Below are positions 1-64,000 of a stretch of 64,000 nucleotides of DNA, piece after piece. The stretch is from a virus. Taxonomy: Duplodnaviria; Caudoviricetes. Both the position numbers and the translations under genes were made by a program. The DNA is taken from positions 69,091 to 133,090 of the IMG/VR virus record IMGVR_UViG_2974779332_000001, one strand, 5' to 3'. Every line of letters starts with the position of its first letter. Position 1 is the stretch's first letter. The notes below the pieces were generated by a model that ran no database searches, was not told the origin of the DNA, and saw only the letters and a list, made by a program, of their open reading frames with translations.

Positions 1-20
1 CTGGCGACAACATCGACATT

Positions 21-1469
21 TTGAATATCGCCATCAACGCAGCACAGGCCAATAACGTTTTCTTCAAGGGCTTCAAGAGCCGCATTGATGGCTCCCCATG
101 GTTTGCAGGAAAGTATACCACTAAGTCTGGTCACATCGCCTTTGATAAAAACGTCAACGTCTACTCAGGACACTCAGAGCGTGAAGCCTGGGAGGGTTAC
201 AACCTCATCTACGTGGTACTTGACGAGATTTCAGGTTTTGCGCTAGACTCCACATCAGGCAACGAACAGGCCAAGACGGCTGATGCCGTCTATAAGATGT
301 ATCGAGCATCTGTGGACTCTCGTTTTCCAAGTGAAGGTAAGGTAGTTCTTCTATCATTCCCTCGCTTCAAGAACGACTTTATTTCACAGAGATATGACGC
401 GGTAGTTGCTGAAAAGCAAGTCATCGAACGTAGTCATACATTCAAGCTGGACCCTGACCTACCAGATGACATTGAAGCAAACAAGTTCATGATTAAGTGG
501 GAAGAGGACCACATTATCTCTTACCACATTCCTCGTGTATTTGCTTTGAAGCGTCCAACCTGGGAAGTTAATCCAACTCGTAAGATTGAAGACTTTACTA
601 CTGCATTCTTTACTGACCCTATAGATGCATCAACGCGTTTTGCCTGCATGGCCCCAGACGCCATTGATGCTTTCTTCAAGGACAGAGAGAAGGTAGAGGC
701 TTCATTTGTCAGACCTAATGGTGTTGACGAGGATGGCTCTTATCGTGCAGACTTTACACCAAAGGAAGGCACGCGCTACTATATTCACGTGGACCTTGCG
801 CAGAAGCATGACCACTGTGCTGTGGCACTAGCCCATGTTGAGAAGTTTGTCCAAAAGAAAATCGGCGGGCAACTCAATGAGGTATTGCCATTTGTTGTAG
901 TGGATGCTGTACGTTGGTGGACACCAAAGCCCGGTAAGGATGTTGACTTTGCCGATGTAAGAGAGTATATTACAGGATTGAAGCGTAGAGGCTTCGACCT
1001 GAGACTAGTCACCTTTGACCGCTGGAACTCTAATGACCAGATGAAGTATCTGCGAGGAGTCGGTATTAATTCCGAGGTTCTTTCAGTGGCAAAGAAGCAC
1101 TATGAAGATTTGAGCTGGGTAGTCTATGACCAGAGACTTATTGGTCCAGACGTTCCATTGCTCAGGAAAGAATTGCTCCAGCTACGTATTATGCCAAATG
1201 ACAAGATTGACCACCCAAGGTCAGGCTCTAAGGACTTGGCAGACGCTACGTGTGGCGCAGTTCACAACGCAATCACATATACACCACGCGATGATTACGG
1301 TACCATTGAGGTACAGACGTATGAGTCAATCAGGCGGGCAGAGATTGAGGCCGAGCGTGAAGAACTTGACAGCATGCGTGAGCGTGATAATGTGATTGAA
1401 GCACCTCGTGAGAAGCGTGTGATGCCAGATGAGCTAGCAGATTTCCTCACGAAGCTAGAAATTATTTGA
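21..1469 (+). CDS. terL: Terminase large subunit, 5'-truncated by the window edge
   Basis: Walker B-like VVLDE and VLLSFPR coupling motif; C-terminal RNase H-like nuclease motifs YYIHVDLA, VTFDRWNS and SKDLADA; the frame is open to the window start. Confidence 0.9.
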   Translation: MNIAINAAQANNVFFKGFKSRIDGSPWFAGKYTTKSGHIAFDKNVNVYSGHSEREAWEGYNLIYVVLDEISGFALDSTSGNEQAKTADAVYKMYRASVDSRFPSEGKVVLLSFPRFKNDFISQRYDAVVAEKQVIERSHTFKLDPDLPDDIEANKFMIKWEEDHIISYHIPRVFALKRPTWEVNPTRKIEDFTTAFFTDPIDASTRFACMAPDAIDAFFKDREKVEASFVRPNGVDEDGSYRADFTPKEGTRYYIHVDLAQKHDHCAVALAHVEKFVQKKIGGQLNEVLPFVVVDAVRWWTPKPGKDVDFADVREYITGLKRRGFDLRLVTFDRWNSNDQMKYLRGVGINSEVLSVAKKHYEDLSWVVYDQRLIGPDVPLLRKELLQLRIMPNDKIDHPRSGSKDLADATCGAVHNAITYTPRDDYGTIEVQTYESIRRAEIEAEREELDSMRERDNVIEAPREKRVMPDELADFLTKLEII

Positions 1470-1482
1470 CCGGAGGTATGCC

Positions 1483-2013
1483 ATGTTACAACGTAAGCCA
1501 AAGGGTATTTCAAGAGCGGAAATCTCTGAGATACTGGCGAAGCGTGATGGCTACAAGTGTCAGTTCCCAGGCTGTGACCTTCCATTCGTGAAGGATAACG
1601 GACCTACCATCGACCACTGGATTCCTTTGAGCGGTGGAGGTACATGGGCTCTTGATAACTTGAAGCTAATGCACAAGAAGTGCAACTCAGCCAAGGGTGA
1701 TAGAATGCCACTTGACGACGGTTCACTTCCTGTGATAGAAAAGAAGCCGAGGCAAAGCAGGGCTGTGAAGCGCAGCGAACGCCCGGTAGTCTGTGAGCAG
1801 TGTCAGTCTGGTAGACTGTTGAATGTTGATGAGGAATGTGAGGTCTGTGGAAGTGGACCCATGCCACCAAATTACCCTCAATGGTCTAAGGTCAAGCCAA
1901 ACGAATGTACACACGAAGGCATCTGGTGGTGCTGGGCATGTATGAGCGGTGTGGTTGACAGGGTGCCTGCTAGCAGGATAGTATTTGATGGAGGAGAGCC
2001 GGGGATAGACTAG
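1483..2013 (+). CDS. HNH endonuclease with C-terminal Cys-rich Zn-binding region, next to terminase
   Basis: RDGYKCQ...TIDHWIPLSGGG...NLKLMHKKCNSAKG; GGAGG RBS. Confidence 0.85.
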   Translation: MLQRKPKGISRAEISEILAKRDGYKCQFPGCDLPFVKDNGPTIDHWIPLSGGGTWALDNLKLMHKKCNSAKGDRMPLDDGSLPVIEKKPRQSRAVKRSERPVVCEQCQSGRLLNVDEECEVCGSGPMPPNYPQWSKVKPNECTHEGIWWCWACMSGVVDRVPASRIVFDGGEPGID

Positions 2014-2040
2014 TCCCCGGCACCTCCAAAAAGGAGAGTA

Positions 2041-2643
2041 ATGACTGACGTAGATATTGTTTTGATTGTTGACCGCTCTGGTAGTATGGCTACTATCCAG
2101 ATGGAGGCGGAGACAGCAATCAATCAGTTCCTCAAAGACCAGAAGGCCGTTGAGGGCGACGTGTTCGTTACTTTCGTGCAATTCGACAACAAGTATGACC
2201 TGGTATTCGAGAAGGTAAACCTTCCGAACATCCCTAGAGTTCAGATTGAGCCTCGTGGTATGACAGCTCTGCTTGACGCAATCGGTCGAACCGTAGTAAA
2301 CTATGTACCACGAACTGAGAAGACTATCTTCGTCATCATGACTGATGGCCTTGAGAATGCTTCTCAGGAATGGACTAACACTGCGGTGAAGAACCTGATT
2401 GACGAGGAGAAGCAGCACGGAAGTGAGTTTGTCTATCTTGGTGCAAACCAAGATGCGGTGGCAGTAGGTGCTAAGATGGGGATTCCTGTCGCGAGCAGCC
2501 TCACCTTCGCAGCGGACAAGGCAGGACTTGACGCAGTGTCTCGCAGCATGACAAGCTATGTAACAGCGACTCGCTCTGGACTCGCATACGAGTTCACTGA
2601 TGAGGACCGCAAGAACGCCACAGGCTTGACAGACAGCGAGTGA
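2041..2643 (+). CDS. Stand-alone von Willebrand factor A (vWA) domain protein
   Basis: MIDAS motif DRSGSM, T in GMTALLDA, IMTDG, YLGAN. Confidence 0.85.
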   Translation: MTDVDIVLIVDRSGSMATIQMEAETAINQFLKDQKAVEGDVFVTFVQFDNKYDLVFEKVNLPNIPRVQIEPRGMTALLDAIGRTVVNYVPRTEKTIFVIMTDGLENASQEWTNTAVKNLIDEEKQHGSEFVYLGANQDAVAVGAKMGIPVASSLTFAADKAGLDAVSRSMTSYVTATRSGLAYEFTDEDRKNATGLTDSE

Positions 2644-2654
2644 GCTGCTAAAGT
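2626..2654 (+). promoter_or_regulatory. sigma70/HrdB-type promoter; predicted +1 at about 2661, the start of Y-like RNA 1
   Basis: TTGACA-17 nt-TAAAGT. Confidence 0.7.
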
Positions 2655-2660
2655 AGTAAA

Positions 2661-2744
2661 TGTGGGTCGAACGAAGGTTGGTTATCTTTCAAATGGTGAA
2701 TACGCTCCGATAGGGGCTCTCCGACTTTCAAACACTTATCCACA
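2661..2744 (+). ncRNA. Y-RNA-like RNA, copy 1 (short)
   Basis: 5' TGTGGGT(C)GA pairs with 3' TTATCCACA leaving a bulged C; inner stem GAAGGTTGG/CCGACTTTC; GGTTATC motif shared with copies 2 and 3; Ro60 is in the same genome. Confidence 0.7.
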
Positions 2745-2748
2745 AAAT

Positions 2749-2819
2749 GCATCGGTAGTTTAATGGTAGAACGAGAGACTTCCAATCTTTCGGCGCGGGT
2801 TCGATTCCCGCTCGGTGCT
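2749..2819 (+). tRNA. tRNA-Gly(TCC)
   Basis: Cloverleaf; anticodon loop CTTCCAA; T loop TTCGATT. Confidence 0.9.
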
Positions 2820-2824
2820 CTCTA

Positions 2825-2895
2825 TCCCGTATTGTGTAATGGTAGCACAAAGGTCTCTGAAGCCTTTAGTCTTAGTTCGAATCTAGGTGCGGGAG
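2825..2895 (+). tRNA. tRNA-Gln(CTG)
   Basis: Acceptor TCCCGTA/TGCGGGA; loop CTCTGAA. Confidence 0.9.
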
Positions 2896-3064
2896 CTGGT
2901 CCGACTTTACGATATCGGCGGAAATAACTGAATCGGAACTCACATAATAACCATGGTAAAAGTGAGGAATGAGGAAGGGAAATATGCGGGAAGCGATGGG
3001 TAAAACCTCCTCGGACCGACAACGGGGTTTCTGGATGCTCTTTCCCAAGAATAAGATGCACCAT

Positions 3065-3135
3065 ATGTCCTTCGTATAATGGTAGTACAAGAGATTCCAA
3101 ACCTCTTAGCGTGGGTTCGATTCCTACAGGACATG
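3065..3135 (+). tRNA. tRNA-Trp(CCA)
   Basis: ATGTCCT/AGGACAT; loop TTCCAAA. Confidence 0.85.
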
Positions 3136-3340
3136 CTTTGATGAGTCTCGCCTTAGCAGGCATGAACGATAGTGTTCAGCATAAACTATCAAGTAAGCCC
3201 AAGAGACAAACTGAAAGGGGTAACCCATGCTGAGGGTTCCTGATTAAGGAGTAGGGGATAAGGTCCCAAACAGTGTCAAAACCATTTAAAAAACGCCCGG
3301 TATCGAAAAGGTACCGGGCACAATAATATCCGGAGGAAAT

Positions 3341-3784
3341 ATGGGATACTACACAGACTTCACTCTAAGAGCGGAAGGCCGTGGAGCTGTCTATGACAAG
3401 ATGATGAGAGACAGGTCCAAGATTACATTCTCCTATAGCAACTACGACTTTACCCTCGGAGACTGGCTTGACAGAGACTACTCTGAGAACCTAAAGTGGT
3501 ATGAATGGGAGAAGGACATGAAGCAGCTCTCAAAGGAGTGGCCAAACGTCCTATTTATTCTTGATGGAGATGGCGAAGAGACTGGTGACCTCTGGAGAGC
3601 ATGGTTTCGAAATGGTGCCATGTACAAGCTTGAGGCAAAGATTGTTTTCGAGACAATCAAGCCAGATTTGGACAAGCATCTTCCATATGACCATGACCTT
3701 GACAAGCGTCTCGGTGAGCAGTACAAGGAAGAACTCAAAGACGAGATTGCCAGATTGCAGAAGCAGCTTGACTCACTAGACTGA
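3341..3784 (+). CDS. Hypothetical phage protein
   Basis: GGAGG RBS; 147 aa; MGYYTDF...KWYEWE...GEETGDLWR pattern. Confidence 0.7.
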   Translation: MGYYTDFTLRAEGRGAVYDKMMRDRSKITFSYSNYDFTLGDWLDRDYSENLKWYEWEKDMKQLSKEWPNVLFILDGDGEETGDLWRAWFRNGAMYKLEAKIVFETIKPDLDKHLPYDHDLDKRLGEQYKEELKDEIARLQKQLDSLD

Positions 3785-4009
3785 GAGGTGTAGGGTGGCT
3801 CTTACAGGCACAAACGGACAGTGTTGGTTCCAAAGATGTTCTCGCAAGGCGACAACGACAATTCGGTATTACAACAAGTCAGTTGTCGTCTGTAATGGAC
3901 ACAAGAACCTTGATGGTGTAGGCTGTCCTTCAAGTAGGCGGAGACCAAAGAGTTGACACTACTCAGAGGGTCTGCTAAGATTAAGTACAACGGCAGGGAA
4001 ACCTGCTAT

Positions 4010-4081
4010 CAGGCTCGGGGAAGATGGTAATCCGTTGGCTTTGGAAGCCTAAGACACTCGGTTCGATTCCGAGGGGCCTGA
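4010..4081 (+). tRNA. tRNA-Pro(TGG)
   Basis: CAGGCTC/GGGCCTG; loop TTTGGAA; canonical T arm; TTGACA promoter at about 3953. Confidence 0.8.
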
Positions 4082-4212
4082 CCGAACATAGGAGGCATCC
4101 TATGCGTCTTGCGGCGGTGAATGTAGGAACCACAGGTTATGCAGCCAAGGTGGTCAAGGTTCGACTCCTTGCATCGAGCGTACTGGGGCTGATACGATAA
4201 CTCAGCATTTAA

Positions 4213-4287
4213 CGGGATATAGCTCAGCTTGGTCAGAGCGCGCGGTTTGGGACCGTGAAGTCGTCAGTTCGAATCTGACTATCCCGA
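4213..4287 (+). tRNA. tRNA-Pro(TGG), second copy
   Basis: CGGGATA/TATCCCG; loop TTTGGGA. Confidence 0.92.
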
Positions 4288-4290
4288 CAA

Positions 4291-4439
4291 TTTGGGTCGA
4301 AAGAGATACGGTTATCTAACAATGGATAATAGGTTCGATTCCTATCGGTGGGTATAGCCCGCTGTGTAAGGCCATCCGAGATGCGTGTGGTAGGATGGCA
4401 TTGGAACTACACGCTCTCCGTTCTCATCACTTATCCAAA
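4291..4439 (+). ncRNA. Y-RNA-like RNA, copy 2 (long, with T arm)
   Basis: TTTGGGT(C)GA/TTATCCAAA bulged-C stem; GAGATACGG/CCGTTCTC; GGTTATC; T arm TAGGTTCGATTCCTA. Confidence 0.75.
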
Positions 4440-4449
4440 GGATTTAATC

Positions 4450-4971
4450 ATGACGGTACTTCTAAGAACCATTCATGGTTCACACCTTTACGGTCTCGCT
4501 CATGCAGGGTCTGATAAAGACATCTACGAAGTCATTGCGACTAAGCGTACGAAGCGTAAGCGAAACATCAAGCAGACCATTGCAAATGGTGTTGACAAGA
4601 CTACAGTTGACCTGTCAACATTCATGCATATGGTTGACGAATGCGTACCTCAAGCACTTGAAGCGCTATGGACGCCGGTTGCAGAAATTGATGAAATCAA
4701 TTCCTTCCGGACACAATATCGAGTGAATCGCGCCAAGATGAAGGAAGTATACATTCGAACCGCTCTAAACTTCGCCAAGCATGATGATGTAAAGCGTAAG
4801 CGTCACGCTATCCGTTTGCTTCTCAATCTTGGAGCAGCTTTGGAATACGGTAAGTTCAATCCCAGACTATCCAATATGGACAAGTTCATTCTCCGCTCAT
4901 CACTCGGAGAAACGGGAGCTTATGAGGATGTCTTTCTAGGCGTTCTCGATGAAGTGCAAAAGTGGGTCTGA
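4450..4971 (+). CDS. Pol-beta superfamily nucleotidyltransferase (RlaP-like)
   Basis: hGS-x-YG...SDxD motif (HGSHLYGLAHAGSDKD); start moved to ATG 4450 because the upstream in-frame sequence is RNA. Confidence 0.75.
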   Translation: MTVLLRTIHGSHLYGLAHAGSDKDIYEVIATKRTKRKRNIKQTIANGVDKTTVDLSTFMHMVDECVPQALEALWTPVAEIDEINSFRTQYRVNRAKMKEVYIRTALNFAKHDDVKRKRHAIRLLLNLGAALEYGKFNPRLSNMDKFILRSSLGETGAYEDVFLGVLDEVQKWV

Positions 4972-5060
4972 CGGCTCACGCCAATGGGGCGTATACCCTC
5001 ACTCTGATAAAGTGTAGAAAGGTTAATCGGTTACATGTGGGTTCAATTCCCACCGTCCCA
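4968..5060 (+). tRNA. Atypical tRNA-Ile(GAT)-like gene
   Basis: D-like arm ACGCC-AATG-GGCGT; loop CTGATAA in CACT/AGTG; about 20-nt variable region; T arm GTGGGTTCAATTCCCAC; irregular acceptor. Confidence 0.5.
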
Positions 5061-5101
5061 ACTGGCTCTCTGTGGAGAGCATTCCTAGAAACAACAATAA
5101 T

Positions 5102-6919
5102 ATGGTAGATTTCGACAAGAGACATTCCAAAGAGATTGTGAAACGCCCTGACTCAGACCTGGAACCCTCCAGGTCTTTTCGGTCTTCCGAGCAGGGTGTA
5201 TTTTTGCATGTCAAAAAGGGAATGAAGATAACCACTAAGGCCATTCTGGATTGGGTCTACCTGAATGACTATAAAGAGGAGATTGCTAAGGCTAGAACAG
5301 AAGGCAATCTCGAAAAGGCCCGGAAGTTGAAGATAGAGCAAGAGAAGCGTAGTGAACCAAGACGTAAGAGGTTCTACTCTACCCTTGCTGTACTAATTGC
5401 ACTTATTGGTTGGGCCTATGTTACATGGGCCATTGTTCCAATTGTTGTGGTGTTGGTTGTGAGCCTCCTTGCCATGTGGTTTGTAGGTAGCGGCGTCAAG
5501 CCTCAGCAGCTCGTATCAGCAATTACCGGAAAGGAGGAAGAGGAGCTAGACCCAATGGAGCCTTTTCCAATTTCCGATGCACGCAACAGAGACGAGGCTC
5601 AGGAATGCTTGAGGAGAGCCCTTCTTGCTGAGGGAATCACTCCCAGGGTTATCTTGGAACCAACTCGTTACAATTGGGGTTGGGAAATCCCGGTAGTTCT
5701 GAGAAAGGGAACTCCTGATGATGTAATGTCTAAGGCTAAGAAGATGGAGACACTACTAAGACTTCCTACTGATGGAATGCTAGTAGCTGCTACTCGATTC
5801 CGGGCCGAAGTAATTATTCGTCTCATGCAGACCGACCCATTTGCCGACATGAGAAACGAACCAAGGGCTGAACCACTCTCACGTTCAATCAAGAAGAAGT
5901 ACAAGATTGCACAGAGAATGGATGGTCAGTCCCTTGAAATCAGCTTGCTGAGAAATCACGCAGTTGTTATTGCAGCGCCTGGTGGTGGAAAGTCTATGTT
6001 CATGCGTAAGCTAGCAGACATCACCACTAGCTGTAGAGATTGTGTAACCTGGGACATTGACCCTGGTGGCAATGGACTCGAAGTCTTCGGAAGTGCTATC
6101 GCAAGGCGTGGTAGGACAGAAGAGGAAATTGAAGAAATGCTAACCGAGGCTCTAGAGTACACCAAGATTCGTGCAAAGAAGCTGACGAAGCTTCGCATGG
6201 GTGACAACTGGCAGCCAAGCAAGGAACATCCTGCTCTTATCATCTTCATTGATGAGTTTATTCAGCTAAACAAGAAGTGCAAGGAACTGGCCATTGACAT
6301 TATCCGCAATGGACGTAAGTCTGCTATTACTGTTGTGCTAGCTGCGCAGCAGGCTACAAAGGACCAACTTGGTGCCGCCATTGCAGATGCAGTGTCTATC
6401 AAGGTTATGTTTGCTTCTCGTCACGCTGACGTACCTCTAGTATTCGGAGAGGGTATGTTGTCCCAGGGCTGGAGACCTGATAAGCTACATCCAGCATCAG
6501 GTGAGGACGTGGAAGACGCTGGTAAGTGTTACATTTTGGGCGGTGGCTCAAGGGAACCTTATCTATACAAGGTAACTCCAATAGAACCTGATGAGGCTAT
6601 CGAGATGGGTGATGAGCGTGAAGCAGAGGGCATGCCCGAACTTGACAGTGATACCTACCTAGATGTTACAGTTACAGACACAACAGACAAGCGCCTCTTG
6701 GAGGACGTGCTTGACATCTTTGAGAACTTTGACGAGAATGACTGGCTTCCTGCCAGCATCTTGGTCAAGGAACTTAAGGGCTACGGTCACACCTTGACAG
6801 CTCGTCAGTTGCATGAGACTCTAGGAGATACCGGTCGAGAGAGCCGTATTTGGGAAGGGTCCAAGTACAAGGTGGCTGGTTACTTCCGAAAGAACATCGA
6901 AAAGCAATTGGAGAAGTAA
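5102..6919 (+). CDS. FtsK/SpoIIIE-family membrane DNA translocase resembling Streptomyces plasmid TraB
   Basis: Two TM helices; Walker A APGGGKS; Walker B LIIFIDE; GRKSAITVVLAAQ motif; possible C-terminal winged helix. Confidence 0.8.
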   Translation: MVDFDKRHSKEIVKRPDSDLEPSRSFRSSEQGVFLHVKKGMKITTKAILDWVYLNDYKEEIAKARTEGNLEKARKLKIEQEKRSEPRRKRFYSTLAVLIALIGWAYVTWAIVPIVVVLVVSLLAMWFVGSGVKPQQLVSAITGKEEEELDPMEPFPISDARNRDEAQECLRRALLAEGITPRVILEPTRYNWGWEIPVVLRKGTPDDVMSKAKKMETLLRLPTDGMLVAATRFRAEVIIRLMQTDPFADMRNEPRAEPLSRSIKKKYKIAQRMDGQSLEISLLRNHAVVIAAPGGGKSMFMRKLADITTSCRDCVTWDIDPGGNGLEVFGSAIARRGRTEEEIEEMLTEALEYTKIRAKKLTKLRMGDNWQPSKEHPALIIFIDEFIQLNKKCKELAIDIIRNGRKSAITVVLAAQQATKDQLGAAIADAVSIKVMFASRHADVPLVFGEGMLSQGWRPDKLHPASGEDVEDAGKCYILGGGSREPYLYKVTPIEPDEAIEMGDEREAEGMPELDSDTYLDVTVTDTTDKRLLEDVLDIFENFDENDWLPASILVKELKGYGHTLTARQLHETLGDTGRESRIWEGSKYKVAGYFRKNIEKQLEK

Positions 6920-6922
6920 AAC

Positions 6923-7138
6923 ATGTGGACAGCAGGTGTAATTTTCTACCTGGTTGTCTGTGCATATCTCTGTAAGAAGAAGGGCTGGCAGATTCATTAT
7001 CTCGCCTGGGGTGCCGTTGGTGGGCTTCTTCTAGCCACCATCGTTCCTACCCTCCCTGCACAGACAAAGACTACTATGGAAAACACTGCTCAGGTAGTCG
7101 TTTCCATCTTTAACAGCACGGGCATCGGGCAGGGTTGA
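6923..7138 (+). CDS. Small membrane protein following the translocase
   Basis: Two hydrophobic segments; starts 3 nt after the translocase stop. Confidence 0.6.
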   Translation: MWTAGVIFYLVVCAYLCKKKGWQIHYLAWGAVGGLLLATIVPTLPAQTKTTMENTAQVVVSIFNSTGIGQG

Positions 7139-7196
7139 CAGTAGCCCTGCTACGATGTAGCATAGATTTAAACCTAGCCCTTGTGGGGCTAGACGA

Positions 7197-7268
7197 GCGC
7201 CAGTAGCATAACGGTCGATGCAGCAGGCTTATATCCTGACGATAGAAGGTTCAATTCCTTCCTGGCGT
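7197..7268 (+). tRNA. tRNA-Ile(TAT)
   Basis: GCGCCAG/CTGGCGT; loop CTTATAT in CAGG/CCTG; T arm GAAGGTTCAATTCCTTC. Confidence 0.75.
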
Positions 7269-7649
7269 ACGCTATATCACTACAATTAGATGGAGCTAAA
7301 GTGGCTCTTTCCCATCCTGACGGTACTAAAATCGTCATTACCAGGGGCCAGTACAGGAACAAGCAAGGCACAGTTACCGTCGTCGGTAAGATTAAGCTGG
7401 TTGTTCTTGACGATGGCACTGAGCTTATGGCTGTTTCTGACGAAATGGCTCGGAAAGTACAGTGACATGGAAAGCAAGAAGTATCTCTCAGTAGGAGACA
7501 TTGTATTTGTTCTCCAGACTCGTGCGGAGGTTTACGACCTCGTAGATACAAATACTTCACTTCTAAAGGTACGTTTCCTTGAGGGACCGGCCCAAGGTGA
7601 AGTAAGTCTAGTAGTTCTTAAGCAGGTTGAGCGCGACTGAGCGCTCTTT

Positions 7650-7736
7650 GGAGAGTAAGCGATTGGCTAGCGGGCATCCTGGAAAGGTGCTAAGAGGTAT
7701 CCCCTCGGCTGGGTTCGATTCCCAGGCTTTCCTCCA
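7650..7736 (+). tRNA. tRNA-Ser(GGA)
   Basis: Loop CTGGAAA; long variable arm; encoded CCA. Confidence 0.85.
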
Positions 7737-7782
7737 ACTGTTCAATTTTGCATTAGGAATTGAACAGAGATATAATTCTGTC

Positions 7783-8202
7783 ATGAATACATTTAAGACA
7801 GATATTATTCGCCTTCGTGATGAGGGCAAAACGTACGCAGAAATTGTCAGTGAACTTGGATGTTCTAAGGGTACTGTTGCTTACTATTGCGGTGCAGACC
7901 AAAAGGCGAAAATGCTCTCGCGTCAAAGAGACAGAAGGAACAGAGTTCGTAAGTTTCTTCAAGAGCACAAGCAAGCCTCTGGCTGTGTCGATTGTAAGGA
8001 AATGTATCCTTACTGGATTCTTGAGCTTGACCATTGTCGCGGAGAAGCTAAGGTAGGAAATGTATCAGAGATGATAGGTAGCCATAGCTTTGAAGAGATT
8101 ATGAAAGAGGTCGAGAAGTGTGATGTTGTTTGTGCTAATTGCCACAGGCAGCGCACATGGGAACGTATGGTTAAATCCAGTGGAGAGGTTATCCTAGACT
8201 AG
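7783..8202 (+). CDS. HTH-HNH endonuclease (homing-type) in the tRNA region
   Basis: N-terminal HTH (TYAEIVSELGCSKGTVAYY); CVDC...LELDH...CDVVCANCHRQRT. Confidence 0.8.
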   Translation: MNTFKTDIIRLRDEGKTYAEIVSELGCSKGTVAYYCGADQKAKMLSRQRDRRNRVRKFLQEHKQASGCVDCKEMYPYWILELDHCRGEAKVGNVSEMIGSHSFEEIMKEVEKCDVVCANCHRQRTWERMVKSSGEVILD

Positions 8203-8218
8203 ACGCAGGAGGTGCAGA

Positions 8219-8437
8219 ATGATAATCTGTGGTGACACAGTTAAAGTAAAGCACGACCGTCCTAATGTGGACCCCGCCTATTATGGAAAGCGTGGTAGGA
8301 TTCATAAGAGGACTCGTATTCTTGGCGCTCTAGGTGCTGGGCAATACGAAATTATGTTCTTCGAAAGAGAACTCAATCACCCAATCGTGGGTGTTATGGG
8401 TGGCTTCAACGAAGATGACCTGGAAGTCGAACGCTGA
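8219..8437 (+). CDS. Hypothetical small protein (SH3/KOW-like pattern)
   Basis: GGAGG RBS; GDTVKV...GKRGRI. Confidence 0.5.
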   Translation: MIICGDTVKVKHDRPNVDPAYYGKRGRIHKRTRILGALGAGQYEIMFFERELNHPIVGVMGGFNEDDLEVER

Positions 8438-8446
8438 CTTCCCTAT

Positions 8447-8537
8447 GGAAGGTTAAGCCGAGTGAGGACTAACGGCAGCAGTCTTGAAAACTGTTTAGGT
8501 GTAAAAGCCTGTGTGGGTTCGAGCCCCACACCTTCCG
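8447..8537 (+). tRNA. tRNA-Ser(TGA)
   Basis: GGAAGGT/ACCTTCC; loop CTTGAAA; long variable arm. Confidence 0.85.
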
Positions 8538-8749
8538 CATGAGCCTAATTAAAAAGTATAAAGTAGGTGATAGGGTCGTTCTTACTGACGGAGAAGGTGT
8601 TGGTAATGTTGGCGACCTTGGTACAGTCTCACAGGTGAATTGGATTGCCAAGAAGCGATTTTGGTGGTACGGGGTAACTCTCGATAATCCGCCAAAGGGC
8701 AAGGCATCCAGTTACATGTTCAGGGACTATATGATTCGAAAGGCATAAG

Positions 8750-8938
8750 GTGCCCAAGAACAAGGAAGAACTACAACGACAGCTAAACGCTTTCAAGCAG
8801 GAGCTTAAGGATTATGAGGCTAAGCTTGAAAGGGCGAAGCAGACCAATAACAGAGACGACGTGGTGAATTATGCCATGACTGTTGCTGGTCTAAAGAACT
8901 CCATAAAGGAAATCGGCACTCAGTTGAGGTCAATGTGA
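8750..8938 (+). CDS. Hypothetical coiled-coil protein
   Basis: Heptad-rich 62-aa ORF coupled to the next gene. Confidence 0.5.
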   Translation: MPKNKEELQRQLNAFKQELKDYEAKLERAKQTNNRDDVVNYAMTVAGLKNSIKEIGTQLRSM

Positions 8939-9327
8939 GTGCAGTCCTTATAGGAGTTCTTCTTCATTTTGTGGGTGACTATCTAATCCAGACGGATTGG
9001 ATGGCACAACTTAAGACAAAAAGGTGGGCACCTGCCATTGTCCATGGTGTCACATACGGTGTCCCCTTCATATTTGTCACAATGTCACCAATAGCATTGG
9101 CTGTCATCATTGTCACTCACATTGTCATTGACCATTACAGATTGGCCCGGCATGTAGTATGGGCCAAGAATCAGCTAGCTCCAAAGGAATGGCGGTATCC
9201 TTGGAGCGAAGGCAACCTAACAGGCTATAGAAATGATGCACCTGTATGGCTTACCACCTGGCTGATGATTATCGCTGACAATACAATTCACATTGCTATC
9301 AACACTTTAGCCATCCTCTTTCTCTGA
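8935..9327 (+). CDS. DUF3307-like membrane protein
   Basis: HFVGDYLIQ, H...IDH and DNTIH motifs between TM helices. Confidence 0.7.
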   Translation: MSAVLIGVLLHFVGDYLIQTDWMAQLKTKRWAPAIVHGVTYGVPFIFVTMSPIALAVIIVTHIVIDHYRLARHVVWAKNQLAPKEWRYPWSEGNLTGYRNDAPVWLTTWLMIIADNTIHIAINTLAILFL

Positions 9328-9364
9328 GGATGGCTTTTAGTGTTTTTGGTGATAAAATAAATGC

Positions 9365-11320
9365 ATGGCTAATTCAACACCTTTGCTCGGAGCCGGTAAT
9401 GTAACGACTGCCAGCAATTCAAATGCGACATCAATCACCGTTAACAAGCCAGCTAATCTGGCTGACGGTCATTATATGTTTGCGGCTATCCTTCAAAGGA
9501 ATGCGGCTGGTACGTGGACGGTTCCTTCTGGTTGGACTGCCGTAGGGGTAACACAGCAAGACTATGTAGACTGTAAGGTCTACTACAAATACGTACCAAG
9601 CGCGGCAGCGGAGAGCGCCACAAACTACACCTGGACGACCAATAAGACGGCCGAGAGAATTGTAGCAATAGTCTGGCTACAGACGAACACTGATGGCGTT
9701 TCTCCAATTGATGCGCTGGGCACTGGAGTAGCTACAGCACCCAACAGAACAAGCATGAACTTCACCTCTGTTACTGCTGTCAGCTCACATGCCACCTTGA
9801 TTGCTGTAGGATATAGCACAATTGCTGGAGGAGCATCAGCACCAATTGGTTCTACGCCAACTGGTATGACGGAGATTACTAACGTCAATATTGCTAATGC
9901 CACTCCTAATGCATTGGACTTGAAGGTATCTTATCAGATACTTTCTGTTGCTGGCGCAACAGGCACAAGGACTACCAACTTCTCACCGGCCGCTTCTGGT
10001 TCTGGTGGATTCACATTCACTATCAATCCTGTCGGTGACGCACCTCCAACGACTGTTGCCATGAGACAAGGACTTTGTGACAAGGACAAAATCCGTGTCC
10101 TCGCGAGGACAAGTTCCACGTCATCTGTCCGTCTTGCTGTGTCACTGTCCAGTGACATGTCATCTCCTGTGTACTCATCATCAGTGACACCAGACAGTGA
10201 CGGATATTCCAAGCTGACTGTCACTGGATTGTCCAGTGACACGAAGTATTGGTATTGTCTTGAGCTTAATGGTGTCCTCAACACGAGTGTCACTGGAGTT
10301 TCAAGAACCTTCCCAGTGAATGGTTCATTCAGCTTCCTTGCAGCCTCATGTTCATTCACAGCATCCAATCATGCAGTCTTTGATGGGATGAGAACCAGAA
10401 CTGGACCTGATAGCTTGCCAGCAAGATTCTTTGCTCATCTTGGTGATGTGCACTATGAGCATGCTAGCTACAGCTCCAATCCAATCGCTCCAAATGACCC
10501 TGTAGAGCACCGTACGAATTACGAGAATAGTCTGATGACCGCCAGACAGCAGGCGCTTTGGAGAGATATTCCTGTGAGCCATACGTACTCAGATAACGAC
10601 TTCTGCGGAAGCAATTCTGACTCAACGTATGCCGCTCGTCCTGCCATTATCAGTGTGCGTCATCAGATTATGATTGACCCGCCTCTGCCTGACTCTGGAG
10701 GAAATGGTCTTTGGAGAACGTGGGTAGTTGGCCGAGTACGTTTTATACAAACCGACAGCCGTACCTACATGTCTGCAAAGGGGTCTACAGACAACAGCTC
10801 TAAGACTATGCTTGGAGCGGAACAGAAAGCTTGGCTCAAGACACAACTTCTACAGCCAGAGCTTCTTAAGGTATGGTTCCATGACCAAGCATGGGGAGGA
10901 GTAGCAACAAACCCCGGCAACAATGATACTTGGCAAGCATTCAATACTGAAAGAGTAGAGATAGGAAACTTCATCTCTTCTAATCAAGTGAAGGTTGTGT
11001 ATATTCATGGAGACAGCCACAGGCTGTCTGCCGATGATGGAGTATTGAATACAAGAGGAGGCTTTCCAACTATCTCTTGTGCTCCTATGGACCAATCAGC
11101 ACAAGGAGGAGATTCAACAGGTGAAGCTAATTCAGCAGGAGTTTATCCAGCTTATGGTGTTACTCAGCAAGGAAATCATTATGGTTGGTTTGATGTAGAC
11201 GATGATGGTTACCAGCTCTCCTTGATATTCAAGGGATATGACTCAACAGGAACACAAAGGGTAACAATGACAGTTACAGTCAGTCCTACTGTAGCTACTG
11301 GTTGGGGTTATCCTCTCTGA
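9365..11320 (+). CDS. PhoD-family phosphatase fused to an N-terminal Ser/Thr-rich beta domain
   Basis: FN3/PAP-N-like region, then HLGDVHY, DNDF, DSRTY, MLGAEQKAWL, HGDSH. Confidence 0.8.
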   Translation: MANSTPLLGAGNVTTASNSNATSITVNKPANLADGHYMFAAILQRNAAGTWTVPSGWTAVGVTQQDYVDCKVYYKYVPSAAAESATNYTWTTNKTAERIVAIVWLQTNTDGVSPIDALGTGVATAPNRTSMNFTSVTAVSSHATLIAVGYSTIAGGASAPIGSTPTGMTEITNVNIANATPNALDLKVSYQILSVAGATGTRTTNFSPAASGSGGFTFTINPVGDAPPTTVAMRQGLCDKDKIRVLARTSSTSSVRLAVSLSSDMSSPVYSSSVTPDSDGYSKLTVTGLSSDTKYWYCLELNGVLNTSVTGVSRTFPVNGSFSFLAASCSFTASNHAVFDGMRTRTGPDSLPARFFAHLGDVHYEHASYSSNPIAPNDPVEHRTNYENSLMTARQQALWRDIPVSHTYSDNDFCGSNSDSTYAARPAIISVRHQIMIDPPLPDSGGNGLWRTWVVGRVRFIQTDSRTYMSAKGSTDNSSKTMLGAEQKAWLKTQLLQPELLKVWFHDQAWGGVATNPGNNDTWQAFNTERVEIGNFISSNQVKVVYIHGDSHRLSADDGVLNTRGGFPTISCAPMDQSAQGGDSTGEANSAGVYPAYGVTQQGNHYGWFDVDDDGYQLSLIFKGYDSTGTQRVTMTVTVSPTVATGWGYPL

Positions 11321-11427
11321 GTTGACAGCCTCCTTGAGACCATGCTAGTGTGTAGTTACACTAGAAAATATAAAGAAAAAGATAGTTAAAAGAATCCAGA
11401 AACGGATTAGAATAGGATAGTAATTAA

Positions 11428-11715
11428 ATGAGACTCTTTGAACTTCATAGAGACGTTGATTCATCTGGCGTCTCTGGAACAGGAGTCGTTGCGCAGGGTG
11501 TCGAGTTTGACAACCGGCAGTGTTGTATGACATGGTTGACCGAATGGAACTCAGTGGCTGTCTATCCTGACATCACTACCCTTGAAGCCATCCATGGACA
11601 CAACGGCAACACTCGTGTAGTATGGGTTGAAGGCCCGGCAACCGAAAGATATGTCGAAGTAGCTGGTAAGAAGGTTCCTGTCCACACAGTTGACAGGTTC
11701 TCCGAGAACCGCTAG
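11428..11715 (+). CDS. Hypothetical phage protein
   Basis: RDVDSSGVSGTGVVAQGVEF...HGHNGNT motif. Confidence 0.65.
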   Translation: MRLFELHRDVDSSGVSGTGVVAQGVEFDNRQCCMTWLTEWNSVAVYPDITTLEAIHGHNGNTRVVWVEGPATERYVEVAGKKVPVHTVDRFSENR

Positions 11716-11796
11716 AGTAGAACGTAGAGCAGGTCGGCAAGCAGGTAAGTGAGGAACACAGGAGCTTGAACCACAACCCCTCCGCCTAGCTCTCTT

Positions 11797-11872
11797 GCGT
11801 CTGTAGTATAGTCTGGTCTAATGCACCTGATTGTCAATCAGGAAATCGCGGGTTCGAATCCCGTCAGGCGCG
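11797..11872 (+). tRNA. tRNA-Asp(GTC)
   Basis: GCGTCTG/CAGGCGC; loop TTGTCAA. Confidence 0.9.
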
Positions 11873-11877
11873 CACAT

Positions 11878-11950
11878 CCCGGCGTGGTGAACTGGTTTAT
11901 CACACTTGTCTGTCGAACAAGAGTAGAGGGTTCAATTCCCTTCGTCGGGG
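11878..11950 (+). tRNA. tRNA-Asp(GTC), second copy
   Basis: CCCGGCG/CGTCGGG; loop CTGTCGA. Confidence 0.85.
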
Positions 11951-11953
11951 CTT

Positions 11954-12065
11954 TGTGGGTCGAAAGAGTAATCGGTTATCTTCCCTTTGAAATGAGAAAA
12001 TGGTAGGTTCGAATCCTACGTAGGCCAAGGAGCGGCCAACTCCGATTCTCACCAATATATCCACA
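11954..12065 (+). ncRNA. Y-RNA-like RNA, copy 3 (T arm followed by D-like arm)
   Basis: TGTGGGTCGA/TATATCCACA; GAGTAATCGG/CCGATTCTC; GGTTATC; GTAGGTTCGAATCCTAC followed by TAGGCCAAGGAGCGGCC; about 770 nt upstream of Ro60. Confidence 0.75.
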
Positions 12066-12070
12066 CCAGT

Positions 12071-12394
12071 ATGAACACTGATGAGAAGATTGCACGAATT
12101 AAGGAACTCTGGAAAGAGTACACTTATCCTGATGACACAATCCACACACTACAAGACGAGACTCCCGAAGGGGAGTTCAAGCCTGTCTGGGTGGAAACCG
12201 TCGAGGAAGGTGAGTCTCGCTGGATGATTCATACCCTTGAGGTATTTGAAATCGAAGAAGGTGTATACGTAGGTGTACGCTGGGAGCGAGGCAAGACAGA
12301 GATGCAAGAGAATCTATTCGAAGATAACAACGTCTATCGCGTAGACAAGGAGATTGTTCAGCGCGTAGACTGGAGCGCAAAGGAAGCTCTGTGA
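12071..12394 (+). CDS. Hypothetical acidic protein
   Basis: 107-aa ORF overlapping the next start (GTGA). Confidence 0.6.
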   Translation: MNTDEKIARIKELWKEYTYPDDTIHTLQDETPEGEFKPVWVETVEEGESRWMIHTLEVFEIEEGVYVGVRWERGKTEMQENLFEDNNVYRVDKEIVQRVDWSAKEAL

Positions 12395-12804
12395 AGAATT
12401 GGCTCGGGCACGATATTGTTGTTGGAGCAATTGTTTTTCGTGGTGGACGACAGGGCGACAGTTCATCCTTCCGGGTAGGCATTGTGGATGATTTTGATAC
12501 GTCCAAGGCACGCCCGGCAAGGGTTGACTGGAGGTTCGATGCAGGAACCAGACGAATTTGGTTTGGTGAGACTGCATGGGAGAGGCATCCAGATGACTAT
12601 TCAGTTATGGGTCCTCACAAGTCAAGTACACAACGAACACGATACGAAATTAACGATTTGGTACGGCTGGATAATGACCAGCTTGAATACCTAGAACAGC
12701 GTGATAAGCTGTGTACACTTGCCCAACACTACAAGATTCGCAAGGAAGACTTCACTGCATTCGAGCAGGACTTTCTTGCAGGAAATGTCCCTGACATCAA
12801 TTAA
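12391..12804 (+). CDS. Hypothetical protein
   Basis: Coupled ORF; NWLGHDIVVGAIV phage-like N-terminus. Confidence 0.6.
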   Translation: MKNWLGHDIVVGAIVFRGGRQGDSSSFRVGIVDDFDTSKARPARVDWRFDAGTRRIWFGETAWERHPDDYSVMGPHKSSTQRTRYEINDLVRLDNDQLEYLEQRDKLCTLAQHYKIRKEDFTAFEQDFLAGNVPDIN

Positions 12805-12833
12805 TATGCCCAAAAGGGCCGGAAGGAAAAGTA

Positions 12834-14480
12834 ATGTCAAACGCACTTAACAACGCTGCCAAGAGTCTGAACAAGACTCCTCAGTCTCAGAAGGCTAAGG
12901 CAAGTCAGGTCAAGAACAACGCTGGTGGATTCGTCTTCCAGGTTTCTGACCAGGCTCGTCTAGAGCGATTCTTGATTCTGGGTGTCGATGGCGGTACGTA
13001 TTACGTCAGTGAGGTCAATCATGCTATGAGCAATGTTGGCTTCCTCAACGAGATGATTGAGCGAGACGAAGCCTCTGTTCTGCGCACCATTGTAGACGTG
13101 TCTACAAGTGGTCGTGCGTACAAGCAGTCTCCTGCCCTGTATGCTCTAGCCTCTGTTATTGCCAACGGCAAGGACAAGCAGGCAGTTAAGGCAGTATTCA
13201 ATCGTGTCGTTCGTACAGGTACCCACTTGTACGAGGTCATGAACTACCTCACCTCTCTCAAGATTGGTTGGGGTCGTTCAAAGCGAGAGATTGTTGCTTC
13301 TTGGTTCGACAAGGATGCTGACAAGCTGGCTTACCAGGCGGTCAAGTACCGTTCTCGTAAGTTTGGAGAGCAGACCTGGACGCTCCGAGACGTAATGCGT
13401 CTTTCACACCCACGAGATGTGAACACATCTGTTGTGGACTTTGTTCTTGGCAAGTCTCATGATTCTATCGATGACCTTCGGGTTATCGAGGGATTCAAGA
13501 AGATGCAGAGGGCTCAGTCTGTTGACGATGTTCACGCTGTTCTTCGTGAGTACGAGATGCTTTCATGGGAGACAATCCCAACTCAGTTCCTCAAGGATGT
13601 GAGTGTATGGAAGCGAATCTTTGCTAACGGACAACTTCGTGGCCAGGCTCTGGTTCGAAACATCACTCGCCTAGCGCGAATTGGTGCTTTCCAGGACATG
13701 CGCTTTGCTGCTGCTTATGCAGGACAGCTAACGAATCAGGAAATGATTGTACAGACTCGTCTGCACCCAATTAACTTCCTGAACGCTACTGTCGTGTATA
13801 ACGAAGGCCAGATGAAGACCGTAAAGGACCGATATGGCTGGGACCGCGAGCAGCGAGTAAAGGACTGGACAACTGAGAGTGTTATCGTGGATGCCCTCAA
13901 CGAGGGATTCCACAAGGCATTCAAGGCTGTTGAGCCTGCTGGAAAGCGAACGATGCTAGCCATCGACGTTTCAGGTTCTATGAGTGCAAAGGCTAACGGT
14001 CTCGACCTTAGCTGTGCTCAGGTTTCTGGCGCAATGGCAATGACCATCGCTCGTACCGAGCCTGCTCACATCATCCGTGGATTCACGTGTGATGGTTACA
14101 GCTACAGGAACAGTGGTCTTACCAACCTAGGCATTTCTGCAAACACCGACCTTGCTACGGTAATGCGTAAGGTGCAGCGAAGTAACTTTGGTGGCACAGA
14201 CTGTGCGCTTCCTATGGTTTGGGCCAAGGACAACAAGGTTGAGGTTGACACCTTTGTGGTTATCACTGATAACGAGACATGGGCTGGCAACATTCATCCT
14301 TTCCAGGCCCTCAAGGACTACAGGAAGGCTACGGGCATTGACGCTCGTTTGGCTGTTCTTGGTGTTGCGGCAACGCCGTTTACCATTGCAGACCCAAGCG
14401 ACTCAGGCATGATGGATTTCGTTGGCTTTGATAGCAACGCACCTCGTGCGCTCGCAGATTTCTCTGCTGGTCGTATCTGA
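12834..14480 (+). CDS. rsr: Ro60/TROVE-domain RNA-binding protein (Rsr ortholog)
   Basis: NNAGGFVF, LERFLILG..GGTYY, LAYQAVKYR, LRDVMRLSHP, ALVRNI, RLHP; C-terminal vWA DVSGSM, GGTDCALP, TDNETW, GFDS. Confidence 0.95.
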   Translation: MSNALNNAAKSLNKTPQSQKAKASQVKNNAGGFVFQVSDQARLERFLILGVDGGTYYVSEVNHAMSNVGFLNEMIERDEASVLRTIVDVSTSGRAYKQSPALYALASVIANGKDKQAVKAVFNRVVRTGTHLYEVMNYLTSLKIGWGRSKREIVASWFDKDADKLAYQAVKYRSRKFGEQTWTLRDVMRLSHPRDVNTSVVDFVLGKSHDSIDDLRVIEGFKKMQRAQSVDDVHAVLREYEMLSWETIPTQFLKDVSVWKRIFANGQLRGQALVRNITRLARIGAFQDMRFAAAYAGQLTNQEMIVQTRLHPINFLNATVVYNEGQMKTVKDRYGWDREQRVKDWTTESVIVDALNEGFHKAFKAVEPAGKRTMLAIDVSGSMSAKANGLDLSCAQVSGAMAMTIARTEPAHIIRGFTCDGYSYRNSGLTNLGISANTDLATVMRKVQRSNFGGTDCALPMVWAKDNKVEVDTFVVITDNETWAGNIHPFQALKDYRKATGIDARLAVLGVAATPFTIADPSDSGMMDFVGFDSNAPRALADFSAGRI

Positions 14481-14484
14481 GATT

Positions 14485-14508
14485 GCCCCTCTTCGGAGGG
14501 GCTTTCTT
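14485..14508 (+). terminator. Intrinsic terminator after Ro60
   Basis: GCCCCTC-TTCG-GAGGGGC followed by TTTCTT. Confidence 0.8.
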
Positions 14509-14927
14509 GGTTCTTGACACAGCTCTGTTGATGCTGTAGCTTAGACACATGAAGGACGACGAGCCTGGCGTTTCAATCCTAAGTCTGTTGAGAATGCTAA
14601 GGCGAAGAAAGATTCGGCCGGTAGTTCAAATGTCTACCTGTGGCCACTGTAAAACCAAGTACGATGTTCATAAGGGCCACATGTGTCCTTATGTAAAGGA
14701 ACTCTATTCAAAGGTGGAGAAGTCATGAGTTACAGGGCAGAGACCTTCACTCGTACTGGCAACGGTAAGATGGCCAACAGCATCAAGGCTTTGGCTACGA
14801 GTTGCCACTTGAAGGTAAACAGTTTCAGTGCCCCTGGTTGGGTACTCAAGACCATTACCATTACGGTATACGGTCACGTAGATGACATTGCTCGCTTCGA
14901 GAGCCAGCTTCCGGAAGGTGTCCAGTC

Positions 14928-15320
14928 TTGAGCAACAGCTTTTATCATGCTCAAAGCTCTGCACGGAAGTGGGGAGGTGAGCCAGAGGATTACATTGCCA
15001 TTCACGAATGGATTGATGCATCCAAGGCTCACTTCGGAGACGCCCGGCACAGAGCATTGCGTCATCACACAGAAGGATGTTGGGAGGCTGAGAGAGTCTT
15101 TGGCCTCACCATCACAGTAAAGAAGAAAAATGGCATGGGCGAACTACGTGTCCCTGTTCGTGAAATTGCTGAGCAGCATGTCTTTGAGGACTTGGGGTAC
15201 ATTCCCTCTCTTGCCGACTGGCTTGAGAACATGACTCTTAAGACATGGATGGGCGGCAAGGTAAAGAAGTTCATGGGACGTGAAGACGTTCTCAACACTG
15301 TTAAGAAAGAGGCAAAGTGA
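14928..15320 (+). CDS. DUF6915-like His-rich protein
   Basis: HAQSSARKWGG, IHEWIDASK, HRALRHH, IAEQHVFED. Confidence 0.7.
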   Translation: MSNSFYHAQSSARKWGGEPEDYIAIHEWIDASKAHFGDARHRALRHHTEGCWEAERVFGLTITVKKKNGMGELRVPVREIAEQHVFEDLGYIPSLADWLENMTLKTWMGGKVKKFMGREDVLNTVKKEAK

Positions 15321-15847
15321 CTAACGAAGTATTCGGTCGTCCAATCAAGGGTGACATCAATCACTACACTGGTGCGCTTCCTGAGCAAGAGAATCCAGAG
15401 AAGTTCATCGAAGCTCTTGATAAGCTGCTTGACCATCCGATGGTCTCTAAGGTACGCTGGACGCAGTACACACCGTACTTCAACGACGGTGAGGCTTGTG
15501 AGTTCAGCTCACATGGTGCCGAGGTCTCTCTAGTTGGTCTTGAGGCTGGCGAAGAGGGCCTTGAAACTGATGAGGGCAAGTGGTACGATGAGGGCGACGA
15601 AGTGTTCCTCGGTGAATATGACATGTACACCTACAAGTATGGTGACGATGGTCGTATTGACTATGACGCCGGTAGGCAGTATGTTGTAGGTGGCGTTGAT
15701 ACTACCGACGTTGCCACAGCACTTGCTGAATTCGAGGGTGCACTTAACGCACATCACTACGTATGGCTCAACGAGACCTTTGGAGACCCGGCAGAAGTGA
15801 CGGCAACCAAGGACGGTTTCGAGGTAGAGCATTACGAGCACGACTAA
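15317..15847 (+). CDS. Hypothetical acidic protein
   Basis: WTQYTPYFNDGEACEF motif; coupled to the previous gene. Confidence 0.65.
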   Translation: MTNEVFGRPIKGDINHYTGALPEQENPEKFIEALDKLLDHPMVSKVRWTQYTPYFNDGEACEFSSHGAEVSLVGLEAGEEGLETDEGKWYDEGDEVFLGEYDMYTYKYGDDGRIDYDAGRQYVVGGVDTTDVATALAEFEGALNAHHYVWLNETFGDPAEVTATKDGFEVEHYEHD

Positions 15848-16097
15848 GGAGATAAATGTCTTTGGACCACATTGATGCAGAGCGTGTTCTTGACCTAATT
15901 TCCGGCACTATAGATGGTGGCTGGAATGATGGAATAGAGGCGTTTGTTGGTGCGTCAAATGACGGAGAGACCTTGACTGTCGAAGTTGAAGACGACGACG
16001 GTAATACAAAGAAGTTCTTTCTGTCAATAGAACAAGCCTAGGCCAAAGCCTTCATAATTACTAGTCCTATATAATGATTATGAAGGCGAGGTGAAAC

Positions 16098-16376
16098 ATG
16101 GCTTACTACCAGATTTCTCAGTTCTACTACAATTCAGAGACCAACAACATCATTGTTCAGTTTGCTCTAGTTGGGGAGCCACCAGAGTATGATACACTAG
16201 CTGGTGACCTTCCATACGATGTGTATGAGGCAGAAATCTTCCTTGATGCTGGTCAGAATAAGGTAGGACAGTACATTCCAGGCTCCTCAGATGGTACGAT
16301 TGAACCACAGACCCTAGGTCGCGACATTGGTCAGTCTCCACAGGAGATTCCTGACGTTCCACTACCACCAGCTTGA
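16098..16376 (+). CDS. Hypothetical protein behind a CTTCATAA-type promoter
   Basis: GAGG RBS; many A-ending codons. Confidence 0.6.
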   Translation: MAYYQISQFYYNSETNNIIVQFALVGEPPEYDTLAGDLPYDVYEAEIFLDAGQNKVGQYIPGSSDGTIEPQTLGRDIGQSPQEIPDVPLPPA

Positions 16377-16440
16377 CAGGCTCAAGCTAGTCGGCTAGAC
16401 TAGTAACACAACGCAGGACGGAGCGTTCAAACCGTCATAT

Positions 16441-16511
16441 GCCGCTATTGTCTAAGGGTAGGATACAAGATTCTCAATCTTGTGGTCGGAGTTCAACTCT
16501 CCGTAGCGGTG
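16441..16511 (+). tRNA. tRNA-Glu(CTC)
   Basis: GCCGCTA/TAGCGGT; loop TTCTCAA. Confidence 0.88.
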
Positions 16512-16762
16512 CGCAACTTCCTTACCAAAGTCAAGATGACAACCGAGGAGGTAGTAATGGAAAACTGCACATACTGTGGCAAGCAACTGGTTGACAGCGA
16601 TGCTGGAGACTGGTACGGTGATAGTGAGTGCACTGGAGAGCTTCGTTACGACGAAGACCCCTTCGCTGCTGAGATATACGATGACCACACATTCGTTTGG
16701 ATGTGCGATGGTCAGAGGTACGAAAGCAGCATGGACATCTGATGTCCGCCCGTCAGGGCAAT

Positions 16763-16837
16763 GCCCCGTTGGTCTAGTGGTTTAGGATACCGGACTTTCA
16801 ATCCGTGTGAACGTCGGTTCGAATCCGACACGGGGTA
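16763..16837 (+). tRNA. tRNA-Glu(TTC)
   Basis: GCCCCGT/ACGGGGT; loop CTTTCAA. Confidence 0.9.
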
Positions 16838-17094
16838 CTCCAAAAAAAACAAACCGAAAGGTACAAAAAATGTCTTGTCGTATCGCTGTCGTTCTCAAGG
16901 GTCAGCCGCAGGGTGTTCCGATTACCGGCCTTCGAGACCGTGAGCAGTACCGTGAGGCTTTCACCAAGGCAATTCAGGAGAAGGCTTCAACCATCACCAT
17001 CGTTGACCATGAGGGCGACCTTTACATCTTCGTGGTTGACCAGATTCAGGCGTTTGCTGTAGAATCTGAGTAAGAGCAAGGCCGGAAGGCCGAT

Positions 17095-17165
17095 GCCCGC
17101 TTAGCTCAATGGGAGAGCGACGGTTTTACACACCGTATACGGGGGTTCGATTCCCTCAGTGGGTA
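17095..17165 (+). tRNA. tRNA-Val(TAC)
   Basis: GCCCGCT/AGTGGGT; loop TTTACAC. Confidence 0.9.
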
Positions 17166-17252
17166 CGAGTCCCCGTCAGAGGCTAGAGGATGACGACCTA
17201 CATTCTGACAGCGATTGGGCACACCATAGTTAGGATAGCCACGAATCGCATT

Positions 17253-17329
17253 GGGTTTGATTGGTATAAGGTTAGTGAAAGCCGACAATGGACCGCTGAC
17301 TGTAGAGGGTTCGAATCCCTCCAAATCCA
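17253..17329 (+). ncRNA. tRNA-like RNA resembling an isolated tmRNA tRNA-like domain
   Basis: Acceptor GGGTTTG/CAAATCC+A with G3-U70; unstemmed D loop; GGTTAGTG/CGCTGACT helix; canonical T arm. Confidence 0.5.
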
Positions 17330-17508
17330 CGTGGAAGGTGTTGAGGTGAGAGAAAAGTTGGTCACTCAGTATCTCTGCTCATTGTGTAAGGTCTAACCAA
17401 CCATCACACCAGGCACGAATCTGGCCCTTCCGTAGACTTGATGATAAAGACCCCTAAGCTGATATTCCATATCAGCCGGACACTTGGCGGTGACGCCCTT
17501 CATCATAT

Positions 17509-17583
17509 GCTCCCATAGACCAATTGGCAGGAGTCGCACGGCTTAGACCCGTGAATGTGTCGGTTCGAATCCGACTGGGAGTA
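17509..17583 (+). tRNA. tRNA-Leu(TAG), short variable region
   Basis: GCTCCCA/TGGGAGT; loop CTTAGAC. Confidence 0.85.
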
Positions 17584-17598
17584 CGTAAGAAATATAAT

Positions 17599-17672
17599 GC
17601 GCCGGTAGCCCAATGGCAGGAGGCACCAGTCTTAGGAACTGGACAGTGTGAGTTCGAGTCTCACTCGGCGTA
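17599..17672 (+). tRNA. tRNA-Leu(TAG), second copy, short variable region
   Basis: GCGCCGG/TCGGCGT; loop CTTAGGA. Confidence 0.85.
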
Positions 17673-17725
17673 CGTTGGCTTTGTTCGCGACATAGCCAAA
17701 TGCATATAGGGTCGCTCCCTATATG

Positions 17726-17851
17726 AGGAACATAGTTTAAATGGGAGAACGGCGAAATGCGCTGTCGAACCAGAGGTGCTGCTGAGCTAAAGGCGGGTCC
17801 TCCTAGTAGATAACAGAGTAGTCAGTGTCGGTTCGAATCCGACTGTTCCGC
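17726..17851 (+). ncRNA. tRNA-like RNA with about 70 nt in place of the anticodon arm
   Basis: GGAACA/TGTTCC acceptor; D arm TAGTTTAAATGGGAGAAC; T arm GTCGGTTCGAATCCGAC. Confidence 0.55.
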
Positions 17852-17994
17852 TAGCCTGCGGTAGATACGGGAATGTAAGACGGCAAGGGAGTGTACAATC
17901 CTAAACCGCATTGTCTCAACGGCCTTGCAAGGGGTATCTAGCTACAAGGTGAGAGCGTCTTGGTTGTTCCGGCTCATAACAGGAACCTCCCCAA

Positions 17995-18065
17995 TCCGTA
18001 GTGGTGTAGTGGTAACATACTTCCTTGCCAAGGAAGCGTTGCGAGTTCGATTCTCGTCTACGGGA
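17995..18065 (+). tRNA. tRNA-Gly(GCC)
   Basis: TCCGTAG/CTACGGG; loop TTGCCAA. Confidence 0.88.
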
Positions 18066-18070
18066 CTCTT

Positions 18071-18145
18071 GCCCTAGTATTGGCCCGGCCTTCTAAGCCA
18101 GAGGCGCATAACGGAAAGATGCAGGTTCGAATCCTGTCTAGGGTA
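18071..18145 (+). tRNA. D-armless tRNA-Arg(TCT)-like gene
   Basis: GCCCTAG/CTAGGGT; loop CTTCTAA in GGC/GCC; no D stem; 21-nt variable region; canonical T arm. Confidence 0.55.
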
Positions 18146-18942
18146 CGTGAAGGTAAGAAAGATGGTCGTGTATTACAGCGGCGTCAGTGATGAAGAAGAG
18201 GACAAGCTTATGGAAGCTGTTGAAAATGTCCTCTGTCCAAAGGCTGACGAGGAAGACCACGAATGCCGAATGCACTTTATGGCTTGGCGCACTGTTGACG
18301 ACTACGATGAATAATGAAAATGTATGGTCGAAGGGTCTGGAGAGGACAGACTTATGAGGACTCTCCAAGAACTAATAAACAGTGGAGGGCTCATGAGAAG
18401 CGACAATGGCGAAGAGAAGCCCGTCTCCATGACCGACCTAGTAATGGCCGGTGTGCTGGTACTTGACGGAGCTGACGAAGAAGGTATATTCTTCGAGATA
18501 GATTGGGATAAGCTCCAAGCATATAGCATGGAATTGTATCTATACTTCCGGGAAGCCGAGATGATGGGCGAGCTAATTCCTGGTGATGATACAATGGAGG
18601 CATGAAGACATATACAATCGCAGTAAGCCTTCTATTGTCAGTGGAAGCTCCTGACCAATCCGATGCTCTTGAAGCAGTCAAAGATACTTTCGGAGAAGGC
18701 GAAATCTGCGGCATAGATATAAAAGATGTCGAGGTTGAAGTAATTGATGAACTTTGACATGCTGTCCAATGTTCCTGGCATTGAGTTTAGACTTAAGTGC
18801 TCATTTTGCCCGGAGGAAGCAGACGGTGACTTGACAGTAGAGCTTGAACCTGGTATGTTTATACCACTGCCAATCTGTGAGTCTTGCCTAGTTGAACAGG
18901 CTAAGAACTTCAACATGATTGAGAGTCCTGAATAAGGACTAT

Positions 18943-19014
18943 GGGCGATTAGTGTTAATGGGAGCACGTCAGTTTTGCACACTGATAGAGGGGGTTCGAG
19001 TCCCCCATTGTCCA
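18943..19014 (+). tRNA. tRNA-Ala(TGC)
   Basis: G3-U70; loop TTTGCAC. Confidence 0.9.
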
Positions 19015-19180
19015 CAACTCCTGCGCAGGGAGGTGCTAGAATGAGTGTGGAACGTGCAATCGTAATCGTGATTCTAGTTGTACTAGCTGTATTCCTAATC
19101 ACGACGCTTCTATAAAAAAGAACTGGCTGGCCGATACGAACCCCATCGTATCCTTGCCCAAGGGTTAGGGACCAGCACTA

Positions 19181-19254
19181 GATTCAGTCGCAGAATTGGT
19201 ACTGCAAAAGACTCTTAATCTTTGAGGATGTGGGTTCGAGTCCCACCTGAATCA
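19181..19254 (+). tRNA. tRNA-Lys(CTT)
   Basis: GATTCAG/CTGAATC; loop CTCTTAA. Confidence 0.88.
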
Positions 19255-19356
19255 CGTTGGGTTAGGGGACGCACACCTGGCGAGGTGCCCGCCCAGCTCC
19301 ACTTAAAACCCACCCCAGTCCTCGTGGCTGGGGTTTTTTATGCTACAATAACTAGT

Positions 19357-19908
19357 ATGACTACACCAAAGAAGTACACTCCAAGGCCAGGCGATATTGG
19401 GCTCACCAGAATTGGTGGCCTGACGGGCGTCCTAGTAGGTCTGGGGCAATTCATCATTCGAGACGCAAGCAGATACACTCATGCGTTTGTTGTTTTGGAC
19501 AACGGGGAAGTTGTAGAAGCCATGCCAGGTGGAGCAATCATCAGCCCACTGGACAAGTATGCTGGAACTACCAAGTATGGAAGTCCACTGGCAGTCTATC
19601 TAGACATCAAGTTGACACCAGAACAGCGAGACGCTATCGTAAGAGAAGCCCGGCAGCTAGAAGGAACGCCATACAGCTTCCTTGACTATGTAGCCTTGGC
19701 TATGGAAAGATTCGGTTTGAAGTGGAAGTGGGTAGAGAACAGAGTCACTTCCTCTAAGCACATGATATGCTCACAGCTAGCTGACGAAGCATACAATCGT
19801 GCTGGCGTCCATCTCTTTGAAGATGGTAGACTATCCCAGAAGGTTACTCCAGGAGATTTGACCTATGTCGGATTTGACCAACGAGAAGATGAAGTGCTGG
19901 GGCTGTAA
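19357..19908 (+). CDS. Permuted papain-like NlpC/P60 (YaeF/YiiX-type) amidase
   Basis: PGDIG, YTHAFV (His before Cys), GTPYSF, MICSQL. Confidence 0.75.
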   Translation: MTTPKKYTPRPGDIGLTRIGGLTGVLVGLGQFIIRDASRYTHAFVVLDNGEVVEAMPGGAIISPLDKYAGTTKYGSPLAVYLDIKLTPEQRDAIVREARQLEGTPYSFLDYVALAMERFGLKWKWVENRVTSSKHMICSQLADEAYNRAGVHLFEDGRLSQKVTPGDLTYVGFDQREDEVLGL

Positions 19909-20107
19909 GGCTGACAAGCCCAAGGACCAGTTCGACAAGAATCCAGCCTTGTGCAGAACATGCGTAGGTGGTACAGTAGTACCAAGAAGCACAAAGCGAG
20001 GACGCTCAAGAGGAAGCGGTGGCGGATTCGCTGATGCAGTTGGTGATTTTGTAGAAGGAATCATCGACGCAATCACAGGCAATTAGTAAGACGCCCGTAA
20101 GGGCTAT

Positions 20108-20183
20108 TCCGGTGGGGCTACTATTGGCAGTAGCGACGAGCTGTTAACTCGTTTCCCTGTAGGTTCGATTCCTGCCTCCGGAG
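20108..20183 (+). tRNA. tRNA-Asn(GTT)
   Basis: Loop CTGTTAA in ACGAG/CTCGT; T arm. Confidence 0.85.
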
Positions 20184-20582
20184 CTGGCCGCCAAAGCTTA
20201 GGGAAATAGCTACCCTAGGCACGGATAAACCGGATGGTAGGTCATAGTTTTCTAGATAAGCTATGACTGAGGACAAGGTGGAAACCCGGAGACAAACTGG
20301 GGCACGGCCAACCATTTATAGATTTGCTAAGGTGCGTAGATTCACAGGCTAGAATGGGTTTTACTGATTTTCAAATCCAGGAGGCGGTGATGAAGAAGGG
20401 TTTAGCGGCTCTACTTACCCAAGAGGAATCAGTTGAGGGTAATCGCGCTAAGTAAAAGAGCGGCTGTTGGGACCGCTTCGAGCATGAGACCCGGCTCAAA
20501 CGGGGAGTGCTGCATCCCTTCCAAAGGGTAAGATGGATATCCTATTGATAATAGTGGGTTGGAAATGCCCTCTCCATCACAT

Positions 20583-20655
20583 TGGCCTATAGTTCAATTG
20601 GTAGAGCAGATGGTTGTTACCCATCAAGTTGCTGGTTCGAATCCAGCTAGGTCAG
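20583..20655 (+). tRNA. tRNA-Asn(GTT), second copy
   Basis: TGGCCTA/TAGGTCA; loop TTGTTAC. Confidence 0.88.
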
Positions 20656-20735
20656 CGCAAAGCGATTACATCAATCTGCTTACGTCAAGTCACCCTTAAT
20701 GGGTGACTTTTGGCGTTTTATGGTACCATCGTTTT

Positions 20736-22040
20736 ATGTCAATCGAGATAATTAAGGACGTCACTGTTGAAACTGTGGAAGTTCCCACAGTTGAAGAGTT
20801 CGACGCATTGAAGCAAAAGGTCGATGCTATTCCAACGAGTAGCACATCTGTAAAGGAGCGTCCGTGGGAAGTAGTTGTTACTGAGGGATTCAATGATGCT
20901 GCCATAAAGGCTGGACTGGACAAGGTTCTTTCTGGTCGTAATGGTAACGCAGTTCAGAAGACACTTATTCTTCCACCAGGCGACTTCCATCTAAAGAATC
21001 CCCTGCTGACTCAGGCAAAAGACAATGGTTCTCAAATTGAAGGACTTAGCATACGGGGGCAGGGCAAGCGAGTAACCAAGGTATTTGTCGATTCAAGCCC
21101 GGCAGCGAGTAGCGACCCTTGGGCCAATAACTTCATCACAGCTCATGGTCTAAGATACTTTACTCTAGAAGACTTCACAGTAGTATCAGGTGGAGAGAAC
21201 AACAACTTCGCCTATCTATGGAGTCTAGCCACAGGGCCATACAACCAGGAGTGGAACGTTCAATCCCTTGAATTCCAGGGAGCCTGGAATAGAGTATTTG
21301 GGTTTGATGGAGATGCTACAGCTAACCTCAATTCAGAGTTTGTTATTGATAGAATCTCAACAGCAACAAACTCAAGATTTAAGGACGCGTTCATGCGTCT
21401 TGGTGGAATTGGACAGACTACAAACCAGCAAAACCAGTTTCTCAACTACTGGATTACTAACAGCCAGTTTGTACTGACATCAGGAACAGTCTTCCGATTT
21501 GACCGAGGTGGAAGCGTTCGTATCGCACGTGGAAGCTGGAGTGCAGCCAACAAGACTGATGGACCTATCACGTTCCTCAGCATGCCTGTCAGCGATTTCA
21601 ACAACAGGTCAGCCACTCAGGTGTCCGTCAGAGATATCCGCTTTGAGCCAAAGGCTGCCAACCATCGTGTCATCGACTGTGCTTGGGGCAACGGAAGCAT
21701 CACCTTCGATGACTGTGCTGACCTGGGAAGCTTGCAGAACGACGCAGCCATGGAGTATGCTACTCACAGATACGTCGGACAGTCTCCTTGGGGATTTGGT
21801 GTCATGCCAACCGTGAGGTATCGCAACTGTCAGCTTGTAGGGTATCATCTGTATGAAGGCCCGGAAGTGAAGAGAGGCAACATTGTCTATGATGGTTGCT
21901 ACTTCTACCGTGGTGGGTCTGGACAGAAGGCTCCAGCAGTTGCTACGCTAGGACCGAAGACGGCACTGAGCTGGACATCAGGAGCACCAAAGTTCAGATT
22001 CAGTGAATGTGAGAATGTAGACAATGCAACTAACGTGTGA
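20736..22040 (+). CDS. Right-handed beta-helix (pectate-lyase-like) protein, possible depolymerase
   Basis: DAAIKAGLD..TLILPPGDF..LSIRGQGKRVT start motif; repeated beta-strand/Asn/Cys rungs. Confidence 0.6.
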   Translation: MSIEIIKDVTVETVEVPTVEEFDALKQKVDAIPTSSTSVKERPWEVVVTEGFNDAAIKAGLDKVLSGRNGNAVQKTLILPPGDFHLKNPLLTQAKDNGSQIEGLSIRGQGKRVTKVFVDSSPAASSDPWANNFITAHGLRYFTLEDFTVVSGGENNNFAYLWSLATGPYNQEWNVQSLEFQGAWNRVFGFDGDATANLNSEFVIDRISTATNSRFKDAFMRLGGIGQTTNQQNQFLNYWITNSQFVLTSGTVFRFDRGGSVRIARGSWSAANKTDGPITFLSMPVSDFNNRSATQVSVRDIRFEPKAANHRVIDCAWGNGSITFDDCADLGSLQNDAAMEYATHRYVGQSPWGFGVMPTVRYRNCQLVGYHLYEGPEVKRGNIVYDGCYFYRGGSGQKAPAVATLGPKTALSWTSGAPKFRFSECENVDNATNV

Positions 22041-22238
22041 TACCCTTAAAAGACTATTTTAAGGAGTCACCGTGAGATTTGCTAGTGGTTTGAGGCCCGG
22101 CAGTAAGACGAAGTATGGTACTGTCGTAGCAGCCCAACGTACCCTTGATGGCAAGAAGATACAGTTGACACTGTCAGGCCGTCCTGGTAACGTAGTAATC
22201 AGCAAGTACGCAATCGTCCGAACACTTTGGAGATGAAG

Positions 22239-22640
22239 ATGGCTGTTAATCTTGGCGATGACGCTGCCAAGGAAGCCGAAGAGGACATCAAGGAAGACCT
22301 TGATGATGGTCGCCCTATCAAGGAGATTGTCAAGGACGCTGCCAAGGCATATGCTAAGGCCAAGGGTCGTCAGGCTTTCTTCGCTGCTGTGAAGCTAATG
22401 AAGGCTAAGCAGAAGGAGCAGGGCAAGAGCAACACATCTGGAGTAAAGGCAATGCAGAAGAAGGCTTCTCAGCTTCGTGTCGGTGACATCACCTCTGATG
22501 GTGAGGTTCTGACTGTTGGCAGGTCTCCTGTTGACAAGAAGCAGTATGAGGTTGTTTTCATGGGTTCCTCTGGCTCCGACCGTCAAATTGTTGACCAGAA
22601 CACCAAGTACGAAGTTGTTGAGCGTCGAAGCATTCGCTGA
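22239..22640 (+). CDS. Hypothetical protein
   Basis: GGAG RBS; KASQLRVGD motif. Confidence 0.6.
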   Translation: MAVNLGDDAAKEAEEDIKEDLDDGRPIKEIVKDAAKAYAKAKGRQAFFAAVKLMKAKQKEQGKSNTSGVKAMQKKASQLRVGDITSDGEVLTVGRSPVDKKQYEVVFMGSSGSDRQIVDQNTKYEVVERRSIR

Positions 22641-22659
22641 ACAACGGCCTTCGGGCCAC

Positions 22660-22731
22660 GTCCCTATAGTTTAGAGGATAGAACGGTTGCCTCCTAAGCA
22701 ACAGACGCAGGTTCGATTCCTGCTGGGGACA
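22660..22731 (+). tRNA. tRNA-Arg(CCT)
   Basis: GTCCCTA/TGGGGAC; loop CTCCTAA. Confidence 0.9.
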
Positions 22732-23209
22732 CATGGCAAATGATGATAAGGTCTATCTGGTATGGACCTACACCGAAAGCACCGACCCTGACACTGAGGG
22801 TCAAATTGAATACCTTGGCGTGGCAATGTCAGAAAAGCGTGCCAAGGAAATTGCCGACAGTTACGAGCCCGGCAGTGAGTGGACAAAGGAAGAGGATTAC
22901 TACTGGACCTATAAGTCTGACTCACGGTGGGGTCATAACGCAACTCACGAGGTCTGCTACGAACCGCTTGACGTACTGTGAGCGACGTAGTAGAGTAGAA
23001 CCTAGAACGACACCTCCTAAGTGTCTTGGGTACACAAACTAGGAGGAAAAATGATTTACATCGTAACTGACGGAGTCTGCTGCTGCGGCATCGAGATTCT
23101 AGGAGTCTTCACCACAAAGGAAAAGGCTCAGAAGTTCATTGACGGCGACGAGAAATACAAGTACGCTGACATTGAAGAACACGAAGCAGAATAAGCCCGA
23201 AAGGGTTTT

Positions 23210-23282
23210 GGGGTTGTAGCTCAACTGGAAGAGCATCTGCATGGCATGCAGAAGGTTGTGGGTTCGAGTCCCATCTTCTCCA
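23210..23282 (+). tRNA. tRNA-Ala(GGC)
   Basis: Loop ATGGCAT; G3-U70; two acceptor mismatches. Confidence 0.8.
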
Positions 23283-23495
23283 CAAGTTTTTATCAGTTTT
23301 CAACGGAACGAAAACTGAACGGTGCTCAGCTCTAGCAGGCTGAATTCGGTAGCAAGGTATAGCCCGTAGACCCCTTGCAGCGTACAGACCACATGTGCTA
23401 GCATGGTACGTATTGGGGGAGGGCGAGGTTGGTCGCTTCAAACTCCCATCATATATATAATAGATAAAAGCCCTAGGGTACCCTAGGGCAACCAA

Positions 23496-23568
23496 GCTCC
23501 GGTAGCTCAGTTGGTAGAGCAGGCGGCTCTTAACCGTCGTGTCGCTGGTTCAAGTCCAGTTCGGAGTA
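23496..23568 (+). tRNA. tRNA-Lys(CTT), second copy
   Basis: GCTCCGG/TCGGAGT; loop CTCTTAA. Confidence 0.9.
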
Positions 23569-23688
23569 CAAAGGATGATTGCAAGCATCCTCAATCACAT
23601 TGGGGTTCGACTCCCAGTGGTAAACAATGTGGTGTAATCGAGAAGAAAAGGCGAGGTCGTTGGACCTGCTGTCTAGCTTCTCCCTTAT

Positions 23689-23763
23689 GGTCCAGTCGCA
23701 CAGTCTGGTAGTGCAATTGACTTTTAATCTTTGTGGACGTGGGTTCGAATCCCACCTGGACCA
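23689..23763 (+). tRNA. tRNA-Lys(TTT)
   Basis: GGTCCAG/CTGGACC; loop CTTTTAA; weak anticodon stem. Confidence 0.75.
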
Positions 23764-23926
23764 CATGAAACAGTGGAGTGCAGGCGAAAAGGTAATTCGT
23801 AACAACAACACTGATGCTGGTGAAGTCATCAGCCAGAATGGAAAGCAAGTAACTGTCAAGCTTGACAGTGGCGGTACAAAAGTTCTTGGGGCCAATGACC
23901 TCAAGCGTAGGCGCTAAGGCGCTTTT

Positions 23927-23999
23927 CCCTCTGTGGCGCAACGGATAGCGCAGCGGTCTTCGAAGTCGTTGGTTGGGGGTTCGAATCCCTCCAGAGGGG
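23927..23999 (+). tRNA. tRNA-Arg(TCG)
   Basis: CCCTCTG/CAGAGGG; loop CTTCGAA. Confidence 0.88.
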
Positions 24000-24208
24000 C
24001 CTTGACATAGCCAAGATGGCATGTCAGAATGTTAACAGGACGCAGCGGACAAGGCTTAGGCGGATGAAACAAGCCGGTGGGATGCGAGTGGCTGACCAGT
24101 CCTGTTGACACAAGCGGGGAACGTTGAGTATGCTAACCTCATAGAGGAACGACGACTAACAAGTTCCCCGCTTTTCATTAAACAAATCTAGTAACTAGGA
24201 GTTACAAC

Positions 24209-25018
24209 ATGGGTTTCTTCGGCAACAAGTCCAAGCCTGCTTTCGTTCGGTCTCGGACTCTTACGCCTAAGAAGACTGTTCGACTGACGTACTTCTCCAA
24301 CAGTGGTCCGGCTGTCAGTCTCCAGAAGATTTCCAATGTGAGTCTTCGCAAGGAGGTTGAGGACACTGCTAAGGTCATCAAGAAGGGTGGAGCCCTCGGT
24401 GTCAAGTGGGCCGTTCTCGGTGCCGTTGACACTTCTGGTTCAATGGGTGGCCTTTACCAGAGTGGTGCTGTTCAGACGGTAACTGACCGTGCGCTAGCTT
24501 TCACGCTTTCAATCGATGAGGATGGGTTCATTCCCTTTGCCACATTCGGTGAGCGCTTCAAGTGGCGCAAGGAAGTTGGTCAGGCTGACTACCAGAACCT
24601 CGTTCGTACTGAGGGCTGGGACCGAGGTCTTGAGTATGGCACTGTCCTTGCCAAGACTGTTCGAGAGATTACCGCTCTAGCCAAGGGTGCCGACACTCCT
24701 GTCTATGCGTTTATCATCACTGATGGTGAGCCTACGGACGGTAAGGAGAATGTCTTCAAGGCCATCCAGGAGGCTTCTCAGTACCCCATCTTCTTCAAGT
24801 TCCTTGCGGTTGGTGGAAACCGAGGTGCCATTGCATTCCTCAACGAGCTTGACGACATGGAGCGCACTCGTCCTGGTTCACGTCTGTTTGACAACGTGGA
24901 CACGGCTGAGATTCCTGACCCCAAGCGCGTGTCAACTGAGCAGTTCGCTGCTATGATGACTGAGGAGATGGCGAACACCATCCAGGGCATGAAGGATGCT
25001 GGTCTAGTCACTGGTTGA
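24209..25018 (+). CDS. vWA domain protein, TerF-like type
   Basis: DTSGSM, FIITDGEP, PIFFKFLAVG, LDDM..RLFDNVD. Confidence 0.8.
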   Translation: MGFFGNKSKPAFVRSRTLTPKKTVRLTYFSNSGPAVSLQKISNVSLRKEVEDTAKVIKKGGALGVKWAVLGAVDTSGSMGGLYQSGAVQTVTDRALAFTLSIDEDGFIPFATFGERFKWRKEVGQADYQNLVRTEGWDRGLEYGTVLAKTVREITALAKGADTPVYAFIITDGEPTDGKENVFKAIQEASQYPIFFKFLAVGGNRGAIAFLNELDDMERTRPGSRLFDNVDTAEIPDPKRVSTEQFAAMMTEEMANTIQGMKDAGLVTG

Positions 25019-25249
25019 CAGACACGCTCTGATGATGTAGAGTAGTAAACATCAGGGAAACCCGCTCAAACTTGGCCGAAGGCCCGGTGGCGTTCAGGGA
25101 AGCGGGGATGTAGGATAGAGTGAACGTACTCCTACAACAGCAAAGACTAAAATCCCAGTCTGAGGCTGATTATGATAGGGTAGTGCTAAAGGTGAAGAGG
25201 TGGAGGCGAAAGCCAGAGAAGCTTAGGACTCACCCCAAAGCACTATAAT

Positions 25250-25321
25250 GGCAGTGTGGTGAAACGGCTATCACGTTCCCCTCATAAGGGAAAATCGAAG
25301 GTTCGATTCCTTCCATTGCTA
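25250..25321 (+). tRNA. tRNA-Met(CAT), elongator or Ile2
   Basis: GGCAGTG/CATTGCT; loop CTCATAA. Confidence 0.88.
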
Positions 25322-25323
25322 CT

Positions 25324-25395
25324 TGCAGGTTAGTGAAACGGTATCACGTAGGGCTCATAATCCTAAATTCCTGTTCGAATCAGGGCCTGCCCCCA
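25324..25395 (+). tRNA. tRNA-fMet(CAT)-like
   Basis: 1:72 mismatch; GGG/TCC anticodon stem; loop CTCATAA. Confidence 0.75.
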
Positions 25396-25772
25396 CGTAG
25401 TACAAAAATAAAAACAACAAGGAGAATCAAATGCCTGGTCCGATGTCTACCCCCAACTCCCCGAAGCGTCCGACTCTCGCTGAGAAGGTTCAGCGCGGAA
25501 TGGACCTGATGAAGGGTAAGCTTCCGAAGTCTGGGAAGACTGCGAAGGTCCACGGCCGGTAACCTCAAGGAGGTTTAGTGGCTGACAAGTATAGCGTTAA
25601 GGAACATCTTGAGACGGTCTATGATAAGACCATATTGCAAGACAGAATTAACGCTCTCCAAGAGATAGTTGACAAGCGCCGTAGAGGTGGTAAGATTATC
25701 TCAGAGCACAAGCAAACCGGTAGAGTTCACCAATGGTTGCTCTACTACGTAAAATAAGCCCTTCGGGGTTCT

Positions 25773-25844
25773 GCATGTAAGCCAGGGACAAGCTAGGCGG
25801 GTCTGTAAAACCCTACCTCGGAGGTTCGAATCCTCCTACATGCA
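25773..25844 (+). tRNA. tRNA-Tyr(GTA), short variable region
   Basis: GCATGTA/TACATGC; loop CTGTAAA. Confidence 0.75.
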
Positions 25845-26035
25845 CTTGTAGGTGATAGGCCAATGGATGGCTCAAACGCATAAGCGTGGATACCCTGAAA
25901 AAGCACGGTTCGATTCCGGCATCACCCACATTAGACCGGGTTACATCCTACCTGGAAGCTTACAGCTTGACATTCTGTCTAAGGGCCCTTAGAGTTAACA
26001 CAGAACGTCCGGCCGAGGAGCAAAGGATGTCCTAT

Positions 26036-26110
26036 GGTGGCTGTATCATAAAAGTAATGTACTAGGCTGTGAACCTAGGTAAGAGGGGGCGGTACCCTCC
26101 AGTCACCCCA
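26036..26110 (+). tRNA. tRNA-His(GTG) with non-canonical T loop
   Basis: G-1; GTGGCTG/CAGTCAC; loop CTGTGAA; T loop GGCGGTA; CCA. Confidence 0.75.
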
Positions 26111-26133
26111 AGTAGGTTTAAACCTACATCGAT

Positions 26134-26209
26134 GGGGTTGGTAGCTCAATTGGATTAGAGCGCTGCGTTGTGGTCGCAGTGGTTGAGGGTTCGAGTCCCT
26201 TCCTTCCCA
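26134..26209 (+). tRNA. tRNA-His(GTG), second copy
   Basis: Loop TTGTGGT in CTGCG/CGCAG; canonical D and T arms; imperfect acceptor. Confidence 0.75.
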
Positions 26210-26215
26210 CCTTAA

Positions 26216-26301
26216 GCTGTCGTAGCTCAAGCTTCTGCCTAAAGCAGAAAAGAGCAGGCTAGCGTGGAGCTAGCAAGATACTGAATTAACAGTCGATGGC
26301 G
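26216..26301 (+). ncRNA. Non-canonical cloverleaf RNA with a hairpin inside the D loop
   Basis: GCTGTCG/CGATGGC; GCTC/GAGC D stem enclosing TTCTGC-CTAAA-GCAGAA; GCTAG-CGTGGAG-CTAGC; ACTG-AATTAA-CAGT. Confidence 0.45.
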
Positions 26302-26304
26302 CAT

Positions 26305-26376
26305 GGGCATGTAGCTCAGTTGGTAGAGCTTCGGTGTGAAGTACCGAGTGCGAGGGTTCGATTCCCTACTTGCCCA
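26305..26376 (+). tRNA. tRNA-Phe(GAA)
   Basis: GGGCATG/CTTGCCC; unusual loop GTGAAGT. Confidence 0.8.
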
Positions 26377-26377
26377 C

Positions 26378-26713
26378 ATGAATAGAATGAGAAAGGTAGC
26401 AAGTGCTAGCCTTCTTCTCGTTCTTGTTGGATGTGCTCAGCATGATGACAAGATAGAACTTACAAAGACAGACAGAGCGTTTGTTAAAGTAGTGCGAGAA
26501 GAAATCACTGGCGTCGAAGACAAGAGTGACGAATATCTCGTCATCAAGGGACATCATGTTTGCACTTATGCTGAGAACATGGAAACATTCCCAGTAGTCA
26601 TAGCCTGGACAAAGAGGGATACTGGCCTTACGGCGTCAGATTCCTCTTACTTCTCTGGGGCTGCGATTGCTGCGTATTGCCCCCAGCACGTAAATATGAT
26701 TCCAGGAAGATAA
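26378..26713 (+). CDS. DUF732-like lipoprotein
   Basis: Lipobox LVGC; GHHVC...FSGAAIAAYCP. Confidence 0.7.
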   Translation: MNRMRKVASASLLLVLVGCAQHDDKIELTKTDRAFVKVVREEITGVEDKSDEYLVIKGHHVCTYAENMETFPVVIAWTKRDTGLTASDSSYFSGAAIAAYCPQHVNMIPGR

Positions 26714-26977
26714 ACATGATGCAAATCGATATACACTATTCTTTTGGTGAAGGTCCATACATCGTAGGAGGAGAGATTGATGAAATCCCCTTCGAGATGA
26801 AGTATCACCAAGGAACGGCGTATCTCGTGGTTCTGACAGACAATTTCGTCATTAGGACGGCTGCTGGATATGGACCGTATCATGAGGACAAGCTAGACCA
26901 GTTGATGGTTGGTCAGTTGATTTTCAATTTGGCCCGGCAACTTGACAGTGAGTTCTAAATCCTGTAAGGTAGACCAT

Positions 26978-27052
26978 GAGGTAGAAGCAACGGGTGTTGC
27001 CGACAGTCTGCAAAACTGTTCGTTATTTGGAGTTCGACTCTCCTCTATCTCT
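26978..27052 (+). tRNA. tRNA-Cys(GCA)
   Basis: GAGGTAG/CTATCTC+T; loop CTGCAAA. Confidence 0.8.
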
Positions 27053-27068
27053 CTGATATAATATCAAT

Positions 27069-27143
27069 GCCACCTTAGCTCATTTGGTGTAGAGCGACGC
27101 TCTTGTAAAGCGTAGGCGGTCGGTTCGAAACCGACAGGTGGCT
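27069..27143 (+). tRNA. tRNA-Thr(TGT)
   Basis: GCCACCT/AGGTGGC; loop CTTGTAA. Confidence 0.9.
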
Positions 27144-27235
27144 CAATGGAGGACTAACCTGGGGAGAATGCAACCGAACTAGGCAATAGGAATCCAGGAC
27201 GGTCTAGTAGCTAGTTGCAGGTGAACGGCCTTTAT

Positions 27236-27308
27236 GCCTCGTTAGTGCTAATGGTTAACACATATCCTTGGTACGGATATAAAGAGAGTTCGATTCTCTC
27301 ACGAGGCT
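27236..27308 (+). tRNA. tRNA-Thr(GGT)
   Basis: GCCTCGT/ACGAGGC; loop TTGGTAC. Confidence 0.9.
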
Positions 27309-27430
27309 CGTTATGAATAAAATTACTCTACGACTCAAGGCCCTGTTTCTTAAGGCCAAGCCATATATTCCACTAGCTGTTGCTTGGTGGAGGACACGTA
27401 AGAACAAGAAGTAAGTTTAACTACTTCAAT

Positions 27431-27503
27431 CTCTCCATAGGCTAATTGGACAAACCAAGGTGCTACGAACGCCTAATTGTCGGTTCGAGTCCGGCTGGAG
27501 AGA
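27431..27503 (+). tRNA. tRNA-Arg(ACG)
   Basis: CTCTCCA/TGGAGAG; loop CTACGAA. Confidence 0.85.
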
Positions 27504-27787
27504 CTGGGCCCAAGTCAATAAGACTTGGGCCTTAATTCATGTTGAAGGTGATTTAACATGCTCGAAATTGACCGGTGGGAAGGAGAGGGAGGCCGAGTGC
27601 ATTACGACCTAACTCACAGAGAGAGGATAATGAAAATCCTCAAAGAGGCCGGTATTCGTTTTGAAGAAGACCCATTTGGAGAGGAAGGAACAGACAACGA
27701 TATTGCTGTGTACCCTAACAAAGATGAGAGAGTGTACTTCTCCTTTCATGCTGATGGGTTCCTTGACAATATAAACGTCTACTATTC

Positions 27788-28345
27788 ATGAGAACATTTT
27801 ACGACACAGAATTTCTTGAAGTCGGCCCAGAGGAGCCAGTAAGGTTCATCAGTCTTGGTGCCGTACGTGAGGATGGCGAAGAACTGTACCTCATCACCAA
27901 CAACCTCTACGTGCTCAACAGAGCAAATGAGAATGAGTGGATGAGGCAGAACGTCATCAGTCAGTTGCCGGTAAAGCAGGCAGCCGATGGCAGCCTTGCA
28001 TGGGATACTCAGCACCCTGATTATGCTAGGGTTCTACCCAACGAGGCGATTGCTGGACTATGGAGAGATTTTGTCCTAGACTACGAGTCACGCTTCGAGT
28101 TTGACACACCAGAGCTGTGGGCCTACTATGGAGCCTATGACCACGTGGTTGTCAGCCAGCTCTTTGGTCGCATGATTGACTTGCCAGAGGGCATGCCAAT
28201 GTATACCATGGACATCAAGCAGCGCTGGCACAATGAAGGTAAGCCTGGTCTGCCTACACAGGAAGGGTCAGAGCACAACGCTCTTGACGACGCCCGGTGG
28301 AATAAGGTAGCATATGATTACCTCGATGAGTACGCCAACAGGTGA
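27788..28345 (+). CDS. DEDDh 3'-5' exoribonuclease (RNase AS/Rv2179c-like)
   Basis: FYDTEF, ISLG, LWAYYGAYDHV, HNALDDARWN. Confidence 0.85.
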   Translation: MRTFYDTEFLEVGPEEPVRFISLGAVREDGEELYLITNNLYVLNRANENEWMRQNVISQLPVKQAADGSLAWDTQHPDYARVLPNEAIAGLWRDFVLDYESRFEFDTPELWAYYGAYDHVVVSQLFGRMIDLPEGMPMYTMDIKQRWHNEGKPGLPTQEGSEHNALDDARWNKVAYDYLDEYANR

Positions 28346-28355
28346 CTCATCACCT

Positions 28356-28635
28356 GGGAGTGACCGGTTTCGACTGGCGAGGATGACAGTTAGTTTGCAG
28401 CCAGACATTGAGGAGATGTCTCTAAAAAGCCTCAAACCTATAAATGCCAACTCTAACGTTGCATTCGCTCTTGCAGCCTGACGGCTGCTGAGCCGGGCGG
28501 TGACTGCCTTGGAACAGAAAGTCACTCATTGTAAGACCTGGCAAGGATATGCATCGTAGTACCTGCTTGACACATGGCTGTGTATAGACTACTGTGAGAG
28601 ACGTCAGGACGGGGGTTCGATTCCCCCCACTTCCA
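28356..28635 (+). ncRNA. ssrA: tmRNA; tag (A)ANSNVAFALAA
   Basis: GGGAGTG/CACTTCC+A with G3-U70; GGTTTCGAC D loop; ATAAAT-GCC resume context at 28446; tag stop at 28479-28481; T arm GGGGGTTCGATTCCCCC. Confidence 0.93.
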
Positions 28636-29049
28636 CTGTCTAACGAAGGAATGAAATGCCTGTCTGGATGAGGCTTCCCAAGACCAGCAAGACGAGTAAT
28701 CTTGCTGAGCGTATGGGGTCAGCACTCGAAAATGGATATGGTGATGAAGGTCCACTAGCGCAGATTCTTGCCGTTGGTGGATGTTACACTGCCATCCTGC
28801 TGGTTTTCCTGATTCTTGTAGGAATTTTGGGTGGTGCTGCATGGGGAATCTGGCTTCTTGGAGCCTGGATTCTCTGAAAATTGACAACGAACGAAACCTC
28901 AAGTACAGTTGTACGATATGTGAGCCTACCGACCTATTAGGAGAATACGTTCTCCAAAAAGAAAGAAAGCTCAGTCACAACTCAATAGGACAAAATTAGG
29001 ATTCCCGATGAATACCTAGTTGCGTAGGCTCCACTAACATTGGAGTTAT

Positions 29050-29508
29050 ATGTATAAGTCAGCGATAGCTGCGATATTGGTCGCTTCTGCTGTTGTGGTG
29101 GCAACGCCCGGCACGTCAGAAGCAGCAACATTGAAGTCAAAGGCCCTGAGTGTCGCAAAGGCACAAAAGGGAGATAGGTACCAAGGTGGTGCTGAGGGAC
29201 CAAATGCTTTCGATTGCTCTGGTCTAACTTGGTATTCATACAAGAAGTCAGGCAAGACAATCAAGCGCGTGGCTAATGACCAGTACAACGCATCAAAGCA
29301 CATCAGTGCTAGCGCTGCACAGCCAGGTGACCTTGTATTTTTCAAGTACAAGTCTGGTGGTAAGGTCTTCCATGTGGGAATGGTATCCAAGAAGGGATAC
29401 ATGGTCCATGCGAACGCTGGCGGCTACTATGGCCGAAAGGTAATTGAGGAGAAGATTGCTCCGTATTGGGGTAAGAATTACAGAGTCTACTACGGCTCTG
29501 TCAAGTAG
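29050..29508 (+). CDS. Secreted NlpC/P60 cell-wall peptidase
   Basis: Signal peptide; GGAEGPNAFDCSGL, PGDLVFF, HVG. Confidence 0.9.
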   Translation: MYKSAIAAILVASAVVVATPGTSEAATLKSKALSVAKAQKGDRYQGGAEGPNAFDCSGLTWYSYKKSGKTIKRVANDQYNASKHISASAAQPGDLVFFKYKSGGKVFHVGMVSKKGYMVHANAGGYYGRKVIEEKIAPYWGKNYRVYYGSVK

Positions 29509-29513
29509 GAGGA

Positions 29514-29822
29514 ATGATGGCTCGTATACTGAAAATTTGGGTTGACGACGAGCGACCCAAGCCCGATTCAAGTTGGTTTGCCACGAAGCACAGCAACATT
29601 GCTATTTTGCTTCTCAAGGCATGCAAGCGTCGCGGCCTCAGTGTACGGGCCATCAGTCTTGACCATGACTTGGGTGGTGACGACACGACTCGACCTGTGG
29701 TACTGTGGATGTGTGAGAACGAGTTCTGGCCTGAGACGGTCTACGTTCACACAGCAAACCCGGTAGGCCGTGAGTGGCTTGAGGGTATGGTAAATCACTA
29801 TGGACCAGGAGTGTCCCGATGA
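29514..29822 (+). CDS. Cyclic-phosphate-processing receiver (cREC) domain protein
   Basis: IWVDDER, ISLDHDLG, VHTANPVGR. Confidence 0.75.
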   Translation: MMARILKIWVDDERPKPDSSWFATKHSNIAILLLKACKRRGLSVRAISLDHDLGGDDTTRPVVLWMCENEFWPETVYVHTANPVGREWLEGMVNHYGPGVSR

Positions 29823-29990
29823 GAACCTACGAACCTGACGACTTCACGCTTGAGATGGCTCTGTCACGAGCCATGGAGCATGACGGGTTGACGTACGGTG
29901 AAGCAGTTGCTATCCTGTTCATCACAAGGGGCGATGACCCTTGGAACAACAACCCTGGCGTGTTCAAAAACTTCAAGCTCAAGGAGTAAA

Positions 29991-30386
29991 ATGCGTACCA
30001 AGACGCAAACAAAACTGGTGCGTAACCTGAACGACAGAGAGTATCGTCAGTGTAAGTCTCTGAACTTCCGCTACAATGGATGCATGATGTACGACCTGCC
30101 CATGGCACGTCAGAAGTATCCGACAGCGCGAGTTGTGATGATTAAGAACGCTGAGACTGATACTCTGCTAGCATGGTGTCTAGCCTATCCCAACAGCGAA
30201 GGCAAGTACGTCACTCAGTATTACGTGCGAGTGAAGTTCCGTCGCCAAGGCTTTGGTGATAGACTGATGAGGCAGGTACGGAAGTTTGAGCCGTCTCCAG
30301 TAGTGATGCCCCACGATGGGCCGTCACGAGGCTTCTTCCGAAAGCACGAAAAGAACGTGACCGTAAACAACAGCTACTCTCTTTAA
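29991..30386 (+). CDS. GNAT acetyltransferase
   Basis: Motif A YVRVKFRRQGFGDRLM; RGFFRK. Confidence 0.7.
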   Translation: MRTKTQTKLVRNLNDREYRQCKSLNFRYNGCMMYDLPMARQKYPTARVVMIKNAETDTLLAWCLAYPNSEGKYVTQYYVRVKFRRQGFGDRLMRQVRKFEPSPVVMPHDGPSRGFFRKHEKNVTVNNSYSL

Positions 30387-30394
30387 GGAAAAAC

Positions 30395-30610
30395 ATGAAG
30401 AAGACCAAGGCTTTCGAGCTTCGCTCTACCGACAAGGCTGACACCTTCAACCTGTACGTCAATGGCGTCTGGAAGGGTCTGGTCGAGACCAGCAAGGCGG
30501 CAAACCGTAAGACGAACTTCCGTCTGCACGGTGGTCGTGGTAACTGGGAAGACGTTGTTGGCACCAAGAAGGACTTCGAGACCTTCGCCAAGGAGCGCTT
30601 CTCCAAGTGA
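30395..30610 (+). CDS. Hypothetical basic protein
   Basis: AAGGA RBS; strongly biased codon usage. Confidence 0.6.
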   Translation: MKKTKAFELRSTDKADTFNLYVNGVWKGLVETSKAANRKTNFRLHGGRGNWEDVVGTKKDFETFAKERFSK

Positions 30611-30630
30611 GTCCGGCCCGAAAGGGTCAA

Positions 30631-30700
30631 TGTTACGTAGCTTAATTGGCAAAGCTGTCTAAGGCCATAGACCATATGGGTTCGAATCCCATCGTAACAG
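30631..30700 (+). tRNA. tRNA-like gene with 6-nt anticodon loop, identity undetermined
   Basis: TGTTACG/CGTAACA; canonical D and T arms; GTCTA-AGGCCA-TAGAC. Confidence 0.6.
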
Positions 30701-30779
30701 CAATATCAGTTAGACTTCATAACCTTCATTGACCTATAATGGGAGAGCCTAATCCTATTAAGGCGGGAGGATTGAAGAT

Positions 30780-31205
30780 ATGGATTTTGTAGAACATCTT
30801 GGTTACCAATTCCTCACTGACCTTCTTACGGAAATTCGAGTAGGCCAGCAGGGATTGGAGGAAAGAATGGCAGACCTAACAACCGAAGTTGCTGCGCTCC
30901 GTGAAGCAGTATCAGGCGTAAGCGCACGTGTTGATGCACTTGTTGGCCCACTTACGGACGCCGTACGTGAGGCACAGGATGCACTAGCAGCCGAGCGTCA
31001 GGCAGCAGCAGACCTTGCAGCAGCCGAAGACGCAGAGGACGTAGAGCAGAACAATGCTCTAATGGAAGCTCAGGCAGCTACCGATGCAGCTTTGGCAAAT
31101 GCTCAGCAGGCAGCCGACGAAATCAGTGTAGAAACTGCTCGTCTAAACCAGGTTGCTCAGCCAGCACAGCCAGAGGAACCAACAGAGCCACCTGTAGAAG
31201 GCTAA
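30780..31205 (+). CDS. Ala/Glu-rich coiled-coil protein behind a CTTCATAA-type promoter
   Basis: Long helical ORF with GCA/CCA-rich codons. Confidence 0.65.
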   Translation: MDFVEHLGYQFLTDLLTEIRVGQQGLEERMADLTTEVAALREAVSGVSARVDALVGPLTDAVREAQDALAAERQAAADLAAAEDAEDVEQNNALMEAQAATDAALANAQQAADEISVETARLNQVAQPAQPEEPTEPPVEG

Positions 31206-31264
31206 ATTCTATAGAGGAGTTGACAGCCCCTTCAAGTCTCGTGTAGACTAGCTGTCATAAGCAT

Positions 31265-31393
31265 GGCCCCAAGAGGCAACTGATGGTCACCGGGATGCAT
31301 ACCGCCCATTGGACCTTATCTGGGTACCACGTCTATGCAGCCGACGGGTTGATAACATAGACATCGGGGCAGGTTCGAATCCTGCTGGGGTCC
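31265..31393 (+). ncRNA. Large tRNA-like RNA (acceptor plus T arm with about 90-nt core)
   Basis: GGCCCCA/TGGGGTC; GCAGGTTCGAATCCTGC; internal GTCTATG/CATAGAC hairpin; TTGACA promoter at 31220. Confidence 0.45.
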
Positions 31394-32455
31394 ACTATAA
31401 TGAAACTATCAAATCGAAGAGTGGAAGGAGCGTAATGATTTACGACCCTGGTTAGTGTAGTCACACTAACTTTGAAGGAGTGAATTATTATGGCAACTGG
31501 CAAGGAGCGCGGCTACAAGGACTGGAAGCTTTCCAAGGAATTTAAGCGCAGCGCTCGTAACTACACCGAATCCGACACCATTAAGCGTGGTCGCAAGAAG
31601 AAGAACACGCGTAAGTGGTGCAAGGGTGTCGAGGGACGTAAGCACACCCTTGCGCTTTACAACAAGTATTCCTGGAGCCACAGCCACAAGTGTGTTAAGT
31701 GTGGCAAGGAAATCTGGGGTCCTGTAAAGCGCGAAGAGTTTGATTTCGTCCCCATGCGTTGGGAAGACTTTCACTGATGCAACTCAAGATGTACGCAATT
31801 GCCTGTGACCAAGCAGAAGCTATCAAAAACTGCTACACAGGCAAGTACACAAATCAACCGTTCTGGCCAGAGCATAGAACTCTGGTCCCATATCTAGAAA
31901 AGGCCAAGGAAGAGAATCCTGGCCTTCCACTAAAAATCTTTGTCATTAAGGTGAGTGGATAAAATGGCCGGAAACAAGAATAGCCGTAAGAAGTGGCTTT
32001 GTCTTGACTGTGGTGTAGACACAGGTAAGATTGGTGAACACTTCTTTCTCGACATGAGTGTCTGGGCCTTGACAGGTCTTGGGCACAAGGGTATGCTCTG
32101 TGTAGCAGACGTTGAGAAGCGAATCGGCAGGACTCTTGTTCCGGCCGATTTTACTTCTGCCTACATCAACCGCTTGAACAACGGGTTCAAGTCTGATAGG
32201 CTGGTCTCACGTATAAAGGGAGACTAAATGATTACATGGTACTGGCTTGACGCAGCGCCAGAGGCTGTGGCATACTTCAAAAAGAAAAAGGCCGTGAAGG
32301 TGAACACCATCAATGGCATTGAAATTTGGAGAGACGCTTACGGCTACTCTCGGCTCATCAAAGAGTCTGATGGTAAGATTCAAGTCAGCTCTCAAGACTT
32401 CCTGTCAATCAAGGAAGCAACCGACGCAATTAACGATATGTAAACAGGAGGACCG

Positions 32456-33556
32456 ATGAAGTTCACCAAGATTTTCTCTCAGGAGCTGCTTGACCAGATG
32501 GTCAACGAGGGTTTCGTTCGGGTGCAGACTCATCCGGTCCTCCCTTTGCGCATCCTGAACTACAGCGAGCAGGCTCAATTCCGTGGAGTCTGGAACGCTT
32601 GTACGCTTGCTTGTCGTGGTCTTATCATTGACCAGGATGACAACGTAATTGCTCGTCCTTTTGAGAAGTTCTTCAATATGGGGGACTCTCACGCTGCTGA
32701 CATTGACTGGAACGCTCCGGTTGAGGTCACGGACAAGAAGGACGGTAGCATGGGCATCCTTTACTCCGTAATGCCTTACGGTGATGCAATTCCGCCTTAC
32801 GGCTTTCAGTACGGTCTAGCTACTCGTGGTAGCTTTGCTTCTGACCAGGCAATCCACGCTACGAAGCTGTGGCTGGAGCGATACAAGAACACTGCTGTGC
32901 CTCACGACTGGACGTTTATTTTCGAGATTGTCTACCCTGACAACCGAATCGTCCTGGATTACGGAGACATGGACGACCTCATTCTTCTGGGTGCGGTCAA
33001 CAAGGAGCACGGCTACGTGTACGGTCCTCGCGAGGCTCAGGCTTTGCTGGATTGGCAGGGGCCGGTAACCGAGGTGTTTGATTACAAGAACATTCACGAG
33101 GCTGTTGGTGCGGACTACCGTACGAACGCTGAGGGTCTTGTAATTCGTTCTGGTGCTAAGATGGTCAAGCTTAAGCAGGCTGACTACGTTGAGCTGCACC
33201 GACTGATTTCTATGCTTTCAGAGCGCTCTGTATGGAGTCAGCTCACCGAGGGCAAGACACTGGAGGAGATTTGTGAGGCTCTGCCTGACGAGTTCCACCA
33301 GTTCGTCAAGGATGTAGGCGGACAGCTTCTCAGTGACTTCGAGTCAATTGAGATTAAGGTACGTGGAATCTTCCACAACCTTCTTTCTTCAATGCCAGAG
33401 GGCTTCACACGACGTGACTTCGCAATGAAGGCTAACGGTGTGGACCTCTACCGCAGCCACATGTTCAACCTGCTTGACGGGAAGAGCATCAGTGAGCTAA
33501 TCTGGAAGCAGTTGAGGCCAGAGGCGAAGAAGGAGGACGGTTACCCTGTACGCTAA
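32456..33556 (+). CDS. RNA ligase 1 (T4 RnlA-like)
   Basis: ACRGLI, ARPFEKFFN, motif I KKDGS, FEIV..NRIV, EGLV, VKLK..Y. Confidence 0.92.
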   Translation: MKFTKIFSQELLDQMVNEGFVRVQTHPVLPLRILNYSEQAQFRGVWNACTLACRGLIIDQDDNVIARPFEKFFNMGDSHAADIDWNAPVEVTDKKDGSMGILYSVMPYGDAIPPYGFQYGLATRGSFASDQAIHATKLWLERYKNTAVPHDWTFIFEIVYPDNRIVLDYGDMDDLILLGAVNKEHGYVYGPREAQALLDWQGPVTEVFDYKNIHEAVGADYRTNAEGLVIRSGAKMVKLKQADYVELHRLISMLSERSVWSQLTEGKTLEEICEALPDEFHQFVKDVGGQLLSDFESIEIKVRGIFHNLLSSMPEGFTRRDFAMKANGVDLYRSHMFNLLDGKSISELIWKQLRPEAKKEDGYPVR

Positions 33557-34334
33557 CGAGGTTTGGAGAACAGACCCGGAACGTAGAGAGAAGGCACGTG
33601 AACTTTGTACCTTCCGGTCTGTTCATCTAAGCAAGCTTATCAAGGCACTCAAGGAGGCTCAGGAAGAGGGACATCTTCTGCACCACTCTGGTTTTAGAGA
33701 TGTTCCTAGCCTGGCTCTCTACATTGAGAGTCTTGAAAGAAGTCAATTGCACTTCGGTGCACCCACTGAAACACTAATTGGAAACATGGCTGCCTTCGGA
33801 GAAGGCGCTGAATAGGAGATAAAATGTCTGACGCCACCAAGACTGCCGACGAGGCCGTTTCAAACGTAAAGCTCATCGGCCTTGCTGTGTGGTCATGGCT
33901 GAGTGACCACCCTGTGGTCCTTGCCGTTCTGTTCTTCGTGCTCGGCTTCCTCATCGGCTAAGCTATGAGGAATATATTTCGGGCGGCAGCTCAGAAGGCT
34001 GTTCGCGAAGGTATATGTACGCCAGGAATAGGTTGTGGACAACCTATCAGGGAGGAAGATTTCACTGATGATGTCTCTTATAGAGAATCCAAAATCTCAG
34101 GTCTCTGCCAATCCTGTCAAGATAGGGTGTACGCAGACGACCCCGAAGATGGGTGAAGAAGCCTTTCGATGCAGTGATTGTGGATATCAGTTCCCCAATC
34201 ATGCAGACACTTGTCAGTACCATCCTGACAACATGAAGTAACATTGGGCCCTTCGGGGCCCTTTGTTGCGTCTAGGGGTTGACAGGCTCTGGACCATCGA
34301 CTAGAGTAGAGCTAACAACAACGAAGGGAAAGAC

Positions 34335-35240
34335 ATGGCACAGCTTCTGATTCTCCGGGGTGTCCCTGGATGTGGTAAGAGCACCTTCGCTCACCAGTGG
34401 CTCAAGGAGGGTGAGCGTCGTGCCCGTGTAAATCGTGATGACATTCGCATGCAGTTCTTCGGTAAGGAGACTGGTGTGAACGAGAACATGGTTACACAGA
34501 TTGAGCACATGCAGGTTGACAGTCTGCTCAAGGCTGGTTACTCTGTGGTTGTGGATGACACGAACATTCGTCATGCATACATCAAGGAATTCATCAAGAT
34601 TGCTGCAAAGCACAGCGTTGGTGTTGCTGTAAAGCAGTTCGATGTGGACCTCAAGGTTGCCATTGAGCGTAATGCGGGACGTGCTGCGGCTGGTGGTCGT
34701 GATGTCCCTACTACTGTCATTGAGAAGATGCACAAGTCTCTCAAGTCCAGTGGACGTTTCACTGACAAGCTGATTGCTGAGAGCTATGGTGTATCTCAGA
34801 CTGTGCAGCCTTACGTTCGGCCGGTAGGCAAGCGGAAGGTTTACCTGTTCGACATTGACGGCACTCTTGCTCAGATGAACGGACGCAATCCGTTCAAGTG
34901 GGACGAGGTTGGTAGCGATGACCCTCGTAGGCAGGTTGTACTGACTGCCCAGGCGCTTGCTACGGCTGGCTACGAAATTGTGGTTATGAGCGGTCGAGAC
35001 TCTGTCTGCCGTGAAGACACAATTGCCTGGCTGGAGTTCTACGACATCCCCTTTGTGGACCTGTTCATGAGGGCAGAGGGTGACATGCGTAAGGACAACA
35101 TCGTCAAGCAAGAGCTGTTTGACAATCACATCCGTGACTTCTATGATGTTGTGGCTGTCTTTGATGACCGCAACCAGGTGGTTGACATGTGGCGTGCGAT
35201 GGGCGTAGACTGCTTTCAGGTTGCGCCAGGTGACTTCTGA
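34335..35240 (+). CDS. pnk: Polynucleotide 5'-kinase/3'-phosphatase (T4 PseT-like)
   Basis: P-loop GVPGCGKST, NRDDIR, DDTN; HAD motifs DIDGTLA, SGR, FDDR. Confidence 0.93.
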   Translation: MAQLLILRGVPGCGKSTFAHQWLKEGERRARVNRDDIRMQFFGKETGVNENMVTQIEHMQVDSLLKAGYSVVVDDTNIRHAYIKEFIKIAAKHSVGVAVKQFDVDLKVAIERNAGRAAAGGRDVPTTVIEKMHKSLKSSGRFTDKLIAESYGVSQTVQPYVRPVGKRKVYLFDIDGTLAQMNGRNPFKWDEVGSDDPRRQVVLTAQALATAGYEIVVMSGRDSVCREDTIAWLEFYDIPFVDLFMRAEGDMRKDNIVKQELFDNHIRDFYDVVAVFDDRNQVVDMWRAMGVDCFQVAPGDF

Positions 35241-35485
35241 TGTTTGAAGTCATCGGATTCATTGTCGTCACACTGGTGTGGGGCTGGGTTGCATTGATTC
35301 CTTTTGGAATTGCAATGCTTCCCAGTGACATGCCGAACTGGCAGAGGTTACTATGCTTCGCAATCTCTGCTGGCATCGTGGTTGGATGGTTCCTACTCAT
35401 GGGGCCATTCATCCACATCTCAATGGGTTGACACCCCATCACAGACACGATAGAGTAGTACCAACAACAACGACGAAGGGTCGAA

Positions 35486-35899
35486 ATGAACAAGCGAGTT
35501 ACCTCCACTGCCGTATCCGCTACCGTTGCTGCTGGTCTGGTCTTCGGACTTGCCGCTTGTGGCAAGGACACTCCGCCAAAGGACTTCGCCAAGGCGTGTA
35601 AGGCTGCTGGTGGAAAGACGATGCGTGAGAATGACTTCGAGAACCTGGGCATGGCTCCCATGGCGTTCGACATTTCTCGTCCTCGTCCGGCAAGTAAGCC
35701 TAAGTCCAGCATCTTCGGTGGTAAGTCCAAGCCGAAGTCTCCCAAGGTAGGCAAGGCTCCGAAGAACAAGACCTGGAAGCTGGCCGGTGGTCATGGTTCT
35801 GGTCACAGCTCCAAGGGCAAGAACAAGAAGAAGCACAAGACTGACGACAATGAGTGGGTCTGTGTGAAGAACGGCCAGGAGCTGTTCGACGAGGATTGA
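35486..35899 (+). CDS. Lipoprotein with Lys-rich low-complexity insert
   Basis: Lipobox LAAC; K/S/P-rich middle region. Confidence 0.65.
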   Translation: MNKRVTSTAVSATVAAGLVFGLAACGKDTPPKDFAKACKAAGGKTMRENDFENLGMAPMAFDISRPRPASKPKSSIFGGKSKPKSPKVGKAPKNKTWKLAGGHGSGHSSKGKNKKKHKTDDNEWVCVKNGQELFDED

Positions 35900-35935
35900 C
35901 AGTAAGGTGTCCTTGGTGATAAACTGAGGGCACAA

Positions 35936-36017
35936 GCACCCATGGTGGAATGGCAGACACACTAGATTGAGGCTCTAGGCTCGAATGGGCGTCCGGGTTC
36001 GACTCCCGGTGGGTGTA
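35936..36017 (+). tRNA. tRNA-Leu(GAG)
   Basis: GCACCCA/TGGGTGT; loop TTGAGGC; long variable arm. Confidence 0.9.
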
Positions 36018-36549
36018 CGTGAGAATGGGAAGTCGTGTCCGTGTCAGGTACTTCGTTGATACCAAGACGATGACTGACTATTCCGGGCAAAAAGGTCAGG
36101 CTCTGGTTAAAGAGCGCGGTAAGAAGTGGGGAGTTCGCATTGATGGTCGCGAAGGCACTCCACTAATCATTCCTGAGAATCAGCTAGAAGAAATTCCCTG
36201 GGAAAATGGAGAATAATGGAACTCGACAAAGTTGTTGATGCTGCTAAGCTTGGCGGTAAGGTCCTTCTGGACACCGTTGAACTTATGCTTCTTACTCGTT
36301 CTGCCGATGAGCCTCAGCGAAAGGCTGCTGTCGCTTATATGGATGCGTACAAGGAGCAGCGAGGAGAAGTCAAGACTCGCGAGGAGTGGCAGCAATTCTA
36401 CAATGGCGTTAAGAAGCGCCTGGTGGTCTGATGACTACATTTCTTATTGTGGCTCTGAGCATTACAGCGCCAATTGCAATCGTTGCAGTGGCTGTTGTGT
36501 TTGTTTACCTACGTTCAATCAGCAAGAACGGCCTCTTCTGAGGCTTAAT

Positions 36550-36620
36550 ACCCGCTTAGCTCAATGGTAGAGCACTTGCTCGACACGCAAGTTACATGAG
36601 TTCGATTCTCTTAGTGGGTA
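36550..36620 (+). tRNA. tRNA-Val(GAC)
   Basis: ACCCGCT/AGTGGGT; loop TCGACAC (C33). Confidence 0.85.
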
Positions 36621-37041
36621 CTCCCGAACAAAGGAACGAAATGGCTGGCAGTGCAATCGATATTGTAATGGCAAGCTATCAGCTTGTATATCCTGACGCT
36701 CCCTATGAGTGGCTGGAAAAGGCTGCAAAGGAGACCTTGTACTGGTCTGCACGTACAGTCAATCCAACAGTTGAGCAAATGAATACTCATCAGGCTCGCA
36801 TCGACAAGATGTGCACTACAGGAGAGTGGTAATGGATACCGACGTTAAAATTGGAATCATCATCGCAACGGTGGTTCTGGGAATTTTCGTCATCGTCGCT
36901 GGGTCAATCAATCTCAACACTTACATGATGCAGAAGACTGCACAGCAGTGCACTCAGTCTGGTCGTGTCTGGGTAAACGATGATTGCCTTGACAAAGTAA
37001 CGGATGTCCGTTACATTGATGACTGAGCCGAAAGGCTCTTT

Positions 37042-37115
37042 GCCCGTGTAGCAGAATGGCATATGCTGCTCCCTCAAAAGGAGTGTAAATGTGGGTTCGA
37101 GTCCCACCTCGGGTA
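37042..37115 (+). tRNA. tRNA-Leu(CAA), short variable region
   Basis: Loop CTCAAAA in GCTCC/GGAGT. Confidence 0.85.
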
Positions 37116-37346
37116 CATGGCATATGAAACATCCACACCGCCAGATGGATATGAATGGGCGGTAGAAGAGGTAGATGACCCACTATTCGGTCATCTCAAC
37201 GGTAAGACTCTCGCCCTGGTCCTCAAGAAGGACGGTAAGCAGGTAGAGAGAAGGGGCGTGTTCGTTCCTGCAAAAAGAGAGAATGAAACGGAAGCCTTCA
37301 TCCGAGGTATGGAAGAAAGCATTCGTATGGCCCTCTGAGGGCTTCT

Positions 37347-37427
37347 GGAAGGTGAGCGAGAGGTCTCGCAGATTGGTTGCTAACCAATTGATTGTAACAG
37401 GTCGGGGTTCGAATCCTCCGCCTTCCG
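37347..37427 (+). tRNA. tRNA-Ser(GCT)
   Basis: GGAAGGT/GCCTTCC; loop TTGCTAA; variable arm. Confidence 0.85.
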
Positions 37428-39407
37428 CGTGTATTATATTAACTGCTCACGATGTGGACCGCATATGGCAAATTCCAATTACATGGAAAACGGCGTATGT
37501 GGTCCTTGTCTTTTGGTTGAAATCACAGAGGAACTAGACTTGTATGAAAGGAGGCAGAATGACAGGCAGGAAGTGGGTTCCCATGGGGAACAGAATGATG
37601 GACAGAGCGTACATGAGGGACCGTAGTGGAAATGTACATACGGGTGAAGCCCTTCTGCTAGCCATGCTATTGCATGCAAAGGGTAAGACCAAGCGAGGCC
37701 AGGCAGAAATGGCTGAGGTTGGCAAGATTATGAAGGACCGCAATCTACCAAAGGAGCAAAAGAATGTGGGACGCAGGGCCAACAGAGGTAACAAGGTTTG
37801 AGTGGCATTATCTTGACATTCAGGGATTTGTTAAGAATCTCTGGGGTGTTGAGTGGGAAGGTGGAGCTGCCATGGGATTTCCTGGTCAAGACACCTACCA
37901 TGATGTTGATGTAAACTTTGGTATTGAAGAAGGTGACGACCTCAATCTATGGATTGATGACTACACCTTTGACGAGGCAAAGGCTGCCATTGACAAATTC
38001 AAGGCTGAGGGTATGCCTCGTGAAGAGTATGCTGAACCTGGCGTACATATGCTTCTCAATTGGCTGAGCTATGAGGGTCACATTCCTCGTGGCAAGTATC
38101 GCGTATTGGTGTGGTGGTAATGGGTTGGGCAAGCGGCACAAGCTACTTTGACTACCCTCTAGACCTCATGCTAAAGTACGTTCCAGAGGAGAAGCGCAAG
38201 GAAGTCATCGAAAAGCTGTACAGGTCTATCAGAGATGGTGACTGGGATACAGTGGACGAGTCTGACTACTTCAACTTGCTCGTGAAATACGATATTGATG
38301 GGTACGGTAAGTATAAGGACGACCCTGACTATCTTGAGGAGCTTGATGAGGACGAGGCAGCGGAACTTAGGTAGGTGCGGATGCGGTCGGCCAATTCTTA
38401 TTGGCCACCTCCGTAAGTACAACGGTAATGACACCAAACTTTGTCCAGCATGCAACGCAGAGCAGATGATTGAGGAGATTAGGAATCGTGGCTCACAGCA
38501 AGACCGTGAAGGTCTTGACAGCTCTAGTTCTGCTCGGTACGATGGGTAACGTACTACTCCTCACGGTGGTCTCCAACGAAATCAATCAGACCATAGAGGA
38601 AATTGTAAATGACATACAGCGAAATGCGTGTGGACATGCGCATCAGACACATGAGGACAGGATTGAAAGCTACGATTGCCACTAAGGCTAATGGGCTTTT
38701 CAGGATTGTCGATGAGCATGGACACGTCGAAGACCTCGACCGGTATGAAGCCGGAGAATGGGAACAGATTCGATAATGGGATTCTGGGCAGAAGTACGTA
38801 ACATTAAGACAATTATCCAGCTTGACCAGGCAGCAAAGCATTCTGACAGCGCTGCAAGGTATCTTGTCAATGTACAAGAGTGGGACTGTCATGACGACCT
38901 GGTTCAAGAGTGGAAGCGTTACTTTGAAAAGTACGCTCGCAGGGAGAAGGTGAAGCCAGCCGACCTTGAATTCGGCGGTGACATTTACGACACTGCAATG
39001 AACCTTCTTGGCAGTACGCCACCTGCAAAGCGTAGTGGTGGAAATGCTACGACTCGTGCAAAGTACCTTTGTGATAGGTATGGTCGTGGCGAAGGTCCAT
39101 CATTTGGCGCGGCAATGCGAGAGGGTCTACATCTTGCCAAGGGTGGACGCTCTAACTACAGGTGAGTTGACATGGCTGACGCGAAGAAGTACGATGTAAT
39201 GGTTCGAGTCGAGTTCACCTGGGAGAACGAATACGGTGATGAACGTACGACTTGGGCTACAAACATCGGCCAGTACACATCAAGTGACCCTTCTACCCTT
39301 CCTGAATGGATTGCAGCGAACCAAATAACCTGCGAACCACCAGGAGAGAAGGTCGCAAGGGTACTCTTTTCAGAAGTGTCTTGCTATACAATCACAGAGG
39401 TGGATTG

Positions 39408-39782
39408 ATGAAGGAATCAGATTCGACCGGTCTTTCTAAGAGGGACCGGTCGTTCCTGTCGTTGGCAATGTCTCTGAGCCTTAAGAGTAATATGAAGCAG
39501 GCTCATGGAGCTGTTATTGTGAGAGGTGGACGAGTCCTCTCACTCGGCTGGAACACATTGAAGAATGACCCCACCAACGTCAGCGACGAACATATTGCAC
39601 GCTATTGCTCTGTTCACGCTGAGCGTATGGCCATTGCTCGCTGCAAGAAGGCGGCTGGAGCAACTATTTACATTGCAAGGAACAAGGCAGGCGTGCCACG
39701 TCATTCCAAGCCTTGTGATGCATGTGACCGAGCTATCAAGATGGCCGGTATCTCAAGGGTTGTGTACACGACCGACCTCTGA
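39408..39782 (+). CDS. Zn-dependent CMP/dCMP-type deaminase
   Basis: HGAVIV, HAE, PCDAC, GISRVVY. Confidence 0.85.
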   Translation: MKESDSTGLSKRDRSFLSLAMSLSLKSNMKQAHGAVIVRGGRVLSLGWNTLKNDPTNVSDEHIARYCSVHAERMAIARCKKAAGATIYIARNKAGVPRHSKPCDACDRAIKMAGISRVVYTTDL

Positions 39783-39826
39783 TAGACTCAACTACGTAAC
39801 CGGCTCACAAGACTAAGGAGACAACG

Positions 39827-41734
39827 ATGGAGCCTACTGCTATTTACGCCACTCGACAGGGAAACCTCGGTGGTGAGACTGTTGAAATGAGCGTTGATGC
39901 TGCAAGCATGGCGCACGTCATGTCCATTCTGACTGACCTGTACTCTGACCCGACCCTTGCGGTTATTCGGGAATACAGCACGAATGCTCTCGACTCTCAC
40001 GTTGAGGCTGGTGTGAAGCGGCCCATCGAGGTTTCACTTCCCAACACGCTGTCTCCCTTCTTCAAGGTTCGAGACTACGGTGTTGGCCTGTCTGTCGAAG
40101 ACATTCGAAATGTCTACTCAAAGTACGGTGCTTCTACCAAGCGTTCTACCAATGAGCAGGTTGGTATGCTTGGTCTGGGATGTAAGTCAGCTCTGACTTA
40201 CACTCAGCAGTTCACTGTTCGTTCTGTCAAGGATGGGAAGCTGGCACACGTTGCCATTTCTCGTACCGAGGCTGGCGCTGGTGTTATGCAGGTCGTCTGC
40301 ATTCAGGACACCAACGAGGAGAATGGTGTAGAGATTTCCGTTCCTGTTGAGCGAAACAATGATTTCGACTGGAAGGCACGAGACTTCTTCCGATTCTGGG
40401 AGCCTGGCACTGTCCTTGTGGATGGTCAGGAGCCAGAATTGATGAGTGGCATTGACCTTGGTGACGGCATTCAGATTCTCAAGAATGTCCCCAACGATTA
40501 TGTTGTCATGGGTAACGTCGGTTACCGTGTCAGCAAGGAGAACGAGCTTTACAACGGTGAGCGTTATTCATACCGCACTCGTAACTTCGGAATCGTTGCC
40601 AAGGTTGCCATTGGCTCTGTGAACTTCACTCCTTCTCGTGAAGACCTTCACTACACCTCCCACACCCTCAATACTCTTGAGGTTGTTCGTGGAATTGTTA
40701 AGAAGACCATCATGAGCAAGGCTCAGGAAATGATTGATGCTGAGCCTGACCACGAGAGCGCTCGTAAGCAGTGGCTTGAATGGCGTGAGATGACTGGAAT
40801 GAATCTCTCTGAGCTTACTTACAAGGGAGACCGAATTCCTGGTGAGCTGAACATTCCTCACATGAAGTACCGTCCTGACTATGGTCGGAACTGTGTGACG
40901 AACTACGGCTCCATCAGCTTCAATGAAATCAGTCGTGCAATCTTCATTCATGGCTATGAGAAGGATGAGATTTCTACTTCTCACCGTGGTAAGATGCGTC
41001 TGTGGGCTGACCAGAAGGGCTTTAGTGGTCGTCTGTTCATTGTGACAAAGACGCCGGTAGAGCAGAAGTGGTTCAAGTCTTCTCAGGTTGGTTCATGGGA
41101 GGAAGTCTTTGCAACCAAGCGTCCTCGTGAGAAGCGTGACCCTAACGATACCTATGCTGTCAGTGACAGTACGTCTCGTTACCCCACGATGACTGCTGAA
41201 CTTCCTGATGATAAGACTCTTATTGTCTGGACAACTGGCGATGCTCAGTACGAGGACAACATTCGTGCTATCGTCAAGGCACACGGAAACGCTGTAGCTG
41301 TCCGTCTGCCTAAGAACCGTTGGGACAAGTTCCTTCGGGAGCACAGCAATGCGGTAAAGGTTCAGCATGAGATTCCTCGCATCATTAAGCGGCTTTTCGA
41401 TGCGCTGACTGCTGACGAGAAGCTGAGCATGAGCATCAACTACGATGACCGTAGGATTCTACATGCTTTCGATGAATCAAGGCTTGACGACCCTGAGTTG
41501 GTTCGATACACTAGGGTTGTACGCACGGTTCGCCAGAGCAGCGACAATATTGAAGCATTCAGTAACTTCGCCAACACGTGTCGTTACCTTGGATTCAATG
41601 TCCCAGCTCTTGACAAGGTCGAGAGTCCTCGGGTAAAGTATCCATTGATTGCTGCCGCTTCATACAGCTACGAGGCGACAGAGCACTTCTACATGTACGC
41701 AAACACTCTCTACGCAAAGGAGCAGGATGTCTGA
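39827..41734 (+). CDS. rIIA: RIIA-like protein (N-terminal GHKL/HATPase fold)
   Basis: LYSD..AVIREYSTNALDSH, VRDYGVG, YGASTK, GMLGLGCKS, FTPSREDL. Confidence 0.85.
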   Translation: MEPTAIYATRQGNLGGETVEMSVDAASMAHVMSILTDLYSDPTLAVIREYSTNALDSHVEAGVKRPIEVSLPNTLSPFFKVRDYGVGLSVEDIRNVYSKYGASTKRSTNEQVGMLGLGCKSALTYTQQFTVRSVKDGKLAHVAISRTEAGAGVMQVVCIQDTNEENGVEISVPVERNNDFDWKARDFFRFWEPGTVLVDGQEPELMSGIDLGDGIQILKNVPNDYVVMGNVGYRVSKENELYNGERYSYRTRNFGIVAKVAIGSVNFTPSREDLHYTSHTLNTLEVVRGIVKKTIMSKAQEMIDAEPDHESARKQWLEWREMTGMNLSELTYKGDRIPGELNIPHMKYRPDYGRNCVTNYGSISFNEISRAIFIHGYEKDEISTSHRGKMRLWADQKGFSGRLFIVTKTPVEQKWFKSSQVGSWEEVFATKRPREKRDPNDTYAVSDSTSRYPTMTAELPDDKTLIVWTTGDAQYEDNIRAIVKAHGNAVAVRLPKNRWDKFLREHSNAVKVQHEIPRIIKRLFDALTADEKLSMSINYDDRRILHAFDESRLDDPELVRYTRVVRTVRQSSDNIEAFSNFANTCRYLGFNVPALDKVESPRVKYPLIAAASYSYEATEHFYMYANTLYAKEQDV

Positions 41735-42704
41735 GATTCAGTACAGCCTGATTAACAACAACGGTTCCAAGAACATCACCGTCTTCTATCAGGGCGAGAT
41801 GTACGTGGCAACCGATTCCCACCGAAACTGGGAAGCAATTGAGGCTGGCGCTCAGGCAGGTGACCCTAACGTGGTTAACCTGTTTGACATCGGTGCAATT
41901 GCTCAGGCTCGATTCGAGCGCCTTTCTGACCGAGTCACTGTTAAGTCAGGCAAGGTGTTCTTCGACAGTCAGCCTGTCCACAACGCTCTTACAGAGCAGG
42001 TTGTTCGATTCATTGACGCTGGCCAGGAAGACTTCGGTCCTCTTGTTGCCTTCTTCGAGAAGGTCCAGACCAATGAGAACGACCACAGCCGTGAGCAGCT
42101 TTACGATTGGCTGAACGTTCACGACTTCACGATTCTGCCCAACGGTAACTTCATCGGTTACAAGGGTGTCCGTGTAGTCAATGGTTCTTACGAGAGCATT
42201 TCTCACGGTACTGCCATCAGTGATGGTGTGGAGTACACTGGCGCTATCCCTAACCCCCTGGGAGCCATTGTTGAAATGCCTCGTGACCAGGTCCAGCACG
42301 ACCCTTCACAGGGTTGTCACACCGGTCTTCACGTCGGTACTTGGGAGTATGCTTCTGGGTTCGCTCAGGGTGCTGTTCTCAAGGTTGAGGTGAATCCTCG
42401 TGACGTTGTTTCTGTTCCGACCGATTGTGGTCACCAGAAGCTTCGTGCCTGCCGTTACACCGTCCTTGAAGTCATTGATGCGCCTATCGCTGGTCCTCTG
42501 GATTACGATTACGCTGATGAAGAAGAGGACGATGACTACGGGTTTGACCTGCCTGTGGATGCCGAGTACGATGACGCTTATGCGTCTCGTAAGTTCGACT
42601 CCTATTCACCAGTTCAGACCATGGCTGGTCCTGTGGATACGCGATTCAATCACCTTCGTCAGAAGCGTGATGCGAATGGTCGATTCATTCCAAAGAGCAA
42701 GTGA
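41727..42704 (+). CDS. rIIB: RIIB-like protein
   Basis: Follows rIIA; GNFIGYKGV, MPRDQV, CHTGLHVG, VNPRDVVSVPTD, KLRACRY. Confidence 0.85.
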   Translation: MSEIQYSLINNNGSKNITVFYQGEMYVATDSHRNWEAIEAGAQAGDPNVVNLFDIGAIAQARFERLSDRVTVKSGKVFFDSQPVHNALTEQVVRFIDAGQEDFGPLVAFFEKVQTNENDHSREQLYDWLNVHDFTILPNGNFIGYKGVRVVNGSYESISHGTAISDGVEYTGAIPNPLGAIVEMPRDQVQHDPSQGCHTGLHVGTWEYASGFAQGAVLKVEVNPRDVVSVPTDCGHQKLRACRYTVLEVIDAPIAGPLDYDYADEEEDDDYGFDLPVDAEYDDAYASRKFDSYSPVQTMAGPVDTRFNHLRQKRDANGRFIPKSK

Positions 42705-42796
42705 TGTCAGGCCCCTTCGGGGGCCTTTCGTCATCTCTTGACACAGTGCTCTACAAGATGTTAGAGTAAGTACAACGACGAACGAAAGGAAGTCAC

Positions 42797-43564
42797 GTGA
42801 AAATTGTGATTGCTGGCGACTGGCATGGCGACACAAAGCACGCTCGTATGGTCGTTCGAATGGCTGCTCGTAAGGGCATCAAGACAATCATGCAGGTCGG
42901 TGACTTCGGATTCTGGGAGCACGAGGTAGATGGATTCAACTATCTTGACGCTCTGAATGATGAGTGCCGGAAGCATGGAGTCAAGGTGTACTTCGTTGCT
43001 GGCAACCATGAGAACTGGGACCGTCTAGACTGGATGGAGAAGAATAACCCAAAGACCTATGCAGGTCTGACGGTAATCCGTTCTCACATTCGCTACACAG
43101 GCCGTGTGAAGCGCTGGAGCGTGGATGGTAAGTGGTTCCAGGCCGTTGGTGGGGCCGTCTCTGTTGACAAGGCTCATCGTAAGCTTGGTAAGTCTTGGTG
43201 GGCTCAGGAGGCGGTACCAGAGCGAGTTGTTTATGGCCTTGAGAAGGCTGGACGAAAGTCTGATTACCTTCTTACCCATGACTCTCCAACCTGTGCACCA
43301 TTCAGGTTCCGGCTCAAGAATGACCCTGATTCTGAAATGCATCGGCAGTTGATGAATCGAATTGGTGCTGTTGTTCAGCCCAAGCTTTGGTTCCATGGCC
43401 ATTACCACACGTGGATGGAGAACTATCCTTTCATGCATCAGACTGGTTACACGAGTGTGTATGGTCTGGACATGAACGGTGACTTCTACCACTGTGTTAT
43501 CCTTGACACTGAGACCAATTCAGTGGAGACTATGACTGGCAAGGTCAACGAGCTAGAGCAGTAA
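42797..43564 (+). CDS. Calcineurin-like metallophosphoesterase
   Basis: GDWHG, VGDFG, GNHE, THDSP, HGHYH. Confidence 0.9.
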   Translation: MKIVIAGDWHGDTKHARMVVRMAARKGIKTIMQVGDFGFWEHEVDGFNYLDALNDECRKHGVKVYFVAGNHENWDRLDWMEKNNPKTYAGLTVIRSHIRYTGRVKRWSVDGKWFQAVGGAVSVDKAHRKLGKSWWAQEAVPERVVYGLEKAGRKSDYLLTHDSPTCAPFRFRLKNDPDSEMHRQLMNRIGAVVQPKLWFHGHYHTWMENYPFMHQTGYTSVYGLDMNGDFYHCVILDTETNSVETMTGKVNELEQ

Positions 43565-43652
43565 CCTCCGCTTCATAATCAAGTCTGTGCTACTCTTTTA
43601 GAGAATTCTTCAAGAATGCGCAGACTTGAGGAGAAGGAGGTGAAAGTAAAAA

Positions 43653-43994
43653 ATGGCAGAATACAAGTACGAACCAAAGACCTCACAGGACGTTGTTGCT
43701 CCACACCTTGACCCACTAGCGGACGAGGATGCAAAGCGTGCTGACGAGGCTGGTGTAAAGGACTCAGCATTTGTTGACTACGAGGCCGCTCTAGAGAACT
43801 ACCAGAGCCGTGCTGACGTTGAGACTCTAGCTGCCCGTCGTGCCCGTGAGGGTGGATGGAAGTTTGAGGATGCTGCGTTCCGTCGTTCTGCAAAGGACGA
43901 TGAGCTGACTGGTGGAGGTGTAGTAACCTCTGATGGAGCTACTTCTAAGGAAGCAGAGCAGAAGCCAGCCGCTCGCAAGCCAGCAGGTAAGTAA
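43653..43994 (+). CDS. Hypothetical protein behind a CTTCATAA-type promoter
   Basis: AGGAGG RBS; 113 aa. Confidence 0.65.
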   Translation: MAEYKYEPKTSQDVVAPHLDPLADEDAKRADEAGVKDSAFVDYEAALENYQSRADVETLAARRAREGGWKFEDAAFRRSAKDDELTGGGVVTSDGATSKEAEQKPAARKPAGK

Positions 43995-44075
43995 GCAGAG
44001 ACTTCAAAATTGAACAGGGAGGTTAATATGGCCTCCCTGTTCTTTATCGGCAAAACAAGAAAAGAGAAAGCGATT

Positions 44076-44315
44076 ATGTCTGTTGTTCTAGATTACAACA
44101 ATGTTGACAAGTTCGTCACCGGCCAAGTTGAGGCTGGTAATGATGTTCGTTGGGAGGGATGGGACCTCGTCTTCTTCCGCAAGAGTAAGAATCATTCTGG
44201 TTGGTCAAAGCGTGACGGTGCCTATCGTGACGGCAACTGGGGATTCCAGACTCGCATTGCGGTTGGCAACGACGGAAAGTGGAGGGTTCCTAACCGTAAT
44301 GTACGGTCTGCCTGA
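44076..44315 (+). CDS. Hypothetical protein
   Basis: VRWEGWDLVFF...WG...GKWRV; overlaps the HNH start. Confidence 0.55.
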   Translation: MSVVLDYNNVDKFVTGQVEAGNDVRWEGWDLVFFRKSKNHSGWSKRDGAYRDGNWGFQTRIAVGNDGKWRVPNRNVRSA

Positions 44316-44739
44316 TAGATTTCTCGAAAAGATTACCATTGACTCCTCTGAGTGTTGGATTTGGAACTCAGTAAAGGATGCTGGTGGATATGGTTTGTTT
44401 CGAGTAAACGGTAAGTGGGTAAAGACCCACAGATACACTTTTGAAATGGCAGGCGGGACGCTCAACGAGTCCCTAGTTATTGACCATCTGTGTAAGGTAA
44501 GAGAGTGTTGCAATCCGCATCACCTTGAACAGGTCACAATGGGAGAGAACACTAGGCGTGGCAATGCAGTAAAGAATCGTAAGGCTCAGGCCGCAACGAT
44601 TACTAAATGCGTGCAGGGTCACGAATTCACTCCTGATAACACATATGAATACAAAGGTAGGCGTATGTGTAAAGCGTGTCGTGCCAGTCGTAGAAATGTG
44701 GCAAGAGACGCGAGGAGGAAAAATGTCAAGCATTCTTGA
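44299..44739 (+). CDS. HNH homing-type endonuclease
   Basis: ECWIW, GGYG, HR, IDHLC..RECCNPHHL..VT..EN; C-terminal CVQGH..CKAC. Confidence 0.85.
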   Translation: MYGLPDRFLEKITIDSSECWIWNSVKDAGGYGLFRVNGKWVKTHRYTFEMAGGTLNESLVIDHLCKVRECCNPHHLEQVTMGENTRRGNAVKNRKAQAATITKCVQGHEFTPDNTYEYKGRRMCKACRASRRNVARDARRKNVKHS

Positions 44740-45031
44740 GCAAAGGGGCATAAGTCCAGAGGAAGTAGAGTGGGAAGACCTGGCCTTGTGTCGTGGTCTT
44801 CCCACTTCTTTCTTCTTTGAGACTTATGAACAAGATAAGATTTCTGCAAAGTTTGTAGATGAAATGTGCCTTCGCTGCCCGGTAATGAAACAGTGTGCCA
44901 TGGCTGCTAAGGACAACAATGGCTTTGGAGTTTGGGGTGGCGTTTACTGGAACGGTGCCAAGGTAGATACTTACCGCAACGCCCATAAGACTCCAGAGAT
45001 ATGGAAAAGAATCAAGGAGAGGTTGTCATGA
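44723..45031 (+). CDS. whiB: WhiB-family transcription factor
   Basis: Four Cys (C..CLRCPV..C) and GVWGG motif. Confidence 0.88.
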   Translation: MSSILEQRGISPEEVEWEDLALCRGLPTSFFFETYEQDKISAKFVDEMCLRCPVMKQCAMAAKDNNGFGVWGGVYWNGAKVDTYRNAHKTPEIWKRIKERLS

Positions 45032-45715
45032 GCCTTGAGAACGCATGGGCATTGATGCGCATAGATGAGGCTAGGAAGGCGTTCAGGGAATTCGTCTTTG
45101 AACCTGGCACTGGATTCATCTGTGACCTTGTTCAATACCCTGCAACACAGCACGACGTTCCTAACTTCGCTCTGCGAGCGTACAAGAACACCTTTGACAA
45201 CCTCACCGAGCACCAAAAGCTACTCATCACAGAACAGATTAGTAGCCTTGTCCAGTTGATTCGGTCCCTAGGTGTAAACTGTATACTGGAGGTCCATGAT
45301 GCACCGGGAAAGTCAGGTAGTCAGAGTTGAGACTCATGAAGGGACAGTGTTTGGAATAATCAAGCAGACACTGGCGTTTCATTGTAAAGTCGAATACTTT
45401 GCAGATGGTCAGTACAAGTCAGATTACTTTGAGTATGACGACGTAGAAGTGATTGGCGAAATAGGATACGAGGAAGAGTGAACGAACTAGTTTGCGATAG
45501 CTGTGGGGGTCAGAGATTCCAGCTAGTCTCTGCGCAGTCAAAACTACTCTCCACGATGACCTTCAATCTATGCAACGATTGTAAGGACAGTGGCAAGGAG
45601 CCTCGATGGCTCATTGTATTGGCGGCACGGGATGGTCAGGATGTCTCTCACTGGCTCTCAGAAAGGCTATATGAAGGCGAGGCAATAAAGCAGGAGGATT
45701 TGAATTAAGCCTCCA

Positions 45716-45771
45716 GGCCGGGTATACTAGGCACATCTAGGGAACTATGGGGTTCGAATCCCTACCGGCCG
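45716..45771 (+). ncRNA. Minimal D-armless tRNA-like RNA (about 56 nt)
   Basis: GGCCGG/CCGGCC; CTAG-GCACAT-CTAG hairpin; T arm TGGGGTTCGAATCCCTA. Confidence 0.45.
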
Positions 45772-46078
45772 CAAGAAATCCCCTTGAGGGGAGGAACGTT
45801 GTATTTCGAAGATGAGTCATCCACAGCGCAATGTATCGAAGACCTGACAAGAGAGATATGGGCCACAATTAAACTGGTCCTCAAGTCTCAAGCAACGCCA
45901 TCAGAAATTGCTGGTGCAGCAGAGCGCGCTAAGTTTCTACGTCTCTACATTACAAGATATAGGGATAGAAACTTCTCTGGGCTAACAGACACCGAACTTT
46001 GGCTAGCACAAGAGGTGGCAGATGCTGTGGAAGACTTGATTGATTGACTTTTAACTCATCTGTGATTACAATTTGGGT

Positions 46079-46480
46079 ATGTCCAGGATATCAGCAGCAC
46101 TTGTGAAAATCTTTAAGCACCCTCTAGTGGTAGTAGAGGTAATCATAGCTGTCGGTTTGCTGGTCTCAGGATTGTACGCAGTGGGTCCTTGGTATCAAGT
46201 GAGCGCCACAACACCAATCGGTAAGGCAATCGATTCCGTATGGATTAGAATGTCAATTGGAGGCTTCTATACGCTGAGTGCAGGAACGTCTCTTTGGGGG
46301 GCATACAAGTCAGCAGGAGAAGATAACTCAATAGGTTTGTTCCTGATGTTCTTGTCTTACTCCTTTATGACTATTCTTCGTTGGCTAGCGATTGGCTTTG
46401 TTCCTCTTACTTGGGTATTCAGCCTAACCTTGGCACTTGTTGTGGCATTCCTATACTTTAGGATAAGGTTGCTGAAATAA
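46079..46480 (+). CDS. Four-TM membrane protein (possible holin-like)
   Basis: Four hydrophobic helices; possibly leaderless after TACAAT. Confidence 0.6.
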   Translation: MSRISAALVKIFKHPLVVVEVIIAVGLLVSGLYAVGPWYQVSATTPIGKAIDSVWIRMSIGGFYTLSAGTSLWGAYKSAGEDNSIGLFLMFLSYSFMTILRWLAIGFVPLTWVFSLTLALVVAFLYFRIRLLK

Positions 46481-46780
46481 ATGCCCGAAATCACTACGGC
46501 TTGGATAGCCTTGATTGGTACAGTGCTGGGGGGTGTTGGACTCAAGTTTGTCGAACACTGGCTCAGCCGTAGCAAGGTTCGGGACGACACAGCCGCTCAG
46601 CTCAGAAATGAATTGAGGACTGAAATTCAGGGACTCAAGACAGAGCTGAACAATGTCGAAGCCGACCTAGACAAGTGGCGTGGAAAGTATTACGAATTGA
46701 TGGACAACTTTATCAAAGTCAAGAGTGAACTTGAGACCGCCATGCGGAAGCTACAAAATAACAACAACACAGGGCCCTAG
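46481..46780 (+). CDS. N-terminal TM plus coiled-coil protein
   Basis: TM segment then heptads; abuts the previous gene. Confidence 0.6.
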   Translation: MPEITTAWIALIGTVLGGVGLKFVEHWLSRSKVRDDTAAQLRNELRTEIQGLKTELNNVEADLDKWRGKYYELMDNFIKVKSELETAMRKLQNNNNTGP

Positions 46781-46814
46781 CATCCGCTAGGGCTTCTGTG
46801 CTAGAGTAAGGAGC

Positions 46815-47012
46815 ATGATGATGGAAGCAGTGATGGAACGTCCTCTGAACAGGACGGAAGACCGATGTGACAGGTGCAACGCACAGGCGTTCGTAGTTGC
46901 AGGGAAGGGTGACCTAGCTCTACTGTTCTGCGGTCATCATGGCAAGCAGTACAAGCAGACTCTTGAGGTGCAAGGATGGGAGCTGCTTGACTTCACCGAC
47001 GAGATTGGCTAG
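46815..47012 (+). CDS. Small actinobacterial Zn-ribbon protein
   Basis: DRCDRCNAQA...LLFCGHH. Confidence 0.65.
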   Translation: MMMEAVMERPLNRTEDRCDRCNAQAFVVAGKGDLALLFCGHHGKQYKQTLEVQGWELLDFTDEIG

Positions 47013-47269
47013 AGTAGAGACATGGACGAGAAACTGTTTCTAGTGGGCGAGGTCGTTGAGATTGTCGCCACTGAAAGTGGCCGTGGTGAATGGATTGGCT
47101 TCCAGGCTACCGTTCTTCCGTGGCCAGAGGACGAAGAACAGTACGAGGATGGACTGTTGCAGAATTGGCTCCAGCCAAACTATAACCGTCCTGACCAGTT
47201 CAAAATGAGCCCTTTCATGTGGCCAGCAAAGAATCTAGTTAAGATTGGTTAGTCCGGCCTTCGGGCCAT

Positions 47270-47342
47270 TCCCCCATACTCTGTTGGTAGGGTAGCTAGA
47301 CTTTGAATCTAGCGTTCGTAGGTTCGATTCCTGCTGGGGGAG
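47270..47342 (+). tRNA. tRNA-Gln(TTG)
   Basis: TCCCCCA/TGGGGGA; loop CTTTGAA. Confidence 0.88.
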
Positions 47343-47620
47343 CATGGCAGATTATGTGTTCACTGACCACAAAGGAAAGAAAGTCCATCGTGGTGATAGG
47401 GTCAAGGTCTATCGGACACCCAAGGGTCAAGAGGCTTGGTTGAACTGTAAGGGAACTGTTACCAGCATAGTATTGCCTGGTGGTGACAATCTAGTTCAAC
47501 TGTTTGACCTGGATGGCAAGCCAAGCAGCTATTCAGACCGATTCGTGTATCACCCTTACCAGTATTTGGAAAAGGCATAGCCAGGATTTAGTTCCTGGCT
47601 TTTGTCATGTTAGGAGAAAA

Positions 47621-48241
47621 GTGAAGTTTGAAGACCTGAATAATTCTATTCCATATGTCATTGGAGGAAGACAACATATTCTTTCTACCAGTCCATATGA
47701 TGGCGTAACTCTACGAATGCCCGGCAGGCATGAGAACGACACTGAAAAGCCTGGCGGAGACTTTGTCGTAGAGATTACAGATGACACCACAAGCTGGGAG
47801 TCTAAGCAGTTTACACATCAGCATATCTTTGAAGACTTCCAAGATAAGGCTGACCTGGATGTTGAACGTGCTGAGGAGCTGATGGGGCTTTACGCAAAGG
47901 TAGTCTTCGGAGAGGACCCTGAGCGTTTCCGCATTCCTACAAGCCCTGCTTGGGACGGTACAGTCAACCCTGAGCGACTGCTGTCAGCCTTGCAATGTCT
48001 TGCGGTTGCAGAGCACAGACGCTATGCTAGGTACGAGGCAAAGATGGGCGGAAGGTTCCTACCTGCACGTTTCGTTGCTGGCATCGTCTATGGACAGTGG
48101 ACTGCTGATGATGCTAAGATGGTTGTACGCAAGGGACGACCCGGCGTAGAGATGCTGGAACGTCTTCATGGTAAGCCACCTACTCTACAGGAGCTAGCAA
48201 AGTGCGAAACACAGATGGTTACGACATTGTCACTGCCGTAA
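47621..48241 (+). CDS. Hypothetical protein
   Basis: AGGAG RBS before GTG; 206 aa. Confidence 0.6.
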   Translation: MKFEDLNNSIPYVIGGRQHILSTSPYDGVTLRMPGRHENDTEKPGGDFVVEITDDTTSWESKQFTHQHIFEDFQDKADLDVERAEELMGLYAKVVFGEDPERFRIPTSPAWDGTVNPERLLSALQCLAVAEHRRYARYEAKMGGRFLPARFVAGIVYGQWTADDAKMVVRKGRPGVEMLERLHGKPPTLQELAKCETQMVTTLSLP

Positions 48242-49151
48242 TTGAGGAGCTTGGTCATTCCAACGGAATGGTCCACTTCACTACAAACATCGGCTCCTTT
48301 GGGCTTATCACTGATAAGTTCGTGGGGGCGGTGTTCTCTGGTGAAACAGTGACTCTCTACGTACGGCACAATGAAATCGTAGGAATCCAAACTTCACGTG
48401 GAATTGCTTTCTACGTGAAGCCCGAAGAGTACGAAGCATACACTCAAACACTAATGGAAAGGAGCTTCGGTGGCCGCGCCAAGAAGGCCAAGGATTGACT
48501 TCACAGCACAAGAGCGTCGAACTGAGCTAGCATTGCTCAGGGACCTCAAGGATGCACAGAAGTTTGCTGAGGTTTATCCAGCAAGACTAGTAGAGGCTGA
48601 GCAGAATCTTGCTGAGCTTTACCAGCTTGTTGAAACCCGGTACCGAAACGAGTAATGGAAGAACGAGAAACATTTGTACTGACGACTGACTCTGCTATCA
48701 TCGATACGCCAGAGGAGGCAATCAGGAACCTTAACATTTCTGTTTCATTGCTGTCAGCCATCCTTCAAGACTTTCTCATCAACGAGGGGTTTGAGATTGA
48801 TGACGACACGGCAGATGCTTTCGGAATTGTTAAGCAGTCTACAGCGTCAGTTAATATGTTCCTGGAAAGATTGGAACTATGGAATACCAAAAACTCTCCA
48901 GAGAAATAAAGACTATCTTCGATAGGCGAGGATATCAGTGGAAGATTGACGGTGTCTTGACATCACCTTCCAAGGAAGATATCCTTGAAACTATGAGAAT
49001 GATGGATGAGCGTCTAGCCAACGAACCATCTGGGACTTGGCTAGAGCTTGGCCATCTAATCTTCATTAAAACGGCCGGTCTCATGGATGTGTACGTACAC
49101 ATGGGCACGGTAGAGAAAAACAACGACTAATCACCATCCTTAAGGAATCTC

Positions 49152-49571
49152 ATGGAATTCGTTTACACCAACTCTCTTGGTACCAACTCCAGCACGATGC
49201 AGGCTATCTACTGGAACGAGGGTACTCAGGAGCTTGTTATTCACTTCTGGGCTGGAAGTGTAATCAAGTACACAGGCTTCACTGCTGATGACTACCGCGC
49301 CTTTACCAGCGCACTGAGCAAGGGTCGCTTCTACAACCAGTATGTCAAGGGTTCATTCCGTGGCGAGAAGCTGGCTGACGACACTCGCTTTGTCCATGAG
49401 CTTGACGTACCGAAGCCTGCTGTGGCCGAGTCAACCGAACTTGAGGCTGTTCTGACTCCGCCTGTTCAGATTACCGTAAACATCTACGTGAGCGGTGACC
49501 CTGACAAGATTGCTGACGCCGTGGAGCGTCTAGCGCCTAGCCTCAAGGCTGTACAGAACTGGAGGCGTTGA
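49152..49571 (+). CDS. KTSC-domain protein
   Basis: SSTMQAIYW..TQELVIHF..Y..F..ALSKGRFYNQYVKG. Confidence 0.8.
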   Translation: MEFVYTNSLGTNSSTMQAIYWNEGTQELVIHFWAGSVIKYTGFTADDYRAFTSALSKGRFYNQYVKGSFRGEKLADDTRFVHELDVPKPAVAESTELEAVLTPPVQITVNIYVSGDPDKIADAVERLAPSLKAVQNWRR

Positions 49572-49876
49572 GAATTTACGCAAAAGTAGAGGACTTGAAG
49601 GATTTTGAGTCCTACACTGAGCGAAGGGCACTGGTTGTATTTGGTGCACCTGATTGGTGTGTACCTTGTCAGAGATTGCATCCACACATCGTAAAGCTGG
49701 CTGACAAGCTAGACTACCCTGTGATTGATGTAGATGTGGACAAGGCCACAGCAATTAAGGATATGTATGACATCATGAGCGTACCGCGCGTTTACGAATT
49801 TGTAGACGGTAAGCCTGTACGTGAACTGAGTGGTCGTACCGTCCTTGCCCTTGAACGGGAACTAGCCGCTGAGTAA
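49568..49876 (+). CDS. Thioredoxin
   Basis: WCVPC, VDVD, IMSVP. Confidence 0.88.
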   Translation: MRIYAKVEDLKDFESYTERRALVVFGAPDWCVPCQRLHPHIVKLADKLDYPVIDVDVDKATAIKDMYDIMSVPRVYEFVDGKPVRELSGRTVLALERELAAE

Positions 49877-50279
49877 TCAGCGGCTTTTGCCGTAGGTTGA
49901 CTTTGATTGTACAGAGGCGTACCATATGTCTATGGAAACGGTGCTGATGTACGCAATAGGATTGCTGCTAGGTCTAATAGGTATTGGACTAGCAGAGCTG
50001 TCATATGTTTTCATCAAGCGCTACGACATTCCGGGCTTTTATTGGCCAGACCTAGAAGAGGATGATGAAAGTGACGTGTGAACAATGTGGTTCCACGTGT
50101 GACGACAGCATAGCATTCGATTCAATCGTAAGGCGCGTGTTCTTCTGCTGCCTACCACACAGGGTAGCCTGGTTCTTTGGATGGTTGTGAAATGTGGTTT
50201 ATGTTAGGGGTACTCATATGGGTGCTCTTAATTGTTTTTATTTGTCGATGGTTCTATGTCATCAGCGAAAGGCGAGAAG

Positions 50280-50759
50280 GTGACACCAGTACAACCAATC
50301 GTGAGGTTTGAGGGCCAGTTCTTCTGGCTCTCTAACTTTTATGAGGTGCCTGTTAAGCTAGGCAACCTTACATTCGGTTCAACTGAGGCCGCGTTCCAAG
50401 GCTGTAAGTATAAAGCAGCACTTGTTGACCAGAAGGCCCAGTATGAATTTCTCCAGGACATGATTGCTGCTAACCCTAGCCAATCTAAGAAGCTTGGCAA
50501 GCGTCTGATGATAGACGTTGACAAGTGGGAGTCCATCAAGGTACGCTGTATGCGAGAGGTAGTCAAGGCTAAGTTCGACCAGCACCATGACCTGAGACAT
50601 CTATTGATGGGAACAGGCGCGGCACTTCTAGTAGAGGGTAATACCTGGGGCGATAAGTTCTGGGGTCGCTGTGATGGGAAGGGCATGAATGTCCTTGGCT
50701 CTATCTTGATGGAACTAAGAGGCTACTATTTCTGGAAGGAATACCAGAGCATATGGTGA
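50280..50759 (+). CDS. NADAR/YbiA-family ADP-ribosyl/N-glycosidase
   Basis: WLSNFY, EAAFQGCK, KFDQH, LVEGNTWGDKFWG, GMNVLGSILMELR. Confidence 0.88.
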   Translation: MTPVQPIVRFEGQFFWLSNFYEVPVKLGNLTFGSTEAAFQGCKYKAALVDQKAQYEFLQDMIAANPSQSKKLGKRLMIDVDKWESIKVRCMREVVKAKFDQHHDLRHLLMGTGAALLVEGNTWGDKFWGRCDGKGMNVLGSILMELRGYYFWKEYQSIW

Positions 50760-51092
50760 AGACCGTAAAGGTCACCCTCATTGGTGGTGTTGAAAAGGAA
50801 TACCGATTCAACACACGCACCACTCTCAAGGATGAGATTGTCTATCGCTCAAATAGCGGTAGAGAAGTTCGCATTCCAAAGGACAAGATTCTTGTTCTTG
50901 AGGAGAGCCCAGGGTGAGCGACTACACACTTCTTGTTTACACAAACGCAAACAAGACAGCGTGGGATGAGTATGTTCATGTCGAAGTTCATGGAATTAAG
51001 AATGGTTGTTTGTACATTCATTTCGTAAACAGAGAAGAACCCCACATCATTCCACTGCACGCATTCCATCTCGCTACCGTAATGGAGAAGTA

Positions 51093-51593
51093 ATGTCAGT
51101 CCTATCTGACATTCGCAGGATGGCTGGCCTGCCTGATGCCGAGGTGTCTAGCAGGTTTGCTGCTCTTGTGGATGGATACGTAAGAGAACTTAACGACCCA
51201 AAGAACAACAAGGGTAATCCTGGCATGGCCTCACAGCCTTCCAGGAGGGTCGGTAAAATTCGCAGAAAGAAGGGACAGCTAATCCCCTCACAGATTCTTT
51301 TCGCAATGCGAGAGAGTCTGTGGAAGATGGGCTGGACTCAAGGTGTCCTTCGTAATGCGGAGGGTCACATGTGCCTGCGTGGTGCTGCTGTATATATTAA
51401 CCTCAAGGGTTATGCACACAACGATGACTTGCAGATTGCTATTCAGTATCTGCATGACGAGGTTCGTAGTAAGAATGGAGATGCACGAAAGTACAACTTC
51501 ATTTACTGGAACAACGAATCAAAGCGCACACTGGCTGAAATTCTAAAGATACTAGAGGATTGTGGTAATCGTGCCAAACTCTCAGGAGAATGA
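51093..51593 (+). CDS. Hypothetical protein (DUF6197-like motif)
   Basis: GWTQG..GHMCLRGA..WNN. Confidence 0.5.
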   Translation: MSVLSDIRRMAGLPDAEVSSRFAALVDGYVRELNDPKNNKGNPGMASQPSRRVGKIRRKKGQLIPSQILFAMRESLWKMGWTQGVLRNAEGHMCLRGAAVYINLKGYAHNDDLQIAIQYLHDEVRSKNGDARKYNFIYWNNESKRTLAEILKILEDCGNRAKLSGE

Positions 51594-53192
51594 GCCACGT
51601 CCAGATGACCTCAACATTGTGCTTCCTGAGATTGATTGGGAAGGAATGGCAGAGGCTATTCGTGACATGGCAGAAGCATTCAGGGCAATTCGTCCACAGC
51701 TAGACGAAAGCTTCCAGCGAATCGGCCCGGAATCCAGTGGAGTACATCCGCTGCATCAAGCAAGACTAATCAATGAGGTAGAAGATATGGCAGTAGACAT
51801 CAGGCATGGTGAGTATCCTCGTCGTGATGGTGATGGAACCTATTGGTATGACCCATCAACATTGCACACTGATGAACCTGGCATTTGCTTCATGTGCAAG
51901 GCACCGACACACAGGCTAGACATTGATTATCATGGTCACTTCTGTGGCTCTGATGAGTGCAATGAGGCTGTGGTAAGGGACCTTGAGCGCCTGAATGGTG
52001 GCCCAGAAAATGGGTAAATACCGAATTCATCTCAGCCTGCTGTCAGGTAAAAAGATTTACTCTGACCCATTCCCATTCGAAAGTGATGAGTGGACGACAG
52101 AACAGGCAGAGGAGGTGATGGAGGGCATCATGGAAGCCGTTTGTTATGGTGCTCCACTAACTATCCTTGTTGATGGAATTAAGAGGAATTACCTCAATCA
52201 CGCCATTGAATCTCTTTGGTGGACTGACGGCAGTTGACAATCTCCTAATGTGTGCTTTAGCATGAAGACATTATGAGATATACAATTGTAAAGGAGCCTC
52301 TTAAAAGGGGCCGGAGCGTGGAGGGCTACAACTGGGCAGTTACTGATACTAAAGTAAACAAGGTTGTAGTCCGCTATGGTAATGAATTCAAAGCTGAATT
52401 CATCAAGGACACCTTCAACGAGGCGAATGTAAGCAGCAGATTCGAATTTGAAGTAGCTGGCACCGAGACCTTTGAAGACCTCGATGAGTCAGCATTCAAA
52501 GGGGAATGAATGCTAGAACAATTGGCTTGGCGATATCTGGCCCGGCGTATGAAAGTGCATCGCAAGGCTAAAAGACACCACCAAGCAGACCATATAAGAG
52601 CAGCACTAGCCACAAGGGAACAGAAGCAATGTAGTCTCTGTTGTATCCTTGAGAATACAGACTGGCTAGCATGGGCAACTAGGTTTGACCCAACGTCCGA
52701 CATGGACAAGGACAGTGAACTATATGCAGGTGTTATTGAAGATGAATCCCGGTTTGATGATGTGGTTCGGAGAACAGGTCTGGACTGACGAAGACTGGGA
52801 GGATTGGGATGACGATGAGGACTGGCCAGATGATGGCTGGTCCTTTTCGTTTTTGGTAGGGCGACAGAGAAGTCCGAATTTCTTAGTCTGATTTTGTTTT
52901 CATGATTTTTTAGTCATGAATTTTTAGTCAGACAGTGAGACGCGTAGCGTCTGCGTGCGCAGCACAAAACGCCCGGCAGGGAAGAGGCCCCTAACCCCTA
53001 TATACAATACCTTTTATCAACCATGTAACAAGACACACCTACTATATACACAAAGGCGTATGAAGCATAGAAGACAATGTAGCAGACATGCTGAGCTATG
53101 TCCTTGAGCATAGAGGTAGAGTATAAGGCTTGAATCTGATAGACAGAACAGCATGCCGCTTGTCAACTTTGATTGTGTTTGCACGTTAGCAC

Positions 53193-53257
53193 TTATCCAC
53201 AGGCTGAGGACTATCCTGTGGATAACTTTATGCAGCAGCACTATTTAGTTGTGCACA
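53193..53257. promoter_or_regulatory. DnaA-box cluster in a 1.2-kb non-coding gap
   Basis: TTATCCACA 53193, inverted TGTGGATAA 53217, TTGTGCACA 53249. Confidence 0.5.
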
Positions 53258-54158
53258 ATATAATAGTGAACTATGAGTATGTAATGGACAGGGACATTAC
53301 AAGTCTTAACAAGCATTTGACCACCACATTCCAAGCCCTATCAAGCATTCTGCCCCCGAATCCAAGGTAAATAAGGCTTTCAACCATCGATATTTTATGG
53401 CCAAAACAGCCCCAAAACGCTGAAAAATCACGATAAATCCCCCATTTCAAGGCAAAACGGACAGAAACGCCTGGTTTTCCCCACAATTTAACAGTCATTC
53501 GTAAAGAGACCCAAATCGGGGCATCATTCAGCCCCCAAATCTGACAGTCATCCCCCAAATCCATGGCAAAATACACTGTGATGCCTTAGAATCGAAGCCG
53601 GTAGCCTATGAATCGTAGATTGGGTGTCGATTCTCCCTATATACACGACACACTCCTTGATTGGATTGAGATGAGTGATAGATTTGGCCCGGTAATCGAA
53701 GGAACCCTTCGTAAATGAACCTATAAGTATCAACCCATTAGTAGAGTAGTTAGTTCTATGTATATAGGGGACAAGGACACCAACCACTACCGGCCCTCAA
53801 TCTCAGATTGTCTTGTCTCGCATGTATATAGCAGCACACAACACAAAAGCCACCCCGAAGGGTGGCTATTTTTACATCCAAATATCTCAGCAGAATTTTT
53901 CAAACTCTGGGGAAATTCAGCCCTTGCTTAAAGGGGAAATGTCTGGCAAAATTTGGAGTCCTTCGTAAAGGGGTTCCAATTCGGACATCCGCGACATATC
54001 GCTGTTGATATTGGGAGTGATTAGGTTACTTAGGCTAAGTAAGTGTCCGGGCCGGACAATTGAAAGGTCCCTGGGTTGCGGCCGACCTTCCGCTATTTAA
54101 CCCCTCGCCAGATTGACTGATAGGGGACCCAGGGACACACTTTGTACCTTACTCTTCT

Positions 54159-54187
54159 ATACTAGCAAGAGCCTGATAGCTTGTCAA
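54159..54187 (-). promoter_or_regulatory. sigma70-type promoter driving an ORF-less structured RNA
   Basis: Minus strand TTGACA-17 nt-TAGTAT. Confidence 0.7.
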
Positions 54188-54189
54188 CA

Positions 54190-54423
54190 TCACTTGGTGT
54201 AGTCAGGGAACAGACGTTCCAGCTCCCAGTCTTCCAAGAGATAGGCAGAGTGAGTGGGAGAGGGTACGGGGATACTGACAGCCCTTCCCCACATCTTTGC
54301 CGGTTCGTTCCACACCTTGCCGATGAAAGAGTTGGGAGTGATTCCTTCCACCTTGAAGTAGAAGCTACCCGAGAGAACCAGGTCGCCCATGGACAGTTCG
54401 ACACTTTCCTTTACCGGCTTCAT
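54190..54423 (-). CDS. Hypothetical cassette gene (probably leaderless)
   Basis: ATG directly after a TAGACT -10. Confidence 0.55.
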   Translation of the reverse strand: MKPVKESVELSMGDLVLSGSFYFKVEGITPNSFIGKVWNEPAKMWGRAVSIPVPSPTHSAYLLEDWELERLFPDYTK

Positions 54424-54535
54424 GAGTAGAGTCTATCAGTACAAGGAGGCCCTGTCTACCCACCGGGCCATCTGTCCGCCCCGGCCAAAATCCCCTAAAC
54501 CCTTTCGGGCCTAGGGGACTCGGACCTTTCCTGGA

Positions 54536-55548
54536 TTAGCTGGCCAGGGCCAGGACCGCCTTACGGATGCGGTTCTTCTCGACGTTCACGACCGGGTCGA
54601 AACCGCTCGCAGCGATGAACAGGTTGTCCACGTTGCCCCCGCGCGGCATACGGTACCAGTCGATACGCTCGGTCAGCGCGTTGAGAGCACCGGCCATCGT
54701 GCCACCCAGAGACTGAGTGGTCTTGGGACCCTCACCCGTGTCGGTGAAGATGCCCATCAGGATGTCCCGCTTGCTCTCCCACTTGACCATGGAACCCTTC
54801 ACGTCCTTCTCAGGACGCGGGTACAGGTCCGCAATCAGAGCGTCGAACTGGTCCTTCGTGCACTTGGCAGCGGCCAGAGCGGTCATCTCACGCTCGAACT
54901 CATCCGCGTACGCGAACGTGATGTTCAGAGCCTCGCGCGCCTGCGCCATGCGACCCTCAATGGTCTGCGTGTGGCGCATCTTGAACTGCTGCTTCACACC
55001 GTTACGGAGTGCGAAGTTCAGCGTGTTCTGACACACGACGCGAACCGGAGTGATGGACGCCTGGACGGCAACGGAGCCGTCGTGAGAGGTGTTGACCAAG
55101 AGATACATCTTGGTCACGTCGTTGTCACCGATGACGATGTCACGAGAGATGGACAGAGAACCGAACACCACGCGACCGTCACGGATGGAACCAGCCGTCT
55201 CCCACGTGCCACCACCCGCGAGGATGCCGTCACCGAAGCCGAACAGCTCCTCATTCTGGACGACCTTGTACCCTCGCCCACGGTGGCCAGAACGTCGTTC
55301 CGACCGTTGAACGGGTTGGTACGGACGACCATGTACGGCTCCGTGACGAAGTCGTAGTTGTCGGAAATCATGCCAAGGATGTCCTTGACGGATTCCAGTC
55401 GAACGTCCCAGCCGTTGAGGTGGGCCAGCGCCAGCATTTCGCTGGTCGTCAGCTCACCCTCGAACACGGTTCCGAGGTTGTGCCACGCGGGCTCGTTGCG
55501 AGAAGCGAACGCGACCTGACCCTTGGAACCAATCTCAAGACCGTGCAT
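54536..55548 (-). pseudogene. DUF932/DUF945 (TIGR03299-like) protein split by a 1-nt frameshift near 55272
   Basis: N part PAWHNLG..LATVGE; continues in another frame as YKVVQNEE..ETAGS..SHDGS..TPVRVVCQNTL..RHT. Confidence 0.75.
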
Positions 55549-55740
55549 TTTTGCCTCCATGGCAGATTGGTGTAAGGGCCGGTTTCCCTGCCCTTCGATG
55601 TCTCTAGTCTAGCAGTAGTCTGGGGGCGATGTCTACCCACCTGGTGTGTCTGCTATGTCCGTTTTGCCCTTTATGTTCCGGCCGCCCCGGACACACGAAA
55701 GCCCCTCCGAAGAGGGGCAGTGTGTCTAACCTACTAGAGA

Positions 55741-56178
55741 TTAGAAGGGCGGCTCGTCGCTGTAGTAGGAACCGGCCGCGTCCAGCTTCCGGCAGTAGTC
55801 GTCCACGATGTCCTTCGTGTCCTTGAGACCGAGACCGGTCATGGCGCGCAGCTCCTTGATGACCGGAATCTTCCGGTCGGAACCGTGCTTGACCACGATG
55901 GAAGCGACGTTGTCGTGGGCGCGCTGTACGGCCATCTCGTAGACCCGACGCAGCTTCGTCAGCTCCCACTCGTCGGGCGTGGGAACGGAGACCAGGGACT
56001 TGCCGACCTCGTGACCGGACTTGTAGCCCTCGTCGTAGCTGCTGTTGCTGACCTCGTTGACCTTGCTCTGGTGCAGGGCCAGGATGTCACGGGCCATGCT
56101 GACCGCGTCGTTCAGGGAGAGCGTGGAGTCGCTACGCTCGTTCAGGATGTCGATGATGTCGCCGAGGTGCATGACCAC
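55741..56178 (-). CDS. Protein with C-terminal ribosomal bL12 (L7/L12)-like domain
   Basis: KIPVIKELRAMTGLGLKDTKDIVD. Confidence 0.75.
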   Translation of the reverse strand: MVMHLGDIIDILNERSDSTLSLNDAVSMARDILALHQSKVNEVSNSSYDEGYKSGHEVGKSLVSVPTPDEWELTKLRRVYEMAVQRAHDNVASIVVKHGSDRKIPVIKELRAMTGLGLKDTKDIVDDYCRKLDAAGSYYSDEPPF

Positions 56179-56295
56179 TCCTTCTCTTAGGGGCTCCTTG
56201 CCCCTTTCGATGTCTCTATCTTAGCAGTACAAGGGCTCTGTGTCTACCGGTCGAAATTTGTCCGGGCCCGACAGGGCCCCGAAGGGCCCTGTGGA

Positions 56296-56736
56296 TTACC
56301 AGCGGACACCCACACCCTCACCGGAGATGGATTCCACGATGTACTTCGCGGTACGCAGGTCCAGGGTGGGAAAGTTCTGTCGCAGGTGCTTGATGCACCG
56401 AATCTTGGTGTTCAGGTCGTAGTGGCTGAACTCACCATTGGCCCAGATGCTCGCACGGGTGACCAACTGCGTGTGGTCCTGCTCAGCGGTGTAGTTCGCG
56501 TTCCGCTGTCCCGAACGTCGCCCCGCCTCGAAACCCTCGTCATAGGCGTGCGTGACGCGCGTGTCGGTCTCCTTACGGGCCAGGTCCCAGGCGTTGTTTT
56601 CCACCTCGATGACCCGCTGCGAGTGCAGGTCTTCCACGATGCGGGCGACCTCGAACGCCTTCTTGAGGCTCATCCGGATGCCGTTGTTGTGGAAGATGCG
56701 AACGAGACGGTCCGAGTCCAGGGTCCACAGCGACAT
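56296..56736 (-). CDS. Paralog with divergent bL12-like C-terminal domain
   Basis: KIRCIKHLRQNFPTLDLRTAKYIVE; shared N-terminus and YDEG motif. Confidence 0.6.
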   Translation of the reverse strand: MSLWTLDSDRLVRIFHNNGIRMSLKKAFEVARIVEDLHSQRVIEVENNAWDLARKETDTRVTHAYDEGFEAGRRSGQRNANYTAEQDHTQLVTRASIWANGEFSHYDLNTKIRCIKHLRQNFPTLDLRTAKYIVESISGEGVGVRW

Positions 56737-56870
56737 GATGTCCTCCTGTCTTAGGGAGCTTGTCTCCCTTTCGATGTACTAAGCTTAGCAGCCATCGGGA
56801 GCAGATACAAGCCCAAAGCCAAAGTGTCCGGGCCCGACACGGGCCCCTCATGTCAAGGGGCCCGGCAGGG

Positions 56871-57206
56871 TTAGGGGTTCGTGTTCCCTCTCTTGAGAAT
56901 GATTTGTTCGATGACGAATTTGGCATCCATCATTCGATTGAACTCAGCGTCAGAGCGGCTTTCCTTTCTGCCTGCCCATGCATTCATGATAGCCACCACG
57001 AATGCGAACAGAACATCTTGCACAGGCTCAGGGTAGGTAGTCAGGAGGTAGGCGAATGCATTCACGTCGAATGAACGCTTATCCATTTCCTCCATAAGCC
57101 TGTTTGCCAGTCGCTCATACGAGCCAGGGCGAGGGTTGACCAGTCGCGCACCCTCATACATGTCAGGCACAATCAGACTGGTCTGACGGAAGGGGTCACG
57201 TGCCAT
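56871..57206 (-). CDS. Hypothetical protein
   Basis: GAGG RBS; 111 aa. Confidence 0.55.
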   Translation of the reverse strand: MARDPFRQTSLIVPDMYEGARLVNPRPGSYERLANRLMEEMDKRSFDVNAFAYLLTTYPEPVQDVLFAFVVAIMNAWAGRKESRSDAEFNRMMDAKFVIEQIILKRGNTNP

Positions 57207-57366
57207 CGAAATCCTCTGTTGTACCGTAGCCGTCAGATACGCTCACAGACAGGCCCAGCACCTTTGCCAGAAACTCGGCCGTAGCCGTAGCAAAGGGCCA
57301 GGCCCCATCGTGGGCGTCATCATCAGGAGTCTCAATTTCCAGGATGATGTTCGCCATGTCCCTATC

Positions 57367-57882
57367 CTATCGCGTGTGAACCTCAACGTCCATCCCGAGC
57401 ACCACGGGGGAGCCGCAGTGGCAGTGAGACAGGGAGTAACCGCACTTGCAGACCTCCCGCTCACTCAGGACGATACGCTTGTTGCCGTACCAGGCGGTGT
57501 ACTCCGTACGGCTGGAACGGGTCGGGGCAGCGTGCGGACGCACGTCCTTACCGGTCACCTTGACGTGAACACCCGGCTCAGCGGGCTTGACGTCCGGGTT
57601 GTCCGCCTTGTAAGCGGCCAGCACCTCAGCGGAGAGGCGACCACGGGCGGACACGGTGAGACCCTTGGAAGCGGCCCATGCGCGAACGGTCTTGGCATCG
57701 AACTGTCCCGCCTTGGGAGCGGAAGCGACGACCTTGCGCGGAGTGGCGTTGGTGTCAGAGAACACCTTGCCCTCACCCTCAGCCTTGGCAATGGCCGCGT
57801 GCGCTTCGGCACTCATCCGGCCACGGGCGTCAGCCTTGGCGAGACCCAGCGAAGCGGCGTAGGCGCGACGGGTCATGTTCAT
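57367..57882 (-). CDS. lsr2: Lsr2-like DNA-binding protein with two RGR-type domains and a Cys-rich tail
   Basis: VRAWAASKGLTVSARGRLSAEVLAAY; N-terminal RAYAASLG..ARGRMSAEA; CKCGY..CHC. Confidence 0.8.
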   Translation of the reverse strand: MNMTRRAYAASLGLAKADARGRMSAEAHAAIAKAEGEGKVFSDTNATPRKVVASAPKAGQFDAKTVRAWAASKGLTVSARGRLSAEVLAAYKADNPDVKPAEPGVHVKVTGKDVRPHAAPTRSSRTEYTAWYGNKRIVLSEREVCKCGYSLSHCHCGSPVVLGMDVEVHTR

Positions 57883-58006
57883 TGTGGGTTCCTCTCCCTT
57901 GGTGATGTCTCTAGTCTAAGGCATGGAAGGGGGCCGCGTCAACACGTCTAAATGTCCGTTTTGCCCCAAATGCCGGTTGTCCGGGGCGGCCCGAAGGCCC
58001 CCGCTG

Positions 58007-58741
58007 TCAAGCCTTACGACGACGGGGAACCTTGGACGCGAAACGAATGTCAGCCTTACCAAAGATGCAAAGGCCGCATGTGAAGCACGCACCACCCTTT
58101 TCGGTGATAAGGGGAATGCGCTTGGCATTCTCAGGGCAAATAGCGCCAGGCTTGCCAGTCTCGGCAAGCATGAATTCCTTACCCTGGTCATGCGTTTCTG
58201 CCAGATAGGCAAGACGCACAAAGGGGTAAATCTCCTGAGTACCCAACGCAGCCTCTTTGTTCTCACTGTCTACACTCAGGTACACAGAGAGGTTAGGCAC
58301 ATCTTCCAGATAGGCCACGTACGCGAACGAACGTGTGTAAATCCAGAATTGCACGTCAGGGAATCGCTTGCACGTTTCCGCAAGGGCGTACGCGTAGTCA
58401 GAGGAAAAGATATCCCCATCGGCGTGCCAGCGGAATACCTTACTGATGTTGTGCTTTGCGCATTCCTGCGAGAATTCCGCAATCATGTCAGTGAGCAGAG
58501 AAATCATCTCACCGATAGTTGCATCCTTCAACAGGTTCCAATTGTGCAATGCCAACTCACGGAATGCCGGATACATCTTTTCCAGCTTACCGGCATAGCA
58601 GACGCCTTCACATACACTTGTTGCGCCGGGGCAAGAATAGACCTTGCCACTGGGCAAAGAAAATGCATTCCTGAGAAGGGACTGAGTGCCAGCCTTGTTG
58701 ACACGCGCAGTCGTCTTGCGGTCGTGAGAGCGCTTGAGCAT
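58007..58741 (-). CDS. Gp88-like (radical-SAM-related Fe-S) protein
   Basis: FSLP..CPGATSVCEGVCYA, FRWHADGDI, FWIYTR, NLSVYLSVD, C..C..C. Confidence 0.7.
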   Translation of the reverse strand: MLKRSHDRKTTARVNKAGTQSLLRNAFSLPSGKVYSCPGATSVCEGVCYAGKLEKMYPAFRELALHNWNLLKDATIGEMISLLTDMIAEFSQECAKHNISKVFRWHADGDIFSSDYAYALAETCKRFPDVQFWIYTRSFAYVAYLEDVPNLSVYLSVDSENKEAALGTQEIYPFVRLAYLAETHDQGKEFMLAETGKPGAICPENAKRIPLITEKGGACFTCGLCIFGKADIRFASKVPRRRKA

Positions 58742-58841
58742 GGCAGTCCTTTCGTTGACGTAAGACGAGTCTAGCAGACATGAGGGACGTAAACAAGCCC
58801 TCGATATGTCCGATTTGCCCGTTGTCCGTCCCCGACAGGGG

Positions 58842-59036
58842 CTAGAGGATAACGACGGAACGGTGAGAAGCATATGAGATTAGGTTCTCACGCTCAGTGG
58901 CTTCGTTGTAGAAAATCACCATTCGCTTGCCGCTGTAAGAGCCGATGTCACGAACGATGTGACCTTCCATGTAATATCCGCTATCGAAACGGACGCGCTC
59001 GTTGGGCTTGATTTCAGAAAAAGCCTTACGCTGCAT
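58842..59036 (-). CDS. Hypothetical small protein
   Basis: GGAGG RBS; coupled to the ParB-like gene. Confidence 0.5.
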   Translation of the reverse strand: MQRKAFSEIKPNERVRFDSGYYMEGHIVRDIGSYSGKRMVIFYNEATERENLISYASHRSVVIL

Positions 59037-59331
59037 TGCGTTCCTCCGAGCTGTAGGGCAGTTCCGTGTTACGAACAATGGTGCCAAGAGAGACAGCGTT
59101 GATTGTCTTGTGACCAAGAATCCAAGCCATCACAACACGATGCTGACCATTGTACACAGTGCCATTCTGAAAGTTGATAGGCATCTGAATTCCGTCACGC
59201 TCGCATGACTCAATGAATTCATCGCTCATCTCAAAGAAAAGCTGAGTGAACAGGTCCATCGTGCTCTGACCTTCCTCGCGGTCTGCGAAGTCGGCACGGG
59301 CAACGATTGCGTCTACACTCAGCTTCCTCAT
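59026..59331 (-). CDS. ParB/sulfiredoxin-like domain protein
   Basis: DGIQMPI..VYNGQHRV. Confidence 0.65.
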   Translation of the reverse strand: MRKLSVDAIVARADFADREEGQSTMDLFTQLFFEMSDEFIESCERDGIQMPINFQNGTVYNGQHRVVMAWILGHKTINAVSLGTIVRNTELPYSSEERNAA

Positions 59332-59561
59332 GTTGTAGAGTCTAGCAGACATGACAGGCATACACAAGCACCAATTTCTGTCCGGGCCGGACATGACTAA
59401 GGGCCCCCGAAGGGGCCCGGTGGTCAGAAGAGAATCAGAAGAATGAACAGGGCTACGATGAGCCACACCCAACCATCACGCATTCTCGCACACCTCCCTG
59501 TACCATGCGAAGTGACAGTACAGATAGAAGTGAAGCCATGTTGCGAAAGCCATTACTACTC

Positions 59562-59870
59562 CTACTCGAACAGGCAGATTTCTGCCTCATCGAATTGCAC
59601 GTACCATTCGGTCGTGTACTCGATGTCTTCAATGTTCAAAAGCCACGCGCACAGAATCCTGTGGTGACCCTCATAGACCTTGTTCTCATCGGGCTGATAC
59701 ATGATGGGAGTCTGAATCCCATCGGCCTGAATTGATTCAAGGAAGGTAGGGTTACCAATGAAGAGGTCATCGAACTTCTCTTCGAGCATCTGCCAGGTGG
59801 TGTGGCCCTTGGCCTCAGCATCATTGAAGATAGCCGACTCAATCAGCTTCGCAACAGATACCTTGGCCAT
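59562..59870 (-). CDS. ParB/sulfiredoxin-like domain protein (paralog)
   Basis: SIQADGIQTPI..VYEGHHRI. Confidence 0.7.
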   Translation of the reverse strand: MAKVSVAKLIESAIFNDAEAKGHTTWQMLEEKFDDLFIGNPTFLESIQADGIQTPIMYQPDENKVYEGHHRILCAWLLNIEDIEYTTEWYVQFDEAEICLFE

Positions 59871-60387
59871 GACCCCTCCTTGGCTTGATAAGACTACTCT
59901 ACACGACTACAGGGGCTATGTCTAGTGCCGGGCCAAACTGTCCGGGGCGGCCAAAAGGGGCCCCGAAGGGCCCCCAATGGGTTTGTCAGTCCTCGGAAGT
60001 GTCCTTGCTGCTGACCGCCTTGCCCTTCTTGAGAAGGGAAGCGTCACCGAGATTGACCTTACGCCGGGGACGCCCGACGTGAACGCTGGGGAAACGGGAC
60101 AGAACGTCACGGGCACGGGTCTCGTCGGCTTCCAGGATGTCGAACCGCTGGAACGGAGCCTTAGTGGCCACCTCACCGAACACGATGTCCACGCCCTGGA
60201 CAATCATGGCCACACGGAGGGAGAGAGCGTGACGAACGGGAACGATACCGGCAATCATGTGCACTCCTGTGCTAGAAGTAAGCTGGGGTATTCAGTTATC
60301 AGAGACTTTGGCAGGAAGGGAAAAACCTCGTCTTGCGAGGCCCTGTGGCCTGTCCCCTTGTGCTTAGCTAGAGTCTAGCAGGCTGAC

Positions 60388-60561
60388 CTACTCGCAGTCA
60401 ACCAGAATCTCCATGTCGTCCAGGTGGGCGTCAGGAGCCGGGTCGAACTCAAGGAACGTGTCCTCGAAGATGACCATCCAGGCGTAGCCCTCACGGTTCT
60501 TCGGGTTGCACTTGCCACGGTGCATGTCACCCATTGCCGCGCCACACTCGATGCACTTCAT
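60388..60561 (-). CDS. Small Zn-binding cassette protein
   Basis: MKCIECG..H..C; own promoter and RBS. Confidence 0.5.
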   Translation of the reverse strand: MKCIECGAAMGDMHRGKCNPKNREGYAWMVIFEDTFLEFDPAPDAHLDDMEILVDCE

Positions 60562-60691
60562 GAGGTTCTTTCCTCCCTCTCGATGTTCTAAGTCTACACT
60601 AGAGATGCGACAGACACAACACCCAATATTCGTTAGGCTTGCTAAGGTGTCCGGGCCCGACACGGGCCCCGAAGGGCCCGGCGGGAAGAGA

Positions 60692-60976
60692 CTACTTCTT
60701 GCCAGCGCGCTTGTTGCTGTGGTTCCCGTTCATCAGGTTGGTGAAGTCCAGAACGATGTTCTGACGGAAGTTCGTTGCGCCGTGGAACTTGCCGTCCTGG
60801 TCACGGACCACCACACGCACCTCGGTGTTGCCGAGAGCGGCACCCGGAACCTGCCAGGTCTCCAGTCGGATGGAGAAGGTGGACTTGGAACCCTTGACCT
60901 TGAAACCCTCGGTGAGGGTGACGGAGGAGACGACCTTGTGAGCGGCGTCGGTGACCTTGGCGAGGGAAACGGCCAT
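60692..60976 (-). CDS. Hypothetical cassette protein
   Basis: GAGGAG RBS; RDQDGKFHGATNF. Confidence 0.6.
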   Translation of the reverse strand: MAVSLAKVTDAAHKVVSSVTLTEGFKVKGSKSTFSIRLETWQVPGAALGNTEVRVVVRDQDGKFHGATNFRQNIVLDFTNLMNGNHSNKRAGKK

Positions 60977-61120
60977 TTGAAGCTCCTCAGAGTCTCGCTC
61001 GGGGGTTCCTTCCCCCTTGCTGATAGCTAAAGTCTACACGACTCCAGAGACAAGTACAAGCCCTGAATTATGTCCGTTTTGTCGTCCGGGCCGGACAAGG
61101 GGCCCGAAGGCCCCAAGCCG

Positions 61121-61402
61121 TTAGCCCTCCTGCTCAGCCTTGACCTTTTGCAGGTGCGAAAGGTCTTCCAGGGTGCGAGAGATGGCGTTCAGCGTCTCAT
61201 ACGCTTCCGCCTTGCTGAAACCGATGTATCCACGGTCACCCGTGCCGGGAGCAGCCGAACCACCGTCAACGAACAGACGGTGAGCAATGCCAGCCGAAGG
61301 GGTGCCCTCCTGGTAGTTCAGTTCGAGAGCGAAGCCCATGCCCTCCCAGTTGCGCTGGTAGCGCTGGATGGCGTTGAGAACGTCAGTCTTGGTAACCGTC
61401 AT
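61121..61402 (-). CDS. Hypothetical cassette protein
   Basis: GAGG RBS; own promoter and terminator. Confidence 0.6.
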   Translation of the reverse strand: MTVTKTDVLNAIQRYQRNWEGMGFALELNYQEGTPSAGIAHRLFVDGGSAAPGTGDRGYIGFSKAEAYETLNAISRTLEDLSHLQKVKAEQEG

Positions 61403-61505
61403 TTCGGGTTCCTCTCCCTCGGTGTAAGACGAGTCTATCAGAGTCCAAGAGCCATTACAACCCACCGGCCAAAATGTCCGGGCCGGACCCCGAAGGGCCC
61501 GACAC

Positions 61506-61829
61506 TCAGGTCAGCTTAGCCAGAAGCTTGCTGATTTCCTGCCGGAGTTCGCTCTGAGGGCGACGACCACGCTCCGCCTTGAGCGCACGCTCAAAGTAGG
61601 CACGAAGTTCGGTCTTGTTGTACGGACCTGCGCACTCATCGGTGTAGTTGATGTCCTCGAACGGCTGAGGGCAGGAGCAACCGGAGTCGCTTGCCACAAA
61701 GTACCGTCCTCGGGCCTCCTTCCACACCTGAGTGATGTTGAACTGCCACTGTTCCTGGTCCCAGTCGAAGGAACCCACGTACTCAAGGTTGGTGAGCAGG
61801 ACACGGCCGGGCTTAGAGAGGTTTGCCAT
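61506..61829 (-). CDS. Hypothetical protein with DSGCSCP motif
   Basis: AAGGAG RBS; ASDSGCSCPQPFE. Confidence 0.65.
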   Translation of the reverse strand: MANLSKPGRVLLTNLEYVGSFDWDQEQWQFNITQVWKEARGRYFVASDSGCSCPQPFEDINYTDECAGPYNKTELRAYFERALKAERGRRPQSELRQEISKLLAKLT

Positions 61830-62091
61830 GATGTCTCCTTAGACGTCTCTACGCTGTACCTTACCACACTTGGAACACTGGCGCATCTGAATCAGCGCCT
61901 TCCATGTGCCGAGTCTGGGGAAGATGGGGGAATCGAACGTTCCCAACATCGTCTTCCAGTCAGACCATTTGTGGATGTGCATCCGGCCCTCCTCGATTTC
62001 TTAGTCATAGTCTACACGACCAGATTTTTAGTCGCAAGCCCATTTTTCAAGATTTTTAGTCCGGGGCGGACAGGGCCGAAGCCCCTTCCGC

Positions 62092-62403
62092 TCACTCCCA
62101 GGGCCGGTAGTCAGACCAGCTCGCACCCTCGCGGTTTTCGATGAGGATTTCCACGGTGTCCCCCAGACGGTGATTCACGCTGTACAGGGAACGATTTGAA
62201 CCCTGGTAGCGCCTCTGAGTCTTGGCCCATTCGACCGTCCGCTCAGCCTGCCTATGGGAACGGTGAGGCCATGCCTCGATGTTCTCACCGTAGTTGAACC
62301 ACCATCCACCCTCTTCCGACCCTCCACAGGCCCGGTCGATAAGGTAGACATTCACCCAGTGCTTGTTACGCCGACGCTGACCCATACGCAGACCCTTGGC
62401 CAT
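62092..62403 (-). CDS. Hypothetical cassette protein
   Basis: GGAGG RBS; NVY..DR..GGSEEGGWW. Confidence 0.65.
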   Translation of the reverse strand: MAKGLRMGQRRRNKHWVNVYLIDRACGGSEEGGWWFNYGENIEAWPHRSHRQAERTVEWAKTQRRYQGSNRSLYSVNHRLGDTVEILIENREGASWSDYRPWE

Positions 62404-62819
62404 GATGTTCCTCCCTTGTCGGTGAGACCAGTCTAGCACCCCGTAATTGGAGATGCAACATGTCTGTAAGGATGGATTGTCATTGTCCGACCCGGACAAA
62501 AAATTCACCTACAAATTCACCCCTGTTTCGAAGGAATTCCCGTAGAAAAACCTTGAAAACAGGGGTGAATTTATTTTGGGCCTTATTTTCAGCCGATTTC
62601 GACCGTTTCATCCTTGCCTTTTCCGCAAAGGCAGTATTTCGAATGTGTGGCCGAAACAGGCCGAAGGCCCTTTTCGTTGTAGCGGAAAAGGAGATTTGAC
62701 AGAAGGGACGAGTTGAAAACCGGAGTTTTCGAGTGAATCCCGTCCCTTTCCAGCAAAAGGGACATGCTGTGGAATCGAACCTGAGAAACAGCCTTTTTCC
62801 GCATCATGTCCCCTTTGGG

Positions 62820-62966
62820 TCAGCCGAGTTCGGACATGTGCGCGTATGCGTCCTCGGTACCGAAGTCAACGGTACGGTCCGCATCCCGCACGGTGGAGAC
62901 AGGCAGGGTCATGGTCGTGAACACGCCAGCGTCCACAGCCTGCTCAAGAAGGTCACGAAGGTCCAT
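62820..62966 (-). CDS. Small hypothetical cassette protein
   Basis: AAGGAAG RBS; promoter just upstream. Confidence 0.45.
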   Translation of the reverse strand: MDLRDLLEQAVDAGVFTTMTLPVSTVRDADRTVDFGTEDAYAHMSELG

Positions 62967-63109
62967 GGTGTGTACTTCCTTCCGTCTTGGTGATAGCTCA
63001 AGTCTAGCGTATGGGTAGGGTGGATGCAAGCCCAACATCTCCGGGATTTTTCAGCCCTATCGTACACGCGCGGGGGAAATGTGGGGAATGTACGTAATGC
63101 CCCGTAAAA

Positions 63110-63206
63110 GGGGTCTATATAGGTATGCCCTATATGGGCGGTATGTACTATATGGGTAGGTATGTACCCATATGCCCCATATGTACCTATATGGGTGGGT
63201 ATGTCC
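63110..63206. repeat. Periodic (T/C)ATATG / GGTATG array, period about 9-10 bp
   Basis: Hexamers at about 63122, 63131, 63140, 63149, 63159, 63169, 63178, 63188, 63198. Confidence 0.7.
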
Positions 63207-63374
63207 TGAATGTCCGTTTTGTCCACCCCAGATTTGGGGGTGTCCGATTTGCCCCATATGTCGGTCCGCCCCGGACGTTACCAAGTCTTTACCTAAAAGA
63301 CTGCTGAATCTGGGGTTTAGGGCCCGGTGTCCGGGTAGGATGTAGGCATAGCCACTACAGACCAGGGAGACACG

Positions 63375-63812
63375 ATGAACGCCACCACCACTCACCAGTG
63401 CCGCTACAACAACGAGACTGCCGTTAACGCGCGTATCCGCCGTCAGGTGCTCGCTACGGTGCTGTACCTGGCACAGCTTACGGGCCACAGTGACGGGGCC
63501 ACGTGGGCAACGTGCGTGGGGTGTGGGGAGCGTAGCCACGTGGGCGGTACGCCTAGGGCCATGGACACGTTCAACCTGGGCCACGTGCTGGCAGACGCTG
63601 AAGGTGGCATGTACTGCCCTTGCAACCTGTTGCCTCTGTGCCGTCAGTGCAACGCTGACATGGGTAAGGAAACCCTTACTGATGTACTCATTCCGGTTTA
63701 TGACAACCGAGAGTGCTGGGACGGTAAGCTCATGGCCGACCCTGGCACCGTGGCCGCCAAGCCTGAGAGCAACCGGGGACGGGCCCGCTGGAACGCCCCT
63801 GCTAGCGTCTGA
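63375..63812 (+). CDS. HNH endonuclease-like protein, divergent from the cassette array
   Basis: CVGCG..NLGHVLADAEGG..NLLPLCRQCNADMG. Confidence 0.7.
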   Translation: MNATTTHQCRYNNETAVNARIRRQVLATVLYLAQLTGHSDGATWATCVGCGERSHVGGTPRAMDTFNLGHVLADAEGGMYCPCNLLPLCRQCNADMGKETLTDVLIPVYDNRECWDGKLMADPGTVAAKPESNRGRARWNAPASV

Positions 63813-64000
63813 GACGCTGTGAATGTGCCCCCTAGGGTAGTTGCCTAGGGGGCTATTTCATGCCCTCAGAACGGCACACAGGGCTTTTGAAAAGCGTTTT
63901 CATCTGGCCTGGGACCTTCTGCGGAACCTTCCCCGGACAGGTTTGTCAAGGGTTATGGGCGCACTATCCAAATTGTTATTTAACTATGCGAAGCATGTAT

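What the first reader, a model, noticed from the sequence alone, without database searches (positions are those of the whole stretch)
2661..14480. Phage Ro60 with three dispersed, modular Y-like RNAs sharing a Ro-binding core but carrying different cargo domains
Seen: three elements (2661-2744, 4291-4439, 11954-12065) share the frame GGGT(C)GAA-stem-GGTTATC...CTCCG-stem-TCA..CA..TATCC, with compensatory base changes (TGTGG/CCACA vs TTTGG/CCAAA; GAAGGTTGG/CCGACTTTC vs GAGATACGG/CCGTTCTC vs GAGTAATCGG/CCGATTCTC). The interiors differ: two small hairpins (84 nt total), a T arm plus long hairpins (149 nt), and a T arm followed by a D-like arm (112 nt). Copy 1 starts at the predicted +1 of a TTGACA promoter; copies 2 and 3 begin about 3 nt after tRNA-Pro and tRNA-Asp. 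Known: Ro60 binds a bulged-C helix in Y RNAs, and bacterial YrlA RNAs mimic tRNA and tether Ro60 to effectors such as PNPase. Inference: this phage assembles several distinct Ro60 RNPs, released by tRNA processing, as adaptors or anticodon-nuclease decoys. A multi-Y-RNA repertoire spread through a phage tRNA array is not something I recall being characterised.
Basis: partly seen in the sequence, partly recalled or inferred. Interest (0 to 1): 0.85.

Follow-up and report, generated by a model that had tools for sequence, protein, structure and literature searches.

The report
Three Y RNAs in phage tRNA operons
This Streptomyces phage carries three unannotated small RNA genes of the known Y-RNA kind, the partners of the Ro60 protein it also encodes, each placed directly against a tRNA gene; it is a sound catch of a known RNA class in an unusual layout, not a new kind of system.

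Summary
Window 2661-2744, 4291-4439 and 11954-12065 share a 7-bp closing helix, a bulged C, CGAA, a second helix and GGUUAUC, with different interiors. A covariance model of this core finds exactly these three in the 133-kb genome (67-93 bits; next best 11.6 bits). Both helices covary across 66 distinct relatives.

The core carries the printed YrlA hallmarks, GNCGAAN0-1G and YUAY (Chen 2014). The same model hits the region beside Ro60 in mycobacteriophage ET08, where Y RNAs are published. ORF 12834-14480 is a full Ro60.

Each element abuts a tRNA by 2-4 nt, an arrangement conserved in relatives. Element 1 starts 7 nt after a conserved TTGACA-17-TAAAGT promoter.

All 10 Ro60 phage records searched whole hold 2-7 such RNAs. 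Of 26 model-positive IMG/VR loci, 25 lie in records with Ro60. One complete relative lacks Ro60 yet keeps five intact copies.

Phage Ro60 with two Y-like RNAs is already shown experimentally (phage phiLo, 2025). This is therefore a new member of a known kind. The notable details are the embedding in tRNA operons, a pseudoknot in the D-arm position, and an RlaP nucleotidyltransferase gene always following element 2. Binding, expression and function remain untested. This scan has noted multi-copy and Ro60-less Y RNAs before on other DNA.

The parts
2626..2654 (+). Promoter-like site TTGACA-17-TAAAGT with TG before the -10 box; element 1 starts 7 nt downstream
   Evidence: 10 of 12 matches. Conserved upstream of the class A element in 8 of 8 sequences printed (the window and 7 fetched loci, two of which duplicate other rows). 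The motif TTGACA-N16-18-TANNNT occurs 41 times on the + strand and 8 on the - strand of the genome, against 1.4 +/- 1.2 in shuffles.
2661..2744 (+). Y-like RNA 1 (class A, 84 nt): Ro-type stem plus two small hairpins, no T arm
   Evidence: R1 67.4 bits. Fold -26.4 kcal/mol, z -3.24. Lies 4 nt upstream of tRNA-Gly in 5 of 5 class A rows tabulated (window and 4 loci).
2749..2896 (+). tRNA-Gly(tcc) and tRNA-Gln(ctg) directly downstream of element 1. RNase P cleavage at tRNA-Gly +1 would leave element 1 with a 4-nt 3' tail.
   Evidence: The processing step is inferred.
3953..3981 (+). Promoter-like site TTGACA-17-TAAGAT upstream of the two tRNA-Pro genes and element 2
4213..4288 (+). tRNA-Pro(tgg) with no encoded CCA. 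Element 2 starts 3 nt after its discriminator base.
4291..4439 (+). Y-like RNA 2 (class B, 149 nt): Ro-type stem, V hairpin, 5-bp T arm, 7-bp acceptor-like stem, and two crossing helices (a likely H-type pseudoknot) where YrlA has its D arm
   Evidence: R1 81.8 bits. In 15 homologues, 97.2% of cells pair and 9 pairs change on both sides. The acceptor-like stem has 4 of 6 pairs changed on both sides. Crossing helices S1 and S2 are 100% and 93.3% paired.
4450..4971 (+). RlaP-family (Pol beta) nucleotidyltransferase gene. Its AAGGA ribosome site overlaps the 3' strand of element 2's closing helix.
   Evidence: Pfam PF10127 1.6e-5; phrog_388 5.8e-21. The spacer is 10-13 nt in the 10 homologues whose downstream flank was printed, and all 15 aligned homologues are followed by the gene. 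The GS...DKD motif is visible.
11690..11718 (+). Promoter-like site TTGACA-17-TAGAGT upstream of tRNA-Asp x2, element 3, two ORFs and Ro60
11797..11951 (+). Two tRNA-Asp(gtc) genes. Element 3 starts 3 nt after the discriminator base of the second.
11954..12065 (+). Y-like RNA 3 (class C, 112 nt): Ro-type stem, short V hairpin, 5-bp T arm, a 3-nt linker and a 4-bp D-like hairpin (loop AAGGAGC). It resembles a tRNA elbow without an acceptor stem.
   Evidence: R1 92.9 bits. The T stem (GUAGG/GCAGG/AUAGG) and the D-like stem (GGCC/GGCC versus GCCC/GGGC) change on both sides among 5 homologues.
12071..12804 (+). Two conserved ORFs of unknown function between element 3 and Ro60
   Evidence: phrog_13073 2.6e-44 and phrog_2596 1.9e-29. 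No Pfam family.
12834..14480 (+). Ro60 orthologue (TROVE ring plus vWA domain), 548 aa
14485..14502 (+). Terminator-like hairpin GCCCCUCUUCGGAGGGGC followed by a U-rich tract, closing the element 3-Ro60 unit

Best explanation
The three elements are genes for Y RNAs, the small non-coding RNAs that partner Ro60. They belong to the bacterial and phage YrlA/Yrl lineage.

Shown from sequence:
- Each has a conserved, covarying closing helix with a bulged C, a G.U pair and a CGAA internal loop, then a second helix and UUAUC.
- Each carries a different distal module. Element 1 has plain hairpins. Element 2 has a T arm, a 7-bp acceptor-like stem and a pseudoknot. Element 3 has a T arm and a D-like arm.

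Inferred:
- They are transcribed from sigma-70-type phage promoters as parts of tRNA-containing polycistrons.
- Element 3 sits in the same unit as Ro60.
- They are freed by host tRNA-processing enzymes. RNase P would cut at the 5' end of tRNA-Gly, forming element 1's 3' end. RNase Z-type cleavage after the discriminator base of tRNA-Pro and tRNA-Asp would form the 5' ends of elements 2 and 3.

By analogy with Xenopus, Deinococcus and Thermus phage phiLo:
- The conserved stem binds the outer face of the phage Ro60 ring.
- The distal modules gate the ring or tether it to other factors such as host PNPase or tRNA-binding enzymes.
- One Ro60 would thus form several different RNPs while the phage expresses about 40 tRNAs.
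For: Specificity: R1 finds only these 3 sites in 133 kb.

Structure: in 66 distinct hits from 35 sources, P1 is 97% paired and P2 85%. Fourteen of 15 pairs change on both sides. Slid controls give 34-46% paired.

Invariant positions across the 66: C9 and G10 in 66 of 66, UUAUC in 62-66 of 66, and U before the P1 3' strand in 62 of 66.

Family hallmarks: the printed YrlA hallmarks GNCGAAN0-1G and YUAY (PMC4201824, sections 5-6 read) are present in 3 of 3 elements.

Link to known members:
- R1 hits the site just upstream of Ro60 in ET08 (L054:1501-1642). This is the phage whose YrlA is shown in Chen 2014, and Rfam YrlA also hits there at 37.4 bits.
- A paralogue class with the same core in close relatives (L002:4439-4583) has a full V-T-AS-D layout. 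It scores 39.8 bits, E 3e-5, on Rfam YrlA.

Co-occurrence with Ro60:
- All 10 of 10 Ro60 phage records searched whole have 2-7 hits.
- Of 118 IMG/VR loci holding the 15-base pattern, 26 have R1 hits, and 25 of those lie in records with Ro60.
- Of the 92 loci without R1 hits, only 1 holds Ro60 within the fetched locus.

tRNA abutment of 1-4 nt holds in 18 of 23 elements tabulated in relatives.

Experimental precedent: phiLo Ro60 binds two phage-encoded CGAA-motif Y-like RNAs and host PNPase (PMC12135203; abstract and passages read).
Against: There is no expression or binding evidence for this phage. No RNA run was found.

The curated models give nothing. Rfam YrlA (RF02553) and Y_RNA do not hit the three elements, even at E<=10 on short stretches.

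Elements 1 and 2 lie 10.1 and 8.4 kb from Ro60, outside the 4-kb rule used to define phage YrlAs in print.

Elements 2 and 3 end 10 and 5 nt before start codons, and no processing site is evident at their 3' ends. They could remain as mRNA leaders.

One complete relative (G007, 125.7 kb) lacks Ro60 and TROVE altogether, through a 3.6-kb difference from Belfort, yet keeps five intact copies. The RNAs are therefore not strictly tied to a phage-encoded Ro60.

Alignment A3 was fitted to the model, which inflates pairing percentages.
Confidence: 0.8

Rival explanations
1. The elements are Y-RNA-like in form but act without phage Ro60. They would work through host Rsr or other host tRNA-binding proteins, for example as tRNA mimics or decoys. 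Their linkage to Ro60 would be historical.
For: The complete Ro60-less relative G007 keeps 5 copies with intact cores, scoring 27-54 bits. That is as good as Belfort's 23-44 bits. Earlier notes of this scan report YrlA-like RNAs in Ro60-less phages (unchecked).
Against: 25 of 26 model-positive IMG/VR loci lie in records with Ro60. The part best conserved across all classes is the Ro-type stem, not the tRNA-like module. Element 3 is in the same promoter-to-terminator unit as Ro60. The age of the G007 deletion is unknown.
Confidence: 0.1
2. The elements are cis-acting structures of the polycistronic transcripts. They would be processing or stability signals for the neighbouring tRNAs, or leaders that control translation of the next ORF. 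On this view they are not free-standing RNAs.
For: Elements 2 and 3 end 10 and 5 nt before start codons. The AAGGA site of the nucleotidyltransferase overlaps element 2's closing helix, and this is conserved in the 10 homologues whose downstream flank was printed.
Against: Element 1 is followed by a tRNA, not an ORF. In other phages the same RNAs stand in tandem arrays of 4-6 with no ORFs between them. The conserved motifs are those of Ro60 ligands.
Confidence: 0.06
3. The elements are decayed or rearranged tRNA genes, or a repeated mobile sequence, and have no function of their own.
For: They lie in a tRNA array. Two of the three hold a tRNA-type T arm. The tRNA model aligns weakly to element 3 at 14 bits.
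Against: Element 1 has no tRNA part. The non-tRNA stems are the most conserved part, and they covary across phages of at least five host genera. Each class keeps its position next to the same tRNA across relatives whose Ro60 is 78-93% identical.
Confidence: 0.02

Closest known systems
YrlA and YrlB of Salmonella Typhimurium and Mycobacterium smegmatis, and the YrlA RNAs reported in 22 phages including mycobacteriophage ET08 (Chen et al. 2014, PMC4201824; Rfam RF02553)
   Same: The GNCGAAN0-1G motif sits near the 5' end, and YUAY opens the V hairpin. Elements 2 and 3 have a T arm. They lie on the same strand as Ro60, and there are several per genome. Element 2 is 149 nt with a 7-bp acceptor-like stem, like M. 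smegmatis YrlA (about 147 nt, 7-bp stem, cleaved by RNase P). My core model also hits the ET08 site beside Ro60.
   Different: Rfam's model does not detect any of the three. Both strands of the Ro-type helix are conserved, whereas the paper says only the 5' strand is recognisable in Salmonella and M. smegmatis. Element 2 has two crossing helices instead of a canonical D arm. Element 3 lacks the acceptor-like stem. Element 1 has no tRNA-like part. Two of the three lie 8-10 kb from Ro60, and all three abut tRNA genes.
Yrl1 and Yrl2 of Thermus phage phiLo with phiRo60 (NAR 2025, PMC12135203)
   Same: A phage-encoded Ro60 has more than one phage-encoded Y-like RNA upstream. Each has a 5'-3' stem flanking an internal loop with CGAA. 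That paper shows binding to the phage Ro60 and to host PNPase.
   Different: The phiLo RNAs lie side by side next to the gene. Here they are spread among tRNA genes and have tRNA-like modules. The phiLo Ro60 is too distant to appear in my PDB sequence search. Nothing has been tested for the present phage.
Deinococcus radiodurans Yrn1/Yrn2 and the Ro60-Y RNA-PNPase machine (RYPER), as described in PMC4201824
   Same: Both strands of the Ro-binding helix are retained, and the distal domain has a T arm. This is the model for the tether and gate function.
   Different: Yrn1 has a different order of tRNA-like parts. It is a cellular, stress-induced locus and is not embedded in tRNA operons.
Metazoan Y RNAs (Rfam RF00019)
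   Same: The architecture matches: a terminal helix with a bulged C followed by G.U and A-U pairs, then a variable distal module. The resemblance of the metazoan helix to GNCGAA is stated in PMC4201824; its further details are recalled.
   Different: There was no hit to the Rfam Y_RNA model. There is no Pol III transcription or oligo-U/La tail. The phage RNAs carry tRNA-like parts.

Membership tests
Bacterial/phage YrlA-type Y RNA (Chen et al. 2014) | GNCGAAN0-1G motif near the 5' end | tested here: met
   GUCGAACG, GUCGAAAG and GUCGAAAG in elements 1-3. C and G are invariant in 66 of 66 distinct relatives.
Bacterial/phage YrlA-type Y RNA (Chen et al. 2014) | Conserved YUAY that begins the V loop | tested here: met
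   UUAU within GGUUAUC in 3 of 3 elements. The UUAUC positions are kept in 62-66 of 66 relatives.
Bacterial/phage YrlA-type Y RNA (Chen et al. 2014) | tRNA-like domain: T arm, acceptor-like (AS) stem and D arm, in that order | tested here: not met
   The full set is absent in all three. Element 1 has none of the parts. Element 2 has the T arm and a 7-bp AS stem but crossing helices instead of a D arm. Element 3 has the T arm and a D-like hairpin but no AS stem. A paralogue in close relatives (L002:4439-4583) does have the full set. The paper itself accepts Y RNAs without the full domain, such as YrlB.
Bacterial/phage YrlA-type Y RNA (Chen et al. 2014) | Encoded within 4 kb of Ro60 on the same strand | tested here: inconclusive
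   All three are on the Ro60 strand. Element 3 ends 769 nt upstream. Elements 2 and 1 end 8.4 and 10.1 kb upstream, outside the paper's search rule.
Bacterial/phage YrlA-type Y RNA (Chen et al. 2014) | Score at or above the Rfam RF02553 gathering cut-off (69 bits) | tested here: not met
   None of the three elements is hit. The only YrlA row in the region is a 23-bit match across two adjacent tRNAs. The hit beside ET08 Ro60, where the published phage YrlA presumably lies, reaches only 37.4 bits, so the cut-off seems too strict for phage members.
Bacterial/phage YrlA-type Y RNA (Chen et al. 2014) | Bound by Ro60/Rsr in vivo or in vitro | not testable with these tools
   No RNA-protein predictor was on hand and no RNA run was found.
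Phage Yrl RNAs (phiLo Yrl1/Yrl2, PMC12135203) | 5'-3' stem flanking an internal loop with CGAA, encoded upstream of a phage Ro60 gene | tested here: met
   P1, the CGAA loop and P2 are present in 3 of 3 elements, all upstream of Ro60.
Metazoan Y RNA (RF00019) | Match to the family model; Pol III gene with an oligo-U tail | tested here: not met
   No RF00019 hit at the gathering cut-off or at E<=10. The helix with a bulged C is similar in form only.
Ro60 / Rsr protein | TROVE HEAT-repeat ring plus C-terminal vWA domain, full length | tested here: met
   PF05731 1.8e-32 and PF25045 1.6e-59. End-to-end matches to 2NVO (4.5e-98) and 1YVP (4e-79).
RlaP nucleotidyltransferase (PF10127) | Pfam match above the cut-off and the Pol beta GS...DxD motif | tested here: met
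   25.2 bits against a cut-off of 23, covering only profile positions 19-120 of 249. GS and DKD are visible. The protein is 173 aa, so the C-terminal part of the family profile is unmatched. No PDB relative by sequence.

The most novel reading that the evidence does not exclude
Y-like RNAs may be a built-in, processing-coupled component of the tRNA operons of large actinophages. On this reading they form a diversified adaptor set, with plain, T+D-elbow, acceptor-stem+pseudoknot and full tRNA-like modules. The set would let one Ro60 ring, phage-encoded or the host's, be coupled to different partners such as PNPase, RNase P, the CCA enzyme, or the RlaP 3'-nucleotidyltransferase whose gene always follows class B. 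The purpose would be to survey, trim or repair the phage's own tRNA pool under attack by host tRNA-targeting defences. This would explain why the RNAs persist in a relative that has lost its own Ro60.
Probability: 0.15. Interest if true: 0.7.

Novelty: new member of a known kind. Interest (0 to 1): 0.4.

Why it matters
Ro60 and Y RNAs are best known as human autoantigens, and their functions are still worked out mostly in a few bacteria. This analysis gives a covariance model that finds 2-7 Y-like RNAs in every one of 10 Ro60-encoding actinophage records searched. In 30 of 30 listed GenBank rows the class B site carries no annotation.

It also shows that in Stanwilliamsviridae these RNAs are interleaved with tRNA genes, so tRNA-processing enzymes would release them. 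That gives cheap, genetically tractable systems: SEA-PHAGES isolates on Streptomyces or M. smegmatis, plus a natural Ro60-less relative. They could be used to ask what different Y-RNA modules do and whether they need Ro60.

It does not change the picture of what Y RNAs are.

Tried and rejected
- Rfam at the gathering cut-off and at E<=10 on 12 kb and on the single elements gave no YrlA or Y_RNA hit on the elements. The single YrlA row (2760-2872, 23 bits) spans two adjacent tRNAs, the false-positive type that Chen 2014 warns of.
- My first closure finders mis-set the 3' end of class B. This was corrected by pattern search and by the model.
- The nine-base motif alone is not enriched: 14 matches with up to 1 mismatch against 13.9 expected. 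The promoter scan as a whole is not above shuffles: 20 against 14.4 +/- 3.6. Only the exact TTGACA-N16-18-TANNNT form is enriched.
- Sequencing runs: no RNA holder was listed. I laid no reads.
- The genome-contig scan with Ro60 returned one locus only, so host Y RNAs and host Rsr were not examined.
- No RtcB (PF01139) or Rnl2-type ligase (PF09414) is in the genome, so this is not a complete RNA-repair cassette.
- The nucleotidyltransferase has no PDB relative by sequence and was not found in the short loci of other phage groups.
- The reviews PMC10870794 and PMC6047535 are not held.
- Supplementary Tables S1/S2 of Chen 2014 could not be seen. They may list which phage RNAs were already reported.
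- Literature searches found no paper on Y RNAs of Streptomyces phages. The BE2 announcement names the Ro-like protein but no Y RNA (passages read).

Full report
**Where the window lies**

The window is bases 69091-133090 of a complete 133,090-bp phage genome with terminal repeats. Its nearest relatives in the phage collection are Streptomyces phages of Stanwilliamsviridae (Samistivirus, cluster BE). Bmoc is 82% identical over the Ro60 region. The window holds 39 tRNA calls and a tmRNA, all on the + strand.

**The observation**

Each has:
- a 7-bp closing helix P1 (UGUGGGU/AUCCACA; UUUGGGU/AUCCAAA in element 2);
- a C left unpaired, then GAA;
- one variable base;
- a second helix P2 of 8-9 pairs, whose sequence differs between the copies but stays complementary;
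- GGUUAUC, then a variable interior;
- CUCCG on the way back.

Folding alone is only suggestive, with z-scores of -3.2, -2.0 and -1.4. The stronger evidence comes from relatives.

I built a covariance model of the core (R1) from 17 copies in this phage and 8 related IMG/VR loci. In the whole genome, both strands, it finds exactly the three elements at E<=1. With all filters off they score 92.8, 81.8 and 67.3 bits, and the next best match in the window scores 11.6 bits.

**Covariation**

I took 105 hits from 35 sources, of which 66 were distinct. They come from phages of Streptomyces, Mycobacterium, Rhodococcus and Microbacterium.
- P1 is 97% paired and P2 85% paired.
- 14 of 15 pairs show changes on both sides.
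- Sliding the partner by 1-3 columns drops pairing to 34-46%.

That alignment was fitted to the model, which favours the structure. The MAFFT alignment used to build the model gave the same direction: 87% paired, and P1 with 4 of 7 pairs changed on both sides.

Across the 66 sequences the following are invariant or nearly so:
- the bulged C and the following G, 66 of 66;
- UUAUC, 62-66 of 66;
- a U just before the 3' strand of P1, 62 of 66, which can pair with that G.

**What they are**

ORF 12834-14480 is a full-length Ro60. It has a TROVE ring and a Ro60-type vWA domain. It matches D. radiodurans Rsr and Xenopus Ro60 end to end.

The RNA core carries the two sequence hallmarks that Chen et al. 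2014 give for bacterial YrlA-type Y RNAs. These are GNCGAAN0-1G near the 5' end and a YUAY that opens the V hairpin (PMC4201824, sections 5, 6, 8 and 10 read).

Rfam's YrlA model does not detect the three elements. It does, however, give sub-threshold but significant hits inside other R1 hits (gathering score 69 bits):
- the site just upstream of Ro60 in mycobacteriophage ET08, at 37.4 bits. ET08 is a phage whose YrlA is shown in that paper;
- a fourth paralogue class (E) in close relatives, L002:4452-4570, at 39.8 bits, E 3e-5.

Class E shares the core and has a textbook V hairpin, T arm, 7-bp acceptor-like stem and D arm. The three elements are therefore homologous in their protein-binding stem to accepted phage Y RNAs.

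**The interiors**

- *Element 1* has only a V-type hairpin and one short hairpin. It has no tRNA-like part.
- *Element 2* was analysed in 15 homologues (alignment A4). It has a 4-bp V hairpin, a 5-bp T arm with a UUCGAUU loop, and an acceptor-like stem whose 6 counted pairs include 4 changed on both sides. Where YrlA has its D arm, it has two helices that cross each other. S1 is 7 bp and 100% paired. S2 is 8 bp and 93% paired. Each has pairs changed on both sides, so an H-type pseudoknot or two alternative folds are likely. The sequences are closely related, so this support is shallow.
- *Element 3* has a T arm, a 3-nt linker and a 4-bp hairpin with loop AAGGAGC. This resembles a D arm: class E has GCUC-AAUGGCA-GAGC. 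Both stems change on both sides among five homologues. It reads as a tRNA elbow with the acceptor stem left out.

**Setting and likely biogenesis**

Element 1 starts 7 nt after the -10 box of TTGACA-17-TAAAGT. That promoter is conserved upstream of the class A element in 8 of 8 sequences printed. The form TTGACA-N16-18-TANNNT occurs 41 times on the + strand and 8 times on the - strand of the genome, against about 1.4 expected, so it is a real promoter class.

Element 1 ends 4 nt before tRNA-Gly. Elements 2 and 3 start 3 nt after the discriminator base of tRNA-Pro and tRNA-Asp, neither of which encodes CCA. Relatives keep the same arrangement:
- class A lies 4 nt before tRNA-Gly in 5 of 5 rows tabulated;
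- class B lies 2 nt after tRNA-Pro in 5 of 7;
- class C lies 2 nt after tRNA-Asp in 4 of 5;
- class E lies 1 nt after tRNA-Ile in 2 of 2.

I infer that RNase P and RNase Z-type cleavage release these ends.

A promoter at 11690 and a terminator at 14485 bracket tRNA-Asp x2, element 3, two small ORFs and Ro60. Element 3 and Ro60 are therefore probably co-transcribed.

The 3' ends of elements 2 and 3 lie 10 and 5 nt before start codons. How these ends form, or whether they form at all, is open.

**Spread among other phages**

- All 10 Ro60-encoding phage records that I searched whole have several R1 hits: Karimac 4, Yaboi 4, Coruscant 3, Belfort 7, TunaTartare 6, Trina 6, FuzzBuster 2, ET08 3, Big4 7 and Myrna 6.
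- In many of them the RNAs form tandem arrays right upstream of Ro60.
- In ET08 and Myrna some lie in the tRNA array about 35 kb from Ro60.
R1 hits 26 of them.
- Of those 26, 18 hold Ro60 in the fetched locus. One lies on the same contig as another locus that holds Ro60. Six more have Ro60 elsewhere in the record. One does not.
- Of the 92 loci without an R1 hit, only one holds Ro60 within the fetched locus. It has weak Y-like hits at E 0.003-0.04.

**The exception**

G007 is a complete 125.7-kb genome collinear with Belfort at 75-80% identity. It has no match to Ro60 or to Pfam TROVE. Relative to Belfort it lacks about 3.6 kb covering Ro60 and the next gene. It still has five R1 hits with intact cores, interleaved with tRNAs.

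Either the loss is recent, or these RNAs can work with a host Ro60 or without one. It lowers my confidence that the RNAs depend strictly on the phage protein. It does not lower my confidence that they are Y RNAs.

**What is known**

Chen et al. 2014 reported 355 putative YrlAs in 254 bacteria and 22 phages, counting only those within 4 kb of Ro60. I could not see their supplementary tables.

A 2025 paper showed that the Ro60 of Thermus phage phiLo binds two phage-encoded CGAA-motif Y-like RNAs and forms complexes with host PNPase (PMC12135203; abstract and passages read).

My searches found no paper on Y RNAs in Streptomyces phages. The class B site is unannotated in 30 of 30 listed records out of 81 that hold it, and Bmoc shows plain gaps at all three sites.

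Earlier notes of this scan record tandem sets of 3-5 Y RNAs beside bacterial Ro60 genes, and YrlA-like RNAs in Ro60-less phages, one of them inside a tRNA array. I did not check those notes.

**A linked gene**

The ORF that follows element 2 (4450-4971) is a short Pol-beta nucleotidyltransferase. It matches Pfam RlaP just above the cut-off, and phrog_388. Its ribosome site overlaps element 2's closing helix. The pairing is kept in all 15 class B homologues.

A 2025 preprint reports that RlaP enzymes add one or two nucleotides to damaged RNA 3' ends and help restore repaired tRNAs (10.64898/2025.12.29.696909; abstract read). The phage has no RtcB or Rnl2-type ligase. Any functional link between this enzyme and the Y RNA is conjecture.

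**Verdict**

The elements are Y RNAs of the YrlA/Yrl lineage and most likely partners of the phage Ro60 (confidence 0.8). They are new, unannotated members of a known class. The worthwhile details are the tRNA-operon embedding, the variant tRNA-like modules, the conserved RlaP neighbour and a natural Ro60-less relative. Function beyond analogy is unknown.

Noticed in passing
L051:1017-1149 and L051:1236-1339 (Mycobacterium phage Myrna, record about 94668-94990): Two Y-core hits have interiors that match the Rfam tRNA model over positions 5-66 and 7-64 in normal order (D arm, anticodon arm, T arm; or anticodon arm and T arm) without an acceptor stem. This is a Y stem carrying a tRNA body, inside the tRNA array about 36 kb from Ro60.
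   Followed up: partly
L049:1501-1607 (Mycobacterium phage ET08, record 93417-93523): A Y-like RNA is wedged between two tRNA genes, 35 kb from Ro60. This is outside the 4-kb rule of the 2014 survey.
   Followed up: partly
G007:C1:65810-67022 and 92172-92263 (L191): A complete 125.7-kb relative of phage Belfort has five intact Y-like RNAs but no Ro60/TROVE gene. About 3.6 kb present in Belfort is missing.
   Followed up: partly
L002:4439-4583, L007:4377-4521, L009:4187-4331; window 7271-7649: Close relatives carry a fourth, canonical YrlA (class E) 1 nt after tRNA-Ile(tat). In this phage the same slot between tRNA-Ile and tRNA-Ser holds ORF 7290-7640 instead, a cassette-like replacement.
   Followed up: partly
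whole genome, + strand; window 1366-52234: There are 41 copies of TTGACA-N16-18-TANNNT on the + strand against 8 on the - strand and about 1.4 expected. They are concentrated in the tRNA-rich half of the genome.
   Followed up: partly
window 4985-5061, 18071-18145, 26037-26107, 30631-30701: These are weak or odd tRNA-like calls. Two Rfam tRNA hits score about 31 bits and one scores 40 bits, and ARAGORN lists none of the three. There is also an ARAGORN 'tRNA-???' with a two-base anticodon. Bmoc annotates a tRNA-Ile between the same two flanking genes as the first.
   Followed up: no
window 2041-2643: A 200-aa protein with only a weak vWA domain match (phrog_7371) lies just upstream of element 1's promoter. 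Ro60 also ends in a vWA domain.
   Followed up: no
window 9365-11320: A 651-aa PhoD-like phosphodiesterase/hydrolase lies inside the tRNA region.
   Followed up: no
L043 (Rhodococcus phage Trina, record 84277-87130): The record annotates a 209-nt pseudo 'tRNA-OTHER' over part of the Y-RNA array upstream of Ro60. A band-7-like membrane protein gene follows Ro60.
   Followed up: no
L021:944-1101 (Streptomyces phage TunaTartare): A sub-threshold match to the manA RNA motif (45.6 bits, gathering score 55.2) lies among the tRNAs and Y-like RNAs.
   Followed up: no
window 28356-28638: A phage tmRNA with tag peptide ANSNVAFALAA.
   Followed up: no

Follow-up and report, generated by a model that had tools for sequence, protein, structure and literature searches.

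What function could be served by a short palindrome that recurs between the small genes at one end of a phage genome? The motif in question, TGTCCG-N3-CGGACA (15 bp; here M1), lies in a cluster-BE Streptomyces phage of 133,090 bp, whose last 64 kb constitute the window analysed in this study; our literature search found no published description of it. The first 10,714 bases of this genome are identical to its last 10,714 bases and therefore form a direct terminal repeat (DTR), whose right copy (10,714 bp) occupies positions 53287-64000 of the window. This assignment agrees with the GC profile (52-60% in the DTR vs about 48% elsewhere in the window) and with the records of relatives, which carry two copies each. 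The explanation that we favour, at a probability of roughly 45%, is that M1 may be a DNA docking or nicking site, placed at each cassette boundary, for the product of an HNH-family gene at the array head.

The exact sequence TGTCCGNNNCGGACA occurs three times in the window, whereas shuffling predicts 0.01, and when up to two mismatches are allowed there are 16 matches versus 2.26 +/- 1.73 (100 shuffles, largest 7). Fifteen of these are found at 54044-63277 (three exact, nine with one mismatch and three with two), while the sixteenth, with two mismatches, is located at 52694, outside the DTR. Extension of the search to the full genome, as the sequence-only reading had proposed, revealed that M1 is concentrated in the DTR: each repeat contains 15 copies, and the 111.6-kb unique part only five weak matches (one with one mismatch, four with two). 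Information content is limited to the 15 bases, the flanks being near zero. M1 is placed at each junction, just after a hairpin and 11-43 bp ahead of the next -35 element.

The minus strand of the DTR is a row of 14 units, each with a promoter, one to three small genes or a small RNA, and a GC hairpin; with 14 units and 15 M1 copies counted, the earlier description of about 14 self-contained cassettes with the palindrome at their boundaries was correct. The first M1 copy (63263-63277, two mismatches) lies at the array head, 98 nt upstream of the HNH start. Cassette 1 (62499-63029; -35 at 63029-63024, -10 TAGACT at 63006-63001) contains genes of 48 aa (62966-62820) and 72 aa (62807-62589) and a long hairpin (about 62569-62516), and an exact M1 (62484-62498) separates it from cassette 2 (62073-62458; -10 at 62435), with a 103-aa gene (62403-62092) and a TTCG-loop hairpin adjoining the next M1 (62058-62072, one mismatch). 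Cassette 3 (61490-62037; -10 at 62014; TTCG-loop hairpin) encodes a 47-aa Cys-pair protein (61982-61839) and a DUF7574 protein (61829-61506), and is followed by M1 at 61475-61489 (one mismatch). Single-gene cassettes 4 (61098-61460; -10 at 61437; hairpin 61114-61099; 93 aa, 61402-61121) and 5 (60663-61059; -10 at 61036; hairpin 60680-60663; 94 aa, 60976-60692) are each followed by a one-mismatch M1 (61083-61097 and 60648-60662, respectively). Cassette 6 (59954-60619; -10 at 60596; hairpin 59974-59957) carries genes for a 57-aa Cys-rich protein (60561-60388) and a 90-aa protein (60258-59986), as well as an internal promoter (-10 at 60377) with neither hairpin nor M1 ahead; the M1 at its junction with cassette 7 (59939-59953) has one mismatch, its distal half being TGGCCG.

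Cassette 7 (59394-59924; -10 TAGAGT at 59901; hairpin 59418-59401) includes the first ParB-like gene (59870-59562) plus two tiny ORFs, and is separated by an exact M1 (59379-59393) from cassette 8 (58838-59367; -10 at 59344), which contains the second (59331-59026) and a 64-aa gene (59036-58842). Beyond the next M1 (58823-58837, one mismatch) lies cassette 9 (57993-58796; -10 at 58773), with the gene of a GP88-family protein (58741-58007), and beyond M1 at 57978-57992 (two mismatches) cassette 10 (56840-57942; -35 TTGACG, -10 at 57918; hairpin 56864-56840), with Lsr2-like (57882-57367), 53-aa (57357-57196) and 111-aa (57206-56871) genes. M1 at 56825-56839 (one mismatch) precedes cassette 11 (56274-56810; -10 TAAGCT at 56787), encoding bL12-like protein a (56736-56296), whose hairpin (56292-56271) overlaps M1 at 56259-56273 (one mismatch) by 3 nt. 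Cassette 12 (55694-56246; -10 TAAGAT at 56223; hairpin 55718-55701) encodes bL12-like protein b (56172-55741), with a Ribosomal_L12 C-terminal domain. After M1 at 55679-55693 (two mismatches), cassette 13 (54488-55635; -10 at 55611; GAAA-loop hairpin about 54521-54488) carries a DUF932 gene (55560-54536), the frame of which is interrupted by a one-base gap near 55272. Another one-mismatch M1 (54473-54487) leads to cassette 14 (54059-54458; -10 at 54435), which comprises a 77-aa gene (54423-54190) and a second promoter, of consensus type (TTGACA-17-TAGTAT, 54187-54159), that drives a small structured RNA (about 100 nt, about 54157-54062), whose consensus fold has 18 pairs, 8 of them with compensatory changes (13 sequences). 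The last M1 (54044-54058, exact) closes the array after this RNA, with no promoter beyond.

Most of the names originally given to the cargo were upheld (GP88, an Lsr2 DNA-binding domain, a ribosomal L7/L12 C-terminal domain and DUF932), and DUF7574 could also be confirmed. The two ParB-like genes gave no Pfam match and take their name from the annotation of relatives alone. Both proposed pairs of adjacent paralogues are real, the members of one belonging to phrog_5819 and those of the other to phrog_4635.

The promoter pattern noticed at the outset is borne out by 16 -10 elements, mostly preceded by TG(n) and with a matching TTGACA-like -35 at 17-18 nt; the TAGACT hexamer occurs in the DTR 12 times on the sense (minus) strand versus 0 antisense. 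We take this arrangement to be the consensus of the Streptomyces sigma-HrdB, i.e. the cassette promoters are of the host sigma-HrdB type. An ACATC leader, previously said to be shared often, is found only sometimes (ACATCGA after 4 of 16 promoters). GC-rich hairpins, often with a TTCG loop, were recognised by eye at 13 of the 15 M1 copies, ending -3 to +8 nt from M1, and a strict automatic rule placed them at 8 of 15, in line with the terminators described earlier. Because a 10.7-kb terminal repeat, about 8% of the genome, is packed with such promoters, the region looks like an early or take-over module; of the sequence-only proposal of a first-injected host-takeover region it is this resemblance, by analogy with phages T5 and SPO1, that stands. 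In T5 the terminal repeat likewise makes up about 8% of the genome and is an early region, as is that of SPO1 (PMC5764925).

Could M1 be an operator that switches the whole early array? The regulator would be a phage protein other than the HNH-family one or, less likely, a host protein, and any correlation with the HNH gene would reflect linkage or chance. Such a reading, which we consider rather unlikely, draws on the position of the CGGACA half-site, which in 9 of 12 promoters precedes the -35 by 10-14 nt, as would suit an activator or a UP-element blocker; in 6 of 13 promoters M1 itself is 11-14 nt from the -35, a spacing that fits a plain transcription factor equally well and to that extent counts against the HNH protein. 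The half-site is shared by a second, non-palindromic box (M2, CAAAWCGGACAY), conserved across all BE lineages and present here in six copies, all in the DTR and all in sense orientation. Four of them stand ahead of a -35, the distance from the end of their CGGACA core being 11 nt in cassette 5 (61070-61081), 10 nt in the GP88 (58806-58817) and Lsr2 (57952-57963) cassettes, and 20 nt in the DUF932 cassette (55655-55666). The other two (63240-63251 and 63210-63221) belong to a head control region (63040-63340, minus strand, read from the sequence), which separates the HNH gene from the promoter of the first cassette and also contains a degenerate M1, extra GGACA repeats, a TTGTCCACC word and about six iteron-like CCATATAG/TATGTAC repeats, a layout also kept in Riptide, Karimac and Coruscant. 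On the other hand, the distance from M1 to the -35 is variable (11 to 43 nt), the two promoters that have no hairpin ahead of them (-10 at 60377 and 54164) have no M1 either, and no promoter follows the last M1; M1 is thus tied to the junction and not to the promoter.

The location of M1, which at most junctions starts 0-8 nt past the first hairpin, would also suit an element acting in RNA, either as a second hairpin completing or backing up the terminator, or as a site bound by a protein or cut at the 3' end of early transcripts. Some copies are followed by a T-run, and the terminator scan chose one (56840-56824) as the terminator; folding energies of the type B', C, D and E 15-mers are -6.4 to -8.7 kcal/mol. 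However, the pairing analysis of six type-A repeats (48 distinct 15-mers, 288 arm pairs) detected 51 non-Watson-Crick pairs, of which 36 are plain mismatches, 9 G.U and 6 A.C, and only one fully compensated variant. Since deviating copies are uncompensated, an RNA stem is not what is conserved in the type-A lineage. The commonest variant, TGTCGGGCCCGGACA, folds at -2.6 kcal/mol, 8 of the 15 M1 15-mers fold at -3.4 kcal/mol or weaker, and within the surrounding RNA only 3 of the 15 copies make a hairpin of their own. Moreover, the palindrome of Tomas and Karimac is followed by AAAAGATCTT, with no U-tract, and a mere stem would not need one sequence common to all copies in a genome. These features point to recognition of M1 by sequence and make a role in RNA improbable, somewhat more so than an operator.

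The difference in the palindrome between lineages is a new point of this analysis. The same slot in 28 related repeats is occupied by one of about eight palindrome variants, always confined to the DTR. Riptide has GGCCGCCCCGGCC (10 per repeat, 0 in the unique part), Karimac CCGCCCCGG (19 in the repeat vs 0 in the unique part), Tomas GACCG-N3-CGGTC (16 per repeat, 0 unique), Coruscant GGCGCCCGGCGCC (12 per repeat, 0 unique) and a metagenomic relative TGCGCCCGGCGCA (11 copies). Both arms change together between lineages, so that dyad symmetry is retained, as an RNA element would also require. In other lineages the asymmetric centre faces the same way with respect to transcription (10 of 10 copies in Riptide and 10 of 12 in Coruscant, with the central triplet oriented likewise in Karimac and Tomas), and therefore a strand- or RNA-level role would also fit; plus-oriented copies in Karimac flank the plus-strand HNH gene. 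Phages of the same host strain differ in M1 type (NootNoot and Karimac on S. griseus ATCC 10137; Jay2Jay and BoomerJR on S. lividans JI 1326), which makes a phage factor more likely than a host one. The idea of an operator for one regulator thus survives as a sequence-specific site, probably read by a phage factor, but two of the candidates first named, the ParB-like and Lsr2-like proteins, do not track M1: the ParB-like gp12 of Riptide is 94% identical to that of phages with the other palindrome type, and the Lsr2 tree rejects the palindrome grouping (p-AU 0.0002), as does that of DUF932 (p-AU 0.0008).

The protein that does track M1 is encoded by the sole plus-strand gene of the DTR (63375-63812, 145 aa; phrog_7426, E 2e-93), divergent from the cassette array. 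Its match to Pfam HNH_5 (23.7 bits) is below the 27.5 cut-off, but C47, C50, H70, N84, C89, C92 and N93 are invariant among 30 sequences, and the best structural matches of its model (pLDDT 83.7) are HNH domains, with Z at most 4.9; these fold matches are weak (best Foldseek E value 0.22) and, like the Pfam scores below the cut-offs, count against the HNH reading. M1 variants fit the HNH tree more closely than those of five other proteins of the DTR: four motif classes in the 28 repeats require three changes, the minimum, on the HNH tree and four to seven on those of GP88, Lsr2, DUF932 and two other DTR proteins. Judged by every other protein of the repeat, Riptide, Anedea and Bmoc belong to BE1, but the HNH protein of these phages groups with BE2 (SH-aLRT 96-98), and they share the CCGCCCCGG core with BE2 phages. 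Among the 17 Riptide proteins with relatives in both groups, only HNH is closer to BE2 (69-70% vs 58-61%). The groups for the tree test were named post hoc, after the HNH tree had been seen, and the rival tree, with the Riptide group placed among the other BE1 phages, is not rejected by the HNH data on their own (p-AU 0.19). The B and B' HNH proteins are united in part by an N-terminal 'APV' extension, which is encoded by an M1 copy within the HNH gene and is thus not an independent character. The genome-wide check rests on one clear backbone-discordant lineage, Riptide, in which 27 of 317 ORFs likewise lie nearer to Karimac, by at least 5 points (those of a tail protein and of a vWA-TerF-like protein are among them); another small protein could therefore be the real M1 reader, as an operator would predict, and Riptide annotation includes MerR-like and small HTH proteins and a WhiB.

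If the HNH protein is the reader, M1 would be recognised as double-stranded DNA by this nuclease, probably a dimer or a nickase specific for one strand, which would dock at every cassette boundary and, because its catalytic residues are conserved, probably nick there. Docking might create a roadblock, or a means of shut-off and insulation of early units; our other guess is strand-specific nicks in the repeat, such as those carried by phage T5. With 15 sites inside its own repeat, such a nuclease would have to be restrained, which weighs against this reading. As precedents, T5 encodes an HNH endonuclease, SciA, solved bound to GCGC DNA (PDB 9qgx), and an HNH protein, HegG, whose gene is inside the terminal repeat, as in the present DTR (preprint 10.64898/2026.04.02.716235).

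The palindrome had also been proposed to be a recombination seam. Cassettes have indeed been gained and lost between relatives, with 26 of 37 breakpoint clusters in non-coding DNA, which makes up 28% of the sequence, but the clusters are not enriched at M1 (8 of 37 within 20 nt vs 6.0 expected over intergenic DNA, P = 0.23). The closest known systems, besides the terminal-repeat early regions of T5 and SPO1, are the PeSL cassettes of T4-type phages, which arise by recombination between repeated modules, as we propose here. In the strongest form of this view M1 has no reader and is merely part of a terminator-promoter module homogenised by gene conversion, providing homology for PeSL-like shuffling. 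In its favour, an extra cassette in MulchMansion is flanked by a 33-nt repeat of M1 and hairpin, one in NootNoot by a 110-nt repeat of the whole module, and Riptide has 10 identical 13-mers, asymmetric centre included. Against it, conservation falls to zero just beyond the 15-mer, with orthologous flanks typical of their lineage, and conversion tracts would therefore have to be about 15 bp, stopping at the M1 edges; dyad symmetry is also perfect in every lineage. We regard this as the least probable of the explanations considered. It is the whole module of terminator, palindrome and promoter (33-110 nt) that supplies the homology, and not the 15-mer itself; with M1 as an HNH docking site, cassette turnover would be a by-product of recombination among these modules. 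A pure seam is also at odds with some indels located inside operons, away from M1, e.g. that of the 47-aa gene at 61839-61982.

The window forms the final 64 kb of a genome of 133,090 bp. The first and last 10,714 bases of the genome are identical, so that a long direct terminal repeat is present at both ends and window positions 53287-64000 are therefore its right copy. This region was matched in 83 phage-collection records, every one of them from a Streptomyces phage of cluster BE and each in two places, with a best identity to relatives of about 80-82% in that search. To our knowledge the terminal repeats of BE phages are the longest known among actinophages, and almost none of their genes has a known function. 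The GC content is 52-60% in the repeat vs about 48% in the remaining window, and a raised GC content of the repeat has already been noted for relatives in the available portion of PMC8612146.

The repeat carries the 15-bp palindrome M1 (TGTCCG-N3-CGGACA). Three exact copies occur in the window (0.01 expected), and 16 are found when up to two mismatches are allowed, compared with 2.26 +/- 1.73 in shuffled sequences; 15 of these 16 lie within 54044-63277, 12 of them with at most one mismatch. The sequence-only reading had described about 14 cassettes punctuated by a conserved palindrome, and both the punctuation and the number hold: 14 units bounded by M1 were counted. A genome-wide motif search, proposed together with that reading, gave 15 copies per repeat and only five matches in the unique part of about 111.6 kb, four of them with two mismatches. 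The fifth, with a single mismatch (C1:10772-10786 in the coordinates of the whole genome), lies 58 bases outside the left repeat, where the first minus-strand gene of the unique region has its 3' end. An exact M1 occupies the equivalent position in Targaryen (L002:11302) and Jay2Jay (L005:11496). In this genome and five relatives the information content is high across exactly 15 positions and near zero in the 22 flanking bases on each side.

Read along the minus strand, a junction between cassettes consists of a stop codon, a hairpin, M1, a short spacer that is often rich in T or A, a -35 element, 17-18 nt, a -10 element, a leader and a ribosome-binding site. The promoters proposed from sequence alone are borne out as consensus matches: 16 -10 elements are paired with a TTGACA-like -35 at 17-18 nt, and 12 of these -10 elements, all in sense orientation, read TAGACT, a hexamer that the opposite strand of the repeat lacks altogether. 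By consensus match, each module carries a predicted strong sigma-70-type early promoter. A GC-rich hairpin precedes M1 in 13 of the 15 copies by eye and in 8 of 15 under a strict automatic rule, and seven hairpins upstream of promoters have 6-9-bp stems and TTCG loops, which agrees with the hairpin terminators, many of them TTCG-looped, that had been claimed ahead of most M1 copies. The form is not that of canonical intrinsic terminators (a GC hairpin directly followed by a U-tract), since M1 and not a T-run follows the hairpin in most junctions; a scan of the array for such terminators returned only 55718-55701 and the M1 at 56840-56824. In most junctions M1 starts -3 to +8 nt from the hairpin, and in the phage Tomas the hairpin adjoins M1, which is followed by AAAAGATC. 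The same arrangement recurs across 17 genomes, in which 174 of 256 M1 sites have a hairpin ending no more than 12 nt upstream and 211 of 256 have a -10-like hexamer 20-80 nt downstream (rates at random positions, 0.14-0.20). A stable stem-loop thus adjoins or overlaps the promoter. The distance from M1 to the -35 element is 11-14 nt in six of 13 promoters and 20-43 nt in the other seven. Promoters without a preceding hairpin (-10 at 60377 and 54164) also have no M1, and the last M1 (54044) follows a small RNA with no promoter beyond it; M1 thus belongs to the junction and not strictly to the promoter.

A second box, M2 (CAAAWCGGACAY), is non-palindromic and shares the CGGACA core. The motif search placed its six copies on the minus strand at 55655-55666, 57952-57963, 58806-58817, 61070-61081, 63210-63221 and 63240-63251, all within the repeat and all sense-oriented, with none in the unique part. 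M2 fills the gap in four of the long junctions (three of them belonging to the GP88, Lsr2 and DUF932 cassettes), where its core ends 10, 10, 11 and 20 nt ahead of the -35 element. It is also found in Riptide, Karimac and Coruscant ahead of some of the same cassettes (that of Lsr2 in Riptide and Karimac) and in the head region of the array of all three. M2 is kept in all BE lineages irrespective of the palindrome type. MulchRoom (L066) and MiniFlayer (L067), satellites of BE helper phages with short terminal repeats of their own, contain no copy of M1 or M2, so that M1 is no general signal for repeat processing that satellites have taken over. Two leader hairpins of the array (minus strand) have AAGGA in the loop, at 56189-56205 (ggggc-AAGGA-gcccc) and 61001-61016 (ggggg-AAGGAA-ccccc); they sit just ahead of a second Shine-Dalgarno sequence and may serve as a 5' stabiliser or translation element.

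Related phages occupy the same slot with different palindromes. Type A (TGTCCG-N3-CGGACA) is present in this phage, MulchMansion, Targaryen, NootNoot, Mildred21, Jay2Jay and two metagenomic contigs, a looser mix, type A2 (GTCSG-N3-CSGAC), in EGole, Samisti12 and Peebs, and type F (GTCGG-N3-CCGAC) in one metagenomic contig. Riptide, Anedea and Bmoc carry type B' (GGCCGCCCCGGCC), while type B (CCGCCCCGG, often followed by AAAAGATCTT) occurs in Karimac, Enygma, StarPlatinum, BoomerJR, Wofford, LukeCage and MindFlayer. Tomas has type D (GACCG-N3-CGGTC), Coruscant and one metagenomic contig type C (GGCGCCCGGCGCC), and a further metagenomic contig type E (TGCGCCCGGCGCA). In every whole genome searched the local type is confined to the repeat: there are 10 copies per repeat of type B' in Riptide and none in its unique part, 19 of type B in the Karimac repeat vs none outside, 16 per repeat of type D in Tomas and 12 per repeat of type C in Coruscant, with none elsewhere in either. 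The flanks of orthologous junctions stay typical of the lineage while the palindrome differs. Some junctions contain an additional palindrome: AAAAGATCTT, itself palindromic, follows the one in the M1 slot in Karimac, Enygma and Tomas (L007, L009 and L019; in Karimac six copies lie in the repeat and one elsewhere), and in Coruscant (L008) M1 is followed by TAGATG-N7-CATCTA, the -10 element there being TAAGCT. A link between palindrome type and genome termini was rejected, since the first 70 bases, compared in 17 genomes, do not vary with the type. The Riptide 13-mer fits GGCC-N5-GGCC, which we take to be the SfiI pattern; the idea of an SfiI-type site was dropped because the other palindrome types do not fit it.

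M1 had been proposed as an operator for one phage or host regulator. A host factor is an unlikely reader, because phages isolated on the same strain carry different types: NootNoot (type A) and Karimac (type B) both come from S. griseus ATCC 10137, and Jay2Jay (type A) and BoomerJR (type B) from S. lividans JI 1326. The concerted change at 10-19 sites points instead to a phage-encoded reader, so that of the operator proposal the sequence-read site and the phage protein are retained.

The palindrome could also owe its conservation to a stem in the transcript. Both arms change together between lineages, in several of which the central triplet has a fixed orientation with respect to transcription, and in a few junctions M1 plus a T-run resembles a terminator, all of which would suit a role at the RNA level. 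Within type A, however, the arms do not behave as a stem. Among the 48 distinct 15-mers from six type-A repeats, which give 288 arm pairs, 237 pairs are Watson-Crick, 36 mismatched, nine G.U and six A.C, and a compensated double change is seen in one variant only; the promoter-proximal half CGGACA is nearly invariant and the distal half variable. The commonest variant, TGTCGGGCCCGGACA, folds with just -2.6 kcal/mol, and only 3 of the 15 M1 copies pair with themselves in their RNA context. From the uncompensated arms and the weak folding we read the conservation as selection on sequence and not on a stem, which would imply a protein that reads duplex DNA.

All repeat-encoded proteins were compared across phages in search of this reader. 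The best candidate is the product of the HNH gene at the head of the array (63375-63812, plus strand; 145 aa), which all 87 BE records contain, each in two places, and whose tree sorts exactly by M1 type. When 28 repeats were assigned to four motif classes, the classes required three changes on that tree, the minimum possible, vs four to seven on five other protein trees. The most informative case is that of Riptide, Anedea and Bmoc, which, like this phage, belong to subcluster BE1 by 16 other proteins with relatives in both groups. Their HNH protein is 69-70% identical to those of BE2 vs 58-61% to those of type-A BE1 phages and forms a clade with BE2 (SH-aLRT 96-98), and their palindrome contains the BE2 core. 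The clade of BE2 plus Riptide is rejected by DUF932 (p-AU 0.0008) and by Lsr2 (p-AU 0.0002), the latter excluding Lsr2 itself as the reader; the HNH alignment, of 145 columns, does not reject a placement of the Riptide group with BE1 (p-AU 0.19), and the groups compared were named with the HNH tree already in view. Of the 317 ORFs in the Riptide genome, 27 resemble Karimac more closely than this phage, with a margin of five points or more. Those with an annotation are the HNH gene, genes for a tail protein and for a vWA-TerF-like protein, and a few for small proteins; HNH is the sole nucleic-acid enzyme among them. The most discordant of all, gp158, is the vWA-TerF-like protein, which is not a nucleic-acid binder and was discarded on that ground. 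ParB-like 1 was excluded because Riptide gp12 is 94% identical to its counterparts in EGole and Samisti12, phages with type-A-like sites; neither the ParB-like nor the Lsr2-like protein, two of the candidates put forward in the sequence-only reading, co-varies with the M1 type. Two metagenomic contigs, of types E and C, fall with Coruscant in the HNH tree but not in the GP88 tree, where long branches call for caution. Discordance with the backbone is seen in the Riptide lineage by AU tests and genome-wide comparison, and is suggested for two more by the GP88 tree alone.

The HNH proteins of types B and B' have in common an N-terminal extension that is encoded by an M1 copy inside the gene, and it is therefore not an independent character for the pairing. 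In type B, three copies of the CCGCCCCGG core, all in plus orientation, lie in and around the HNH gene, itself on the plus strand (L007:11830, 11954 and 12417 in Karimac; L068:11438, 11562 and 12025 in MindFlayer): one about 110 nt upstream, one just past the stop codon, and one within codons 5-8 that accounts for the 'APV' residues of the extension. This placement could reflect autoregulation. Ahead of the HNH gene of this phage neither inspection by eye nor a consensus scan for sigma-70-type sites found a consensus host-type promoter.

The protein has sequence features of an HNH nuclease. Its catalytic motif His...Asn...Asn/His lies between two CxxC pairs of zinc ligands, and C47, C50, H70, N84, C89, C92 and N93 are invariant in 30 aligned relatives. 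It matches phrog_7426, named HNH endonuclease, with E 2e-93, and some relatives have precomputed PF14279 or PF01844 assignments; the protein itself stays below the Pfam thresholds (HNH_5, 23.7 vs a cut-off of 27.5 bits; HNH, 17.6 vs 21.4 bits), and a sequence search against solved structures gave nothing meaningful. The structure model is confident (pLDDT 83.7) but has weak structural matches (best Foldseek E 0.22; VIA-align Z no higher than 4.9), the VIA-align list consisting mostly of HNH domains: Cas9 HNH, McrA, GVE2 HNH, PacI, the Gme nicking HNH, T4 endonuclease VII and T5 SciA.

From these comparisons we infer that the HNH-family protein reads M1 as a site in duplex DNA, which it would recognise at the cassette boundaries. 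Conservation of the catalytic residues makes controlled nicking or cutting by this protein more probable than binding alone. As to the consequence, one guess is a roadblock that would seal each unit and, from the time the HNH protein is made, help to silence the early genes. The other guess is that of strand-specific nicks like those of T5. In its full form, with M1 copies as nick sites set by the repeat's own HNH protein at every cassette boundary and nowhere else, we consider this improbable. It would make the phage an actinophage with a T5-like nicked genome, in which recognition site and nickase co-evolve by lineage. Such nicks might provide primers for strand-displacement copying of the 10.7-kb repeat while concatemers are processed, or serve as swivels and breakpoints that keep the early units insulated and promote the shuffling of cassettes.

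The palindrome had also been suggested as a recombination seam allowing cassette gain and loss, with an alignment across related phages as the means of checking it. Breakpoints were taken as the ends of the BLAST segments that this repeat shares with ten BE1 relatives. They group into 37 clusters, of which 26 are non-coding, compared with 28% of the sequence. Eight clusters lie within 20 nt of an M1 centre, vs 2.4 under a uniform null (P = 0.0016) and 6.0 under a null restricted to intergenic sequence (P = 0.23). Extra cassettes are inserted between copies of a 33-nt repeat (M1 plus hairpin) in MulchMansion and of a 110-nt repeat (the whole module) in NootNoot; other indels fall inside operons. 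Gain and loss bounded by modules thus stand, while the 15-mer as the exact crossover point is unsupported, the breakpoints not being palindrome-specific beyond the intergenic background. Judged from these alignments, shuffling happens at modules, as in the promoter-early stem-loops (PeSLs) of T4-type phages.

PeSLs are composites of a strong host-type early promoter and a stem-loop terminator or attenuator, and the available text on them (PMC2839356, PMC4122927) describes the same small modules at which indels and swaps between relatives end. PeSLs differ in having no separate sequence-conserved palindrome between stem-loop and promoter and no lineage variant tied to a nuclease gene. They are also scattered in hyperplastic regions of a circularly permuted genome, whereas the BE array fills a fixed terminal repeat, and their excised mini-circles are an experimental fact, whereas the BE array is known from sequence comparison. 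A PeSL-type cassette is in any case a functional class and not a homology family.

The location in a long direct terminal repeat, in this genome an exact one of 10,714 bp at both ends, is shared with the pre-early (first-step-transfer, FST) region of T5 and with SPO1. T5 is likewise a siphovirus of the 120-135 kb range, with a repeat of about 10 kb (10.2 kb in T5), some 8% of the genome (PMC5764925; available part of preprint 10.64898/2026.04.02.716235). In both, the repeat is packed with 17-21 small genes, mostly dispensable or of unknown function, including an HNH gene (hegG in T5, according to the same part of the preprint), and the available record of T5 SciA, an HNH endonuclease, describes its structure on GCGC DNA (PDB 9qgx). 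The T5 pre-early region has no sequence relationship to the BE repeat, and its two-step injection and A1/A2 functions are experimental facts that for the BE array are mere analogy. The same is true of the nicks in the T5 genome, which are experimentally established and for BE phages only an analogy. We know of no report of one palindrome between all pre-early units of T5. As Stewart and colleagues are said to have described in 1998, the Bacillus phage SPO1 carries a host-takeover module in its 13-kb terminal redundancy, with many short operons that have their own strong host-type promoter and terminator. The likeness lies in a terminal repeat full of small early genes in short promoter-terminator operons. 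The SPO1 host-takeover region in the terminal redundancy is also mentioned in PMC5764925. Host, phage family and gene set differ between SPO1 and the BE phages. Nor do we know of a junction palindrome in SPO1.

The stoperators of cluster-A mycobacteriophages are many copies of a short site in short intergenic gaps with one phage protein as reader, and their consensus shifts by lineage together with that protein. They are asymmetric 13-mers, spread genome-wide in temperate phages and bound by the immunity repressor. BE phages differ in that they are lytic and have a palindromic site confined to the repeat. A stoperator/repressor system is not supported, as no repressor is annotated in Riptide and the available text of PMC10690885 describes BE phages as virulent. 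The same text reports BE phages to be without integrases, and none is annotated in the whole Riptide record; this, together with the perfect 15-bp palindrome of M1, speaks against an integron array, in which IntI acts on attC sites of about 60-140 bp with paired core sites. In literature searches and in the main text of PMC5764925, PMC7650747, PMC10690885 and PMC8612146 we found no description of M1.

On the basis of sequence comparison we class the array as PeSL-like cassettes, a known kind, in a T5- or SPO1-like terminal repeat, the new part being the co-varying pair of palindrome and nuclease. A lineage-specific palindrome that tracks one nuclease-family gene constitutes a testable protein-site pair, with at least five site types as natural specificity variants that are usable for swaps. 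If the HNH protein nicks, it would offer a second tractable case for the old T5 question of the purpose of site-specific nicks; if it only binds, it would represent a new way of bounding or shutting off early units. As a highly ordered row of promoter-gene-terminator cassettes, the array also offers strong Streptomyces promoters and terminators as ready-made parts and shows where the likely host-takeover genes lie, and it extends the PeSL idea, i.e. repeated regulatory modules as seams of gene shuffling, beyond T4-type phages to an unrelated group.

The cargo named in the sequence-only reading was recovered by domain searches (GP88, the Lsr2 DNA-binding domain, the L7/L12 C-terminal domain and DUF932), and two pairs of adjacent paralogues were verified; DUF7574 was identified in addition. 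NCBIfam gave no match for the HNH, DUF7574 or ParB-like proteins. The stretch after the first gene, which could be mistaken for an RNA, encodes a 72-aa protein (62807-62589) that has a Riptide homologue. The DUF932 gene (55560-54536, minus strand) has a one-base gap near 55272 relative to the intact 340-aa gene of Riptide and is split by it into two overlapping ORFs, 55560-55114 and 55171-54536; the gap could be a real frameshift or an assembly error, and it is the same in both repeat copies, which are identical by construction. The Lsr2-like protein (57367-57882, minus strand) shows by eye two RGR-containing Lsr2 DNA-binding motifs, one of which was scored by Pfam, and a Cys/His cluster, CKCG...HCHCG, at its C terminus.

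The array is closed by a small RNA of about 100 nt (54059-54190, minus strand), which has a perfect promoter to itself (TTGACA-17-TAGTAT, 54187-54159). BE1, BE2 and Tomas phages all retain this RNA, and the consensus fold of 13 sequences has 18 pairs, eight of them with compensatory changes. The sole Rfam match in 53000-64000 was far below threshold (E 0.14), and the small RNA has no Rfam family. At the other end, the head region between the HNH gene and the first cassette promoter (63100-63260) contains about six iteron-like repeats (CCATATAG / TATGTAC), four direct TGTCC repeats and one TTGTCCACC word, a layout that is kept from one BE lineage to another. The region could act as an origin or as a master control element. 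The TTGTCCACC word resembles what we take to be the Streptomyces DnaA box consensus; the palindromes themselves do not contain the 3' half of that box and were ruled out as DnaA boxes. The window also carries 39 tRNA genes and one tmRNA gene, genes of both kinds being a published feature of cluster BE (PMC5764925). ARAGORN further reported a tRNA-like gene with a two-base anticodon (gc) at 30631-30701 (plus strand), and the Karimac record has the same oddity, entered as 'tRNA-OTHER'.
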